Assembly: GCA_963575745.1 (NCBI GenBank)
Contig: CAUYUJ010000015.1
Span: 62,001-126,000, forward strand
Origin: Prorocentrum cordatum
Lineage: Eukaryota
Length of the DNA stretch: 64,000 nucleotides
Direction of reading: 5' to 3'
Under the pieces are notes generated by a model that had not been told where the DNA came from, made no database searches, and saw only the letters and a program-made list of their open reading frames with translations. Made by a program: the position numbers and the translations under genes. How positions within the stretch are numbered: the first letter of the stretch is position 1; each line of letters opens with the position of its first letter. Below are positions 1-64,000 of this stretch, one piece after another.

Positions 1-319
1 GTGTCGTCGTAGTCGGTGTCTGCGGCGCCGTCGTCGTCGTTGTCGCTGTCGTCGTCGGCGTCGGTGTCGTGGCCAAGTGCCATGTGGTACATACCGTCAC
101 GGTCTTGTCTTAAGAAGTCTTGCGACCAAGTTGCGGGTGGGAGGGTGGGATGTATGCACGAGCAGTAGAGAGGATAGCTTCAAGACGGTCAAAGTGAATT
201 CCCTACCTAGGCTCTGCCTAGAAGGGTTCTTACTCTCTGGGCTTAAAGGGGCCGGGCAGTGGAAAGCGCCCCGGGCGGTTCCCCCAGTATCCGCCCCGCG
301 GTTCCCCCAGTTACGTCCC

Positions 320-730
320 CTTAGCTTAGCGTTGCGTATCTCATCTCAGCTTAGCTAATTTCATCTTAGCTTAGCTTAGCTTAGCTTTATCTTAGCTCAG
401 ATTTATCTTAGTTTAGCGCACCTTCATGCTAGCTTCGCTGAGCTTTAGCATAGCAGAGCACAGCATAGCATACCATAGCGTAGCATAGCATAGCGCAGCA
501 CAGCATATAATAGCATAGCCCAGTATAGCATAGCATAGCGCAGCATAGCATAGCATAGCATAGCATAGCATAGCGCAGCACAGCACAGCACAGCATAGCA
601 CAGCGCAGCATAGCATAGCATAACAGAGCAGAGCATAGCATAGCATAGCCCAGCATAGCATTGCGCAGCATAGCAGAGCAGAGCAGAGCAGAGCATAGCA
701 GAGCATAGCATAGCATAACATAGCGCAGCA
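320..730. repeat. Pentanucleotide microsatellites (TTAGC)n then (AGCAT/AGCAC)n
   Basis: Visible directly in the sequence. Confidence 0.95.
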
Positions 731-880
731 CATCATCCACTATTGCTGCTACAACTACGACGATGAGGAGAAGGAGTAGGACGGCGTTTACCGCTCCTAC
801 GAATGTTGCTTTCCTAGAGGCTCCAACTCCTAGGTAGGGTCGCACTGGGATAATCTACATATATATATATATATATATAA

Positions 881-924
<44 letters not shown>

Positions 925-939
925 CGACGTGCAGGGAAC

Positions 940-3850
940 ACGACAGTGTGGTGGGAATGGCGCCCGAGCGCCAGGCAGCGGAGGCCTACCGGGGCACCCG
1001 TGCGGGGAGGGGCCGAGGGCACGCGCGGGCACGGCGACGCTGTGCGCTCGAGTCTGGGGCGGAAAAAGCCGCCCAGGCACCTAAGGCCAAGGCCTGGATG
1101 GACCTCCTCGCGTGGTGCCCGTCGCGGGAAGTGTCGGGGCCTGCCCGGGCACCCGAGGCCCAGGCGGCGGGCTCGACCCGCTGCCGGACGCAGGAGCGAG
1201 AGCACCGAGGAGCGCTCGGGGGGCAGCCAAGAGTTCCGATTGCTTTCGCGTCTCGGCCGCTGGGGCAGCCTGAGCGACGGCCAGCCCTGGGGCGTCGACG
1301 GCCGTCTGGTCGAGGACCTCGTCGCACTGTCGTTGGAGGGCCTGAGTGCGCTGACGGAGGACCCTCTCGTAGGCTTGGGCGGCGTGGTTGTGTTCCCTGA
1401 GACCTTCGACGGGCAGTGGATCAGAAGTGGGTGGGCGTGGCACCGCAGCCGAGGCCCAGTAGAGGCCAGTGCGCGCGGCAGGCGCTTGCGAGTACGCCAG
1501 CCCGTGACGCCGCCAGTGGGGCGCGCGGTCCCGCGGCGGTGGGTGTGATGAGGTTGAGAGTGGTTGGCGACCCGCTGCGCTTGGCAAACAGGGGCGCGGG
1601 TGTGTTCGTGGGCGGCCCCGAGACGGTGCAGTGGGCCTCGCCCGTGCAGGGCCGCCAGTGGGCAACGCTGCGGCCCTTGAGGGGGAGCTGGGGCGGGGCG
1701 GGGCGGGCGACGTCTCGCCAGGATTGTCGAGATCGCTGCCGAGCCCGAAAGGCCTTCTCCTTGTCGTGGTGGAGTTGCGGGCGTGGCTGGGAGCCGTCGT
1801 GCGGGGAGCGAAGGTCGCAGGTGGCCGAAGTGTCGGCCTCCTTGAGCCATGCAGCGTGGACCTTGCCTCCGTCGTTTGCTCGCGCGCGTTGCGCCCAATA
1901 TTTCATGCGGGCGGCCTTGGCCTGCCGAACCCGGCAGTAGACCGTCGAAGAGTTTGGAGATGCGCTCACCGGCGGGGAGGTCCGCCACAGCCCTCGGAGG
2001 CCGCGCAATGGGGGCGATAAGAGGGGGGGGGGGTGGGCGGCGAGGGTTGCAGAATCGGTGTCCTTCAGGGCCCCGAAGAGTGGCCCATTCCGGGCCCGGA
2101 AGGGGGACTGTAGGGCCCTTGAGCCCAAATAATTGTTAGGAAAGCGAAAGCGAAAGCGAAGCTCCCCCGAAAAAGTTAATAGTTAAGAAAGCGAAATCGA
2201 AAGCGAACCGCTCGGAAAAAGTTGATAGTTTCGCTTTGAGGTGTCGCGGGGACAGTAATTCGCGCCCAGAGCTTGGAGATGCGCTCACTGGCGGGGAGGC
2301 CCGCCACGGCCCGCTCGGCAGGCGGGCAGGACGAACCACGCGGGCCAGCGCGGCGTGGCCGAGCTGCAGGCGGCCGCCCGCGTGCAGCGAGCTCGGCCGA
2401 AGGCCTCCGAGAGGCCCCCAGGGAGCTCCCAGGAAACCCCAAGTAGCCCAAGAGGGCTCCAAGAGGCGTTCTCCTCCTCCTCCTCCTCCTCCTCCTCCTC
2501 CTCCTCCTCCTCCTCCTCCTCCCCCTCCCCCCTCCTCCTCCTCCTCCTCCTCCTCCTCCTCCTCCTCCTCTCTCCTCCTCCTCCGCCTCCTCCTCCGCCT
2601 CCCGCTCCTCCTCTTCCTCCTCCTCCCTCCTCCTCCTCCTCCTCCTCCTCCTCCTCCTCCTCCTCCTCCTCCTCCCTCCTCCTCCTCCTCTCCTCCTCCT
2701 CCTCCTCCTCCTCACTCCCTCCTCCTCCTCCTCCGCCTCCTCCTCCTCCCCCTCCCCCTCCTCCTCCTCCTCCTCCTCCTCCTCCTCCTCCTCCTCCTCC
2801 TCCTCCTCCTCCTCCTCCCTTTTCATTCTTCTCCTCATTATCCTCTTCCTCACGTGTTCCCCGACAGGTTTCAACGACCGCCTGCCGTCGTCGGATTCAT
2901 CACAGCTCGGCGCCCAGGGTGTGGGCCTGTCGGCGCAGCTCTGGTCCAACCCAGGAGCAGTGCGGTCTGCTCCGCCGTGGTGAGCACCCGCGCCCGGAGG
3001 GGCGTGCCCCACCTCGCACCGAGGGGTCCGCGCGCGCAGCGTGGGGGGCGCGCGGCGGCGGCGCTGCGCCCGTCGGGGGCAGCGACGAGGGGGGCCACGG
3101 GCGCCCCCCTGCGGGGCCCCCGGAGTGCCGCCCCTCCCCCGGGTGGTGCCCCCGAGCTTCCAACCTGGCCGCGGCCCCAGAGAGCTCGGCGCTCGTCAGG
3201 GAGGGTCAGCGAGGCCATTGGTGGGCGGGGGGCCAGTTGTTGGAGCCGTTGCGCAGGCTGGGCCGTGAGGCTGAGGTCCAGCGAGGCCCGCAGACCAAGG
3301 GGCTGCTTGGCGGGGAACTCCCGAATGAGGGCAAAGTTGGTGACTGGGTGCCTGGCGGCGTGCTGGCAAAGACGTAGTCGATGCACGTGGCGCCCGCTTC
3401 GTGTGTAGAAGGGCCCCAGTCTTCACCAGCGTCGTATGCGCAGGCGTGATCGCCTGGGAATCGCATCGCCACGTTGACCCACCCATGCTGGAGCATGAGG
3501 GTGAGGAAAGCCGAGTCGGTGATGTCAGCGTCAGATCCCCACACTGACGAAGCATGGTGCTGTGCCGATTCGCGCAGCTTCCTCCCATCCCTGACAGAAG
3601 TCGGCCGCGTTGTCGGTGATGGCCAGTCCGTACACCGGGGTGTGGAATCCATTGGTACGTTGGCTTTGGGCGCGGACAAAGTCTTCCGCGCAGCGCGCTG
3701 CGCGGCTCAGGGCTTGAACAGCACGGCGCGCTGGGCCTCCTGGACCACAGCACGCTGGACAGCAACACAGACGCCGCTTCGCTCAAGGCACGGGGGAGTG
3801 GCCCAGTGGTCGGTGCCCCGCCGCGGGCTTTGCGCGTGACCCTGCCCACG
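940..3850 (-). pseudogene. Possible decayed LINE endonuclease/linker remnant, interrupted by repeats
   Basis: TCIDYVFAS resembles an APE-endonuclease C-terminal motif (~3360-3390); downstream GKVHAAWLK. Heavily broken. Confidence 0.3.
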
Positions 3851-4430
3851 GAAGGGGGAGACCCACACTGGGATCCAGGCTCAGTTCTCTCGGGGGCGGG
3901 GCGCGCGGCGGTCGTACACTGCGTGGCGGCGGGCGGGCTGACCGGTCTCCTGACAGGCGACCGCGGCGACGTCCGCGCCGTGTTCGGAGAACGGCCCAGT
4001 TGGCGCCCGGGCTGGTGGCGTCGAGGTTGACCAGGGTGTGGGTGCCGCTGTTGGGCCTATCACCGTGGCAGCTGCGAAGGTCAGCTCGTCGTGACCGTGG
4101 CAGGCCCAGCTGTGGTTGTGCGGTCGCGCGGGATTCGCCCAATGGCGCGTCGGCGCGAGCCTCTGGCCAGCCCACCTGGTGGCACCACGGCTCGAGCCTT
4201 TGGCGGACCGGTCTGGCCCGTGCTTCCATGCGAGGCGTGCGCCGACCCCCGGCTGTGGGCGAGGTGACGGAGCGGCAGCTCCGTCTCGGGATCGGTGTAG
4301 TTAAGCGACACGGGGTCCTCTCGGTGTAGTTAAGCGACACGGGGTCCTCTGAAATGAGTGGGTCCAGAGGCGGTGTGGGTCCGATTTGGGACGACGGCTG
4401 GGAGCCGAGCCAGGGCCGTCACAGTCGGCT

Positions 4431-4558
4431 TGGCATCGCTCGGACGTGTGCATTTTTCCTCCGGCGAGGACCATCGAGGAGCATCCTTGATCATTTGGCG
4501 AAAAAACCACGCACAAAACCCAAGAAACACAGGAAATGGACGTCCGAGCGATGGCCAG
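4431..4558 (+). mobile_element. ~130-bp dispersed TIR element, copy 1
   Basis: tggcatcgctcggacgt...acgtccgagcgatggcca; other copies at 16415-16545 and 52501-52627. Confidence 0.7.
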
Positions 4559-5188
4559 TCGGGTGGGAGGTACCAAGACGCACGGCGTGTCGAAGAGTGT
4601 CGAGGCCTGGCCTGGCACGTTGGCGGGAGCTCTTGGCGAGGCAACCTGGTGGCACCACGGCTCGAGCCTTGGCGGACCAGCCTGGCGTGGCTCCTCGGTT
4701 TAGCCTTTGGCGGACTGGCTTGGACCTGTGCTCTACGACACGCGCGAGCCATACATCGCATGCTGGTAGGCGGGGCGATGGGTCGCCAGCTCAGTCACAG
4801 TGTCGGCGTGTGTCTGCAACACGAGATCGTAGCGGAGCGGTGTCGCCGTGTCGCAGTCGCAGTCGCAGTGTCGCAGTAGCAGTCAACAGTCGCAGTGTCG
4901 CCAGCGGGCGGGTGTGAAAACGGAGCGGATTCAGCTCTAGAACGTCGTTTGAGGGCCGAGTCAGGGTCGCCACAGTAAGGTGGAAAGTGGTAAGACTTGG
5001 CCTGGCCTGTCGGCAGGGTCGCCGGGCGAGCCCGCCTGGTGGCAGTGACGCAGTCCTCCTCAGTCTCAGGATCGGCGTGCGAGTGCACCACGGTATCTTC
5101 TCAGATGTTATGTTATATAATATGTTTATGTGTATTTATACACATGTAGACCGATCCAGGTATGCATAGAAAGAGAGAGTGTAAAAAA

Positions 5189-5229
<41 letters not shown>

Positions 5230-5539
5230 GAGAAACAAGGGAGGACGAGGAGGAGGAGAAGGGCCAGGAGTGGGATCAACATGTAACCGAATAGTTTTGC
5301 GAAACTTTGTTCAAGCGAGTCCAGTTGCAGGTAGAGAACCTTGGTCGCACAGCGGCGGTAGCAGGCATATTGTGACCGATGAGCGGGATAGAGCAGGAAG
5401 CAGCAGGTGGAGCAGAAGGCGAAGAAGGAGGAGGAGCAGGGAATTAAATCATGGCATGCGTTGGCTCGGCAGTCGGCAGACGCTTCAGTCGAGCAGCACA
5501 AACGGCGCGGAAGGAGGGTGGGGAGGAAGAGGAGCGAGC

Positions 5540-5577
<38 letters not shown>

Positions 5578-5614
5578 CTGATGCTGATGCTGATGCTGAT
5601 GCTGATGCTGATGC

Positions 5615-5689
<75 letters not shown>

Positions 5690-6973
5690 GGTGGAGGAGG
5701 AGGAGGTGCAGGAGGAGGAGGAGATGGAGGAGGAGGAAGGAGGAGAAGCTAGGAGTAGTACGAGCCAAGATGGGGCAGCAGAAGCCATGAGGATGAGAAG
5801 TGCTTTGAGGGCGGCGTGGGCAGCTCGGGGCCATCCCCGAAGCCAGGAGCGACGGCGGAGGGCGGCCCAGGACGCCTTGAGGGAGGCGGCTGCTCAGAGC
5901 GACATGGAGAAGATAACCGCCGCGATCCAAGAGGCTGGCCACGAGCAAAAGGATTCGGGGCTCTGGCATGCTCGTGCCACATCCTTAAGATCCTGGCGCT
6001 GCATGCTTTTCGCAACGGACGTTTGCGCCCAGTTTCGGCCTTCGGGTCCCTCACAGATCGATCCGGCTCGAAAAATCATGCAGGAAGATGCGATTTAGGG
6101 ATCTGTTCGTGATTTTTGTCATTTTTCAGTTTTCTCGCAACATCAGATCTCGGGGATCGGCGCGGCGGCGGCGCTAGCGCAGGGGCGCAAGGCTGAAGGC
6201 CCCGCGGCGGCCTCAGAGGACCCGTAGCAGCGGAGGCTGCGCTCAAGATGAAAAGGTCTGCGCGGTGGCAGTATTCAGAGCCGACGCCGTCGTGGTACCA
6301 AGAGGCTCGGCCTGCCACCACCCCTGCAGTGGAGGCTGTGCGGAGCAGGACATGTCAGCCGGCCGCTCACATCTAAGAGGCCCTTGCCTTACGCATTACA
6401 AGCTCGACCCTTTAAGTGTTGTGCCTTCTGCTCGTCGCTGAAAAGGGCCGGGCCTCGGGACTGGCAGACGGCGACGCTGACATGAAGGCCGCCAGAAGGA
6501 GATCGGGACGATTGAAAAGGGTACCGAAAGAATGGGCACAAAGACCGACCGCATTTCCTGATCATTTTGAACAGGGCTCGCTGCCGGTGTCGCTGCGTGC
6601 GTTGTCCATTTGAAGCAGAAGGCCGCATGCCCAATAGCGGCCGCTGTCGGTCTTGGACAACATTTGTTGTTGGGCATTACACCCACTGTTTGCGTACCAT
6701 TTCGGGCGTCCAAAGGAGAGGGCATGACTTGATGGTGTCTGCTATCGACGCTGGAATCAAGGCGCAGAGGGAGAAGAGTAATCAGGCCGCGCTGATCCTC
6801 CTCCTGCTCCTGTTCCTCCTCCTCCTCCTCCTGCTCCTCCTGATCCTCCCCCTCCCTCCTCCGTCCTGTCTCCTCCTTCTCCTCCTCCCTCTCCTCCTCC
6901 TATTCCCTGCTTGTCTTCCCCACCTTCTCCACCTTCCCCCTCCTCCTCCTCCTCCTCCTCCTCCTCCTCCTCC

Positions 6974-7010
<37 letters not shown>

Positions 7011-7129
7011 AGTAGTAACTTTAGTGGTGTGTGCCGAGGGGAGATGAGGGGCCGCGCGGCCATCGGTTCCCTTTTGCAGTTGGCACGCGAAGTAAAAAAA
7101 AGGGCACCAAGATGGTAGACAACCTCGAC

Positions 7130-10100
7130 CCTATGACTTGTGCTACAGCTTACTAGGGGCCTGCAAGCCGCCGCCGCTCGATTCCCGTCAAAGCTCTCGC
7201 GCGGCGCCTCGCAGGCCGCAGTGGCCACAGTGGTGTTTGTGTGTGTGTGTGTGTTTGTGTGTGTGCCGTGCCCGCGCCTCCGCGCCCATCCTGCTCTTGC
7301 GAGTGTTCGCCAGGCATCACTTTGAGCTGTCCACCCCTTGCGGGCGACGCCGAGGCGTCGCGGGCCATCTTCGCCTGCAGGAAGGGCCATCTCGTGCGCT
7401 TCGTCCTCGGAGTGGTGGCAGGGGTGCCCCTCGTCCCCGCCATCCTGGGTCGGTGGGCAATGCTCGGTCATTTTGGCGGGCCTTTCGGCAGCCCTGCTGC
7501 CGGCGTGAAGCCTGGGCCGCACGAGCCGACGGCGGAGCATTTGAAGGCGATCGCGGCGCAGCAGGCCCGTGCAGCCATCCAGAACGCCACTTGCAGGCGA
7601 GGTACACGGCATCCGCTACCGAGTGGGAGGCCCCGTGGTGGTCCATGAAAGAGGATTTCTCTGTTTCCAATCTCCCCCACCCCAGCGATCATCTTGCCTG
7701 TGGATGGCGCGGTCCACGAGGAGATGACGGTGGTGGACGCCGACGCCGCCGACATTCGCCCCATGGCAGGTGCGGGGTCTCCGCTCTTCGGCGTAGCGGA
7801 GGCGAGCGTGTATCGGTTCCAGTGGCTTCCCGATGCGGCGACCTGGTGGGGCCACCTCCGCACCGCCGCGGGCCTCGCGGGCGTTGCGGTGCCAGCCTCG
7901 CCCTTGACCATCACGGGCGGCATGGGCGCAGGCGCGGGCTGGGTGCGCATCCCCACCAGTTCGGAGGGGGAGGGGGAGGAGGAGGAGGAGGAGGAGGAGG
8001 AGGAGGAGGAGGAGGAGGAGGAGGAGGAGGGAGGAGGAGGAGGAGGAGGAGGGGGAGGAGGAGGAGGAGGAGCAGGAGGAGGCAGGGATGGCTGGGAGGC
8101 GGCGCTGCGGCCCCTGGCGGGGCGGCGGCCCTCGCGGCCGCACTGGGCGTGGCCGCGCCGGCGCCGGCTGCGCTGGCCGCGGCCCCTGCCGGCGCGGCCG
8201 CGCCGCTCGCGCCCAGGGCAGCCGCCCCGGCGGCCGCGGCGGCCGCGGCGCGCGGCGTGGACTCGATGCGTGCACGCGGTGGTCCGCGACGCGGCTGGGC
8301 GTCGGGCGATGGACTTCGCCACGGCCGCCCTCAGCACCTCAACCACCTCGCAGGACGATTGGCCGAACAAGGGCCCGCGTGCCGCGCAATGGTGCATGGA
8401 CCACATGCGCAGGAGCGCGGGGGGCCTCTGGGCTGGAGCTCGAAGTAAAAGGCAGAGGCTCAGCTGCCCGACTCGGGCGCCATGTGCCAGCAGCATGAGA
8501 TGAATTGCGGGCCCCATCGATCTTGGGAGCTGCTGCGACCAAGTGAGATGCGCGGAGTTGGCGGCATTCGAGTTGGCGTCGAGGCAGATCCAGCTCATCG
8601 GAGAGCGGCGCTACGAGGACGCCGTGGCAGCCCAAGTTACGGCTGAGGAGAAAAAGAACGGCGAGGACAAGAAGGCCTCGGTGAGCGACGCGCTGCTCGC
8701 CACGGAGGCCGACCACTACGTGGGGGTCTCTTCCAGCAAGGGCAACCTGCGCATCGCCCCCCAGCTCACGGAGCACATTGCGGAGCAGCTGAAGCCAGAG
8801 GCTGCCATCGCCGAGGAGAGGCGCAAAACCCGCGAGGAGCGGGCGGCTCGCGCGCGACCCTCCAGAGGCTTCCCCAGGCGGGCGCAGGCACGTCATTGCC
8901 GCCTGGGGCCACTCGCGTTTTCGCTGCATTTGCGGTTGTTGCCCATTTTGGCACGTCATGGAGGCCCCTGATGCCCGACATCGCGATGCGTTTCCGCTGC
9001 CGCCCTTGTCGCTGGACGAGAGGTCCAGGGCATGCGTCGGTCGACGGGGGCGCCGGCGTGCTCAGCGAGGGGTGGCTTGGAGGCGATGGGCTAACGACGG
9101 CCTCACAGCCCTGAATCGCTTCAGCGGCCACTCGTCGTCGCCGACGCCGCCTCCAGGATTGGCGGCTTGTGCGGCGCAGGCCAGCGCAATGGATCATATT
9201 GCTTGTGTTTACCAGCAGTTTCTTCTACCTCCTGACTGTTGGGAGGATCGTTCATCCGGCAATGCTGCCATGACAGAGCCGCTCGCCTCGGCGCCTGAGT
9301 GCTCCGCGGACTCCCAGCGCGTCAAACCCTGCGGCAAGGACCTCGTGCCCTGACCTGATCCGATCGTGGACGCCTGTCGGGATGGAGACGAACCGTGCTG
9401 AAGGGTGCGCCGTCTGCTTTGACCCTGAAGGCGGCCCCGCATGCGCTGGTTTCATTCCATTGGAAAGTTACGCGAGGGCGACATCGTCAGTTTTCGTGCG
9501 GCGCGGGCTTTTGGCCCATATAGTTATAGGTTTTTCTTCGTTGAGAAGGTCGGCATGGTGGCGCTCGGGCTCGCGTTCGACACGAGGGTGGCGAATGAGG
9601 AGTTCGAGCCGCCCTCTAAGACCACGCTGCCCACCGCGGCCACGCGGGCCGCCCTCGAGTCGAAGCACCCCGTCGCGCTAGCCCAGGACGACATCCAATG
9701 CGTTTTCTCCCACGCGCTGCTGCCGACGGGCATGAGGGAGTACTTCGCCCTCCCCACAATATCCAATCGTTTTTTTTGCACGCGCCTGCGTTGCGTGGCG
9801 CGTCGCTGCCGGCCGACTGCGCGCGCTGCAGCCGACGGCCCGGGCCCTGCCGGCGGGATGGAGCTGGTCGCTGCTACTCTGCCAGAGCATCATGCGCAGG
9901 GCGCTCGTCTGCAACGGCTTCGGCGACGGCGATCTGGTGGCCACCCTGGCCAAGTGCTGGTGACGCCGCGGAGCCTCGCTGCAGCCGGGCGCGTCGACGA
10001 CTTCACGGCCGTGGGCGACGACGCAGCATTGGTCGCATCCAAGAGGGGTCACATCAAAAATGCGCTGGAAAGCTGGGGGCTGCCTGTTCACTCGCTGGAC

Positions 10101-11876
10101 GAGGCCTGCTCCGCCTCGGCCTCCGCGGGCCCGGAGATCGATGGCAATAGCGGCGCCGCGAGTGTGAAGCCTGCCAGCGCCACGAGGCCCAGGTAAGCGT
10201 TGTTGGCGGCCCTTCGCAGAACGGCGGCTTCGCCGCGCGTGCTCGAGGTTATGTTAGGACACATCACGTGGGTCATGACCTGCAAAAAGGAGATTCTGCA
10301 AACTCTGTGTAATGGTCTATGCGTTCAAGTCCCTAGAGGATCGTGGAGTCGCGATTCCTGCGGGAATCGGTGAAGTTCGAGTTGTGGCGCGTCGTCGGCG
10401 AGCTTCCTCGTCGGACCAGTCGTATAGATATCCCGCGGGCCTCGCAGGTCTCGGCCCCGGACGCCCCCCCATCGGCATCGGCGTTTGCGCCCGTCGTCTG
10501 GAGGGGCCCCGAGTGGCCGAGATCGGGGGGCAGGCGGAGAGGCGGCGTCTCCGATATACTTCAGCGGTGTCTGCGAGGGCAAACGCTTTGGACATCGCAG
10601 GGCCCCTGGGCGATGCGGAGCTCTTGGAGGCAATCGTCAACCGGTGCCTTTTTGCTGTGGGCGCGCAGGATTGACCGGGCACCGCCAGCCTGCATCGCGA
10701 GCCACAGCGATCTCCAACGGGCATTGGAATCTGCAAAATAATAGCTTGGAGCATGAAGCTGGCGCCTTGCATGATGCCGCGCGTCATCTCAACCGCAATG
10801 TAACATGTCACCATCGCCGCACTTTGCATCTCGCCGATAACCTGCCGCTGGCTCTGGCCGCGGGCGAGGGCCGAGGGCAGCGGCGCGCCCCCCCGCGACC
10901 CCTGCGTCGGCTGGCGGCCCTGAGCTTGGCCGCCAACCTTCGATGTTTCGCTCGCCGGCTGCCGTCGGAGTTGAACGCTGCTGACTGGCCCTCTCGCCAT
11001 AGGTTCTCCCACGGATAGGGCTCGAAGGAAGAGGCGGCGGCCCTGGGGGCCCAAGCCGAGGGGCATCTCCTTCGCGATGACGCAGTCGCTGGACCACCCG
11101 CGGGCGGGGGACTTGGCCGCCGGGGCCATCGGCTTGGTCGCCGCGGGCGCACGACAGGCCGCTATTCGAGCTGCGCGCAGAGGTCCCCGGAGTGGACGGG
11201 CCGGCACGGCCGCGACTTCGGCGCAAGGGCCCAGCTGGACATCCGGATGGTCGCCTTCATGGCCGACCTGGCCCTGGGCCGTTTCGACGCCGCCACGGGC
11301 GCGATGACGCCGGCGGCCGTTCAGCGCGTTCTGCCTCGTCCAACGCAGGGGAAGCGACCGCCGCCCAGGGCGGCGCGGGCGCTGGAGGGCTGGCCCGCAG
11401 ATGCGGTTGCCGCTGCTGCGCGCCGCGGCGATGGCGGCGGCGGGATGGCTGATGTGGAAGGCCCGCCGAGAATGGCAGCGTTCGTCGCGCTGGTCGTCCA
11501 CGCCTGCCTCCGGCCATCGGAGGCCCACCGCCTGAAGGTGGGGTCGCTGGCGCCGCCCATCACGAACTCTCCCGCCCGCTCGTGGGGCATCGTCGCGAAC
11601 GACGCCCTGTCCGGCCGCCCCGGTGGGAGGGCGGGAGTGACGGACGCGTCGGTGCCGGTGGGCGCCGTCGCGTTCTGGCCCGCGCTGCGCGCGCCCAGTC
11701 ATGTCGACGCCAGGGGCATCAGATCGCGCACGCCGAAGTCCGCGCGATGTTCCGGAAGGCGCTGCTGGGGCTCGGGCTGCAGAGGGAGCCCCCGTCCCTG
11801 CGCGCCTTCCGCCGCGGGAGGGCTGCGCGCGATCTGTCGTCGGGGGCTCGCTCCGTGGCCGAAGCGAAGGAGATGC
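7130..11876 (+). mobile_element. Degenerate DIRS-type retrotransposon related to the 54.8-61.2 kb element; 3' truncated
   Basis: Frameshifted remnants in the same order: ORF0 (~7260-7600), gag (IRYRVGGPVVVHER; DWPNKGPRAAQW; GNLRIAPQLTEHIAEQL..ERRKTREE), RT (RDAFPLP; FDTRVANEEF; GRVDD ~9987-10001), RNase H (ADNLPLALA..PSELNAADWPSR), YR (CLRPSE; LRAFRRG). Boundaries approximate. Confidence 0.8.
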
Positions 11877-12015
11877 AGTTAATCGTCGATTTCCCAGAAG
11901 GCACGGGAAAATATGGGAAAGTGGGTGGGGAGACCGAAACCCAGAAAATATGGGAACATATGGGAGATCTTGTTATTTGTGTCTACTCATTTGTGCGCCC
12001 CAGGGCCCCTTCAGG
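11876..12015 (+). repeat. Dispersed ~135-bp A-rich repeat (also ~20223-20385 and ~31681-31810)
   Basis: Shared ttaatcgtcgatt..gaaaatatggga..ccagaaaatatgg..tgttatttgtgt. This copy sits where the degenerate DIRS ends. Confidence 0.75.
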
Positions 12016-12129
12016 AGAGCGGGCGATGGGCGTCGGACAAGTCCCTTCGGAGGTGCGGCGGGCGGGCGCGCGCGCGGCGGAGGGCCAGGGGCCCGCCGAC
12101 GCGCGCGGCCATTCTCGAGGGCCGAGTTC

Positions 12130-12893
12130 CCGAGGAGCTTTCGGAGCCGATCGAGACCGCGTTCAAATTGCTTGATTGCCTCGTGGAGGAATTGAGCAGA
12201 GCCGGACTGCCCGTCAACTCGCGGAAGACAAACATCCTGACAACAGATGTCAACGTTGCAGCAGACGAGGTCCCGCTCTTCCTCGACGCCGGCGGCGGGA
12301 CGGTTGAGGTTGTCAAGCACGCGGGCACGCGCAAGTATTTTGGCCGGCTGCTCAGCGGCGATTTGAGGATGCGGGGCAAGTGCAACCTGGAGCACCGCAT
12401 GAAGTGCGCGTGGCTCCAGTTCCACCAACTTGCAGACGCGATGCAGAAACGCAACATTCCGATCAAGTTGCGCCTGCGTCTGTTCGACTCCGTGGTGACG
12501 CCATCTGTTCTCTACAGTCTGACCACAACGCCACTCACTCAAGCAGACCTCGACAAGCTGGACGCGCTCCAGAGGAAAATGTTGAGGCGCATTGTTGGGT
12601 GGGTACGTTTGGAGGAAGAAGCGCGGCAGCTCACTGGCAATCGCATGAAGCGCCGGCTGGAGGCGGCTCTAGCGCAACAGCCAGTCACATATTGGAGCAT
12701 CAGGTGCAACCGTCAGAGAGATTCGCTGGTCCAGCAAATCGAACACGGACATCTGTCGCAATGGTGTTCTTGTCGTATGTTTGGAGACCTAGGCGAGCGC
12801 GCTATCGAGGCCGACCGCTTCAGAGGTGGACCGACTGAATCTGTGCCTGTCAGCACGGAGTTATTCGCGAAGGTCCCCCTGAACGAGATCTGA
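12130..12893 (+). mobile_element. LINE RT C-terminal fragment (RTE-like thumb region)
   Basis: GLPVNSRKTNIL, KYFG, RMKCAWLQF, KLRLRLFDSVVTPSVLY, LQRKMLRRI. Confidence 0.8.
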
Positions 12894-14933
12894 GAGTTTT
12901 CTTCCCTTCTGCCTTCCCCCTTCCCTTCCCGTCCCTCCTCCGCTCCCCGCTCCTGTCTGCCCGTAAATAAATCCATGTAAGTCGATCGCACATTTGCCCA
13001 GGTGCCGGAGGCACGGGCCAAGTTTTTTCCCCCGAGTTCTAGATTGGCACGGCCTTCGGGCCGATCGTGAGTAGCGTAGCGTAGCGAGACCACGTTCGCG
13101 ACGGGCTTCTTCCCTCTGGGCGCGCCACTCCAGGCAGCGGCGACCGCCGAGCCAGCCCCTATTCTCGCGAGAAGACAGGCTTGCGCCTTGGCGTCGGCAT
13201 TCCGGCGCGCTCACAGGCGGGCCCCCTGCCGTCGTCGGCCCGGTTTACCAGTGGTCGGGCCCCACGGGGCCCCCATGTGCAGAGCGCGGCGCAGGCGCGG
13301 GCCGGGTGTCCACCTCTGGGGGCAGGTCGGAGCGTGGGTCTCAGTCTGTTTTGGCCGGCCGTCGAGGATCGGCTCCTCGGCTGGAGTCGAGCTTCGGCGG
13401 TCGGTGCGTGCTAGCTTTCGCTGCCGAGGGGCTCCCGGATCGAGTCCGGGTCTCCGCCCGTCCGCTGCGTCGCCGACCTGCGGGGTCGGTCAGCCTCGGC
13501 AGCTAGCGTCGCGAAGCCGCCGACTTTTTGGATTGATAATCTCGGAATCAAACCTGTCATCCGCATAATTCGGGCGCGCGTCAAATGGTTCGGCCTCCGT
13601 GTGTTTCGAGCGCCCTGGGTCGAGCCTTGTTTGGGCGCTTCCCGAGCGGCGCCAGCTCGCCTGACGCCCACCGTTCGAGGAGGTCGATCTTGACTTCTGC
13701 CAGTTCGGACCTCCACACTCGGTCTGCCGCTTGCGTGTTCATCGGCTCTGTCCACGATCTCGGAGCACAGGTGCCGCGTGCGGGCCCAGCTCGAAGACGC
13801 GCTACTTTTCAGGTCGGCCCCACTTGGATCTCGATGGCCGAGAACGGCTAGAGGCGTACAGTCGGGGCGTTGACCTAAGGAACCCTAAATAAGGAACGAG
13901 GCCCCTTTTTCCCACAAGTTAAACTTCGATTTCCCATCGAAGCCCTAAGCAAAACCAAAGGCGAACTGCAAAACAACTAAGGAACACCGAGCTCCTCCCC
14001 AACAAAAAGGGTTCCTTCCTCAGCGCCCCGACTGTAGCGCGCAGGCAGAAGGCTGCCCGTTCCCCAGTCAGAGCTGCCGGCCAAGTATGGCCAAGTCGCT
14101 GCGCTCATTGACTCTGCCATAGGCCATGATGTAATTTTACCAGGTTTACGTTTGTGCTCTGTGATCTCGCGAGGCGTTCTCGGATTCAGTGCAACGCTTC
14201 CTGCCGTCGTCAGCGTTTCACAAATGCTCGCAATGGCCATGGCAGTCGTCTTCGGCATAGAGTAGCAACTCTAGCGGTGTGTGCTGAGAGGTGATGAGGG
14301 GCCGCACGGCCCTCGGTGCCCTTTTTGAGAGCGGCACGCGAAGTAAAAAGGGCACCGAGACAGTGGACACGCTCGGCAGTATGATCGGCGCTCAAGCTCC
14401 CAAGCCCGCTCGCCCTCGCTCGAGGGGGTTTAAACATGTTGTTGTTCGACGTCTGTGCTCTGTGATCTCGCGGGGCGCTCTCGGATTCCGTGCGATGCCT
14501 CCTGCCACCGTCAGCGTTTCTAAGATGCTCGCAATGCAAGGCAATCGTCCTAGGCATCACCATCATCTTCAGCATCATCATCATGATCATGATCGTCCTT
14601 CTCATCATCACCATCATCCTCAACATCATCATCATCATCACCATCATCATCGTCATCATCATCAGCAGCATCATCATCATCGGCATCGGCATCATCATCA
14701 GCATCATCAGCATCACCATCATCACCCTCATAATTATCACCAGCATCACCATTATCATCCTCATCCTCATCCTCATCGTCTTCCTCATCACCATCATCCA
14801 TGTCGTTATCATAATCGTGACACTCCTCATTCCCTATCATCCTCCTCATCATCATCATCATCATCATCATCACCTTCATCACCAGCATCATCATAATAAG
14901 TGTCATCCACATCATCACCAGCATCCGCATCCG

Positions 14934-14975
<42 letters not shown>

Positions 14976-15576
14976 TGCCATCGCCATCACCATTGCATCA
15001 CCATCACCATCGTCATCATCATCAGCATCATCATAATCATCATCATAATCATCGCCATCCTCTTCTTGCAGCACCAGCAGCAGCACCATCCTCTCTTCCA
15101 GCATCTCTGGGGCACCAGACTCTCTTCCCCTTCGACTCTTCTCTCTCCTCCTACCCCCCCCCCTTCGACCGCCTCCTCCTCCCTCCCTCCGCCCACCGCC
15201 GAGGCCTGGGGGGCGCTCGAGGCGGCCGTCCTCGACGCCGACCCCGGCGCGCTCCGCGAGGCGGTGGCGCACGCGCGTCGCTTCGGTGTTGACAGGCAGG
15301 CCATCGCCATCGCCGAGCAGAAGATCGAGGCCGAGGAGGGCCCTCAAGACGACGTCGCCCTCGTCGTTGTCCTCGTCGATGTCGTCGCCATCGTCGCTGA
15401 AGTCACCGCCGTTGCCGACCAGAGGATCGAGGTTGAGAGGACCCTCGATGCCAGACCGCTCGCCTTCGCGCGTCTTGCTCCTGGCCATCGTCCCCTTTGC
15501 CCCACTTCCCCTCCTCCTCTTCCTCCTCATCCTCCTCCTCGTCCTCCTCCTCGTCCTCATCCCCATCCTCCTCCCT

Positions 15577-15670
<94 letters not shown>

Positions 15671-15769
15671 GCATCCTCACCCTCATCCTCATCCTCATCC
15701 TCATCCTCATCATCATCAGCATCAGCATCATCATCGTCATCGTCATCATCATCAGCATCATCATCATCG

Positions 15770-15820
<51 letters not shown>

Positions 15821-16414
15821 GCATCATCAGCATTATCCTCATCCTCATCCTCATCTTCCTCCCGTACCAGCGTCGATGCCGGCCTGGCCCGTTTTTATGC
15901 TTTTCCCCAGGAAGCAAGTGGGCGCGCAAATTGCACACCGACGGTCGCAGGCCGCATCGTTTGCACCTTGGCGGGTTGTATTCTTGATATGGTTGTTAAA
16001 TTCGTGCCATTTCGCTCTGTACGAAAGGTTTTGCCAAATTCCTGAAGAAGGTCATTGCCTGACCCCCGCACGCGTCACACCCAAGCCCACGAGTGCGAGC
16101 GGCAACGCTCCCAGCCGAAAGTGCGCACGCTGTCTGGGGTGGCCCCCGCGCATCTCAGACCACAGGCCGTCGAAACGCTGTATGGCTCCCTTTGTAAAAG
16201 TAGGCCCGATGTGCCCGTGCGAGCGCACGACGCGCACTCGGCCGACGACGGCCACTGCTCTACACCGTGGGACACCATTCCTGCGACAGCTCCAAGTGCT
16301 CATAGTGGGGGCGCGCATCAGGGCTGGGTTTCTTGCCAGGGCTTCCTGCGGCAGCGCCCGCACTGTATACGGAGCGCGGCGGCGATCCGAGCTGAAGCGA
16401 TCGGAACCCTTCCT

Positions 16415-16545
16415 TGGCATCGCTCGGACGTGTGCATTTTCCTTCGGCGAGGACCATCGAGAAGCATCCTTTATCATTTGGCGAAAGCGCCACGCACGAA
16501 ACCGAACAACAAAACACAGGGAATGGACGTCCGAGCGATGGCCAG
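16415..16545 (+). mobile_element. ~130-bp dispersed TIR element, copy 2
   Basis: Same ends and internal sequence as 4431-4558. Confidence 0.7.
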
Positions 16546-16764
16546 CTTCCTTCTGCCGCTGTCAGCAGCACGGCCCCTCGGGGCCGCGGGCCCTGCGCGC
16601 CCCTGCGCCGCCGGCCTGCGGCGCGATGGTGCCTTGGCGCGAGCAGCCGAGAGAGTCCTCCTCCTCCTCCTCCTCCTCCTCCTCCTCCTCCTCCTCCTCC
16701 TCATCCGCCTCCGAGGATCTCGTCACGCGTGGACCCGCTGAGCGACACGCCGCTCCCCCCAGCA

Positions 16765-16922
16765 TTACCAGCCTCGAACGTATCCCTATCCCTAGGATTG
16801 ACACGCCAAGAGGCGATGACAGTCTCAGGGGTTCGCCCTCAATAGACAAGGGAGTCCCTGAGATTGGCACCGTGACTAGGAGGTGCCCAGCATAGGGATA
16901 GGGATATGTTCCAGGCTGGTAA
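16765..16922. mobile_element. MITE-like element with ~30-bp TIRs
   Basis: ttaccagcctcgaacgtatccctatcccta pairs with tagggatagggatatgttccaggctggtaa (2 mismatches); flanked by cagca on both sides. Confidence 0.75.
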
Positions 16923-17920
16923 CAGCAGCACGCGTGCGCTTGGGCGGCTCCCGCACGTGCGCGCACACTCACAAGCACACACACACACACACGCAAGCAA
17001 CGCAACGTTCAACAACTCCGCTCGTGGGGTCCTCCTGGGCGAGCCGCGCCTGCCTGCGTGGTATGACACCGCCTGGCGCACCACAGCGCGGATGTCGTGG
17101 CGCTGTGCGGCCCCCCTCCGGCGCCGACGGCGTTCTCCAAGCCGTGTCCGACTGGGTGGCCGCGTTTGCAGGCGCGGTGTTGGGAGCCCGCTGTTGGGTG
17201 GGCTGCTCATGGTGTTTGGGTTTCGGCGGTCGCCACTCTCTACGAGTGGGAACTCCACGGGCCGCGAGAGCGACTGAGGCCGACGCGCGCTGCACGCAAC
17301 CTCGCCGAGCATCGCCACATTGCCCCCTGGAGGCACAACAAGAGGGGGAGAGGTGGGGGATGCAGAGGTATAGGAGAGAGAGAGAGAGAAAGAAAGAAAG
17401 AGAGAGAGAGAGAGGAACAAAAAAAACAATAAAGGGAGACAGAGAGACAGAGAGGGAGAGAGAGGGAGACAGAAAACAACAGTAAAAACAAGCTAGATGA
17501 GGGATGATTTGCCACCACAAGACTTCATACGTATATGAAGTCAACAAGACTATATGAAGTCAACGTGTGAGGGTCGACGTATGGAGTCAACAAGACTCCT
17601 TACGTCGACCTCGACATCCCTGGTGGCCTGGAGGTCGTGCTGGAGTCTGGGCCTGGAGGTCGAGCCTGACCCCTGCCTACCCCCCGCCACCGGCGCAGGG
17701 AAGGCCAGGAGCACTCGGTCGAGCCAGCGCGTGGCTCTCGCCACCTCCTGCGCTCGAGCATGCGACTCGGAAGCCTCCTCCCGAAAAGTTGGGCCAGCGC
17801 CTCTGGGCGCCTCTCTGGCGTGAAGCAGGAGGGTGGTCCAGGCTTGTGCGGGGACTGGGCAGGGAAGTTTGCACAGGTTTCTCACATCATGGTTCTCTTC
17901 CTCGCAGTTCCGGCTGCGGC

Positions 17921-17942
17921 TCCGTAGCCATTTTGGCTCAAG
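17921..17942 (+). other. Dinoflagellate spliced leader (DinoSL), genomic relic, exact
   Basis: TCCGTAGCCATTTTGGCTCAAG matches the consensus DCCGTAGCCATTTTGGCTCAAG. Confidence 0.97.
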
Positions 17943-18034
17943 CACGGAAGCCCAGACGTGCTGGGGGGGGGGCCCGCGCGTGGGCACCGAGGGGCGCCGC
18001 ATGTGGCCGCCCTGCAGCTCGAGGCCGGGCCGCG

Positions 18035-19048
18035 ATGGTGCAGTGGGTATGTCCGTCCTGCCGCTTTCGCAACAAGGCGACCTTTGCGGTGTGCGGAGGC
18101 GGCGGGCCCATGGGGTGCAAGCTGGCCAAGCCGAGCGGGCTCGACGCGGAGCCGGCCACGGGAGGTTACGGTGCGGCGAAGCCGGAGAGGCAGGAGCGGG
18201 GCTCCGCCCCCTATCCGCTGGCTGCAGCCGCAGGTGACAAGCCATCGGCCAGTACCTCCGAGAGTCAGGGGGAGGCAGCTGCGGCTGCCGCGGCCCTTGC
18301 TGTCGCCGCTCGAGCCGCCGCGGCCACCTGCGAGCTGCCCAAGCTGACCGCCGGAGCTGGTGCGGGCCAGACGCTGCACCCTGCGCCCAGCAGCAGCGCC
18401 GTCCTCGACGACCCCCTCGCTCAGATGGTGCAGGCTGCGCAGATGGCCGAGCTGGCGCAGCTGGCCCAGCTGCAGCAGTACCAGATGATGGGCTACGGCA
18501 GCACTGGCGGCAGCGCCGGCGGCGGCTGGGGCGCGGGCGGCTCCCCTGCGGACGAGCGGTGGCACTGCACGCAGTGCGGCTTCTGGAACAAGCCGACCAA
18601 CACGGTTTGCGGCGGCACTGGTCCGATGGGCTGCAAGGCGGCCAGGCCGGAGACGGTCGACCCTTTTCTGCAGGCCCAGGCGCTGTGGGCTGCGCAGCAG
18701 GCCTCGGCGAACGCCAGGGCTGGAGGCGCCTCCGTCGATGCAGACAAGTGGGTCTGCGAGTGCGGCTTCGCCAATCGGCTGATCAACACTGTCTGTGGAG
18801 GAGGAGGAGGCCCCCTGGGCTGCAGGCAGCAGAGGCTACGATGCGCCGGTGCCGCGAGGACACCGGCCGACGACGGCGACTCGTGGACCTGCACTTGCGG
18901 CTTCGTGAACTCCGCGAAAAATGTGCAGTGCGGAGGCAAGGGCGTGCTCGGCTGCAAGAAGGCGAGGGCCGAGCAGGTCGTTGCGGACCTCAAGCAGTAC
19001 CGCGAGCAGACGAACCAGCGGTCTGTCAGCACGCGGGCGCGGTCGTGA
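18035..19048 (+). CDS. Protein with four RanBP2-type-like zinc fingers (337 aa), intronless retrocopy
   Basis: Four repeats W-x-C-x(1-2)-C-x3-N-x6-C-GG-x(4-5)-GC: WVCPSCRFRN.., WHCTQCGFWN.., WVCECGFAN.., WTCTCGFVN.. ATG lies 92 nt after the SL. No stops or frameshifts. Confidence 0.85.
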   Translation: MVQWVCPSCRFRNKATFAVCGGGGPMGCKLAKPSGLDAEPATGGYGAAKPERQERGSAPYPLAAAAGDKPSASTSESQGEAAAAAAALAVAARAAAATCELPKLTAGAGAGQTLHPAPSSSAVLDDPLAQMVQAAQMAELAQLAQLQQYQMMGYGSTGGSAGGGWGAGGSPADERWHCTQCGFWNKPTNTVCGGTGPMGCKAARPETVDPFLQAQALWAAQQASANARAGGASVDADKWVCECGFANRLINTVCGGGGGPLGCRQQRLRCAGAARTPADDGDSWTCTCGFVNSAKNVQCGGKGVLGCKKARAEQVVADLKQYREQTNQRSVSTRARS

Positions 19049-20516
19049 GTGGTGACCCTGGGCGCCCCGCGCCCGGCGCACGCCCCGGCCTGGCACCAGG
19101 CGCGGGCGCCAGCGGCCCTGGGGCCGGCCCGCGGAGCGTGTCCCCGCCGCGGCTGCAAAAAAAAAGAAAGAAATCGCAGTTCCGGCTGCACTTGTCAGAG
19201 ATGTGGTTTGCAGACAGGGCTGCAGGCACACGCAGCGCCGTTGGCGGGGCCTCACGGGCTCCCCGTGAAAGTCTGAGAGCCCTCGCACTTCGAGCGGCCG
19301 GCTGCGATACCTGCGGGGCGGAAGACATCCAGGACGGGGCAGCTCTCTGATTGACAAGCGTTGTTGGCCCGCCGTCCGGCGCAGCACGGGCAGGTTTTTT
19401 CGACGAGGTCTCGAGCGACGGTCAGCCGCGCGACATCACGCCGGCTGGCGATCTCATCGGGAAGTCGCTCTCGGGAAATTTTCTTTCTCCTCCTCCTCCT
19501 CCTCGTCGCACCCACCGCCGAGGCCTGGGAGGCGCTCGAGGCGGCGAACGCGGGAGGTGATCTCCCCGCGCTTCACCAGCACAGCGTCTCCGAGGAGGCC
19601 GTCGCCGAGCAGGAGAGCGCGGAGGGGGAGGCCTCTCGAGACGCCGTCGTTGTCGTCCTCGTGATTGGCCTCGCCGTCGACGTCTTCGTCTGGGAAGTTG
19701 TTCGTCGGTTCTGGAGGTCCTGGTCGCAGCGGCTGGGTGTGGCTTCTCTTCGCTCAGCCTTCGCCGCCTCAGCTCCCTCCACATCCTCCTCCAGTGATTT
19801 TTGAGATTGCCCTTGCGCAGGTCAGCCAGCAAGGCGGACTAAATTATTCAGATGTAGCAATCGCTGGCAGGCAAACGTTCAGATTCTGAATGCGTCGCTT
19901 GTCCCAGCCAGCCGAGCTGGCAACCAGCGTCGTCCCCACTTTGCGGGCTCAGTCGGCTCATGGGGGACCGCTTTGAGGGGGGGCGGCGTGTTCGGGCCCA
20001 CCTCCTCATCGTCGTCGTTCCTTCTCTTCGGCGTGGGGCCCCGCGACAAGCTCGGAAGCTCCTGGAAGCTTCTCGCCGCCAGGGCAAAGGGAAGGGAGAG
20101 GGGAGGGAGCCACACCGCCTGCGCGCGGGGGATGGCGGGGGCGAGGAGCCGCGTGGCGGCAATGGAGGGGGGGAGATGCAGAGCAGGAGTGGGAGGGGCA
20201 GGAGCACGAGAAGGACGAGGGTCAGGAGGGGAAAAAACACACAGGCACAATTAATCGGCGATTCCCCCGAAAATTTCGGAAAATATGGGAAGTGGGGGGG
20301 AAGACAAAACCCCAGAAAATATGGTAAATATGGGAATCCTGTTACTTGTGTCTATTATTTGTGTGTCCTTGGGCCTCTTCAGAGGAGGTTGCCACCTGCA
20401 CTTGTGTATACGCCGCCTCGTCACCCTCTCTCTCTCTCTCTCTGAATGGCGCAAAGAGATGTATCAAACACAAAAACCCTCTCTCTCTCTCCGAACGGCG
20501 ATCCAGAGGGTCAAGA

Positions 20517-21758
20517 CTAGGAAGTCAACCCATCCAGAACGCTGAAAAACCTCTCAGCCCTGGCGATCGCACCGTCGCCATCCGTGCACACAACCCTCTG
20601 CCTGTGCTTGAACAACCTCGACACTCCAGACGTATCCAAGCCACTGGCCTCCACCGCGGCTGCGTAGTTCTCGCCTTTGCCAGCCGTCATCACCTGGATC
20701 GGCACGAGCACGTTGAAAGAAACCTCAGTGTATGATCCACCGATCTTGAACAACATACTGTACAACCATTATGTGTTCAACAATGGCAGTTTTGACACAT
20801 GCGTTGGTTCTCTGCCGCCGTCCATGTCGATCTGAGCTCTGTGAAGGTCGCGTCGCTCCAACGCGTTTCCAACTACTAGTTCCAAGGATGCGTCGTCGTT
20901 GTCAAAACATGCGCCTGTCAGCTTCTTCTCATCAAACCTGCACTGATGAGAAAACAACATGCACTCGCCACCTGCACTTGTAACCCTCCCAAAGCAAGCA
21001 TTCATCATGCTGATGCCCATTGCTCGTTCTATCAACACTGCCAGCGCCACAAGCCGTGACTTGTATATTGCGAAAACCGACCTGCCAAGTCCAGCAGCTT
21101 GGGCACTGACACTTTCACTCATCATATGTTTCGCCAGTTTGCCACGGAGCACATTGATCGTATCTGTTGCCACCTTGTTGAACATACCTGGTCTGTCAGG
21201 GTCCGCTCTTATGACGCCAAGTGCAACCAACAATGGGTTATACAAGAGGCTACCGCGACGGTGCCGTTGAACATGAAGGAGGCCCCGTAAACGGGCGCAG
21301 TCCTGATCTAAGGCATCAGCTGGTGGCCCGACTGGACCAGCAACAACAATCTGCATCTCATCGGGCACGACGTCGCCAACGGCACCCTCGATGTCGGCTG
21401 GCTCGCCGTCGCCCTCAGAGGCGCCCTCGACGTTGGCTGGCTCGACGTCGCCGCGCGAAGCTGCCAGCGGCGCGGCGACGTCCCTGGCCGCCAGAGCAGC
21501 ACCAACGGGCTGCCACAGCTCCTGGGCGGTGGCGCGCCGCTGGCGCCGCTTAGCCCCCCTGTCCAGCGGAGGCCCGTCCTGCGCGGGTTCCTCGGCGCCG
21601 TCCTCGGCAGGGCTCAACGAGCCTGCTCCCGCGAGAGCCTCCCAGCCGCCCACGTCGCCTTCCGCGAACGCAGCCCAGCCGCCACTGGGCGGCGCATCGG
21701 CCTCGCTCGGCGATGGGCTGGACGGCCCGACGAAATGCGCCCACCCCTCCAATGGCAT
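20517..21758 (-). pseudogene. SL-headed intronless ORF, frameshifted near 20765; unknown protein, possibly transposase-derived
   Basis: A ~330 aa frame from ATG 21758 continues in another frame at 20765-20517. The N-terminus is low-complexity, followed by non-repetitive sequence with QCRFDEK and RVVCTDGDGA. Confidence 0.5.
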
Positions 21759-21771
21759 GGAGGGGCTGGCG

Positions 21772-21793
21772 CCTGAGCCAAAATGGCTACGGA
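21772..21793 (-). other. DinoSL relic (1 mismatch)
   Basis: The reverse complement reads TCCGTAGCCATTTTGGCTCAGG, 13 nt upstream of an ATG at 21758. Confidence 0.9.
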
Positions 21794-24624
21794 TGTGCCA
21801 ATGCAACAGAACGTCTTGGAGAATTTGCAAGGCTTCTAACACCCCCGTTCAATACAATCAGTCTTCGGAGGCTTTTGTTCAATCGATATACGGGCGACTC
21901 TATCGTTATCCCACCAGCCCTTTGGCGACAGGTGGTCTAGATTCCTCTTCCCTCTTCCAACAACCCCTCTTCCCATTCAGGGAAGGGTTTATCACTGCTC
22001 CCTACCCCGTCCCACCTGGACGGGCGGGGGGGTCGCGTGTAGTTAGTTAGAGCGCACCTTTTCGGACCATGGGAATGCTATTTTTGACGCCCCCACACGG
22101 GTCGTGGCCTCCGAGGGGAGGGGCGTCGATCGGGACGCCCCCTCTTTTCGCCGACCGCTTCCAAGATGGCCCCAAAAATGCCTTCCAAGGCTCACAAGGA
22201 GCCCCCAAGAGCGCTCCAGGACCGCTCCAAGAAGCCCCAACATGGCCCCAGGACTGCCCCTGAGGCCCCCAAGACGGCCTTAAGAGGGCCCAAAGACAGT
22301 TCAAGTTGCCTCCAAGACGCCCAAGGTGGCCTCCAATACGGCCAAGATGGCCCCAAGAGAGCCCAAGATGGCCCAATGTCTCCAAGACGGCCCAATATGC
22401 ACCCAAGACGGCCCAATATAGCCCAAGGGTGGCCCAAGACGGCCAGAGACGACCCCGACAGGCCTCCAAAACGGATGTGGCTCACTTTTGGATTGCTGCT
22501 CGTTGCTACACCCCCCTCATCAAGGCAGCTCGCCTGGCGGCTGTTTTGGGGTGGGCTGGTGGGGATACGCGAAGCGTGAAGAGTTGTTTAGCCTTTGTTC
22601 AATCTACGTTCGGCTTCTACTCGATTCATCGCGCTGCGAAGCAACGAAGAACGCACAGCATGAGAGAGCTCTGGCCACACGACGCGTGCATTCACTTGCC
22701 TCCAAGACTCCCCATCTACAGCATGAGCTCGGCCACACGACGACTATGCCCCCCCTCCCCCCCGTCCCCAGTCCGACCCCCTCCTCTATCCCCTGGACTG
22801 GCTCACTAGGGCCCGTGACTCCGATAAGTTGGCAGATGGCGTCTAGATGTCCGTCGCACCCCTCCCTCTGCCAAAGCTAATTGGTCGTGGAGGAGGGCGA
22901 GGGCCCTCTTCCTATGTATCAGGCCCTCCGTCGGAAGGGGAGGTATAACGGTTAGGCAGAGGGCAGGCGATTGCGAGGAAGACAATGAGAAGGGGAGGAG
23001 GAGGAGGAGAAGAGCAACATGATGACGTAGAGGAGAGCGAAGAGCGATTTGAAGGAGAAGGTTTTGGTGCCCACTCACAATCGCGCATAGAATCGCATCC
23101 TGTTTTAAAAGAAGATCAGGCGCCCTCACAACGAACATGGTTCAATGTTTTTTCCATCGGCGGCCCTATCACTTGTCTATGTTTTGCCTATCGCGCTGTT
23201 TTCCTGGATTCTATCAACAAAAGGCGCGTGGGCATCACAACTCTTGGAGCGTCTTGGTGCCTCTGGGGTGTCTCTCGGGGCCTTCTCGGGGTCTCTTGGG
23301 AGCCTTTGGGGGGCATCCTGGGGGCCTCTTGGGGCCTCCCGGCCACCTCTTGGGGCCCTCTTGGGGCACCCATTGGGAGCCTTCGGAGCGCTCGTGGGGC
23401 CATATCGGAGGAGATCGATCAAAGAAGGGGGTTCCTTAGTTAGCGCCCCCCCAAGAGGCCCAAATGGGGCCAACACCTTAGTCAAACCAATGATGTGGGC
23501 TTCCTCGCAGAGGCCTTTTTGGACGTTCCGATACCTCGCCCCCTCCCCGTCCAAGTCCAGGCGAGGGGGTAGGGGGAGGGGTGCAGTAAACCCCTCCCCG
23601 AAGGGGAAGAAAAGGGGTTGGAAGAGGAGCCGCCCTAAAGCACCTACGCCCAGAGGGCTGGTGGGATTTACGGCAGCAGGCAAGCTGCCAGCATCAGCGC
23701 CTAGTTATCCAGCGCCCGCATTCCAGGCCACCGTCGATTCCAGACTCCTGACCCCCCGCCACGTCCCCCCCCGCGCCTTCAGAAAGGCAAAAGGCGCAGC
23801 AGAGGCAAGGGACAGAGTAGCACTGCATAGCGACTTCTGTTTCCGCGTGCCCACAGGCGCCAAACCCGACATAGCGTTTTGTGACGGGCGCGTTACTGCG
23901 AGCGAATGGGGGCTTACCTTCGATAGTTTCAGGGCTAGGCTGATGCAGAGCCATTATACCATGCAGCTTCTAGCACGTGTAGTTATTCAGTCAACCTCGT
24001 GTTGCGTCCGAGTCTTGTCTTGCCTTGCCTTGTCTTGTCTTGTCCTCCTCGTCCTGTTCCTCCTCCTCATCCTCCTCCTCCTCCCATCGTGCTTTGTCTC
24101 GCTTGTCTTGCGGACTGCCGCCGAAGAGCGGAATGTTGCGTCTGGGGCGATGACCGAAGGGCGCCCCCCCCTCGTCGGGGCGCTCCCTGGGGGAGCACTG
24201 GCGGAGCAGCGTCTCCCCCGGGCCTGTTCCTGAACAGCCCACGAGGTGCTCTCGTCGGCGCGCGGCCCTCGAGTTGCACGAAGTCGATTTACGGAGAGGA
24301 CGCATGCTGCCAAATAATTTCCGGATGTCTAAAACATGTTTCAACCATGTTTGAGTTTTTTAAAATTAAACAAACGTAAGAACATGTTCGAAACATGTTA
24401 GAACATGTTTTACACCGTTTAACCACATCTTTAGTTCAATGATAGGACTGTTCGAGTGTCCATTGTCATGGCATCCACGACCCTAGAGGCTTCCCCCGGG
24501 AAGCTTTTTCACCATGGACCCATTTTTGCCGTCCTGGGACCCGACAGCGGGCCTCGAAATCACATCGTCGGGTGATGGGTCCTTCCTCGCCGCACAGCTC
24601 CGCATCCAGGGTCGTCTGGGAAGG

Positions 24625-26060
24625 GGGAGGAGGAGGAGCAGGAGGAGCAGGAGGAGCAGGAGGGAGGGAGAGAGGGAGGAAGAAAAGGAAGAGGAGGAGG
24701 AGGAGGAGGAGGAGGAGGAGGAGGAGGAGGAGGAGGAGGAGGAGGAGGAGGAGGAGGGGGGGAGGAGGAGGAGGGGGAGGGGGGGGGGGGAGGGGAGGAG
24801 GAGGAGGAGGGGAGGAGGAGGAGGAGGAGGAGGAGGAGGAGGAGAGGAGGAGGAGGAGGAGGAGGAGGAGGAGGAGGAGGAGGAGGAGGAGGAGTAGGAG
24901 GAGGAGGAGGAGGAGGAGGAGGAGGAGGGGAGGAGGAGGAGGAGGAGAGGAGGAGGGAGGAGGGAGGAGGAGGAGGAGAGGAGGAGGAGGAGGAGGAGGA
25001 GGAGGAGGAGGAGGAGGAGGAGGAGGGAGGAGGAAGGAGGAGGAGGCAGGAGGAGGAGGGAGGAGGAGGAGGAGGAGGAGGAGGAGGAGGAGGAGGAGGA
25101 GGGGGGAGGGGGAGGAGGAGGAGGAGGAGGTGGAGGAGGAGGAGGAGGAGGAGGAGGAGGAGGAGGAGGAGGAGGGGAGGAGGAAGCGGAGGGGAGGGGG
25201 AGGAGGAGGAGGAGGAGGAGAGGAGGAGGAGGAGGTAGGAGGAGGAGGAAGGGAGGAGGAGGGAGGAGGAGGAGGAGGAGGAGGAGGAGGAGGAGGAGGA
25301 GGGGGGGGGGGGGGAGGGGGAGGGGGAGGGGGAGGAGGAGGGGAGGAGGAGGGGAGGAGGAGGAGGAGGAGGAGGAGGAGGAGGAGGAGGAGGAGGAGGA
25401 GAGGAGGAGAGGAGGAGGAGGAGGAGGGGGAGGGGGAGGAGGAGGAGGAGGAGAGGAGGAGGAGGAGGAGGAGGAGGAGGAGGAGGAGGAGGAGGACGGT
25501 AGGAGGAGGAGGAGGAGGAGGAGGAGGAGGAGGAGAGGGGAGGAGGAGGAGTAGGAGGAGGAGGAGGAGGGGGAGGGGGAGGGGGAAGGAGGGGGGGATA
25601 CGCGGCGGGGGAGGTGTTCACGCGGCCCGCGCGCGCCGCTCCGCAGGCGCAGCCGTCGCCGCAGGGGCCCCCGCCGCTGGACCTCCCGCGGCTGGGACGA
25701 CAACGGCCAGGGCTGCTGGAGGAGGAGGAGGAGGAAGAGGAGGAGGAGGAGGAGGCGCACGAGGAGGAGGGGGCAGGAGGGGGGAGGAGGAGGGAGGAGG
25801 AGGAGGAGGAGGAGGAGGAGGAGGGGAGGAGGAGGAGGAGGAGAAGGAGCAGCAGAAGGAGGAGGAGGAGCGAGGAGGAGAGGAGGAGGGAGAGGGGGCG
25901 GGGCAGGAGGGGGCAGGAGGAGGGAGGAGGAGGAGGAGGAGGAGGGAGGAGGAGGAGGGAGGAGGAGGAGGGGGCAGGAGGAGGAGGAGGAGGAAGAGGA
26001 GGAGGAAGAGGAGGAGAAGAGGAAGAAGAGGAGGAGGGGGAGGAGGAGGAAGAGGGGGGG
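24625..26060. repeat. Long imperfect (GGA)n tract; similar (CCT)n/(CAT)n tracts at 2470-2820, 5540-5745, 14555-15860, 62285-62940 and elsewhere
   Basis: Visible directly in the sequence. Confidence 0.95.
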
Positions 26061-26104
26061 TCAATTTTAACGAGGATGACTGGGTCGGGGAGTGGTCGTA
26101 TGAT

Positions 26105-27720
26105 TGTTACCGAACGTGCGTCGCGGTCGACGCCATTTGGCTCAAGTGATTGATATTTCACGTTCGTGACGAGCGTATCGGTTTGGGGAAACGTCTTTAT
26201 CGTTTCCGTGCCTTCGGATTTGCATGGTAGCGGGGCGAGGTTAACTCAAGAGCAATGGCGAGACCTGCCGCGGCCGCTGACGGGCCTAAATATCCAGAGC
26301 GTGAGTGAAACACGCCACACGACCAGGACTGGTGGTTCAACCTTAGCCTTGTCCCGTTCGCGGAGTTGTGCCAAGCTGCTTTCTACAATGGTGGCTACAG
26401 TTACGTGGAAGAGTTACGAGCCAACCATGAAGGCATGAAAGGGCTCATTGATCGACAAACCGCCACCGGGACGATCACGCTTACCAGCGAAGCGAGCTAT
26501 GTCCTGCTGTTCACGGTCCAGAAAAATGAACGCGATGATGCCACATGCGGTGAATAGGAACATGTACTCCGAGAGCGAGTCGAAAATATGGAAGGTAAGG
26601 TTAGAATACCCAGAAGACCAAATGGACGCACAGAAAAGCACATTTGATCATAGCGGAGAGCAAGCATAAACCGGCGAATCTATGTACCAAGCCGGTGAGC
26701 GAGTACAAGGCCACGCAGAAGTTAATGACATTCGTTGGTGATCGAGGCAAGTTCCGGGAATGGGACGAGAAGCGCCTCGACGCCCGTGCACATGTCGATC
26801 CGAGCTACCGCAAGGCACTCAAGAACCTGAACAACAAGCTGGAGACAATGGACGGTGTTTTAAACGAGGACGAAGGCGACATGGCGAGGATACTCAGCGG
26901 TCGGTTAACGGCGGCTGAATAACAAAATGACGACGTCAAAGGTGAGTTTGAGTTCGACGGCGATCAAGCGAACAAGTTGGATGAAGACCTGCGGCGCGTC
27001 CCCAGCGACAAGCTGGACGGGGCAGGGCCGCGAGGAAAGTTGAATGGGGTTACGCGAAGGAGACTGCCTGCAGGCGAACCAGAAAATACACACGTGGTAC
27101 TCGGCTGTTACCGACGTTGCCCTTCAGCCAAGATGAGCTTGGCAAGACCCACAGAAATCAGAGACATGGCGTCGCGGTTAGAGCAGTGGACGGCGTTAGT
27201 GGAAACGCTTGAGAAGTACAGACCGGCGAACTCGTTGAACCAGCCGTTCCGCGTCGCCGCGCTACGAACCATCATGTCAGGTGCTGGTGACTGGCTCGAG
27301 GATCGGTACCGGGATTATTCCAAAATTCCTGAGTCGTTAACACAGGAGAGCTATCAGAAGTTGCTTGTGACATGCATGAATAGGGCCAGGAAAGATGATG
27401 TTAGACGCGGACACGCAGGGCAATGGTGCAATTGAAATCGGAGGTGCTGACAACGTTCACGACGACAAATCGGAAGATGAACGCGAGTAGAATGGCGCAG
27501 GTTACGTCGACGACAACGGCAACCGTTGGCCAGAGGAGCAGCGGTACCAGTGGGACCAGGAAAGCATGCAGGATGAAGATTCAGGAGTAATTGCGGGCAA
27601 CAAGGGACAAGGCGCCAAGAAACAAACCACACCTGGTGCAAGTATGGAGGATCTCGGGCAAGTCACAGTCAACTGTCGAGTAGATGGCGCAGGCGAAAGG
27701 GGAAACAGTTACAAGGGAAC
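26105..27720 (+). mobile_element. Probable LTR retrotransposon 5' remnant (LTR, PBS, decayed gag)
   Basis: A 120-bp TG...CA segment (26105-26224) is followed immediately by TGGTAGCGGGGCGAGGTT (26225-26242), resembling a tRNA-iMet PBS. Downstream broken frames include KPVSEYKATQKLMTFVGDRGKFREW. No 3' LTR seen. Confidence 0.55.
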
Positions 27721-27739
27721 AGTATGCACCCCAGCCAAG

Positions 27740-28146
27740 CCGGAACCGGAACCCGAACCTGGACCAGAACAGTTCGGTTCCAGTTACACGCGCCCGACCT
27801 GGAACCATAACCGGAACCGGAACTGGTTCCAGTTCTCTTTTCATCCTTCTCCCAGCGCCCGAACTGGAACCAGAACCTGACCCCCCCGACAGGAACCCGA
27901 AATCCGAACCGGAACCCGAAAAAGAACCGGAGCCAGAGCCAGAGCCGAAGCCAGAACCACAACCAGAATTGGACGGAACCGGAACCCGAACCATCACCAG
28001 AACCGGAACCAGAACCCGAGTCCGAGCCCGAGCCCGAGCCAGAGCCGGAGCCAGAGCCAGAGTCAGAGCCAGAATTGATGAGGAACCGGAGCCGAAACAA
28101 GAACCGGACGCGGAAGCAGAAAAGTTCCAGTTCCAGTTTTATTTCC
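27740..28146. repeat. Degenerate hexamer repeat (GAACCG/GAGCCA)n
   Basis: Visible directly in the sequence. Confidence 0.85.
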
Positions 28147-28159
28147 AATTCTCCGGCGC

Positions 28160-29100
28160 TGCGGACCGGCGCGTTCCCCTCGGAGGGCCCGCTTCGGCGC
28201 GCGCCCAGGGCGGACGCATTGGCGTTGTCGAACAGTATATCGCTTCCGCTACGGCGCAAGCGAGGGCCGCGCCATCCACCGCGGCGCTATTCGCCGACCA
28301 AAACAAAGCGCTTGAAAGGTTTTCGCCACATGGCTAGCCAACTTGCTACGGCGTCGCGGGCTACCGGCCTGGCTGCAGCACGCCCTGCTCGACCTGGTCG
28401 TCGACGGGGACCTTCGAACCATCGGGGGGCCATGCGCAGGACCCAAGCGTAGGCTCGCCGGGTCGATGGGCATGGGAGGCACCGCCTCACCCCCTCCTTT
28501 GGCGCATGGCCTACGACCTTGCAAATGCGGCCACGGCGGCGGCGGCCTGCAACCGATGCCCAGCCTACGTCGACGACGTCGCCGCTTCACTGGGCACCGC
28601 CGACAAGGCACTGCGGGCTTCCATCAGGCCCCCCTGGGCGTCTTACGCGGCAGGCCCCCTCGCGGTCCTTGCGCGAGCCGCGGCCTGGCCCTCGCAAGTC
28701 AGCCAGAAGGCCCCGAGCAAGTCATTGCAGCCAACCTGCTAACATGCACCAGGCCCTGGGCCGAATTGCTTCCGCGACGGGGCCCCCAGCCGCCCTCGCG
28801 AGAGCCATGCTTGACCCAGATAGACCCAGGCCCGGCCGCAGCGGCTGGATCCTGAGAGCGGCGCGCCACTTGTGCCGGCTCCTTCAAAACCGCGCTAGTG
28901 CCCGGCGCCGCCTCTTACTGCTGGGCGCGCGTGATGGGCGCTCCCCGTGTCGGCCGCTCCTGCGGCAAATAGCAATGGCCATATCTGGGCGCCACCGTCG
29001 CCGCCCGAGCGGAAGGGCCCCTCGCCCCGCCTGGAGGGCGCGCGACGGCCCCGCAGCCCCACTCCCTCATCCAAGAGAGCGCGCGGCCCCGCGGCTTATA
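28160..29100 (+). pseudogene. Decayed LINE RT core
   Basis: [24 protein letters not shown] and AYVDD occur in order across shifted frames. Confidence 0.6.
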
Positions 29101-32100
29101 CGGTGCAATTTTGACGCAGACAGCGCGCCCCAACGGCCTCCCTCCGCTGGCAGTTTTGACACCCGCAACCCAGCCCCGCTTGCAGCGCGGTCGCGGGCAG
29201 GATCGCAGGTGGCCGCAGCGGTGCGGTGCGCGGGGCCGCCCGCCTCCAGCTCCCGCTGACGCCAGGCGCCCGGGCTGCCGCCCCGCCAGAGCGGGGGCCT
29301 CTCTACAGGCGGGGCGCTCCGCCTCCCTGCCCTCCCACTCTCCCCCAACTGCGCCTCGCGCCCCCCTTCCTCCGCGCCGCCACGGCGCCCGCGCTGCAGC
29401 GGTTGCTGGCAGCTTCCCCCCGTGTGGCGGTGTTCCGGGGCCCGGCATTTTGCTGGTGGCAGTCTGGAGCTTAGATTGCTCGTGTATCCGCCGTGCCTTG
29501 TCAACCCGGCCGCCCACCTGAGCGGCCTCACGGCGTTTTCCCAAACGTGCAAGTACTTAGTCCTATTTCACCTACGGCGTCATCGCGGGTACCCTTTGCT
29601 TTCGTTTGCTGGGCCTCGTCATCGCCCGCGGGCGCCCCGACGCTGCTGCCCGGCAGCTGCCGCGGCTCCCGCTGACGAGGTCGGCCGCGCCAGCGCGTTC
29701 TGTTCGGAAGTCTTCCGTTTCTGAGGGCCCCCTCCCTCCTCCTCCGCGGCCGCCCTGTCTGTCTCGTTCCCCTCTCCTGCGTGCTGGGCAATTGGCTTCT
29801 CGGTGCCCCCGTTTAGCTCTATCGCTGGTGCAGCCAGGTTTCTTCGCCGCCGACGAAAAAAACGACGACAAATATGCGTGGGTCACAACGCCGCGGGTTC
29901 ACCGCCGATGCACCCAGGGCCCGGGGGATGGAGTGTTCACCTTTGGCCACGGAGCGTTTTGGAGCGCACTCATACGGAAAGGCCGCGGCGCCTGATGCGC
30001 CCCCCAGGCCCGCCGGCTCTCCGAGATTCCCGCGCGATCGTCGCTCGAATCGGTCCCCATCCGTCGAGCAGGGGGTCGAATACATAATTGATTTACACCC
30101 AACTGGATTTCCTCGCCGAGTGTACACGACGACGTAGAATGTCATTCGATATACGAACGTGCGACGTGTGTTCATCCTACTCGAATCTTGCCTTCGTCGA
30201 TTTCAGTCCCAGGAGCGCAGCCAGAGCGGCGGCGCCGCAAAGGCGGCTCAGGAGGCGGGCGCCGAGGTGGCGACGCCGTGCGCTGCTGGCGCCCCGGGCG
30301 CTTCGCGGGCTCAGCCGTCGCCGCAGGGGCCGCCGCCGCGGCTGGAACCCCTGCAGCCTCCACACCTCCCGGCGCCGCGCTCGTTCCCTCCCCCCCCCCC
30401 GCCCCGGGCAGGCGTGTTTCGTGATCCTCCTCCTCCTCCTCCTCCTCCTCCTCCTCCTCCTCCTCCTCCTCGGCTCTTGTGTGGGGGCACTTGTGCGTCT
30501 TGTGCGTGGCTCTCGTGTCGGGGTTCGCTCCCTTGCAGCCCCTACGTTCTCGATTTCTGCGACCAGGAGCCCACTTTCGCGCCCTCGGGGTCCCCGCAGA
30601 AGAACGGGCCTGCCCGCACCCCCCTCGACTTCGACGTCTGTTCGAGTCGCTGGCCCATAGAGTTCCTTTGATATCCGACGAGATTATTCGTTCAACCCCA
30701 GCATAACTTGTCTTTGATGTTTGCTCTGGTGCCCGTTATTAGGCCCTGGGACAGACAAAGATGGTTCATGGGTGGGGGTCGGATCGGGGCGGGGGGTCGG
30801 ATCGGGACTTCTGGGGCCTCGAGCCGGCAGAACAAGCCGTCGGATGCTGACGCCTCGACCCCCTCCCCGAGACCAGCGCTTCATCCCGAGCTGTTGCCCG
30901 GCGGCCCTGGGGCCCGGAGCGGCTCCCCGCGGGCGCCGAGCCTGGCGGAGGCTCTCGGGCGCGAGCTCTGACTGGCTCGAGCCGCTGGAGGCCCCGGGCG
31001 CGAGGGGGCCGAGAGCTTCTGGGTCCACCAGCCGGGGACGTGCGCCAGAGGTGCCCCTGGCCCAGATTCGGGGGAGCGTAAGACCCGGGTTTGCCAGGAC
31101 TCGGGTTCGCCATCGTTGTTTGACGACCGCGCCTCGGATTTTGACGAGGAGGAGTTTCGTGGGATGTCTGCAGCGGGAGGCCTCGTCAAAATGCAGGCTC
31201 GGCCTCGTCATTTTTTTGACGACCTCGTCGGGGATTTCCGAGTCCCCTGTACCCAGGTCTTACGTCCCCCTGACAGATTGCAGTTCTTGGGGAAAGAAAG
31301 CACGGCACAGTCATACATTCCTGGAGGTCCGCGCGGATCTCTTGGATCGGCGCCGATTCCCCCCGGCGGCGCGTCCGTCGCAGCCCCCGGCTCGCTCCGC
31401 GAGCCAGGGAGGGGAGTCCCGCGCCGACCCCAGAAGTCCGCGCTGGCCTCCGAAAGTTCATGCTCTGCCCATGCGCTTTCGCGGCCCGCCCCCACAAATG
31501 GGATGGGTCCTCGAACTCGGTCAGCGGGCATAGGATCTGGAGCGGCACAGGCCTGCGCGACTCTTGACGACGGGCCTGTCTCCCACCACCACCACAAGTT
31601 GGAGGGGGGAGGGGGTCCTTCTCCCCCTCGTCTTCTTCCTCCTCCTCATCATCCTCCACCTCCTTCCCCCCTCGAACTTTCAGGAGGGAAAAAACACACA
31701 GACACAATTATTCGTCGATTCCCAAGAAAATATAGGAAAATATGAATGGGGGGAAGACAACCAGAAAATATTGAAAAATATAGGGAATTCTGTTATTTGT
31801 GTTTATTTACTGTGAAGGCCTCACGGCCGGTGCCGCCGACCCTGAAGATTTTGGCCGTCGATGGCGACGGGATGTGTGAACACAGGACGGAGCGAAAGGA
31901 CAACGTGACAGGGTAGGCGGAGGAAGTGTGTGAGGAGGAGGAGGTGGTGGAAGACGGGCCCCTCCTCCAACTCGTGGAGGAGGTGGTGGAAGACGGGCCC
32001 CTCCTCCAACTCGTGGTGGTGGAAGACGGGCCCCCTCCTCCAACTCGAGGAGGAGGGGGCCCCTCCAACTCGTGGTGGTGGTGGCGGAAGACGGGCCCCT

Positions 32101-35100
32101 CCTCTGACGGGCCGCCGCCGCCCCGGGGGCACCCTGAGGCCTCCCCGGGGGCCTCTCGCGGGGGGACGCCCCCGGAGGCCCCCGGCGCCCGGCGCCCCCC
32201 GGGGAGTCCCGGGAGGACGCTCGGGGGGGGGGGGGGGCACACGCGCGAGCCTAACCCCTGCCCCCCACGATTTCTGAGGGGAGGGCGGGGTTCATGTCGC
32301 TCGGGAGCTCCCAGACGGAGTGAACCCCACCCTCCTCCTCCCTCCTCCTCCTCCTCCTCCTCCTCCTCCTCCTCCTCCTCCTCCTCCTCCCTCCCCCTCC
32401 TCCTCCTCCCCCTCCCTCCCCCTCCGAAATCGTGGGGGGTGGGGGTGGGGTTCGCGTGTGGCCCCCTACGGGGGGGGGAGGGGGCACCTGCGCCCAGCGG
32501 CGAGGGGGCCCTTCGCTCCGCTCGCGGTCGTCGTCGTCGTCGTCGGCGGCGTCGTCGGCGTCGTCGTCGGCGTCGGCGTCGTCGTCGTCGGCGTCGTCGG
32601 CGGCGGCGGCGTCGGCGGCGGCGGCGTCGGCGTCGTCGGCTGCGTCGTCGGCGGCGGCGTCGTCGGCGGCGGCGTCGGCGGCGGCGTCGGCGTCGTCGTG
32701 GTCGTCGCCGTCGTCTTCGTCGTCGTGGTGGTGGATGTCGTCGTCGTGGTGGTGGTGGTCGTCGTGTTCCTTGGCGTTGTCGTCGGGGTCGAGAGTTACT
32801 TGGGCCCGGTGCTTGCCGGGCGCCGTCGCGCATCCTGGCGCGACCGACCCGTCGATGCCGACTCCCTGCCGATGCGGCCCGTTCCCATGCCCGATCCGAT
32901 CCGATCCGAGTTGCCGTTTTGACGCCGACCGCTCAACCCAGACGACCCGCGCGGCGCTGCCGTGGTCCCAAGGAGGTCCGACCCCTCCCACGGGGAAGTG
33001 TCTGGTCTCGGGCCCCTGTGTCTGATGGTCGGGGGCCCGAGAGCGGGTCCCCGAGCCTGAAGTCTAAGACAGGCTCCCAGATTGAAAAAGCAGGAGTCGT
33101 CGGAGATCGGGACACTGTGCGAGGAACGTCGGAGGTCGGAGATCGGGAACCACGGGAAGCCGAATCGAAGGGCATGCGAGGTCGGACATCGTTGGGCATC
33201 GCAGAGAAAACGCCCGGAGATCTGCAGAACATGGTCCATTTCGATCCGATCGATCCTATTCAGTATCGGCTCCAGCTGGCCAGATTCGATTCGGTTCCGA
33301 TGTTCGGGCGATCGGATGCGGTCCGATGCTTGCATGGCGCTGTTGTGCATTCTGGCGCAGCAGATCCGATTTGACTTCGATCCAGTGCCGATCTGGCCCG
33401 ATTCGATGCACGCTCAGATTTCCCGATTCGATGCTGTTAGTTCCTGCAGAATCTCACTCGCAGAGGGGGGATAGGGGGAAGGCTCCTGAGAAGCACCCTG
33501 CTTCGAAGGCGCGGGCCTGGTCCGTAGATCTAGGGCCGGCGCCTTCTACGAGGCGGTCTCCTTTTGCCCCCTCGCTTGCCTCCTACGAAGCGGCTGCCGG
33601 CCTTCTACGAAGCTTTCCCTCCCCCCCCCCCGCGCCCTCCTGCGTGCCGCCGAGACTCGTTGGAGATCCAGGGCCTCTGGGGCCCGCCAGGCGCCCCACG
33701 CGGCGGCGGCGCCGGTGCCCCTGCCGCCCGCCCGGCGGAAGGCGGCCCCGCCGCGCGCCTCCCCGGGCCGCCCCGCGCGGCCGCGAGGACGCGGCGGCGC
33801 GGCCGGGGGGGAGGGGTTCGCCCCGGGGGGAGGGGTCGGGACCTTCTGGGGCTGCGGTCTCGGATGTGTGGTCCCAACCGGAGTCGCGCACCTGCTGGGG
33901 CTGCGCACGGAAAAATCGGGCCGAGGGAAGGGAAAGGGGGGGGGGTAGCGAAAGGGAGGGTTACGAAAGCTGCTGCATGCAGCTGGTGTCGGCCCCGCCG
34001 CCGGGCCCATTCCTCAATGCATGGGCGCCGGGAGGCGCGGGGAAAATCAGCTACGTGAGCTGATTCTCACCCCCCCCCTTTGCTATCCCCCCTTTCGCCC
34101 GGCCCGAAAAAAAACACACTGTCGGATTTTTGGGTCTCGGATGTTTGGTCCAAGTGAAGTCGCGCACCTCCCTTCGTCGTAGTGCGGCATATCGCGGGCT
34201 CGTAAATGGCGTGCACTGGGCCGGGTCGTTACATCGGGTGAGGACGGGGAGGAGGAAACTGTTTCCGTGGAAGCGGTCGGGACCTCTGGAGGGCGGGTGG
34301 GGTCTGGTGGCGCTGTCTCGGGGTGGGAAGGGTCGCGTGAGAGGGGTGCACGGCTCCTCCTCCTCCTCCTCCTCCTCCTCCTCCTCCTCCTCCTCCTCCT
34401 CCTCCTCCTCCTCCTCCTCCTCCTCCTCCTCCTCCTCCCTCTTCCGCGTGGCAAGGCACGACGCGGCCGCACACGTGTCCATCCCGCAACTTTTCCGTAT
34501 CAGAGGTGGCGGATCAGGGGCGGCGGTGGCCCTTGGCGGCGGCGCCGAGGAGATGGCCAGGGCCTGCGGACGCAGTCTCAGGGGGGGGTCGTGTGGGCGG
34601 GTGTGCCGAGCTTCCCGGATCTCCGGCGATGTTCCTCGATTTCTCTCCAAGTGTTTTCTCGGTCCCGGCGTCTGTCCTCGAGGTCGGGCGCCAGGACCAG
34701 CAGAACGGGAACCGGGGGCAGAAAAGGCAATCCCGGGGAAGGGGTCGGGAGCTGCTGGGGCCGCGCCCTCCAGGAGACCTCCTCGGGCGGTGGGGTCTCG
34801 GAGGAGTCCTGTGAGCGGGGTGCCTGGTTTCCTCGGCTGCGATTGCACTCCCCCCCGGCCCTGGATCTCAGGGGCAACGACTGGGGGGGGCGACGGGTCC
34901 AGGGGTGGGGAACACGTCCCGAACATCGACCCCCCAGTCCTGGCCAGTCCGGGTCCAGATTGGATGCCCACATTGCCCAGGAACACGCGGCTTCGCTGTC
35001 GAGGGCCTATCGGTGATCTACTGCCGATTCCAAGTCAATGCCCCCCCGCGAGCCAGCCCCCCCCCACCCTTATCGCTCCCCCCCACGATCCGGCGCAGCC

Positions 35101-35952
35101 CGCTTTGCACCATTCGGCGAGAGCTTGAGGCCAGCGCCAGTGCCGCCCAGGAAGGTTGTTCGAGCGGGCCTCCCCCTTCCCTTCCTTCCTCAGCGGCCGC
35201 CTCTCCTCCCGAGCCGCACGGACAAGTGCAACTCGATACCGCGTGGCCCGCGGTTGCTCCGACCGCGGCGAGCTTCTTGAAGCTGACGACCAAAGAGTGA
35301 GCGGTGTGTGCCCAAAGCTCTTCGCGTCGTGCGAAACTCACGGCGGAGCGCGTCTTTTTCACAGATTTCGGCCTGCGGGAGGGGGGGCACTTGCCGGGCT
35401 GGGCCCAGGGGCCGTCAAAACGATTGTTCGTGGGGTGGAAAGCCAGCCCAGAAAAGCGATTGAGACATCCAGGGGTCCACGCTGTGAACAAGTCACTACG
35501 TCGGAAATATGGGTGAGAGCAACGTCCTCCTGGCCCTCACTAATCCCCCATGTTTTGTTTCTCCTCCTTCCCTTCCCTTCCCATCCCTCCTCCCTCCTCC
35601 TCCTCCTCCTCCTCTTCCTCCTCCTCCTCCTCCTCCTCCTCCTCCTCCTCCTCCTCCTCCTCCTCCTCCTCCTCCTCCTCCTCCCCGTGCCGAAGGCAAC
35701 CCGTAGCCTGCGTGGCTATTGTTTGTGAGGGACGCACCTTCCGCTGGTAAGGAAGTACGAATTTCACACTTCCTGCGAGCACCCTCACAAACGCCCCGCG
35801 GGTCAGGGTGCCTGGGCGATACCAGCACAACAAGGCCGTTCCGCAACGAGATGCGACCCGCTGGCCGCCAGGAAAGCGGGCAGGCCTTCAACAGAGAAGG
35901 CCTACATCCGCGCCAGGGATCTCAGAGCGATCCCGGACTTCTTTTTCGAGCA

Positions 35953-38048
35953 AGGGGGGTCGTTCTGGCTTGGCCGGAAGGACCCCCCCAAACGGGGCAT
36001 TACCGCCCCGCGGGGCTGTTCGGGCTTTCCCCTTGGCCCGAAAAGGCTCCCCTCACCTCCTTTCTGGTGCTGTGGTGCGCCACCAGGGCGCCTAAACAAG
36101 GGGGCGTTGCTCGGGCTTGGCCCGACGGCACCCCCCACACGGGGTCTTGACCGTTGATGGGAGCTCCACTGGAGCACCCCAAGCAAGGGGGGTTGTTCGG
36201 GCTCGGCCCGAAGAACCCCACCATTGTGGTGCGCCACCAGGGCGCCAAAGCAAGGGGGTTGTTCGGGCTTGGCCTGAAGGACCCCCCGAACGGGGCATTA
36301 TCGCCCCGCGGGGCTGTTCGGGCTTCCCCCTTTGGCCCGAATAAGCTCCCCTCTCTTTTTTTTGGTGCTGTGGTGCGCCACCAGGGCGCCAAAGCAAGGG
36401 GGGTTGTTCGGGCTTGGCCTGAAGAGCCCCCCAAACGGAGCATTACCGCCCCGCGGGGCTGTTCGGGCTTTCCCCTTGGCCCGAATAAGTTCCCCTCGCC
36501 TCCTTTCTGGTGCTGTGGTGCGCCACCAGGGCGCCAAAGCCAGGGGGAGTTGATCGGGCTTGGCCCGACGGCTCCCCCCAAAGGGGTCTTACCACCTCGC
36601 GGCTGTGGTGCGCCACCAGGGCGCCAGAACAAGGGGGGTTGTTCAGGCTCGGCCCGAAGGGCCCCCCCAACGGGGCAACGCCCCACGGGGCTGTTCGGGC
36701 CTACCCCTTAGCCCGAACAAGCTCCCCTTCCTTTCTGTTGCGGTGGTGCGCCACCAGGGCGCCAGCGCAAGGGGGGTTGTTCGGGCTTGGCCTGAAGGAA
36801 ACCCCCAAGAGGGGCCTTACCGCCCCACGGGGCTGTTCGGGCTTTCCCTTTGGCCCGAATAAGCTCCCCTTCCTTTCTGTTGCGGTGGTGCGCCACCAGG
36901 GCGCCAAAGCAGGGGGGGGTAGTTCGGGCTTGGCCTGGAGGAACCCCCAAACAAGGGCCTTACCGGCCCACGGGGCTGCTCGGGCTTTCCCCTTTGGCCC
37001 GGATAAGCTCGCCCCCCTCCTCCTTGGTGCTGTGGTGCGCCACCAGGGCGCCTGAGCAAGGGGGGTGATTCGGGCTTGGCCCGAAGGACCCTCCAAACGG
37101 GGCCTTGCCGGCCCACGGGGCTTTTCGGGCTTCCCACTTGGCCCGAACTAGCTCCCCCAACCTCCTTTTTGTTGCTGCGGTGCGCCACCAGGGCGCCAGA
37201 ACAAGGGGGGGTGGTCGGGCTCGGCCCGAAGGACCCCCCCCCCCAAAGGGGCATCACCGCCCCACGGGGCTGTTCTGGTTTACCCCTTAGCCCGAACAAG
37301 CTCCCTTTCCTTTCTGTTGCTGCGGTGCGCCACCAGGGCGCTAGAGCAAGGGGGGGGGGTCGGGCTTGGCCTGACGGGACCCCCCAAGAGGGGCCTTACC
37401 GGCCCACGGGGCTGTTCGGGCGTTCCCTTTGGCCCGAATAAGCTCCCCTTCCTTTCTGTTGCGGTTGGTGCGCCACCAGGGCGCCAAAGCAAGGGGGTGT
37501 TGTTCGGGCTTGGCCTGAAGGACCCCCCCAAGAGGGGCCTCACCGCCCCACGGGGCAGTTCGGGCTTACCCTTTAGCCCGAATGAGCTCCCTTTCCTTTC
37601 TGTTGCGGCGGAGCGCCACTAGGGCGCCAAAGCAAGGGGGGGGTAGTTCGGGCTTGGCCTGAAGGAACCCCCCAACAGGGGCCTTGCCGGCCCACGGGGC
37701 TGCACGGGCTTTCCCCCTGGCCCGAATAAGCTCGCCTCCCTCCTCCTTGGCGCTGCGGGGCGCCACCAGGGCGCCTGAGCAAGGGGGGTGATTCGGGCTT
37801 GGCCCGAAGGACCTCCCAAACGGGGCCTTGCCGGCCCACGAGGCTTTTCGGGCTTCCCCCTTTGGCCCGAATGAGCTCCCCTAGCCTCCTTTCTGTTGCT
37901 GCGGTGCGCCACCAGGGCGCTAGAGCAAGGGGGGGGGTCGGGCTTGGCCCGAAGGCACCCCCGAACGAGGCCTGACCGCCTCGCGGGGCTGTTCGGGCTT
38001 CCCCCTTGGCCCGAATAAGCCCCCCTAACCTCCTTTCTGGTGCTGTGG
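35953..38048. repeat. Diverged tandem satellite, ~144-bp unit, ~14 copies
   Basis: The core gtgcgccaccagggcgc recurs every ~143-147 bp. Confidence 0.9.
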
Positions 38049-39889
38049 TACGTGGCGCGGTTACTCACTACGCGTGTTCGGCACGAGCGTTCAGTGCACA
38101 TGTTTTGCGCGCGCATCCGGCAAGGGCGTGCGGTATACGTGCGATGCCCATGTGTTTCTGTTTATTGCCCACTCTGTGCTCGTGAGTCTGGGCCGAGACT
38201 GCGTGCCAAACGCGGGTGCCGGTCTCGTGCAATCGGAACCGTGGCCCGAATGCTGGGCAGGCGTGCTCACAGTCTGGCTATGCCAGGGACACACCTAAAT
38301 CTGAGGATGGTTGTCTTATTCTGAGGGCAACTATCGCATCTGCACCCGCTTGGACCCCGTTCAGTGATAGCACAGTTGGGGCACTGCACGCACATACCTG
38401 CGTAGCATGTGTGCTGGTGTGATTTGTCGCTTCCATCCCATGTGGAGCTTTCCCCCCCGTCCCGTATATCGGCCACGTTCGCAGGACAAGCTCGTGGGTC
38501 GAGAGTACCGGGAGCAATTCGGGGGATGCCAGCCCGTCGGGTTTGGTTCGGGCGATGCCAGCCCATCCTCGGCGCGAGCGCCAATGTGGCCCCTGGGGGC
38601 CGCCAGGCTCGACCATAGAGGGACCTTTCGCTGAAACATGGCCCCTGCAGGGGCGGATGCATCAGCATAGGTAAGTTGCATCTTGAATTGCCCCCCCTAA
38701 CGTTGCACAAGTTCGGCGCACGCGTTTACCTCCTCGGTGCTGCTGCTGCTGCTGCCGGCCTGGGCCTGCTGCGACGCCTCCGGCGGCCCCGCTGGCGCCT
38801 CTGCCGGCCTCCTGAGAGGCCCCCCAGCGCCTTCTGGATCCTCGGGCAACGGCGTGGTTGGCAGGGCCCTGGGTTCGCGTCTGCCGCGGCGGCGGCGGAG
38901 CTCGGCCGCGGCGGCGGCGGCGCGTCTGCCAGCGCTATCCTTGTCGACCCCTGGAGCGTTTCTTCCATGGTCTACCCCATCAGTGCCCGAGGGGGGATGT
39001 GAGGGGGACCACTTCAGGTGACCGAAAAGCGCATGCATCTCGGCCTTCAGGTTCACTCGGATTCTTTCCCCCCTCCCTCCCTGCCCCTCCCCCCCCTTTT
39101 TCCTCCCCCCCCCCTCCAGACTATGGTTTCTCTCCGTCTTCCTTCTTCCTGGCCTCCTGCGCGGTCGGTCGAAACCGCTCGGCGTGGCCCGAGGCGGCCA
39201 GAGGCCACTAAGATCGCTCCAAGACGATCCCAGAGGGCCCCGAAACGGCCGAGGAGGACGCTGGTCTCCTCCCTCCCTCGAGCCCAAACTTGAGGGGTCA
39301 AGTTTGAGCCAAACTTGAAAGGTCAAGTTTGATTTCAGTCTCCATCCTCTTGCGGGGTCAATTTTGAACCCAGACTTGAGGGCTCAAGTTTGAGTCCTGC
39401 CGGCGTCAATACTGTTGAAGCGTTTCTCGTGCGGTTGTTTGTGATTGCACTGCGGAGGGCCCTTGTCGCTTTGGCGCTGTTTGGTTGTATGTGGGTGCGT
39501 GCTTGTGATTGTGCTGCCGAGGGCTGCTCACGTTGGCGTTGTTAGGCTGCGTCCGAACGGGGGACGTTTCCCGCATTTCGCCCCTGAGCGGGGACCCGAG
39601 GAGCCCCCAAGAGGGACTCAAGCAGCCCCCAAGAGAGGCCACCAGGAGGGTCCCAACTGGGGCCAAGAAGTGCCCCAGGGCGGGACCCCTTGGGAGGCCG
39701 TGCAAACGCGCTTAGAGACCCCGTCTGGGCCCGCACGCGCAAGCACGAGCCTCGACAGGTCACCGACTTCGGTGAATTCCAGGGCCTCCCAAAAGGCGAG
39801 GCCTCAAGGGGGCCTCGAACGTTCACCGACATCGGGCAATGTTGGGGCCCTAAGCGCACATCTCTAGATCACAAGTGAGTTGGGGGTGA

Positions 39890-41503
39890 TTCCTCGAGCA
39901 AAAGCTTCAAGAGCAGTGGGCGCAAGGTAATGCCTCGACCATTGCCCACAAGATCGGCCTGCCGCCCGAAGCGCAGCTAGATTTTAGCATCGCGCGGCGC
40001 CTCATCGCTGAGCGCAGCTTCTCCCAACGCGAGTGCGGCGTGCTTTTGTCGTTTTTATGCCAGCCCGTGTGGACGGCGCACCAACTTCGACGGGCATACT
40101 ACGATGTGGACCCCAGGTGCATATGCGGAGGGACCTCCGACTCCATTTCGCACAGGTTGAATCACTGCCCATGCGCCCGCCAGCTCCGCGACGAGCTACT
40201 CACCGAAGCGGACAGGGTATTGATTTCCGACCCCCATCGGGACTTCCCATCCGTGTGCGGGTTTCAAGAGCGGCCTCAGGCAGTGGCCACTCCGCCATTA
40301 GATTCCGGCGCGAACACTTACCAATACTGGCGCCCACAGGAAGGGCTCTCGATCAAGGAGGCCTTCTCAGGGGAGGTTTTCACGGACGGCTCCTGCTTTA
40401 AGGATGGCCCCGTGACTTTCCACGCAGCCGGCTGGGCCGTTGCAAAGATCGCGCCAGCCGGGGAGCTCTTCGCTGCGTTATGGGGGGCAGTGGGTGCGGA
40501 CTACCCCCAAACCTCCCCAGCAGCTGAGCATATCGCAGTGTTGGCAGTCATGCAGCACTGCCCACGCGTGACCATTACTTATTCCGATTCCCTCGGACTC
40601 GCAGGGGTGGAGGCGCCGTGGGCCCAGGTCACGGCCAGACAACATGTCTTCGCAGGGCTCCACATGCAGATCCGAGGAGCGCCCTCGTGGACAGAAGACT
40701 TCCAGATAATGAAAATTCAGGCTCATGTGAAGCCAGACGACCTTCCACACATGTCCCAGGAATGGTGGAGAGCTGTAGGGAATGATCTGGCTGACCGCTA
40801 TGCCAAGAGGGGCGCCCGCACATTAGCACAGCCGTCGCTTGCGGAAGTCGACGCATGGACGGACGAACCGGAATCGCTGCGACGATATCTCAAGCACGTG
40901 GTCCAAGTGCTTCTGTTATTCCCCAGGCTGGCGCCTACAAAGGCGCTGCGGCCCACGCTTGACCGCAGTTTACGCCGGCCAGGTTTTACCGCAGGCGTTG
41001 GCGCCGCAAGGCAACTCTTGCCCGCCCCCCCTGCCCTGCCCAGCCCCCCCGTTCCTCTCCCCCCCCCTCCCCGCCCGCCGCCGGTTCCAGCTGGGGCGGC
41101 AGCAGACGCTGCGGCTCCAGGGGGGCACGAGTGGGCATGGGGGCGCACCCGTTGGGCATGTCAGCGCTGCCTTCGGCGTGCGAATCGAGCGCGCAAGCCT
41201 TCGCCAACTGCGCCCCCTTGCCGGGGGCACAACGCAGCCTTCAGCGATTTGGTCTTGAACCCCCGAGGTCACACGCTGCATATCTCCAACTACTCGTTGG
41301 GAGTAGTTTTTATATGCAGCACTTGTGGAGCTTATTCGGAGACGGGGTCGCTGAGGAGGCTCGGCAAGGATTGCAACAGAGGGTTCCCGCCCAATGGGGC
41401 GCGGCACTCCTGGGATATATTCACCCGCGGGCAACGCCCGAATGCAAAGGTTGGCCCTGCGATTTGCTTGGATGAGTATCTCACCGTCTCCGCCCCCCGC
41501 TAA
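39890..41503 (+). mobile_element. 3' part of an RNase H-encoding LINE (Cys/His motif, RNase H, C-terminal Cys/His knuckles)
   Basis: Open frame 39890-41503 with CICGGTSDSISHRLNHC, FTDGS, AAE, YSDS, KIQAH, GNDLADRYAK, and terminal WACQRC and FICSTCG. Confidence 0.8.
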
Positions 41504-41611
41504 GTGTTCGGTCGCTCTCAGGAAAAATTATAGTCTCTGCCGCCGCTTGGTCGTTGTCGTCGTCATCGCATGCCGCCGTTTGGCCGTCGTGGTCGTCATC
41601 GTTGCCCTCCT

Positions 41612-42722
41612 TGGGTCGAAATGAGGCCGGTCCTTCGACCGCGGGTCGAATAAAACGAGTCCGGGGCAGCAGCCCCCTTCGCCGAGAGCGTTCCAGGGGC
41701 CGACCTCGATCGTCCCGGTGAGGGGGGGGCAGGATTTGTCCCTGGAGTTTCGGCCACGTTCGCCGGACAGCCTCAAACAGGGCATGGTCTGCGTCACGGG
41801 CTCGGTGCGTCGAGGGTTGGGGATCCAGTTCCCCACAGTGGCGCAGGCCATGAGGGTTTGTGAGCTGCCGCTGCACGCCCCTGGCCCAACCTGGTTCAGC
41901 CCAACTTACGAATTCGACAACGGGTCGAAAGCAGGAGGGTTCGGCCACGCTCGCCGGACAGCCTCTGTGCTAAAACAGGGCATGGTCTGCGTCACGGACT
42001 CGGTGCGTCGAAGGTTTGGGATCCAGTCGCCCACAGTGGCGCAGGCTATGGGGGTCTGTGAGCTGCCGCTGCACGCTCCCGGGCTGGACCCAAGTCGGGC
42101 CCGCTGGCGGGCCCAACTTGGGTCCAGCCCAACTTGCGGATTCGACAGCGGGTCGAAAGCAGGAGGGTCGAAATGAGGACGCTCCTTCGACCGCGGGTCG
42201 AATAAAACGAGTCCTTGGCAGCAGCCCTCCTCGCCGAGAGCGTTCCAGGGGCCGACCTCGATCGTCCCGTTGAGGGGGGGGCAAGATTTGCCCCCCGAAT
42301 TTCGGCCACGTTCGCCGGACAGCCTCTGTGCTAAAACAGGGCATGGTTTGTGTCACGGACTCGGTGCGTCGAAGGTTGGGGATCCAGTCGCACACAGTGG
42401 CGCAGGCTATGAGGGTTTGTGAGCTGCCGCTGCACGCTCCCGGGCTGGACCCAAGTCGGGCCCGCTGGCGGGCCCAACTTGGGTCCAGCCCAACTTGCGG
42501 ATTCGACAGCGGGTCGAAAGCAGGAAGGTCGAAATGAGGACGCTCCTTCCTTCGACCGCGGGTCGAATAAAACGAATCTGGGGCAGCGGCCCTCCTCGCC
42601 GAGAGCGTTCCAGGGATCGCCCTCGATCGTCCCGTTGGGGGGGCGGGCAGGATTTGTCCCCCGAATTTCGGCCACGTTCGCCGGACAGCCTCTGTGTCAA
42701 AACAGGGCATGGTCTGTGCCAC
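41612..42722. repeat. Tandem repeat, ~360-bp unit, ~3 copies
   Basis: ttcggccacg..ccggacagcc..aaacagggcatgg recurs at ~41749, 41941, 42302 and 42668. Confidence 0.85.
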
Positions 42723-44197
42723 GGACGACTATTTCGTACCCTTTGAAACGCTTGCTGGTCCGGGGGATGCCAGCCCATCCTCGGCACGAGCGCCAATGCG
42801 GCCCCTGGGGGCCGCCAGGCTCAACCATGGAGGGACCTATCGTACAACATGGTCTCTGTAGGGGCGGATATTTGGGAAGTTGCCCGTGCCAGAATCTACG
42901 TTTCCAGATGGCCTCCGGCCACTCTGCTCCAGAGGGCCACCGTGCCCGAGAGGGTGGTGACACCAGTAAACTGGGCCCACTAACGGGGTTGAGGCGCCCC
43001 TAAGCCATATCACTTCAAGCTCCTCCTCCTCCTCCTCCTCCTCCTCCTCCTCCTCCTCCTCTTCCTCCTCCTCCTCGCCCTCCTCCGCCTCCCCCTCGTC
43101 CTCCTCCTCCTCCCCCCTTTTCCTCTTCATCCACCGCGCTTCCGGGAGGGGATCAGGTGGGCGAGGGGAGGGTGGCCCTGTTAGAAGGCAGCGGGGCCTG
43201 CTCGGAGGGGCGGGGGCGCTTCCCAAGGAGGCCTCTCAGATGGTGGGAATGCGTCTGCGAGGATCCAGGGAGGCCCGGTGCCCTCTTGGAAGGCCGCCCA
43301 GCACCACCCAAAGGCGTGCGTGTCCCAAGTCCCCCAAGTGTTTCGGGCCCTCTTGTCGCCGCCGGGGCCCGCTGCGCATCGCAAGACGGCGTGCTCTCGA
43401 AGGCCGCGGGGGCTTCCCGGGAAGGGCCGGGGGCAGCCCGGCCCAGGGACGCATTTGGCAGCCACCCGTCTTTCTGCGCCGCCGGGAGGACAGGAGGCGG
43501 CAGAGGACCCGCCTGGGGGGCTCGCATGCGGCCGCCGCCCGTCGACCGGCCCTGGCACCCAGGCGCCCCGCTGCGACGCCGCCTGGGGCCCCAGGCGGGA
43601 GGAGGCGAGCTCAAACGGGGGAGGGCAACGTTCCCAGGGCTCCCTCGGGCCCTCCCCGCGCCGAGAGCTCGGGCCTCCTGGGGCTCCTACGTCGCAGGTG
43701 TTTGCTTCCCGGCGCACACTGTCTGTAAAGAGCCGTGTGTAGATTGCATTCACAGATGCATTTAAATACACAGACATGCATGTCCCTAGATTTTTACATC
43801 CCGCATGGGAAAAGAAACCCTTCGGATCGCCGCCACCCTCACCCCCATACCTTCTGGACGGTATTCCCCAGCCCCTGGGAATTTGTCGGAAGAGCTCCCG
43901 GAGCGCCGAAAGTGCCCCCCCGCCCCCCCCCCCACACACCAGCCAAAGAGGCCCCCAAACTGGCCCAAGAGGCTCCCAAGGCACCCTAAGAGAATTCCCA
44001 AAATTGCCCAAGAGCGCTACAAGAGGGCCCAAGGCGGCTTCTACACGGCCACATAAGCCCTCAAGACGGCCCAAGAGGCCCACCAGAGGGCAACCCAAAG
44101 GCACAAATCGTTGCATTCCCCTTGGTAAATGTATATCGTTTGGGTATTCTTGACAGCGTCCGAGACGACCCAAAAGGCCCCCAAGATCGTCCCACGG

Positions 44198-46760
44198 TGC
44201 CTCGATGCCGAGGAAGCTGAGATTTCAAAGTGCGATGCTGAAGAGGCTCATAAAAGGTCTATGGCTGCTCGCCTCCGTCGCCGCCAAGCCCTCCGGAGGA
44301 AGTTTCGTCGGCGTGCTGTTTTGGCCTCGGTTATGGATCCTTCTGGTTCCCCTTCCAGCTCTCTTCCTGAGGCCGCTCGTCTTCTTCGGGAACACTGGTC
44401 TGAGGTGTTCAAGGCCCCCTCCGTGGACCAGGAGCTCTGGGATGAGGCGAAACCCTTCATTCAGACCCTTGATGGACCCATTAACTGTGCATGGAAGCTT
44501 GACTACCATGATTGGCGTCAGATGTGGATTAAGCGCAACAAGTCGATGCCAGGCCCTGAGTGGATACCCTACTCTGTCTGGAAACATCATGAGGCCTCCC
44601 GGCTATTGTACTCCTGTTATCTTCTCCTCTTCACAGATAGCGTCACTCAATTACCCGAAGACATGAGGTTGAGCTTGATGGTTTTTCTTCCGAAGGGCAC
44701 GGACCCGAAGGATAATGCTGCTGACGGCCTGGTTCGCTCCCCCTCGTGCACCCGTCCCCTCAGCATGAGCAACACCGATGTGAAAATCCTCGCGAGCGCC
44801 TTCTATCACGCCTGTGGTCTCTAACACCATGCACCTGATAGGGAGCGAGCAAAAATGTGTGAAAGGGAGGGCGATGATATCTAATGTTATCAGGGCGGAG
44901 GGATGGGGCCTTGCTCAGCACCTACGCGATGCTCCTCACCCATCTCTGTTCCTGATGGACTTCGCGTCCGGTTTCCCGTCCCTGGCGCAGTGCTGGCTTT
45001 TCTTTGTGCTCCAGTGCATGGGCATTGACTATTATGGTATACGCTTTTTCGAAATGATGTATGCTGATAACAAGGGGATCATCTGCCTCAATGGTCGCCG
45101 GTTTGATCTTATAGCTGTGGGGGGTAAAGCAAGGTTGTCCAGCTTCAATGTACCTATTCGTAATGGCCGTCGACCCCTCCTGCGATGGCTACGCCACCGA
45201 TGCTCGCGATTTATCGACTTGAACTTAGCATACGCAGATGACTTCTTGTTTGGCCTGGTGAACGTCCTCACCGATCTTAGCCCTGTGCTGCACGGCCTGA
45301 TGCTGCTTGCTAAGATTGCGAATTTACAGCTGAATTTCAAGAAGTGCCAGTTGATTTTATGTGGCACGACCGATCATCAGCGCCTTCGAGAGGTTTTAAA
45401 GAGCTTTGGCGCACCCTTCTGTGAAATTCAAGTCCTCTCCTGGGCTGTGTATCTTGGCTTCCCGATCGGTCCCGAGGCCCACTTGCACGTCTGGCAGTCT
45501 ATCCTTCCTGGGTTCCTGGCTCGGGTGCACCAAACTCGGCTGTTGGGACTGGGCATTGCGAGGTCGGCCTTGGTTTTCCAGGTGATGTGCGTTTCGAAGT
45601 TGCTGTTTCGTCTTCAACTTTATCCTCTGGATCAGCTTCTGGTTCACAAGTTTCGGGGAAGTGTAATGTTGTTGACTTCGGGGCCTCGCAACGCCATCTC
45701 TTATAACATTGCCACCAAGCTGAAGGCGATTGGCTTTGGGATCGAGTTCGTTGAGATTAGCGCTGTCGCACAAGCCGCTGCCCTTCGCTTTATGCTCAAA
45801 TGCCCCGACTTTCCCGGCGTCTTTGAGGAGCTTTGAGAGGACCCGCGATGACCTTGAGCACATCCCTTATCGCTGGCACCGTGGTTGGAACCCCCTCCTC
45901 TTTTCTTGGGCATATGCGGTTGCTCTGGGACAAGTTTTCTGGCCTTAAACCGACGGTCCTGAGGTGGAATCCAAAATCGATCCAGGGTAAGTTGTACAAG
46001 CGTATTCGGGCTCTTGAAGATTCTGAACCTGTTCGGGATACTCTTTTACGGCGTGCTCATTATTTTTGTAAGTCTGTCACTGCCCAGCAGATCGCTCGCA
46101 TGTGTAGTATGGTTAAGAAAGTGTGCAAAGCGAGCTCCATGTATATTGGCATTGCACCGCTTCGAGTTCTGACTGGAGCCTTTTGTACCTCAGCGCGTTT
46201 CCACTCCGCTCCTGCTGGCTGCCTCTTTGGATGCGAAGTAAGGATGGAGGGTCAAGATCTTGATTCTCTGCGTCATTATTCCCATTCTCCGAGGTTCTGT
46301 TCGATTATGTATAAATGGCTTGGTGATCAACTCTGTGTCTCTGAAGGACCCGTGAACCCCAACTGGTTCCACTCTTGCCTCTTCCTCCATTGTGATTCCG
46401 TGCCCGCCTGCTTGAAACGTGCTGCGTGCCTTGATGCGTTCCTGTCGGCTCATAATGCCAGGCGTGCGTCTGCCCGTGGCACGCCCCAGCAGGTCTTTGA
46501 GGCTAGATTGCGCGTCGCTGCCCGCCGCCACAGACAAATAGCTGATGCATGGTCCTCCGAAGGCCAGCCGAGGTCTCGACTGCTCTCTCGTGCCGCTGCC
46601 CCTCCTGTGAGTGCGAGTGCTGGTGAAGCGCTGCCTGTGCGTGCTCCAGGGGCGCCGCGAGGCAGATGGGTGCTTCCCACATCAGGCTGATAGTTGGTGC
46701 TGCCGCACACTTTCACACTGCGCGAGGTCTCTCGCCCACCTTCTCGACAGGAAACCTATA

Positions 46761-46792
<32 letters not shown>
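44198..46792 (+). mobile_element. 5'-truncated non-LTR (LINE) retrotransposon, RT plus C-terminal Cys/His region, frameshifted; (TA)n tail and 15-bp TSD
   Basis: Motifs KSMPGPEWIPY, RPLSMSNTDVKI, MDFASGFPSL, AYADD, LNFKKC, YLGFPIG, CLFGC..DSLRHY. TSD aagatcgtcccacgg at 44183-44197 and 46793-46807. Confidence 0.92.
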
Positions 46793-46795
<3 letters not shown>

Positions 46796-49289
46796 ATCGT
46801 CCCACGGCAACCTAAGAGGCCCCCAAGAGGGTTCCAAGAGAGCCCCGAGACGGCCCAAGACGGCCCAAGACAGGCCGCAGAGGGCCCCAAAAGGGTTTTA
46901 AGGGAACCCCGAGAGGGCCATGTATGGCCCCTAGCCGGCCCAAGAGGACCCAAAGAGGGCCCAAAGACGGCCCAAGGCCCCCCAAGACGGCCCGAGAGGG
47001 CCCCAGGACGGTCCAAGAGAGCCGTAGTACGGCCCAAAGAGCCCCCAAAGGATCTCCAAGAAGGCCCAAGATCCCCCCAGAGACTCCAAATATACTTCCA
47101 AAAGGCTCCCAGAAATCTTCCCAATTGGCTCCCAGAAACGTATTGGAGGTCTCGCAACTACGTCCTGCACAGCGTTGCCAGAAAGGCTTCCAGAAGCCCC
47201 CGATTCACAAACCATTCAGGGCTTCCAGAGGTCCTACAGAAACACGCCGCGAGGCCCCGACGGGCACCCAAGACGCCCCGAACTCACGATCCAGGTCAAG
47301 GGTGTGCCGCCATGCGGCGCGACGGCCCAGGCGGCATGACCACGATCCTCGTCGCGGTCATGTCCGTGTCCCCGCTTCATTGGGCGGCCGCCGCTTTATC
47401 CCTGGGACATCTCATTTCTACCCGCTTCGGCCAGCTGTAAGCCAGTCGACACCGTGAACGCCAAGGCCCCTTAAAGTCCCCTCAAGTCTGAGACCCTCCC
47501 TGAAGGCGTCCAAACAACACCCAGGCCACCTCCAAAACGAGCGTGCACCAGTCGGCTGCAGCTCGTCCTCATTCGCTTCCTGCTTTGCATCTTCTGCTCC
47601 ACCTCCTACTTCGCCATCGTCTTCCATTTTCGCCCCATCGTCATTGGCCAGCTGTAGACCAGCCGGCGCCGTGAACGCGAAGGCCCCTTAAAGCCCACTC
47701 AAGCTGGAGACCTCTCCTAAAGGCGCCCAGAGAACACCCAGGCCACTCCCGCAACGAGCGGACATGAGTCATCGTCATCGTCGTCCATTGGCCACGAGAC
47801 GACCAAGAGAGCCCGCGAGACCCACAAATCAACGATTCTTCCAAACCCGTTGATGGATTCGGATTTGGTGCACGCGGCCCCAAAACGCCCCAGAGGCTTC
47901 CAAGAGACCCGTAGACGGCTCAGAGGTCCCAAGGGCACGTAAGAAGTTTTGAATGTTTGACCACGACAAAGCATTTTCCATTGTGTGTCTCTCTTCTCAC
48001 GGTGTGGCTCGCCACCCCTTCTACGAGCGGTGGCATTCACTCCCCACGCGGTCATCAGCGTCGCCCCCTGGTCGCAACGACCCCTGCCCCTCTCCGGCGA
48101 CCTTCACGTCCGCCCCGCTCCCAGTGCCCGCGGTCCCCCAACATAGTTTTTCTGCCTCGTGATTTTCATTCACCTCGTGGTTCGCACATCAGCTCGCTCG
48201 CTGTCAGATGAGCATTGTGTCATGCCCTTTCCCCCGTTTGGCGACCGTGGGACCGTTCATCTCGTCGTGCCCTTCCCCCTCGTCGGTCTCGCCCCCCTCC
48301 TCCTCTTCTGCGTCCGCGCCGTCCTAGCTGTGGATCACTCGTTTTCTATTGTTTTACTCCGTTCAACCTCATGACACTGCTCCTGGAACGTCATGGCGGC
48401 AACCCCCTTCGTGGTCCCCACCTCTTCCCACCTCGCACGCGTGACTGGCCCCGTTACGCCGATGCCCTGCGCCCAACCAAAAACATGCTTATGGTCCGTC
48501 CCCGGATGATTACCGTGAGCCCTTTCGCGACTATCATTTGTTTTTACCAATCACACATTCACCGAGTGGTTGGGAGTGCATGGACGCAGGACCAAGATTG
48601 AGGCGAAGGGAAACGACAATTCAAATCTTGTGTATATATACATATGTGTAGACATGCTCGTATGCATAGTATAAGGCCAGCGGGTGGTCCGCGATCCAAC
48701 ATCAGTGGCCCGTGGTGTTTGTGGGCTTGGCCCGTGGTTTTTGGTCTTTGTATCTCTGGTCGTGGCCCGTGGACTCTGGTCTCTTGTCGTGATCTTTGCT
48801 TAGCACAGAGTAGCGCAGCAGAGACGCAGTACACAATTTGTCCGTCTCGCATAGTGTAGCGTCGCGCCGTATTCATATAGCTGTTCCGCCTTGCTGTTTC
48901 TCATGAGTATTCTAGAAAGTTCATTACGGTATTATGCAAAGCTCATTACGGTATTATGTAGCCGAGGATGCAATGATTCAACGCCCGCGTTTTGTCCTCG
49001 ATTCGTAGTTTCGGCATCCAGAATCTCGCCTGAGGCCCCAGGGCAATCAAAAAACGGTCCAGCATGATAAACCAGTTTCCAGAAAAACGTCGAGATTCCC
49101 CAAGGTCCCCAAGCAGTGCTTGCCTGAATGGGTCCTCGCGGAAGTTGAAGGATTTGGCGAAAGTGTCCCGCCGATTGTGGTCGCAAGCTGGGTTCCCGGA
49201 GTCCTGGCTGCGGGTTCCCGAGTTCCCGGTTCCGGGTTCCGGGCCGATTTCGGAGGGCGGCGAGGTTCCCGGGTTCGCGGGTTGTTGGT

Positions 49290-49562
49290 CGATCTTCTTA
49301 TCGATCGGTCTCACCATCGATCTCATTACCCACTTCTCTATCGATCCCACCATCGATCTCACCATCGATCTCACAATCGATCTCACTATCGATCTCATGA
49401 GCAATCTCACTAGAGATCGCATGAGCGATCTCGCGATCGATCTCACTATCGATCTCACTGAATCGATTTCACTCTCGGTCTCACGATCGACCTTACAATG
49501 GTCCTCACTATCGATTCCTCTATCGATCTCATTATCGATCTCACAATCGATCTCAAGATCCA
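49290..49562 (-). repeat. 12-bp minisatellite (GTGAGATCGATA)n; same family in opposite orientation at ~61556-61810
   Basis: tcgatctcac units here and gtgagatcga units at 61.6 kb. Confidence 0.85.
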
Positions 49563-52500
49563 TAGTATTAATTTTCAAATCATTCACTGACTGGGTTCTC
49601 TCAGGTGTAATGTTACACCACGTATTAGGTTCCGGAAGAAGCCCGCCCGCCCGCTTTGATGCCCCGCCCGCCCAACCCGCCCGTCGGGGTCGGCCTGCCT
49701 GACCCACCCAATCCGCCTGCCAGGGTCCGCCCGCCCGCCCCGCCCGTTGAGGGATGGCCCTGCCCGCCCCCGCTCATGTGGCCTCCGCCCCCCGCCCGCT
49801 GAAATGCCCCGCCCGCCCGACCCGCTCGTTTTGGCCCGCGCACCCGCCCTGCCAGTCTGGGGTCCAGCCGCTCGCCCCGCCCGTAGGGGACCGCCCAGCG
49901 CCCAGGGCCGGGCTTCAGGCGAGCCGGCCTCCGGGCGAGTTGGCCTCGGGCTCGTGCCCATTAGAAGTAATCGCTAATGGGCTTGCTTTCCACCACCACC
50001 ACCACCACCAGAAGTTGGAGGGGGAGGGGGTCCTCCGCCTCCTCCTCCTCCTCCTCCTCCCTCTCCCTCCTCTTCCTCCTCCTCCCTCCTCCTCCTCCTC
50101 CCTCTCCTCCTCCTCCTCCTCCTCCTCCTCCTCCTCTCCTCCTCCTCCCTCGTCGTCCTCCTCCTCCTCCTCCCTCGTCGTCCTCCTCCGCCTCCTCCTC
50201 CTCCTCAACCTCCTCCTCCTCAACCTCCTTCCCCCCTCCAACTTATGGCGGTGGTGGGGGAAAATAGGCCCGTCAATTTTGCCCGGGCCCGAGCTCCAGG
50301 CTGCGAGGTGTCGTATGCAGGAGCCCAGGCTCCACAGAGCCATGCCTGTGGGATGGGTCGGCGATGTCGAACTCTTGAGCGTCACGCTTGGACCTCGGGC
50401 CTCGAGAGAAGGCGGAAAGCGAGGACGTCGCGAGCAGGGTGTCCGGCAAGTCGAGTTGCTTGATTTGAGACGTTTTTGCCCCTACCACATGGGGCCCATC
50501 AGGCGCTCCAGGGGGGGCATCGCCTCCGAGGGCTCGAGAGGCCCACGTTTCCTCTGCGACGAAGGCCCGAGAGGAGCAAAACTGCGGCGGCGGGCCCGCC
50601 GGCAAACATAGGCAGGAGAAAAAATCCGGCACTCAAATAGAAGGCACTTTTTTGGGGGACTCGGACTTCCTGGAAGGGGCCACGTGCTGCGTGCCCCACG
50701 CATCCCCCGAGGCCCCCGGCCGGGCCTCCCCCCGCAGCGGCGCTGGCGGCGGCACGACTTGCGCTGGAGCCGCTGCCTGGGCCATCCGCCGCGCCATCGG
50801 CGCCCCAGGGCCCCAGGCCCTCCAGCGGGCCCCCCGTGGCGGTGGTGCCGACGCCAGCGCCGCCGACCGCGGGCCCCGCGGCCACGCCGCCAGGGCCCCA
50901 GAGCCCCCAACCCTCGGCCGGGCCTCCCCCCGCGCGGCGGGCTCCGACCGCTGGAGGCAGCGGCGGCCGGAGGCAGCGCGCCCGCCGGGCGGCGGCGGCG
51001 AAGGCGGAGGGGCAGCCGCCTCGGCCTCGGGAGGCCCTGGGGGCGGCAGCCGCCGGCGAGCCCCTGGGGGCGGGCGGGCCTCCCCGCGCCGCGCGGCCGG
51101 CGGCAGCGGTGCCCGTGCAGGCGCCGTTGCCCGGCCCTCCCGCCGCGCAGCTGTGGGCCCCCGCGGCCTCGCGCCAGGCGGGCCCGCCGGCGGAGGCCCT
51201 CCCCTCCGCGGCGCCGGCGGCCCTGGGCGAGGCCCGCGCCCCCGCGCCTCCCGCCCGTGCGGCCCTCCTCTCGACTTGGCTCTGCAAGCGATGGGTGCCC
51301 CCCCCCGATTTTCCAAGCTCTGTGGGGTCACCGTTCTTTCGAGGCGCACAGGGGCGTGGGCCCCACCTCGAAGCCGCACCCTCGGAGGCATCGGGGCACT
51401 CGCGCGCGCGGCGTCTCCCTGCGCCGCCCAGGCGCCGGGTGGGCCCGCGCCCGTGACGCCGCCGGGTCTGGTCGACCTTGCGCCGGGCAAGTCCGCGCCC
51501 GTGACGCCGCCCATGCGCCCCGACCTAGAGCAGGATCGCGGTCCTCCTCCTCCTCCTCCTCCTCCTCCTCCTCCTCCTCCTCCTCCTCCTCCTCCTCCCC
51601 TCCTCCTCCTCCTCCTCCTCCTCCTCCTCCTCCTCCTCCTCCTCCTCCTCCTCTCCTCCTCCTCCTCCTCCTCCTCCTCCTCCTCCTCCTCCTCCTCGCG
51701 AACTGAAGCGGGCACACTTAAGTCGGGTCTTTTTTCCGATAGATGGCCAGGAGACGCTCGGCAAGGCCGAGGAGCTCGCTCGCAAGCAGTCGTAGTAGCT
51801 CCCCATCTCGATGCGCATCGCGACTGGTCTCTCTCACGCTTCTTCTCCTGCGGTGGCCTGTGGATTGGGTCGTGTCTCGTTGGCGCGGCTGGCTTCTGCC
51901 CATCTTGTCCTTTCGCTGTAGCCTGATGGCGCCCGTGGAGTCGGACGTTTTCAAGTCGGCACCGACACCCTTATCCAGGGTCGAGGTTCTCCGATATCTT
52001 AGGCACCTCCAGGGACTGTTGGGGATCTCCTCTGGGCGCCAATTTCCAGCTACGCTCAGGTCCAAGGGTCGGGGAGAAGAGAAACATAAGAAGAAACATA
52101 ATAATAAGAAGAAACTGAAAAACGAGATGATGAAGTCAACGTGTTGCCCCGATCGCTCCAGCTCGAGAGTTCTTGCCGTGATACTCTTGCACGACGCCGC
52201 AGCTCCTTCACGACGTCGGGTGTTAGGGCAAACCGATTATTGCAAGGCCCCCGAGGATCGATGTGTACGCCCAGGTCACGCGCAGTGGCGCGATGATGAT
52301 CGCCATCATCGTCAGAACCAGCCCATACCCGACCGGGACAGGGTAACTCAGCTCTCTCAGCGTATCTTGGAGATGCGGATGTCTGCTGGTGAGCCCGAAG
52401 GAGACGGCTTCCATCCCCACCTAGGCTGCGTAGGTCGGCTAGCGGGGCCCGGGTTTCCCTAGCAGGGGCGGGGATGGCTTCATTCGTCCAGGGATCCCCT

Positions 52501-52627
52501 TGGCATCGCTCGGACGTGTGCATTTTTTTCGGCGAGGACCATCGATGAGCATCCTTGATGAGTTGGCGAAAAAACCACGCACGAAACCGAAAAATGCACA
52601 GGGAGTGGACGTCCGAGCGATGGCCAG
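52501..52627 (+). mobile_element. ~130-bp dispersed TIR element, copy 3
   Basis: Same ends and internal sequence as 4431-4558. Confidence 0.7.
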
Positions 52628-53149
52628 TCCCGCCTCGTGCGTCGCAGGGGCCCCAGAACCGGCGGGGGGGAGGAGGGGGTGGGGGGAGGCGAAAGGGGGA
52701 GAGGACTCCCACACGAGAAAAAAACCAAGACCGTGCGTATGTGTGTGGTCCCCTGCCCCTGCGGGCGTGGGCCCTACCCCCCAGGCAGCACAGCCGATCG
52801 CCTCGGGCCACCGCCGAACACCTGGATGCCGCCCGCCTGTGTGGGCTCGCTCGCCGCTCTCCCTCCAGTACTGGTGCGACCTGGTCCCTGGTCCTCGCTC
52901 TCACACTGCAGCCTGCGGCTCAGCTTCTGGGTGTGGCCGCGATGCCGCCCCGCGTCCACTGCCGGGCCGCGTCAACGCAGGCTGACCGCCCGGCCACTCC
53001 AGTCGATGTCCTTCGCGCTGCGAGTGATCTCCCTCCGCTGTCGCGCCCCGCCCGTGTCTCCTATTCTTGCAGCCGGAGACAACTAGTGCTTGCCATCGCC
53101 TGGCCACTAGAGCGCGCGTGGGGATTGCCTCTGCCGCGCTGCGCCGGAA

Positions 53150-54816
53150 AAGTATGTGTGTGTGGTGTGTGCGTGCGTGCGTGGTGTGTACGTATGTGTG
53201 TGTGTGCGCGTGCGTGCGTACATCCATGCGTGTGTGCGGTGTGTGTGGTGTGTATGTCCGGTGTGTGTGTATGTGGGTGGATGTGTTTGTGCCTGTGTGT
53301 GCGTGCGTGCGTGGACCGCGTGTGTGTGTGTGTGTGTGTGGATGTCCGTGTGTGTCCGTGTGTGTGTGTGTGTGTTGTGGTGTGCTGTGGTGTGTTGGGT
53401 CGTGTTGTGTTGTGTGTTGTGCATTGTGTGCTGTGCGTCGTGTGGTGTGGTGTGAATTGTGTATTGTGTGTTGTGTGTTGTGTATTGTTTTGTGTGTTGT
53501 GTGTATCTTGTGTCGTGAGTTGTTCCTTCTGTGTTGTGTGCTGTGTTTTGTTTTGTATGTGTGTTCATGTGTGCTGTTTGTGTTATGTTTGCTGTGTGGT
53601 GTTTGTTGTGTGGTGTGTGCTGTGTGTCTGTTCCTGTTTCTGTCTCTGTTGTTTTTGCGTTTGTGTTTGTGTTTGTGTTCGTGGTCGGGTTTGCGTTTGC
53701 GTTTGTGTGCGCGCGTGTTTTTACTCCTCCTTGTTCCTGCCACGCACAGAGGGAGGCAGGGGAGAGGGGAAGGCTTCTTAGAAGGAGGCTGTTTCTCAGA
53801 CAGCGCGGGCCTTGTCTGTAGATTCAGGCCCGCGCCTTCTAAGAAGCAGACTTCTTCTAAGAAGCCTTCCCCCCTTCCCCTGCCCCCCCCTTGCGCGCCG
53901 CCAACCGTCGTTGCGCGCGAGGCCGCGACCGCCGAAAAGTGTGTGAATGCTGTGTATGTTGTGTGTTGTGTGTTGTGTATTTTGTGCTGGCTGTGTCGCG
54001 TGTGGTGTTTGTTTCTGTCTGTGTGGTTGTGCGTGTTTGTTGTGTGTTGTGTGTTGTGTGCTGCGTGTTATGTGTTGTGTGCTGTGCGTTATCTTGTGTA
54101 TATTTCCGTGTGTGTGTCTATGTGTGTCTGTGTGTGTCTTTGTGTGTCTGTGTGCGTCTGTATGTGTTTGTGCGTGTGTCTGTGTGTTTCGGTGTGTGTC
54201 GGTACGTGTGTCTGTAGGTGTCTGTGCTTTCCTGTGTGTCTGTATGCGTGTCTGTGTGTGTCTGCGCTTGTCTGTGAGTGTGTATGTTTGTGCGTGTCTG
54301 TGTGTATGTGTGTGTGTGTGTGTCATTGTGTGGCTGCGTGTGTCTGTGTGTGTGTGCCTGTCTGTGTGTGGGTGTGTCTATGTGTGCCTGTGTGTGCCTG
54401 TCTGTGTTTTGTGTTGTGTCTGCTGTGTTGTGTGTTGCGCGTTGTGTGTGCGTGTGTAGTGTATGGCGCGTCTTGTGCTGTGTTTCATGTGTGTGTGTTA
54501 TGTGTACACTGCGTGTTGAGTGTGGTGTATGTGTGTGTTGTTTGTGTGGTGTGTGTGCGTGTCTATGTGTGTCTGTCTGTCTGTCGGTCTGCCTGTCTGC
54601 CTGCCTGCCTGCCTGTGTGTGCCTGCTTGTGTGTCAGTGTGTGTCTGTGTATGTTTGGTTGTGTGTGCCTGTGTGTGCCTGTGGGTGACTGTGTGTGCCT
54701 GTGTGTGTCGATGCGTTTCTGTGCGCCTGTGTGTCTGTGTGTGTATGTCTGTGTGTGCCTGCATGTATGACTGTATGTGCCTGTGTGTATGGCTATATCT
54801 ATGTATGTATATATAT
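53150..54816. repeat. Degenerate (TG)-rich low-complexity tract
   Basis: Visible directly; lies immediately left of the DIRS element. Confidence 0.95.
53751..53888. repeat. Foldback (near-palindromic) element within TG-rich tract
   Basis: Outer arms ggcagggg..ggggaaggcttcttagaag and cttctaagaagccttcccc..cccctgcc; inner arms gcgcgggcct and aggcccgcgc. Confidence 0.75.
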
Positions 54817-54898
54817 GGCCGCTTTTAACAAGCAGAAGTGATGTGTTAGCAGATGCATGATCGCCGCATCGACGTCCCGTCGACGTAGTTGCTCAAGT
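54817..54898 (+). repeat. Split direct repeat A1 (left terminus of DIRS element)
   Basis: ggccgcttttaacaagcagaag...gctcaagt recurs at 60921-61002 and contains the small hairpin tcgacg-tcc-cgtcga. Confidence 0.95.
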
Positions 54899-54926
54899 CT
54901 GGAGGTGGCACAGCTGCCCCCAGCCC

Positions 54927-55457
54927 ATGCTCGCCCGTGGGCTTGGGCTCTCGATCCTCGCACACTTCGGTGCCATCGGCCTCGCGCGCTGGTGGCTCAC
55001 GCCTGTGGGGCCTGTCGCTGTGCCGCTGGTGCCGCCTTCGGCTGCTGGAGGCTCCTCGCACCTGGAGGTCAGCGAGCCTTCTGGACGCCTAGTGCCGCTG
55101 GCGGAGTGCATCTCGGCTGCGGTGGAGGCCTGCGAGGGACATAGCTGCCCATCGCCGTGTACCCCTTGCCCGGCCTGCCCGTCGGCAGGCGAGTCGTCGC
55201 CCTCCTGGACGTTGCAGCTCGGCATTGGGTTGTTGGGGCTGCTGCTGGTGGAAGGAGGCAAGCTGGTGATCCGAGGTGTCTTGCAGCTGGCTCGAGGATT
55301 GCAGCGAGGCGCCGGCGCTTGCATCGCACGGGAACGGCTAAGGCTGGACAGCGGGGCTCAGGCGGTCTCGGCTGCCTCTGTCATCGAGGTCGACTTTGGC
55401 GAGCTCGCGGCAGCTCAGGCTCGAGCTAGCAAGCTTCGGCATCAACAGGTTCATTGA
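54927..55457 (+). CDS. DIRS ORF0: small protein with Cys-rich motif and a hydrophobic (putative TM) segment
   Basis: 176 aa, first ATG after repeat A1. Contains CEGHSCPSPCTPCPACP, hydrophobic WTLQLGIGLLGLLLV and C-terminal ELAAAQARA. Its stop overlaps the next ATG (TGATG at 55455-55459). A similar segment occurs at ~7260-7600. Confidence 0.6.
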   Translation: MLARGLGLSILAHFGAIGLARWWLTPVGPVAVPLVPPSAAGGSSHLEVSEPSGRLVPLAECISAAVEACEGHSCPSPCTPCPACPSAGESSPSWTLQLGIGLLGLLLVEGGKLVIRGVLQLARGLQRGAGACIARERLRLDSGAQAVSAASVIEVDFGELAAAQARASKLRHQQVH

Positions 55458-56821
55458 TGGCGGGTTCGTTCTATGTAGTGAGGTATCCCGTCCCAGGGCC
55501 CCTGCTGTGGCACGAACGCTTGACGCTTGGTGAGAGGGGCGCTTTGTCGTACATTGTGACCCCCGACGGGGACGACTACGTGGAGGCGAACGCACCGGGG
55601 CCCGACGTTGCCGAGGTGATTAGATTGACAGGCCAGGGCGGGACACCTGCTGGCCTCGCGGGTGGACATGTTCACAGATTTCGGCAGCTCCCATCGGCAG
55701 CAGACGTATGGAGTGCAGTTGATCGAGCTGTGGCAGCGGGGTTCCCTAGACCCCCGACCGCGGTGCTGAATCTAGAGCTGGCCGATGGGAACGTGTTGGG
55801 TGTTCCTGCTGGAGTGCATGGGCTTCCTGATCCTGGTGCCGCTGGAGGCCCCCTCGCCGCAGGCGTGGCAGCGGGAAGCGCCGGCGGCGCTGGTGGCGTG
55901 GGTCCCGCAGCTGGGCTTGCGGGGGGCGTGGACGCGCTGGTCGCCGCCCTTGGAGGCCCGCCTGGGGCTGGGGCGGCGCCCGCGGCGGCTGGGGGAGCTG
56001 CAGCCGCTGGAGCTGGTCCTGCAGTGGCACCTCCCGTTCCAGGAGCGCTCGCAGTGCCACTGCCGGCGGCCCCTGCGCCACCCGTCGCTCCTGGGGTTGG
56101 AGCGGCTGCTGCGGGGGCTGCCGCGGCTGTGGCCGCGCCGGCGGCTGTCCCTGGAGTGGCTGGGATCCCTGCTCTCCCGATGGCGCCCGCAGGCGGAGCT
56201 GCTGGAGCGCCTCCCCCCTCGCCTGACCCCAGGGCGCTGGCCGTCACCTACGACATGCTGGGCCAGCGCCACATCGATTTCAGAGAGGGGGTTCTGCGCC
56301 TCGTGGAGTATCCCTGGCCAGACTGGAGGTTATCGGGGCCGCGGACATGCCTCTGGATGTGCCGCTTCATCTGCGAGCACGGCGGCACCCCTCGTGGACG
56401 GCACACCCTGTTCAAGACCACCTTCAGGCTGACGGATGCGGACCCAGGGGTGGTGGGGCACGAGGAGTGTTGTCGCATCCTGCACGAGGGAGTTTGCTAC
56501 GACCAGCTTAATGTGGCTTCGCTCGTCTCGTTCGAAGTGGTGTGTCGCTCGTTGCAGGTGCAGGAGGAGAGGTGCAGGCACGTGCTCAACGATGACCAGG
56601 ACGACGAGGCCTATGACAGGCACCTCTTCCTCGGGAACCAGCTCTCGAGGGGGAATCTCTGCGTGTGCCCGCTGTTGCAGGCGCATGTTGCTGCTGAGCT
56701 CTCGCGGGGGGCCGCGCTGGCGAAGGAGCGACGCAGAGCTCGCGAGGGGAGAGCCCTCCCCAAGCCCTCAGCCAAGAGACCAGGCAAGAAGGGCCAGCGA
56801 GGGCAGGGGGCAGAGGCTTGA
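55457..56821 (+). CDS. Gag-like ORF of DIRS element
   Basis: Open ~454 aa frame upstream of RT with an Ala/Gly/Pro linker. Blocks VRYPVPGPLLWHER, DWRLSGPRTCLW and GNLCVCPLLQAHVAAELSRGAALAKERRRARE are shared with the degenerate copy at 7.6-8.9 kb. Confidence 0.75.
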   Translation: MAGSFYVVRYPVPGPLLWHERLTLGERGALSYIVTPDGDDYVEANAPGPDVAEVIRLTGQGGTPAGLAGGHVHRFRQLPSAADVWSAVDRAVAAGFPRPPTAVLNLELADGNVLGVPAGVHGLPDPGAAGGPLAAGVAAGSAGGAGGVGPAAGLAGGVDALVAALGGPPGAGAAPAAAGGAAAAGAGPAVAPPVPGALAVPLPAAPAPPVAPGVGAAAAGAAAAVAAPAAVPGVAGIPALPMAPAGGAAGAPPPSPDPRALAVTYDMLGQRHIDFREGVLRLVEYPWPDWRLSGPRTCLWMCRFICEHGGTPRGRHTLFKTTFRLTDADPGVVGHEECCRILHEGVCYDQLNVASLVSFEVVCRSLQVQEERCRHVLNDDQDDEAYDRHLFLGNQLSRGNLCVCPLLQAHVAAELSRGAALAKERRRAREGRALPKPSAKRPGKKGQRGQGAEA

Positions 56822-56898
56822 GCGCCTCGCGGCGCAGGTGTGGGCAGCCTGCGTCGCGCGCGCCCTTCACGCCCGTGGTGCCGCGTCTTCTTTCGGTC

Positions 56899-59050
56899 AT
56901 GGGGGAGGCTCGCCAGCGCGAACTGTTCCCCTTGCCCGCGTTGGAGACGCTGAACCAGCAATTATGCGATCGACCTGCTTCTCGTAGTGTGGTCCGCCGT
57001 CGCCTTCGTGCCGCTCATGCTGACAAGTGGGCTGCCGAGGGCATCGACGTGTTGAATGACTTGTATGGCAGTTTTGGCTCCCGCTCCGACGTCAGCCCCA
57101 ACGCGGGCCAGCGCTTGGCCCTGGAGCATCTTCGTCATCGCTATCGGCACGTGGGACCTCCTCCAGCAGATCTCAGTTCAGGACAGGGAGCCCTCTGCGC
57201 GCTCCTGTCGGGCGCGCCCGGCTACACTAGTGGTGGCGGGCCCGTCGCTCCCTTTGACGGCGACGAGATCGCCTGGCCGTCCCTCTCCAGCAAGCCGGTG
57301 TACTTGATTGACCTGCTCGGGGACTCGGACGCCTCGTGGCTCAGGGAGTGGAAGGAGCACATGCTGCTACGACCCTCCCAGGCCGCTCGGAGCCTCCGCG
57401 CTGAGGCGTGTCCGCGGGGCGCATGCGTCGACCCGCTATTGAAGCACAATGTTCGCGACTATGCTACCTTTCTCAGAGAGGCTTGGCGTCGGGGAGTGCT
57501 CACTTGGAAGCATGGGCATGGCGGCGACCTCGGACTGTTTTTCGTGCGACGCAAGGACGAGCGCCTCAGGATCATCTTCGACACACGGGTCATCAACTGC
57601 GACTTCTTGCCCGCTCCATCCACTCGTCTTCCAACTCCTTCGGCGTTCGGGGCGCTGGAGGCCGACCAGCAGGTCTACGTTTCCTCTGGTGACCTGGAGG
57701 CTGCCTTCTACCATATGCTGGTGCCGCCCGACATGGTGCAGCACTTCTCTCTGCCCAGCCTGGACGCGGGGTTCTTGCTGAGCTGCGGGGTGACCGACCT
57801 GCCAGCGGGGCCGGGGGAACCCGTTACTCCGTGCCTCCGCGTGCTGCCCATGGGCTTCTCGCGGGCGCTTCACCTCTGCCAGGGCGTTCTTCGGCGTGGC
57901 CTAAGCCTGGGTGGTTTCGGGCCCAGCTGCCTCGTGGAGGACGGCCAGCCTGGCCGACAGGTGAAGCGTGGCGGCCCATCGGCAGCGGCGGGCTACGTTG
58001 ACAACTACTTCGTGATTGACACGTGCGCGGAGGTGGCCAACCGCAGGGCACAGGCGGTCAAGGAGCAGCTGGTGCAGCTCGGCCTGGTGGTCCACGACCA
58101 GGAGTCCGCCTCCCGCGACGCGGAGTTTCTGGGGCTGAGCTTGTCCGAGGGCCGCTTCCTGGCTACTCGCCCCAAGTGCCTGTGGCGGCTGCGGCTCGCC
58201 ATTGAGAAGCTGCTTCGCATTGGGGGGTGCAGTGGGAGTCTCATGAAGGTGCTCCTCGGCCACGTCACCTGGGCCGCGCTTTTGAGACGTGAGTCGTTGT
58301 GTCTGGTGCAGGCCGCCTACGCATTCGCTGCCAAGGCGGGGGGCGAGCCCATCGTGCTGTGGCAGAGCGTGAGGCGCGAGCTCTGGCAGGTCCGCTGCCT
58401 CCTTCCGCTGCTGCAGACGGACCTCATGTCGCCCTGGCACTCACAGGTCGTCGCTTCTGACGCCTCGGAGTTTGGCTTGGGGCTTGTGCGGCGCAGAGTG
58501 GCGCCGGCTGTTGTTGCGCAGATCGGGCGCCAGTCCGAAAGATGGCGGCACCGTGCGGAAGGTTGAGCTCGAGCGCGTGAGAGAGCGCTTGGCCCCGTCA
58601 TCTTCTCATCATCGTCTCTTCCGTCCGCTCTGCAGCCTCTGGAGTTCCTCGACGTGCCCGAGTCCGCTCTGCAGCCTCTGGAGTCCCTCAACGTGCCCGA
58701 GTCCAGCTTCGATGAGGTCCCCAGGGACGTCTTGGAGGAGTCGTCTTGGGCAGGAGTTGCGGCCGTGAAGATCTCAGAGGACATGAATATCCTGGGCCTC
58801 GAAGGTGAAGCTCTCGCACTTGGGATTCGGCATCTTCTGCGCAGCTCGGAGGCCTTTGGGAAGCGTCTGTTGGCTCTGGTAGACAACCTGCCTTTGGCCC
58901 TAGCGGCCACGAAGGGACGTGCCCGTTCTGCATACCTCAGAGGTCCTCTTCGTAAGCTTGCAGCTCTCAGTTTGGCCTCAGGCTCTCGGGTATATGCGAG
59001 GTGGATTCCGTCAGAGCTCAACCCGTCCGATCCGTGCTCTCGTGGGCTCC
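56899..59050 (+). pseudogene. DIRS-type reverse transcriptase-RNase H, one in-frame TGA at 58564-58566
   Basis: RT motifs: LFFVRRKDERLRIIFDTR, SGDLEAAFYHM, VLPMGFS, YVDN (57994-58005), EFLG. RNase H motifs: VASDAS, NILGLE, LVDN, WIPSELNPSDPCSR. The same frame continues past the TGA. Confidence 0.9.
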
Positions 59051-59129
59051 GAGGATGGTTTTCTGGCGGCCGTGCGCCGAAGGATCGCGCCCTTCACGTC
59101 GCGGCCGAGACGGGCGCTGCTGCCGTGGA

Positions 59130-59857
59130 TGCCGCGCCGTGCTGGCCGCCGCCCCGAGGGGGGCCCGCAAGCGGGTGCGCGAGCCAGCCTTGTGCGGGAC
59201 CTCCTGGCGAGCCGCTTGCCGATAGCGGGACTGACGGCCCTGGAGCGGCTTGCAGTCAAGGAGTCGACCGAGACCCTGTGCCGCGGCCTGTGCAACAGGT
59301 TCACGGACTACTGCCGTTCCCACCAGGTCTCGTGGCCCCCGATTCTGGAGCTAGACCCCGCCGGGCTGAGGTACCTCAACGACCAGTTTCTGGCGGGCGC
59401 CACCGCCGCGGAGGGGGGCCAGCTGCTGGCCGCGCTGTCGCACTTCATGCCCGAGGGGAGGCGCGCCGACAAGGCGGGCTTGGCTCAGGGCTGGAGGGCT
59501 GCCACGGCCTGGAGGCGCCGCGTGCCCAGTTCCACGCACTGCCCGCTGCCGAGGTCTGCGACTTTCGCCATCGCGGGGATCGCTCTCGCTCTGGGGCACA
59601 GGCGGATGGCGCTCTGGATTGTGATATCTATGGCCAGATACGCCAAGGAGTCGAAGCTCTTGCGAGAGATCAGCCTAGTCCCGCTGGCCAGCTTCGAGTT
59701 CGGGGAGATCGTGGAGCAGAACTTCCAGCGACTGGTGGAGAGGGGCTTCCTGCTCTCGGGCGTGATCGACAGCGTGCCCGACCAGCTCGGGCTGCTCGTC
59801 ATGAGGCTGGCCGTGGGCGGCTCCGCTGGGCTGCCGAGCTTCGACACCCTGAGCTGA
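59130..59857 (+). pseudogene. Tyrosine recombinase with internal deletion of most of the catalytic domain
   Basis: The N-terminal region (LERLAVKEST...YLNDQFLAG...LLAALSHF...AWRRRVP..PLP...RMALWIVISM) is joined directly to the C-terminal ARYAK tyrosine motif at ~59630. The LRPxE and HxxR-type boxes seen in the 11.5-11.8 kb copy are absent. Confidence 0.7.
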
Positions 59858-59859
59858 GG

Positions 59860-60734
59860 GGTGGTTCGCAAGCGGCCCGCTGGCGTGGCGATCAGCCGCA
59901 AGCAGGTGGGCCGCCGCCACTCTGCCGCCCCGCTGCTGGCATAGCGCGTCGGCTGCGCCGTGAGTTCAGGCATGCACTGCAAGTTGCTCGCCGGCGCAAG
60001 CACTGCGTTTTCTTAGACCTGTTTGCCGGCTCGCAAGGAGTCGGCCACCAGCTGAGACAGGCTGGATACGCTGCTGTTTCGCTCGACATCCAGATGGGTG
60101 TGCATGGCAATCTTCTGGTTCGCACCGTCGAGAAAATGCTGAGGGGCTGGATCGCGTCGGGGGCTGTGCTGGGAGTGTGGCTTGCCACTCCCTGCACTAC
60201 CTGGTCGCAGGCTTTAGGCAACCGCTCCGTTCTTCGTCTAATCCCATGGGCCGTGCTGATCTTTCTCAGTCTCAGCGTGCGCGTCTTGAGGTAGGTAACA
60301 GAACCTTTCATGTCACCTGCCGTCTTGTTGACGCCTGTCGCAGGGTAGGGGTGCCTGTTTTCGTTGAAAATCCCGACAGGTCGCTTATGTGGGAGGCCCC
60401 CCGCATGATTGCGCTGAGACGCTCTCGCGACTGTGTCGAAGCCCGTCTTGATCAATGCCAGTTTAAGGCCCCGTGGAAGAAGGCCGCGCGAATCGTTGCG
60501 TGGGGGAGCGGCCGCCTGTCTCGTCTCTGTCTTCGTTGTAAAGCCAGTGGCCGAATCTGCAGTGAATCAGGAGTGCCGCATCAGGAGTTGGCAGGGCGTG
60601 CACCTGGTGGTAGACGCTGGACTTCAATCGCCGCTGCGTATCCGAAGCCTCTCTGCCGTGCAATTGCTCGCACCATGATTGACGTTGCCGAATATTTACG
60701 AACTTCTCTGTTGTGGAGCAGGTTTAAACCTTGA
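59860..60734 (+). pseudogene. C5 cytosine DNA methyltransferase (retrotransposon-borne), 1-bp frameshift near 60214
   Basis: Motif I FLDLFAGSQG (60010-60039), motif IV ATPC (60190-60195). After the frameshift: motif VI VENP (60366-60374), DQCQFKAPWKK and C-terminal AAAYPKPLC. Start position uncertain. Confidence 0.85.
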
Positions 60735-60797
60735 GTTTCCTTGTTTCATTGCTTGTGTTTGTTTTCGGCCTGCCGGCCAGGTTTACCATTCGGGTTT

Positions 60798-61002
60798 GGG
60801 AATCTCCGAGCGCGTCTGGTGGCCTACGCCTTCGCCCTACCGATCGAAGGTTATCGCCTTGGCTCCAGACACAATAAAACAGTGTACTGGCGATATTGGG
60901 AGCCTGCGGTCTAAATCTCTGGCCGCTTTTAACAAGCAGAAGTGATGTGTTAGCAGATGCATGATCGCCGCATCGACGTCCCGTCGACGTACTTGCTCAA
61001 GT
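60798..61002 (+). repeat. Internal B1-A2 junction of split direct repeats
   Basis: B1 (60798-60920) abuts A2 (60921-61002) directly: ...ctaaatctct|ggccgctttt... Confidence 0.95.
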
Positions 61003-61125
61003 ATCCCTCCCTCCCTTTCTCTGCCCTCTTTCGCTTTTCTGTCTTTCCGTGAGGATTCCCTCGCTCGACAGCCACTTGTATGCTGTCGTGTCCTCTGTGA
61101 ATATGCATTCACGAGCGTCTACTTC

Positions 61126-61239
61126 GGGAATCTCCGAGCGCGTCTGGTGGCCTACGCCTTCGCCCTACCGATCGAAGGTTATCGCCTTGGCTCCAGACAC
61201 GATAAAACAGTGTACTGGCGATCTTGGGAGTCTGCGGTC

Positions 61240-61248
<9 letters not shown>
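61126..61248 (+). repeat. Split direct repeat B2 (right terminus of DIRS element)
   Basis: gggaatctccgagcgcgtctgg...ctaaatctct matches 60798-60920 and runs into (CT)n(AT)n. Confidence 0.95.
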
Positions 61249-61296
<48 letters not shown>

Positions 61297-62356
61297 GTAT
61301 CGGAGGTGAGGGGTGAGATCGACGTGGAACGGAGAGCCCCCCACCGGGAAATCGGTTTCGGTGTCGTGTTCGTGTCGTGCGTGCGGGCGAGGCGAAGCTG
61401 CGTGGGCGGGCGAGAGGAATTCACTCTGCTGTCGCTAGGGGTCCGCCAACACAAAGATTTCCCCCCCGGCCTTGTCAAGCGGGGGCCCGCATTGTCCCGT
61501 CGGTGGCTCGCCGTTGTCCCGTCGGTGTCCCGTCGGTGTCCCGTCGGTGTCCTGTCGTGAGATCGATAGTGAGATCGACTGTGAGAACGATCGTGAGATC
61601 GATAGTGAGAGCGATGGTGAGATCGATAGTGAGATCGATAGTGAGACCGAATGTGAGATCGATTGTGAGATCGATTGTGATATCGATTGAGATCGACAGT
61701 GAGACCGAATGTGAGATCGATAGTGAGATCGACAGTGAGATATATCGTGAGATCCATAGTCTGATAGTGGGATCGATAATGAGATCGATGGTGAGATCGA
61801 TAGTGAGATAGAGCGCGCTCGTGGGGCCCAAAGGGGGGGCCCAGCTTGAAGCTACCCCCCTCCCCCCTTCCTTGCTAAAGGGGGGGGGGCTTCGGAAGCC
61901 CCCCCCCCTCCCCCCCTTTTCGTGGTTCGGAAAGGGGGGGGGGGCTTCCAAGCTACCCCCCCCTCCCTCCCTCTAGTTGAGCCGGGGTGAGCCACCCCCC
62001 CCCCTTTGAAAGGGCGGGGGCTTCGGAAGCTACCCCCCCCCCCTCCCTTTTCCTGGCCGGAAAGGGGGGAGGGGGCTTCCAAGCTACCCCCCCCCCTCCC
62101 TCCTTTTAATGGAGCTGGGGTGAGCCACACCCCCGCTTTGAAAGGGGGGGGCTTTGGAAGCCCCCCCCCCTCCCTCCCTTGGTGCAAAAGGGGGGGCTTG
62201 AAGCCCCCCCCTCCCTTCCCCCCTTTGGCCGCCCAGCTCCCGGAGCCATCGCCCTCCCTTTCGCCTCCATTTATTCCCGCCCCTCTCCCTCCTCCTCTTC
62301 TTCCTTTTGCCTCCTCCTCTTCCTCGTCCTCCTCATCCTCCTCATAGTCATCATCG

Positions 62357-62445
<89 letters not shown>

Positions 62446-63137
62446 GTACTCCCCCGCGGGTCCTTCCGTTCCGTTCCTCCTCCTCCTCCTCCTCGGTTTT
62501 CTTCCTCCTCCTCCATTTTTCCCTCCTCCTCCTCCTCGTCTCCTCCTCATCATCATCCTCTTCCTCCTCCTCCTCCTCCTCGTTATCCTCCTTCCTTTCC
62601 CCATCCTCCTCCTCCTCCTCCTCCTCCTCCTCCTCCTCCTCCCTCTCCTCCTCCTCCCCTCCTCCTCCTCCTCCTCCTCCTCCTCCTCCTCCTCCTCCTC
62701 CTCCTCCTCCTCCTCCTCCTCCTCCTCCCTCCTCCTCCTCCCTCCCCCCTCCTCCTCCTCCTCCTCCTCCTCCTCCTCCTCCTCCTCCTCCTCCTCTTTC
62801 CTCCTTCTCCTCCCCCCCCCCCCTCCTCATTCTTCCGCTCCTCCTCCTCCTCCTCCTCCCTCCTCCTCCTCCTCCTCCTCCTCCTCCTCCTCCTCCTCCT
62901 CCTCCTCCGCCTCCCCCATCCTCCGCCTCCTCCTCCCCCAGCTGGCCGCCGTCTTACACGAACACTGCCAAACCCGACGGGCTGGCGTTCTCCGAATTAC
63001 ACTTCGTGCAACTTTCGGGGGGGAATAGTATTTTCCCCAACCCTCCTTGGTTGGGTATTCGTTTTGAATAGAGCAGTGTGGTCTCCACTTCCTCCTTCCC
63101 GTCCCGTCTCCCTCTTGCCTCCTCCTGTCTTGCCTGC

Positions 63138-63856
63138 GGGGGCTGCGATCTGTGAAACTGTCGCCACTTTCGAAGCTTGCTGGGGGGCCCAGCACAGTGA
63201 CGCCACGGGCGGATCCAAATTAGACCTCGCCATCCCTGGGGGGCTGCGATCTGTGAAACTGTCGCCACTTTCGAGGCCTGCTGGGGGGCCCAGCACAGTG
63301 ACGCCACGGGCGGACCAAATTAGACCTCGCCATCCCTGGGGGGCTGCGATCTGTGAAACTGTCGCCACTTTCGAGGCCTGCTGGGGGGCCCAGCACAGTG
63401 ACGCCACGGCGGACCCAAATTAGACCTCGCCATCCCTGGGGGGCTGCGATCTGTGAAACTGTCGCCACTTTCGAGGCCTGCTGGGGGGCCCAGCACAGTG
63501 ACGCCACGGGCGGACCCAAATTAGACCTCGCCATCCCTGGGGGGCTGCGATCTGTGAAACTGTCGCCACTTTCGAGGCCTGCTGGGGGGCCCAGCACAGT
63601 GACGCCACGGGCGGACCCAAATTAGACCTCGCCATCCCTGGGGGGCTGCGATCTGTGAAACTGTCGCCACTTTCGAGGCCTGCTGGGGGGCCCAGCACAG
63701 TGACGCCACGCGCGGACCCAAATAGACCTCGCCATCCCTGGGGGGCTGCGATCTGTGAAACTGTCGCCACTTTCGAGGCCTGCTGGGGGGCCCAGCACAG
63801 TGACGCCACGCGCGGACCCAAATTAGACCTCGCCATCCCTGGGGGGCTGCGATCTG
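63138..63856. repeat. Near-identical tandem repeat, ~101-bp unit, ~7 copies
   Basis: gggggctgcgatctgtgaaactgtcgccactttcgaggcc...tagacctcgccatccctg repeated head-to-tail. Confidence 0.95.
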
Positions 63857-64000
63857 AGATCCCCGCTTTCGAAGTGGCTAGGGTTGCTCAGGGATTGCAG
63901 CTAATTGCCATTATCTAGTCCTTGTCCTGAAGCCAGTGTCCTGCGAGTCTCCCGAATTCCGTCTGCAGACATATGTAACCCTCGCTCCGTCATCGCCCCC

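What the first reader, a model, noticed from the sequence alone, without database searches (positions are those of the whole stretch)
17902..19189. Full-length retrogene with intact spliced leader, poly(A) and 16-bp TSD
Seen: a perfect 16-bp direct repeat flanks GGC + exact 22-nt SL + 92-nt UTR + intact intronless CDS + 108-nt UTR + A-tail. Known: dinoflagellates recycle trans-spliced mRNA into the genome, leaving SL relics. Inference: the TSD and tail indicate LINE-type target-primed reverse transcription. The TSD length is close to the 15-bp TSD of the LINE at 44.2-46.8 kb. The three extra bases before the SL may be untemplated or cap-derived.
Basis: partly seen in the sequence, partly recalled or inferred. 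Interest (0 to 1): 0.75.

Follow-up and report, generated by a model that had tools for sequence, protein, structure and literature searches.

The report
Clean spliced-leader retrogene in a dinoflagellate
A complete dinoflagellate messenger RNA, with its spliced leader and poly(A) tail, was copied back into the genome and left the insertion scar typical of LINE-type jumping-gene machinery; such gene copies are well known in these algae, but so clean a scar is rarely shown.

Summary
A perfect 16-bp direct repeat (17902-17917 and 19174-19189) brackets GGC, the exact 22-nt DinoSL, a 92-nt 5'UTR, an intact 337-codon ORF, a 108-nt 3'UTR and a 17-nt A-rich tail.

The nearest proteins are named Prorocentrum cordatum. 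Its gene models for the same gene lose homology at four or more internal points, which I read as introns. The window copy is colinear with the mRNA.

Transcript contigs in 4 of 4 runs laid begin inside the leader at the same junction. One runs into an A tail at the same site. They differ from the window at about 1.8% of positions.

So this is a full-length processed retrocopy, inserted at a staggered cut, most likely by LINE-type target-primed reverse transcription. The differences fit near-neutral drift: 13 non-synonymous to 7 synonymous, with the window copy the derived one at 8 of 13. Window-type variants appear at about a quarter of the depth in two RNA-like runs, so expression is possible but not shown.

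The link to the LINE at 44 kb is weak, because that element has a (TA)n tail. This scan had already noted similar leader-tagged retrogenes and LINEs elsewhere in this genome. It is a new member of a known kind.

The parts
17902..17917 (+). Left copy of the 16-bp target-site duplication, TCGCAGTTCCGGCTGC. With the pyrimidine run just before it, it reads like a splice acceptor (ttctcttcctcgCAG|tt).
   Evidence: Only 2 copies in the window, and 0 of 100 shuffles gave 2 or more.
17918..17920 (+). Three extra bases (GGC) between the repeat and the leader, read as 5' extra nucleotides.
   Evidence: The interpretation by analogy rests on passages of PMC4245944.
17921..17942 (+). DNA-encoded complete 22-nt dinoflagellate spliced leader.
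   Evidence: The consensus is quoted in PMC5585692. Transcript contig X1 record 1 starts at 17927, inside the leader, and runs on colinear.
17943..18034 (+). 5'UTR (92 nt). It holds an out-of-frame upstream ATG at 18001.
   Evidence: Gene model P0009 starts at the first base after the leader.
18035..19048 (+). Intronless ORF of 337 codons plus stop. It has four RanBP2/NZF-like zinc fingers at 18044-18118, 18560-18634, 18749-18823 and 18884-18955.
   Evidence: It is 96% identical to transcript-derived P0002.
19049..19156 (+). 3'UTR (108 nt). Its last 7 nt, CGGCTGC, equal the last 7 nt of the target-site duplication.
19157..19173 (+). A-rich tail (A9 G A3 G A3), the remnant of the mRNA poly(A) tail.
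   Evidence: Parent-type contig X1 record 8 runs through 19157-19173 and 7 letters beyond.
19174..19189 (+). Right copy of the 16-bp target-site duplication.

Best explanation
This is a processed retrocopy of a nuclear gene of a Prorocentrum-type dinoflagellate. The gene encodes a small protein with four RanBP2/NZF-like zinc fingers.

A mature mRNA, already trans-spliced to the 22-nt leader and polyadenylated, was reverse transcribed over its full length. It was inserted at a chromosomal site cut with a 16-bp stagger, and repair of the stagger produced the 16-bp duplication. Three extra bases (GGC) were added at the 5' junction. Shown here: the anatomy, the intron-bearing parental form, and the shared leader junction and tail site.

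Inferred: the enzyme was the endonuclease and reverse transcriptase of a non-LTR (LINE) element acting in trans, that is, target-primed reverse transcription. Its target preference is unlike L1.

Since insertion, or since separation from the best-sampled parental copy, the copy has diverged by about 1.8%. The pattern is close to neutral, so the intact ORF is not evidence of function. The copy may be transcribed, because window-type variants are seen in RNA-like assemblies.
For: Anatomy:
-, as set out under the observation check.

The parent has introns:
- NCBI P. cordatum models CAK0904725-30 (138,943-bp contig) and CAK0901218 (148,274-bp contig) match transcript form P0002 at 142 of 145, 84 of 85 and 99 of 100 residues.
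- They switch to unrelated sequence at four internal points, and show an alternative 10-residue insert at a fifth.
- The window ORF is colinear with the mRNA across all of these points.

Transcripts (4 of 4 runs laid, 4 studies):
- Cover is confined to 17927-19173, except one 182-nt contig on the left flank.
- X2 record 12 is a single 1199-nt contig spanning 17938-19140 with 21 other letters and 4 gaps.
- X1 record 1 starts inside the leader.
- X1 record 8 runs through the tail plus 7 letters with 6 mismatches. Four of these are the listed variant sites, so the other two probably fall on the two G of the tail (inferred).
- X15 is on record as poly(A) RNA.

Drift:
- There are 23 listed substitution sites, 20 of them in the CDS: 13 non-synonymous and 7 synonymous. 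dN/dS is 0.63. This is not below the neutral expectation (P=0.22), and it rejects omega of 0.2 or less (P=0.011).
- At 8 of 13 non-synonymous sites the window residue is the odd one out against P0002 plus two more distant relatives. The other 5 are ambiguous, and at none is P0002 clearly the derived one. This was read by eye.
- The chance of no stop codon after 10-20 random substitutions is 0.70-0.49.

Possible expression:
- Window-identical bubble contigs cover 18347-18457 and 18763-18876.
- Depths are 10.3 against 35.8 and 11.1 against 41.5 in X1, and 10.6 against 29.9 and 14.4 against 45.2 in X6.
Against: - No DNA reads or second assembly could be laid across the two junctions. No served run holds more than 0.43 of the sampled words, which is what the mRNA part alone at about 98% identity would give.
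- No empty-site allele was found.
- The parental locus was seen only through protein models, not as DNA.
- The primer end that the cut would leave (...CTGCGA-3') has no T run to pair with poly(A), and no LINE with a poly(A) tail is in this window. The enzyme is therefore unidentified.
- The tail carries 2 G in 17 nt, more than about 1-2% divergence predicts.
- The kind of X1, X2 and X6 is not on record. If they were DNA runs, the 'parent-type' contigs could be further retrocopies.
- P0018, a JGI transcript protein, is parent-type except for the window-type T and R near the C-terminus. The gene family is therefore a mosaic of variants. The true source may be a minor paralogue, and the window-type reads may come from that paralogue rather than from this locus.
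Confidence: 0.9

Rival explanations
1. Same origin, different fate. The copy is a live new gene, transcribed through a new trans-splice acceptor upstream and kept by selection, rather than a drifting processed pseudogene.
For: - The ORF is intact.
- Window-type variants appear at about 21-26% of the summed depth in X1 and X6.
- The window-type C-terminus appears in a JGI transcript protein, P0018.
- A pyrimidine tract plus CAG lies in and just before the left repeat.
- Published work reports that many dinoflagellate retrogenes survive and are expressed (abstract and passages of PMC5585692 and PMC12014239).
Against: - dN/dS is 0.63 overall. At least 8 of 13 amino-acid changes fall on the window branch while the parent stays conserved.
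- An intact ORF is expected by chance at 0.5-0.7.
- No listed contig joins the left flank to the relic leader.
- The window-type reads may stem from an intron-bearing paralogue.
- The exact 337-aa and 312-aa proteins are not in the 15-billion-protein collection.
Confidence: 0.3
2. The cDNA was captured at a chance chromosome break by end joining, without a LINE endonuclease (endonuclease-independent insertion).
For: - The target lacks a T-rich primer site.
- There are extra bases at the 5' junction.
- No poly(A)-tailed LINE lies in the window.
Against: - A clean 16-bp duplication with no loss of target bases, a full-length insert and a tail starting at the mRNA's own poly(A) site are the marks of a staggered enzymatic cut.
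- Endonuclease-independent L1 insertions typically lack such duplications. This point is recalled; only the abstract of PMC1920257 was seen, in a search listing.
- The neighbouring LINE-like element has a 15-bp duplication.
- Earlier notes of this scan report 14-bp duplications around leader-capped LINEs in this genome (untested here).
Confidence: 0.06
3. Assembly artefact: cDNA or transcript sequence wrongly built into the genomic contig.
For: No DNA reads could be laid over the junctions.
Against: - A contaminating cDNA would not be framed by a perfect 16-bp duplication of the host site.
- It would not differ at about 1.8% from the dominant transcript, with most changes derived on its own branch.
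Confidence: 0.02

Closest known systems
DinoSL-relic retrogenes of dinoflagellates ('recycled' processed cDNAs). Slamovits and Keeling 2008 is recalled and cited in PMC6050394. Song et al. 2017 is PMC5585692. PMC12014239 was also consulted.
   Same: A DNA-encoded leader lies directly upstream of an intronless copy of an expressed gene. Prorocentrum is among the genera where such copies are reported (passages).
   Different: - Those studies identify copies by the leader relic, mostly in transcripts.
- In the four texts I searched for the words (PMC6050394, PMC12014239, PMC5585692, PMC11453091), 'target site' and 'direct repeat' occur 0 times. The LINE role is stated there only as presumed.
- Here the whole insertion, with both junctions, the tail and the duplication, is visible.
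- The leader is complete rather than the truncated relic seen after re-splicing.
L1-mediated processed pseudogenes and retrogenes of mammals.
   Same: A full mRNA copy, no introns, a poly(A) tail at the mRNA's own site, and a flanking duplication of about 15 bp. L1 gives 15-bp duplications (abstract of PMC4245944).
   Different: - The target here is TTCC/TCGC, not TT/AAAA (the L1 preference is recalled).
- The 5' end is a trans-spliced leader.
- The driver element is unidentified.
5' extra nucleotides at LINE 5' junctions (zebrafish ZfL2-2 and others; PMC4245944).
   Same: A few bases of no evident template sit between the upstream duplication and the insert's first base.
   Different: Those data describe LINE copies in vertebrate cells. 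Here the insert is a host mRNA copy in a dinoflagellate. Whether the bases come from the cap or from untemplated addition is unknown.
Leader-capped LINEs and leader-tagged retrogenes noted earlier by this scan in the same genome (e1-7626471, e1-7630467, e1-7694002, e1-7693944).
   Same: A complete leader lies inside a 14-16-bp duplication.
   Different: Those are on other pieces of the genome and were not examined here. One retrogene there is said to have a different kind of tail.

Membership tests
DinoSL-relic retrogene | A DNA-encoded DinoSL (full or relic) lies upstream of the coding sequence. | tested here: met
   22 of 22 bases match at 17921-17942. The consensus is quoted in PMC5585692.
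DinoSL-relic retrogene | The copy has no introns while a parental gene has them. | tested here: met
   P. cordatum models of the parental type lose homology at four or more internal points, and one isoform carries a 10-residue insert. This was seen through proteins only, not through DNA.
DinoSL-relic retrogene | The parental transcript carries the leader at the same junction. | tested here: met
   X1 record 1 starts at 17927 inside the leader and runs on. X2 record 12 starts at 17938.
LINE-type (target-primed) processed retrocopy | A target-site duplication of about 7-20 bp frames the insert exactly. | tested here: met
   16 of 16 bases match. It is unique in the window, and 0 of 100 shuffles gave 2 or more copies.
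LINE-type (target-primed) processed retrocopy | The 3' tail starts at the mRNA's own polyadenylation site. | tested here: met
   Parent-type contig X1 record 8 runs colinear into 19157-19173 and 7 letters beyond. The tail here has 2 G in 17 nt.
LINE-type (target-primed) processed retrocopy | A T-rich first-strand nick site pairs with poly(A), as for L1 (TT/AAAA; recalled). | tested here: not met
   The site is ...CTCTTCC/TCGCAG..., so the primer end would be ...CTGCGA-3'. It is not an L1-type target, but other LINE clades differ in this respect.
LINE-type (target-primed) processed retrocopy | An active LINE with a matching tail and duplication length is present in the genome. | tested here: inconclusive
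   The only LINE-like element in the window has a 15-bp duplication but a (TA)n tail, and no Pfam RT match at E up to 0.1. No whole genome is held.
RanBP2-type zinc finger (Pfam PF00641) | The Pfam model is reached at its gathering score. | tested here: not met
   The score is 21 bits against a cut-off of 27, with E=1.9e-4. Relatives P0007, P0012 and P0014 carry precomputed PF00641 hits.
RanBP2-type zinc finger (Pfam PF00641) | The W-x-C-x2-C ... N ... C-x2-C pattern is present. | tested here: inconclusive
   Four units of W.C..C.F.N......C are present, but the last Cys pair is spaced by 6-7 residues (CGGxGxxGC) instead of 2. There is a weak match to the HOIL-1 NZF, E=0.037.

The most novel reading that the evidence does not exclude
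The insertion duplicated a splice-acceptor-like site (pyrimidine tract plus CAG, in and just before the 16-bp repeat). The copy now uses the upstream one to receive a new leader. On this reading a dinoflagellate retrocopy gained expression at once from its target site and runs at about a quarter of the parental level while its protein changes fast. A further oddity is unexplained. The last 7 nt of the mRNA before the tail equal the last 7 nt of the target (about 3e-4 per position by the count). This could mean that targets are chosen by pairing with the RNA's 3' end.
Probability: 0.12. Interest if true: 0.55.

Novelty: new member of a known kind. Interest (0 to 1): 0.38.

Why it matters
Retroposition of leader-tagged mRNAs is held to be a main source of gene copies and genome growth in dinoflagellates. 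The enzyme behind it, however, is only presumed.

A young copy with both junctions intact shows the mechanism's footprint directly:
- a full-length cDNA;
- a 16-bp staggered cut;
- a few extra bases at the 5' end;
- a target that is not L1-like.

This gives a search template for a genome-wide table that could name the responsible LINE family: leader within a few bases of a 14-16-bp repeat whose second copy follows an A tail. As a single case it adds no new principle, and the scan had already met similar cases in this genome.

Tried and rejected
- Whole-genome search for the parent and for other copies: no genome is held for this window.
- Earlier findings by sequence: no look-alike window. Word searches gave only the general leader and LINE notes.
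- Empty site: a 24-nt stretch of left flank plus repeat found 0 metagenome contigs. A protein-guided scan of metagenome contigs found 298 pattern matches but 0 confirmed relatives.
- Sequencing runs: 20 of 24 listed rows hold part of the stretch, and none holds half or more. In the 4 runs laid, the flanks are bare except X2 record 11 (17612-17793, 182 nt, exact, depth 3.8). Nothing can therefore be said about junction-spanning DNA or an empty allele.
- Double-leader transcripts: none among the 20 listed pieces. Another 23 pieces were not shown.
- An X6 contig lying on 17910-17943 continues on both sides in unrelated sequence. I take it as another leader-relic transcript.
- The joint 18546 to 19294 in X1 and X6 has only 22 letters on one side and sits in a 1634-nt contig. 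I take it as a match from another GC-rich gene.
- Second leader relic (21772-21793, minus strand): no repeat of 9 nt or more from its 40 upstream bases within 9 kb downstream.
- My scan of the window for an A tail followed by a 12-nt or longer upstream repeat gave only this locus. One other hit turned out to be a tandem repeat.
- Pfam on 5 long open frames around the locus: 0 families. On 3 frames of the LINE-like element, only a chance-level hit.
- Rfam on the whole window: 0 matches.
- Self-BLAST of 15-22 kb against the window gave only simple-sequence matches in the part of the output I saw, which was cut. The insert and its immediate flanks are not repeated in the listed rows.
- Literature: 0 papers hold dinoflagellate + 'target site duplication' + retroposition. 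0 papers hold dinoflagellate + spliced leader + LINE + TSD as whole words. One search was badly framed and says nothing.
- Slamovits and Keeling 2008 and Jaeckisch 2011 were not read. The supplements of PMC10666404, which include a dinoSL table, were not opened and may list this gene model.
Full report
**What is in the sequence**

One search shows the following on the + strand:
- TCGCAGTTCCGGCTGC at 17902-17917.
- GGC at 17918-17920.
- TCCGTAGCCATTTTGGCTCAAG at 17921-17942.
- A 92-nt leader region, 17943-18034.
- An ATG-to-TGA frame, 18035-19048 (337 codons).
- 108 nt of 3'UTR, 19049-19156.
- A9-G-A3-G-A3 at 19157-19173.
- TCGCAGTTCCGGCTGC again at 19174-19189.

The 22-mer is the published dinoflagellate spliced leader with U in the variable first place (consensus quoted in a passage of PMC5585692). 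The 16-mer has just these two copies in 64 kb, even with 2 mismatches allowed. The expected count is 0.09, and 0 of 100 shuffles reached 2. The leader core has two matches at up to 3 mismatches, against 0.02 expected. The bases next to the two 16-mers differ, so the repeat is exactly 16 bp. The only nuance is that the tail is A-rich, with two G, rather than pure A.

**Whose gene it is**

No whole genome is held for the window. A search of the large protein collection gave 13 proteins at E up to 1e-3 among 8000 scored candidates. The best is P0002: 311 aa, 96% identity, from transcript-sized contigs of about 1.2 kb. Several fragments are named Prorocentrum cordatum by NCBI.

The exact look-up shows that six consecutive NCBI models, CAK0904725-30, sit on one 138,943-bp contig. 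CAK0901218 sits on a 148,274-bp contig. Neither the window's 337-aa protein nor its 312-aa form from the second Met is in the collection.

The protein has four units of W-x-C-x(1,2)-C-x-F-x-N-x(5-7)-C-G-G-x-G-x-x-G-C. It matches Pfam's RanBP2-type finger only below threshold (21 bits against 27) and matches the NZF finger of HOIL-1 weakly (E=0.037). A more distant relative marked complete by its source (P0012) also starts with a finger at residues 3-27. This supports the upstream ATG at 18035 as the start, although most transcript-derived relatives were called from the later MGCK.

**The parent has introns**

In their matching parts, the P. cordatum models agree with P0002 at 142 of 145 (P0005), 99 of 100 (P0009) and 84 of 85 (P0010) residues. 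Against the window protein the figures are 136 of 145, 96 of 100 and 78 of 85.

Each model leaves the mRNA sequence abruptly:
- P0009 after ...MAELAQ, near window nt 18460.
- P0005, P0015, P0017 and P0019 enter only at DERWHC, near 18551.
- P0010 enters at GGASVD, near 18719-18725.
- P0005, P0010 and P0019 run off after KKARAEQ, near 18976, whereas P0017 is spliced on to VVADLKQY.
- P0015, P0016 and P0019 carry a 10-residue insert after QQRPGC.

I read them as intron boundaries and alternative splice forms of an intron-bearing locus of the 'parent type'. P0009 begins at the very first base after the leader junction. The window copy is colinear with the mRNA through all these points. This evidence is at the level of protein models, because the DNA of those contigs could not be fetched.

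**Transcripts**

No served run holds half or more of the sampled words of 17600-19500; the best share is 0.43. That is what the mRNA part alone would give at about 98% identity. I laid four runs from four studies at 90% likeness. X15 is on record as poly(A) RNA. The kind of X1, X2 and X6 is not on record.

Cover is confined to 17927-19173, apart from one exact 182-nt contig on the left flank (X2, 17612-17793, depth 3.8). Key contigs:
- X2 record 12 is a single 1199-nt contig over 17938-19140 with 21 other letters and 4 gaps.
- X1 record 1 begins at 17927, inside the leader.
- X1 record 8 runs from 18847 through the tail to 19173 and has 7 more letters. Four of its 6 mismatches are listed variant sites, so the other two very probably fall on the two G of the tail (inferred; the letters are not shown).

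The parental mRNA thus carries the leader at the same junction, and its A tail starts at the same site as the window's. That is the signature of a copy made from the mature mRNA.

**Divergence and direction**

Table 3 lists 23 substitution sites, a 3-nt difference in a GGA run, and a length difference in a G run of the 5'UTR. Of 20 sites in the CDS, 13 change the amino acid and 7 do not. This gives dN 0.0186, dS 0.0297 and a ratio of 0.63. The ratio is not lower than neutral expectation (P=0.22) and is incompatible with omega of 0.2 or less (P=0.011).

From the alignment, read by eye:
- At 8 of the 13 sites (residues 38, 115, 131, 264, 268, 269, 271, 326) the window residue is the odd one out against P0002 and two more distant relatives.
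- The other 5 sites (122, 172, 236, 287, 334) are ambiguous.
- At none is P0002 clearly the derived one.
- The extra Gly codon is also peculiar to the window.

So the changes fell mainly on the window's branch while the parent stayed conserved, as expected for a copy released from constraint. An ORF of this make-up stays free of stops through 10-20 random substitutions with probability 0.70-0.49. Its intactness therefore proves nothing.

**Is the copy expressed?**

In X1 and X6 the two multi-variant stretches, 18347-18457 and 18763-18876, exist in two forms. One is identical to the window and one is parental:

| Run | Stretch | Window-type depth | Parental depth |
|---|---|---|---|
| X1 | 18347-18457 | 10.3 | 35.8 |
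| X1 | 18763-18876 | 11.1 | 41.5 |
| X6 | 18347-18457 | 10.6 | 29.9 |
| X6 | 18763-18876 | 14.4 | 45.2 |

X2 and X15 show only the parental form. A JGI transcript protein, P0018, is parental except for the window-type T and R near the C-terminus.

Either this locus is transcribed, or an intron-bearing minor paralogue shares its variants. In the second case the paralogue would be the true source and the copy younger than 1.8% suggests. No listed contig joins the flank to the relic leader, so I cannot decide between these.

**Mechanism**

A full-length cDNA, a tail at the RNA's own poly(A) site, and a clean 16-bp duplication without loss of target bases point to a staggered enzymatic cut and priming on the target. 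That is the LINE way (target-primed reverse transcription). The reading rests on established knowledge of non-LTR elements. The 15-bp figure for L1 is in the abstract of PMC4245944.

The three bases GGC fit the '5' extra nucleotides' described for LINE 5' junctions (passages of PMC4245944). Whether they are cap-derived or untemplated cannot be told here.

The site itself (...CTCTTCC/TCGCAG...GGCTGC/ACTTG) is not T-rich, so the endonuclease is not L1-like in its choice.

The LINE-like element at 44.2-46.8 kb does have a 15-bp duplication. But it ends in (TA)n, and its frames match no Pfam reverse transcriptase at E up to 0.1. I call it LINE-like only from a YADD-type motif recalled from memory. 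It is thus poor evidence for the driver.

Earlier notes of this scan report leader-capped LINEs with 14-bp duplications, and other leader-tagged retrogenes, on other pieces of this genome. I did not test them. They agree with the reading and show that the scan has met this kind of thing before.

**Unexplained details**

- The last 7 nt of the 3'UTR (CGGCTGC) equal the last 7 nt of the duplication. The word occurs 33 times on both strands in 64 kb, which is about 3e-4 per position on one strand. I see no role for it in the usual priming geometry.
- The tail's two G exceed what 1-2% divergence predicts.
- The left repeat with the bases before it reads like a splice acceptor (ttctcttcctcgCAG). 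An acceptor there could supply a new trans-splice site.

**Comparison with what is known, and novelty**

Leader-relic retrogenes are a textbook feature of dinoflagellates, and Prorocentrum is among the reported genera (PMC6050394, PMC5585692, PMC12014239; abstracts and passages). In those three texts and the review PMC11453091, 'target site' and 'direct repeat' occur 0 times. The LINE role is given there as presumed. Two full-text searches for dinoflagellate retroposition together with target-site duplication returned 0 papers. The library lacks most subscription journals, and I did not read Slamovits and Keeling 2008.

The case is therefore a new and unusually clean member of a known kind. 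It is useful as a template for a genome-wide table, not a new principle.

**Verdict**

- Observation: confirmed.
- First reading: supported, except for the weak tie to the neighbouring LINE.
- Best explanation: full-length processed retrocopy made by LINE-type insertion and drifting near-neutrally, confidence 0.9.
- Interest: 0.38.

Noticed in passing
window 21772-21793 (minus strand), with the open frame 20769-21848 (minus): A second DNA-encoded spliced leader with one mismatch (..CTCAGG) heads a 359-codon open frame on the opposite strand. The frame has no Pfam match. No repeat of its upstream bases lies within 9 kb, so it is an older or differently bounded retrocopy, convergent with the one studied.
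   Followed up: partly
window 44184-46808: A 5'-truncated LINE-like element with a 15-bp duplication (AAGATCGTCCCACGG) and a (TA)n tail. Its frames carry a YADD-type motif but match no Pfam reverse transcriptase at E up to 0.1.
   Followed up: partly
window 19150-19156 against 17911-17917 and 19183-19189: The last 7 nt of the retrocopy's 3'UTR before the tail are identical to the last 7 nt of the target-site duplication (CGGCTGC). It could be chance or a hint of pairing between the RNA end and the target.
   Followed up: partly
window 17612-17793: One RNA-like run (X2) holds an exact 182-nt contig of the left flank at low depth (3.8). The neighbourhood upstream of the insertion may therefore be transcribed.
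   Followed up: no
window 18001-18237: An out-of-frame upstream ATG opens a 78-codon frame that overlaps the main start. An NCBI model of the parental locus (P0009) was built partly in this frame.
   Followed up: no
window 36250-36950: A tandem repeat with a unit of roughly 120-170 nt, with the recurring words GGCGCCCTGGTGGCGCACCAC and GCCCGAACA. It mimicked a duplication in my tail scan.
   Followed up: partly
window 14466-16895: An 809-codon stop-free frame in a GC-poorer, strongly C-skewed stretch full of short repeats shared with 2.5, 5.6, 25, 34-35 and 62 kb. It has no Pfam match and is probably low-complexity satellite rather than a gene.
   Followed up: partly
protein P0018 (JGI transcript, 311 aa): A transcript form that is parental throughout except for the window-type residues T and R near the C-terminus. 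It is either a mosaic allele or paralogue, or a chimeric assembly of two transcript types.
   Followed up: no
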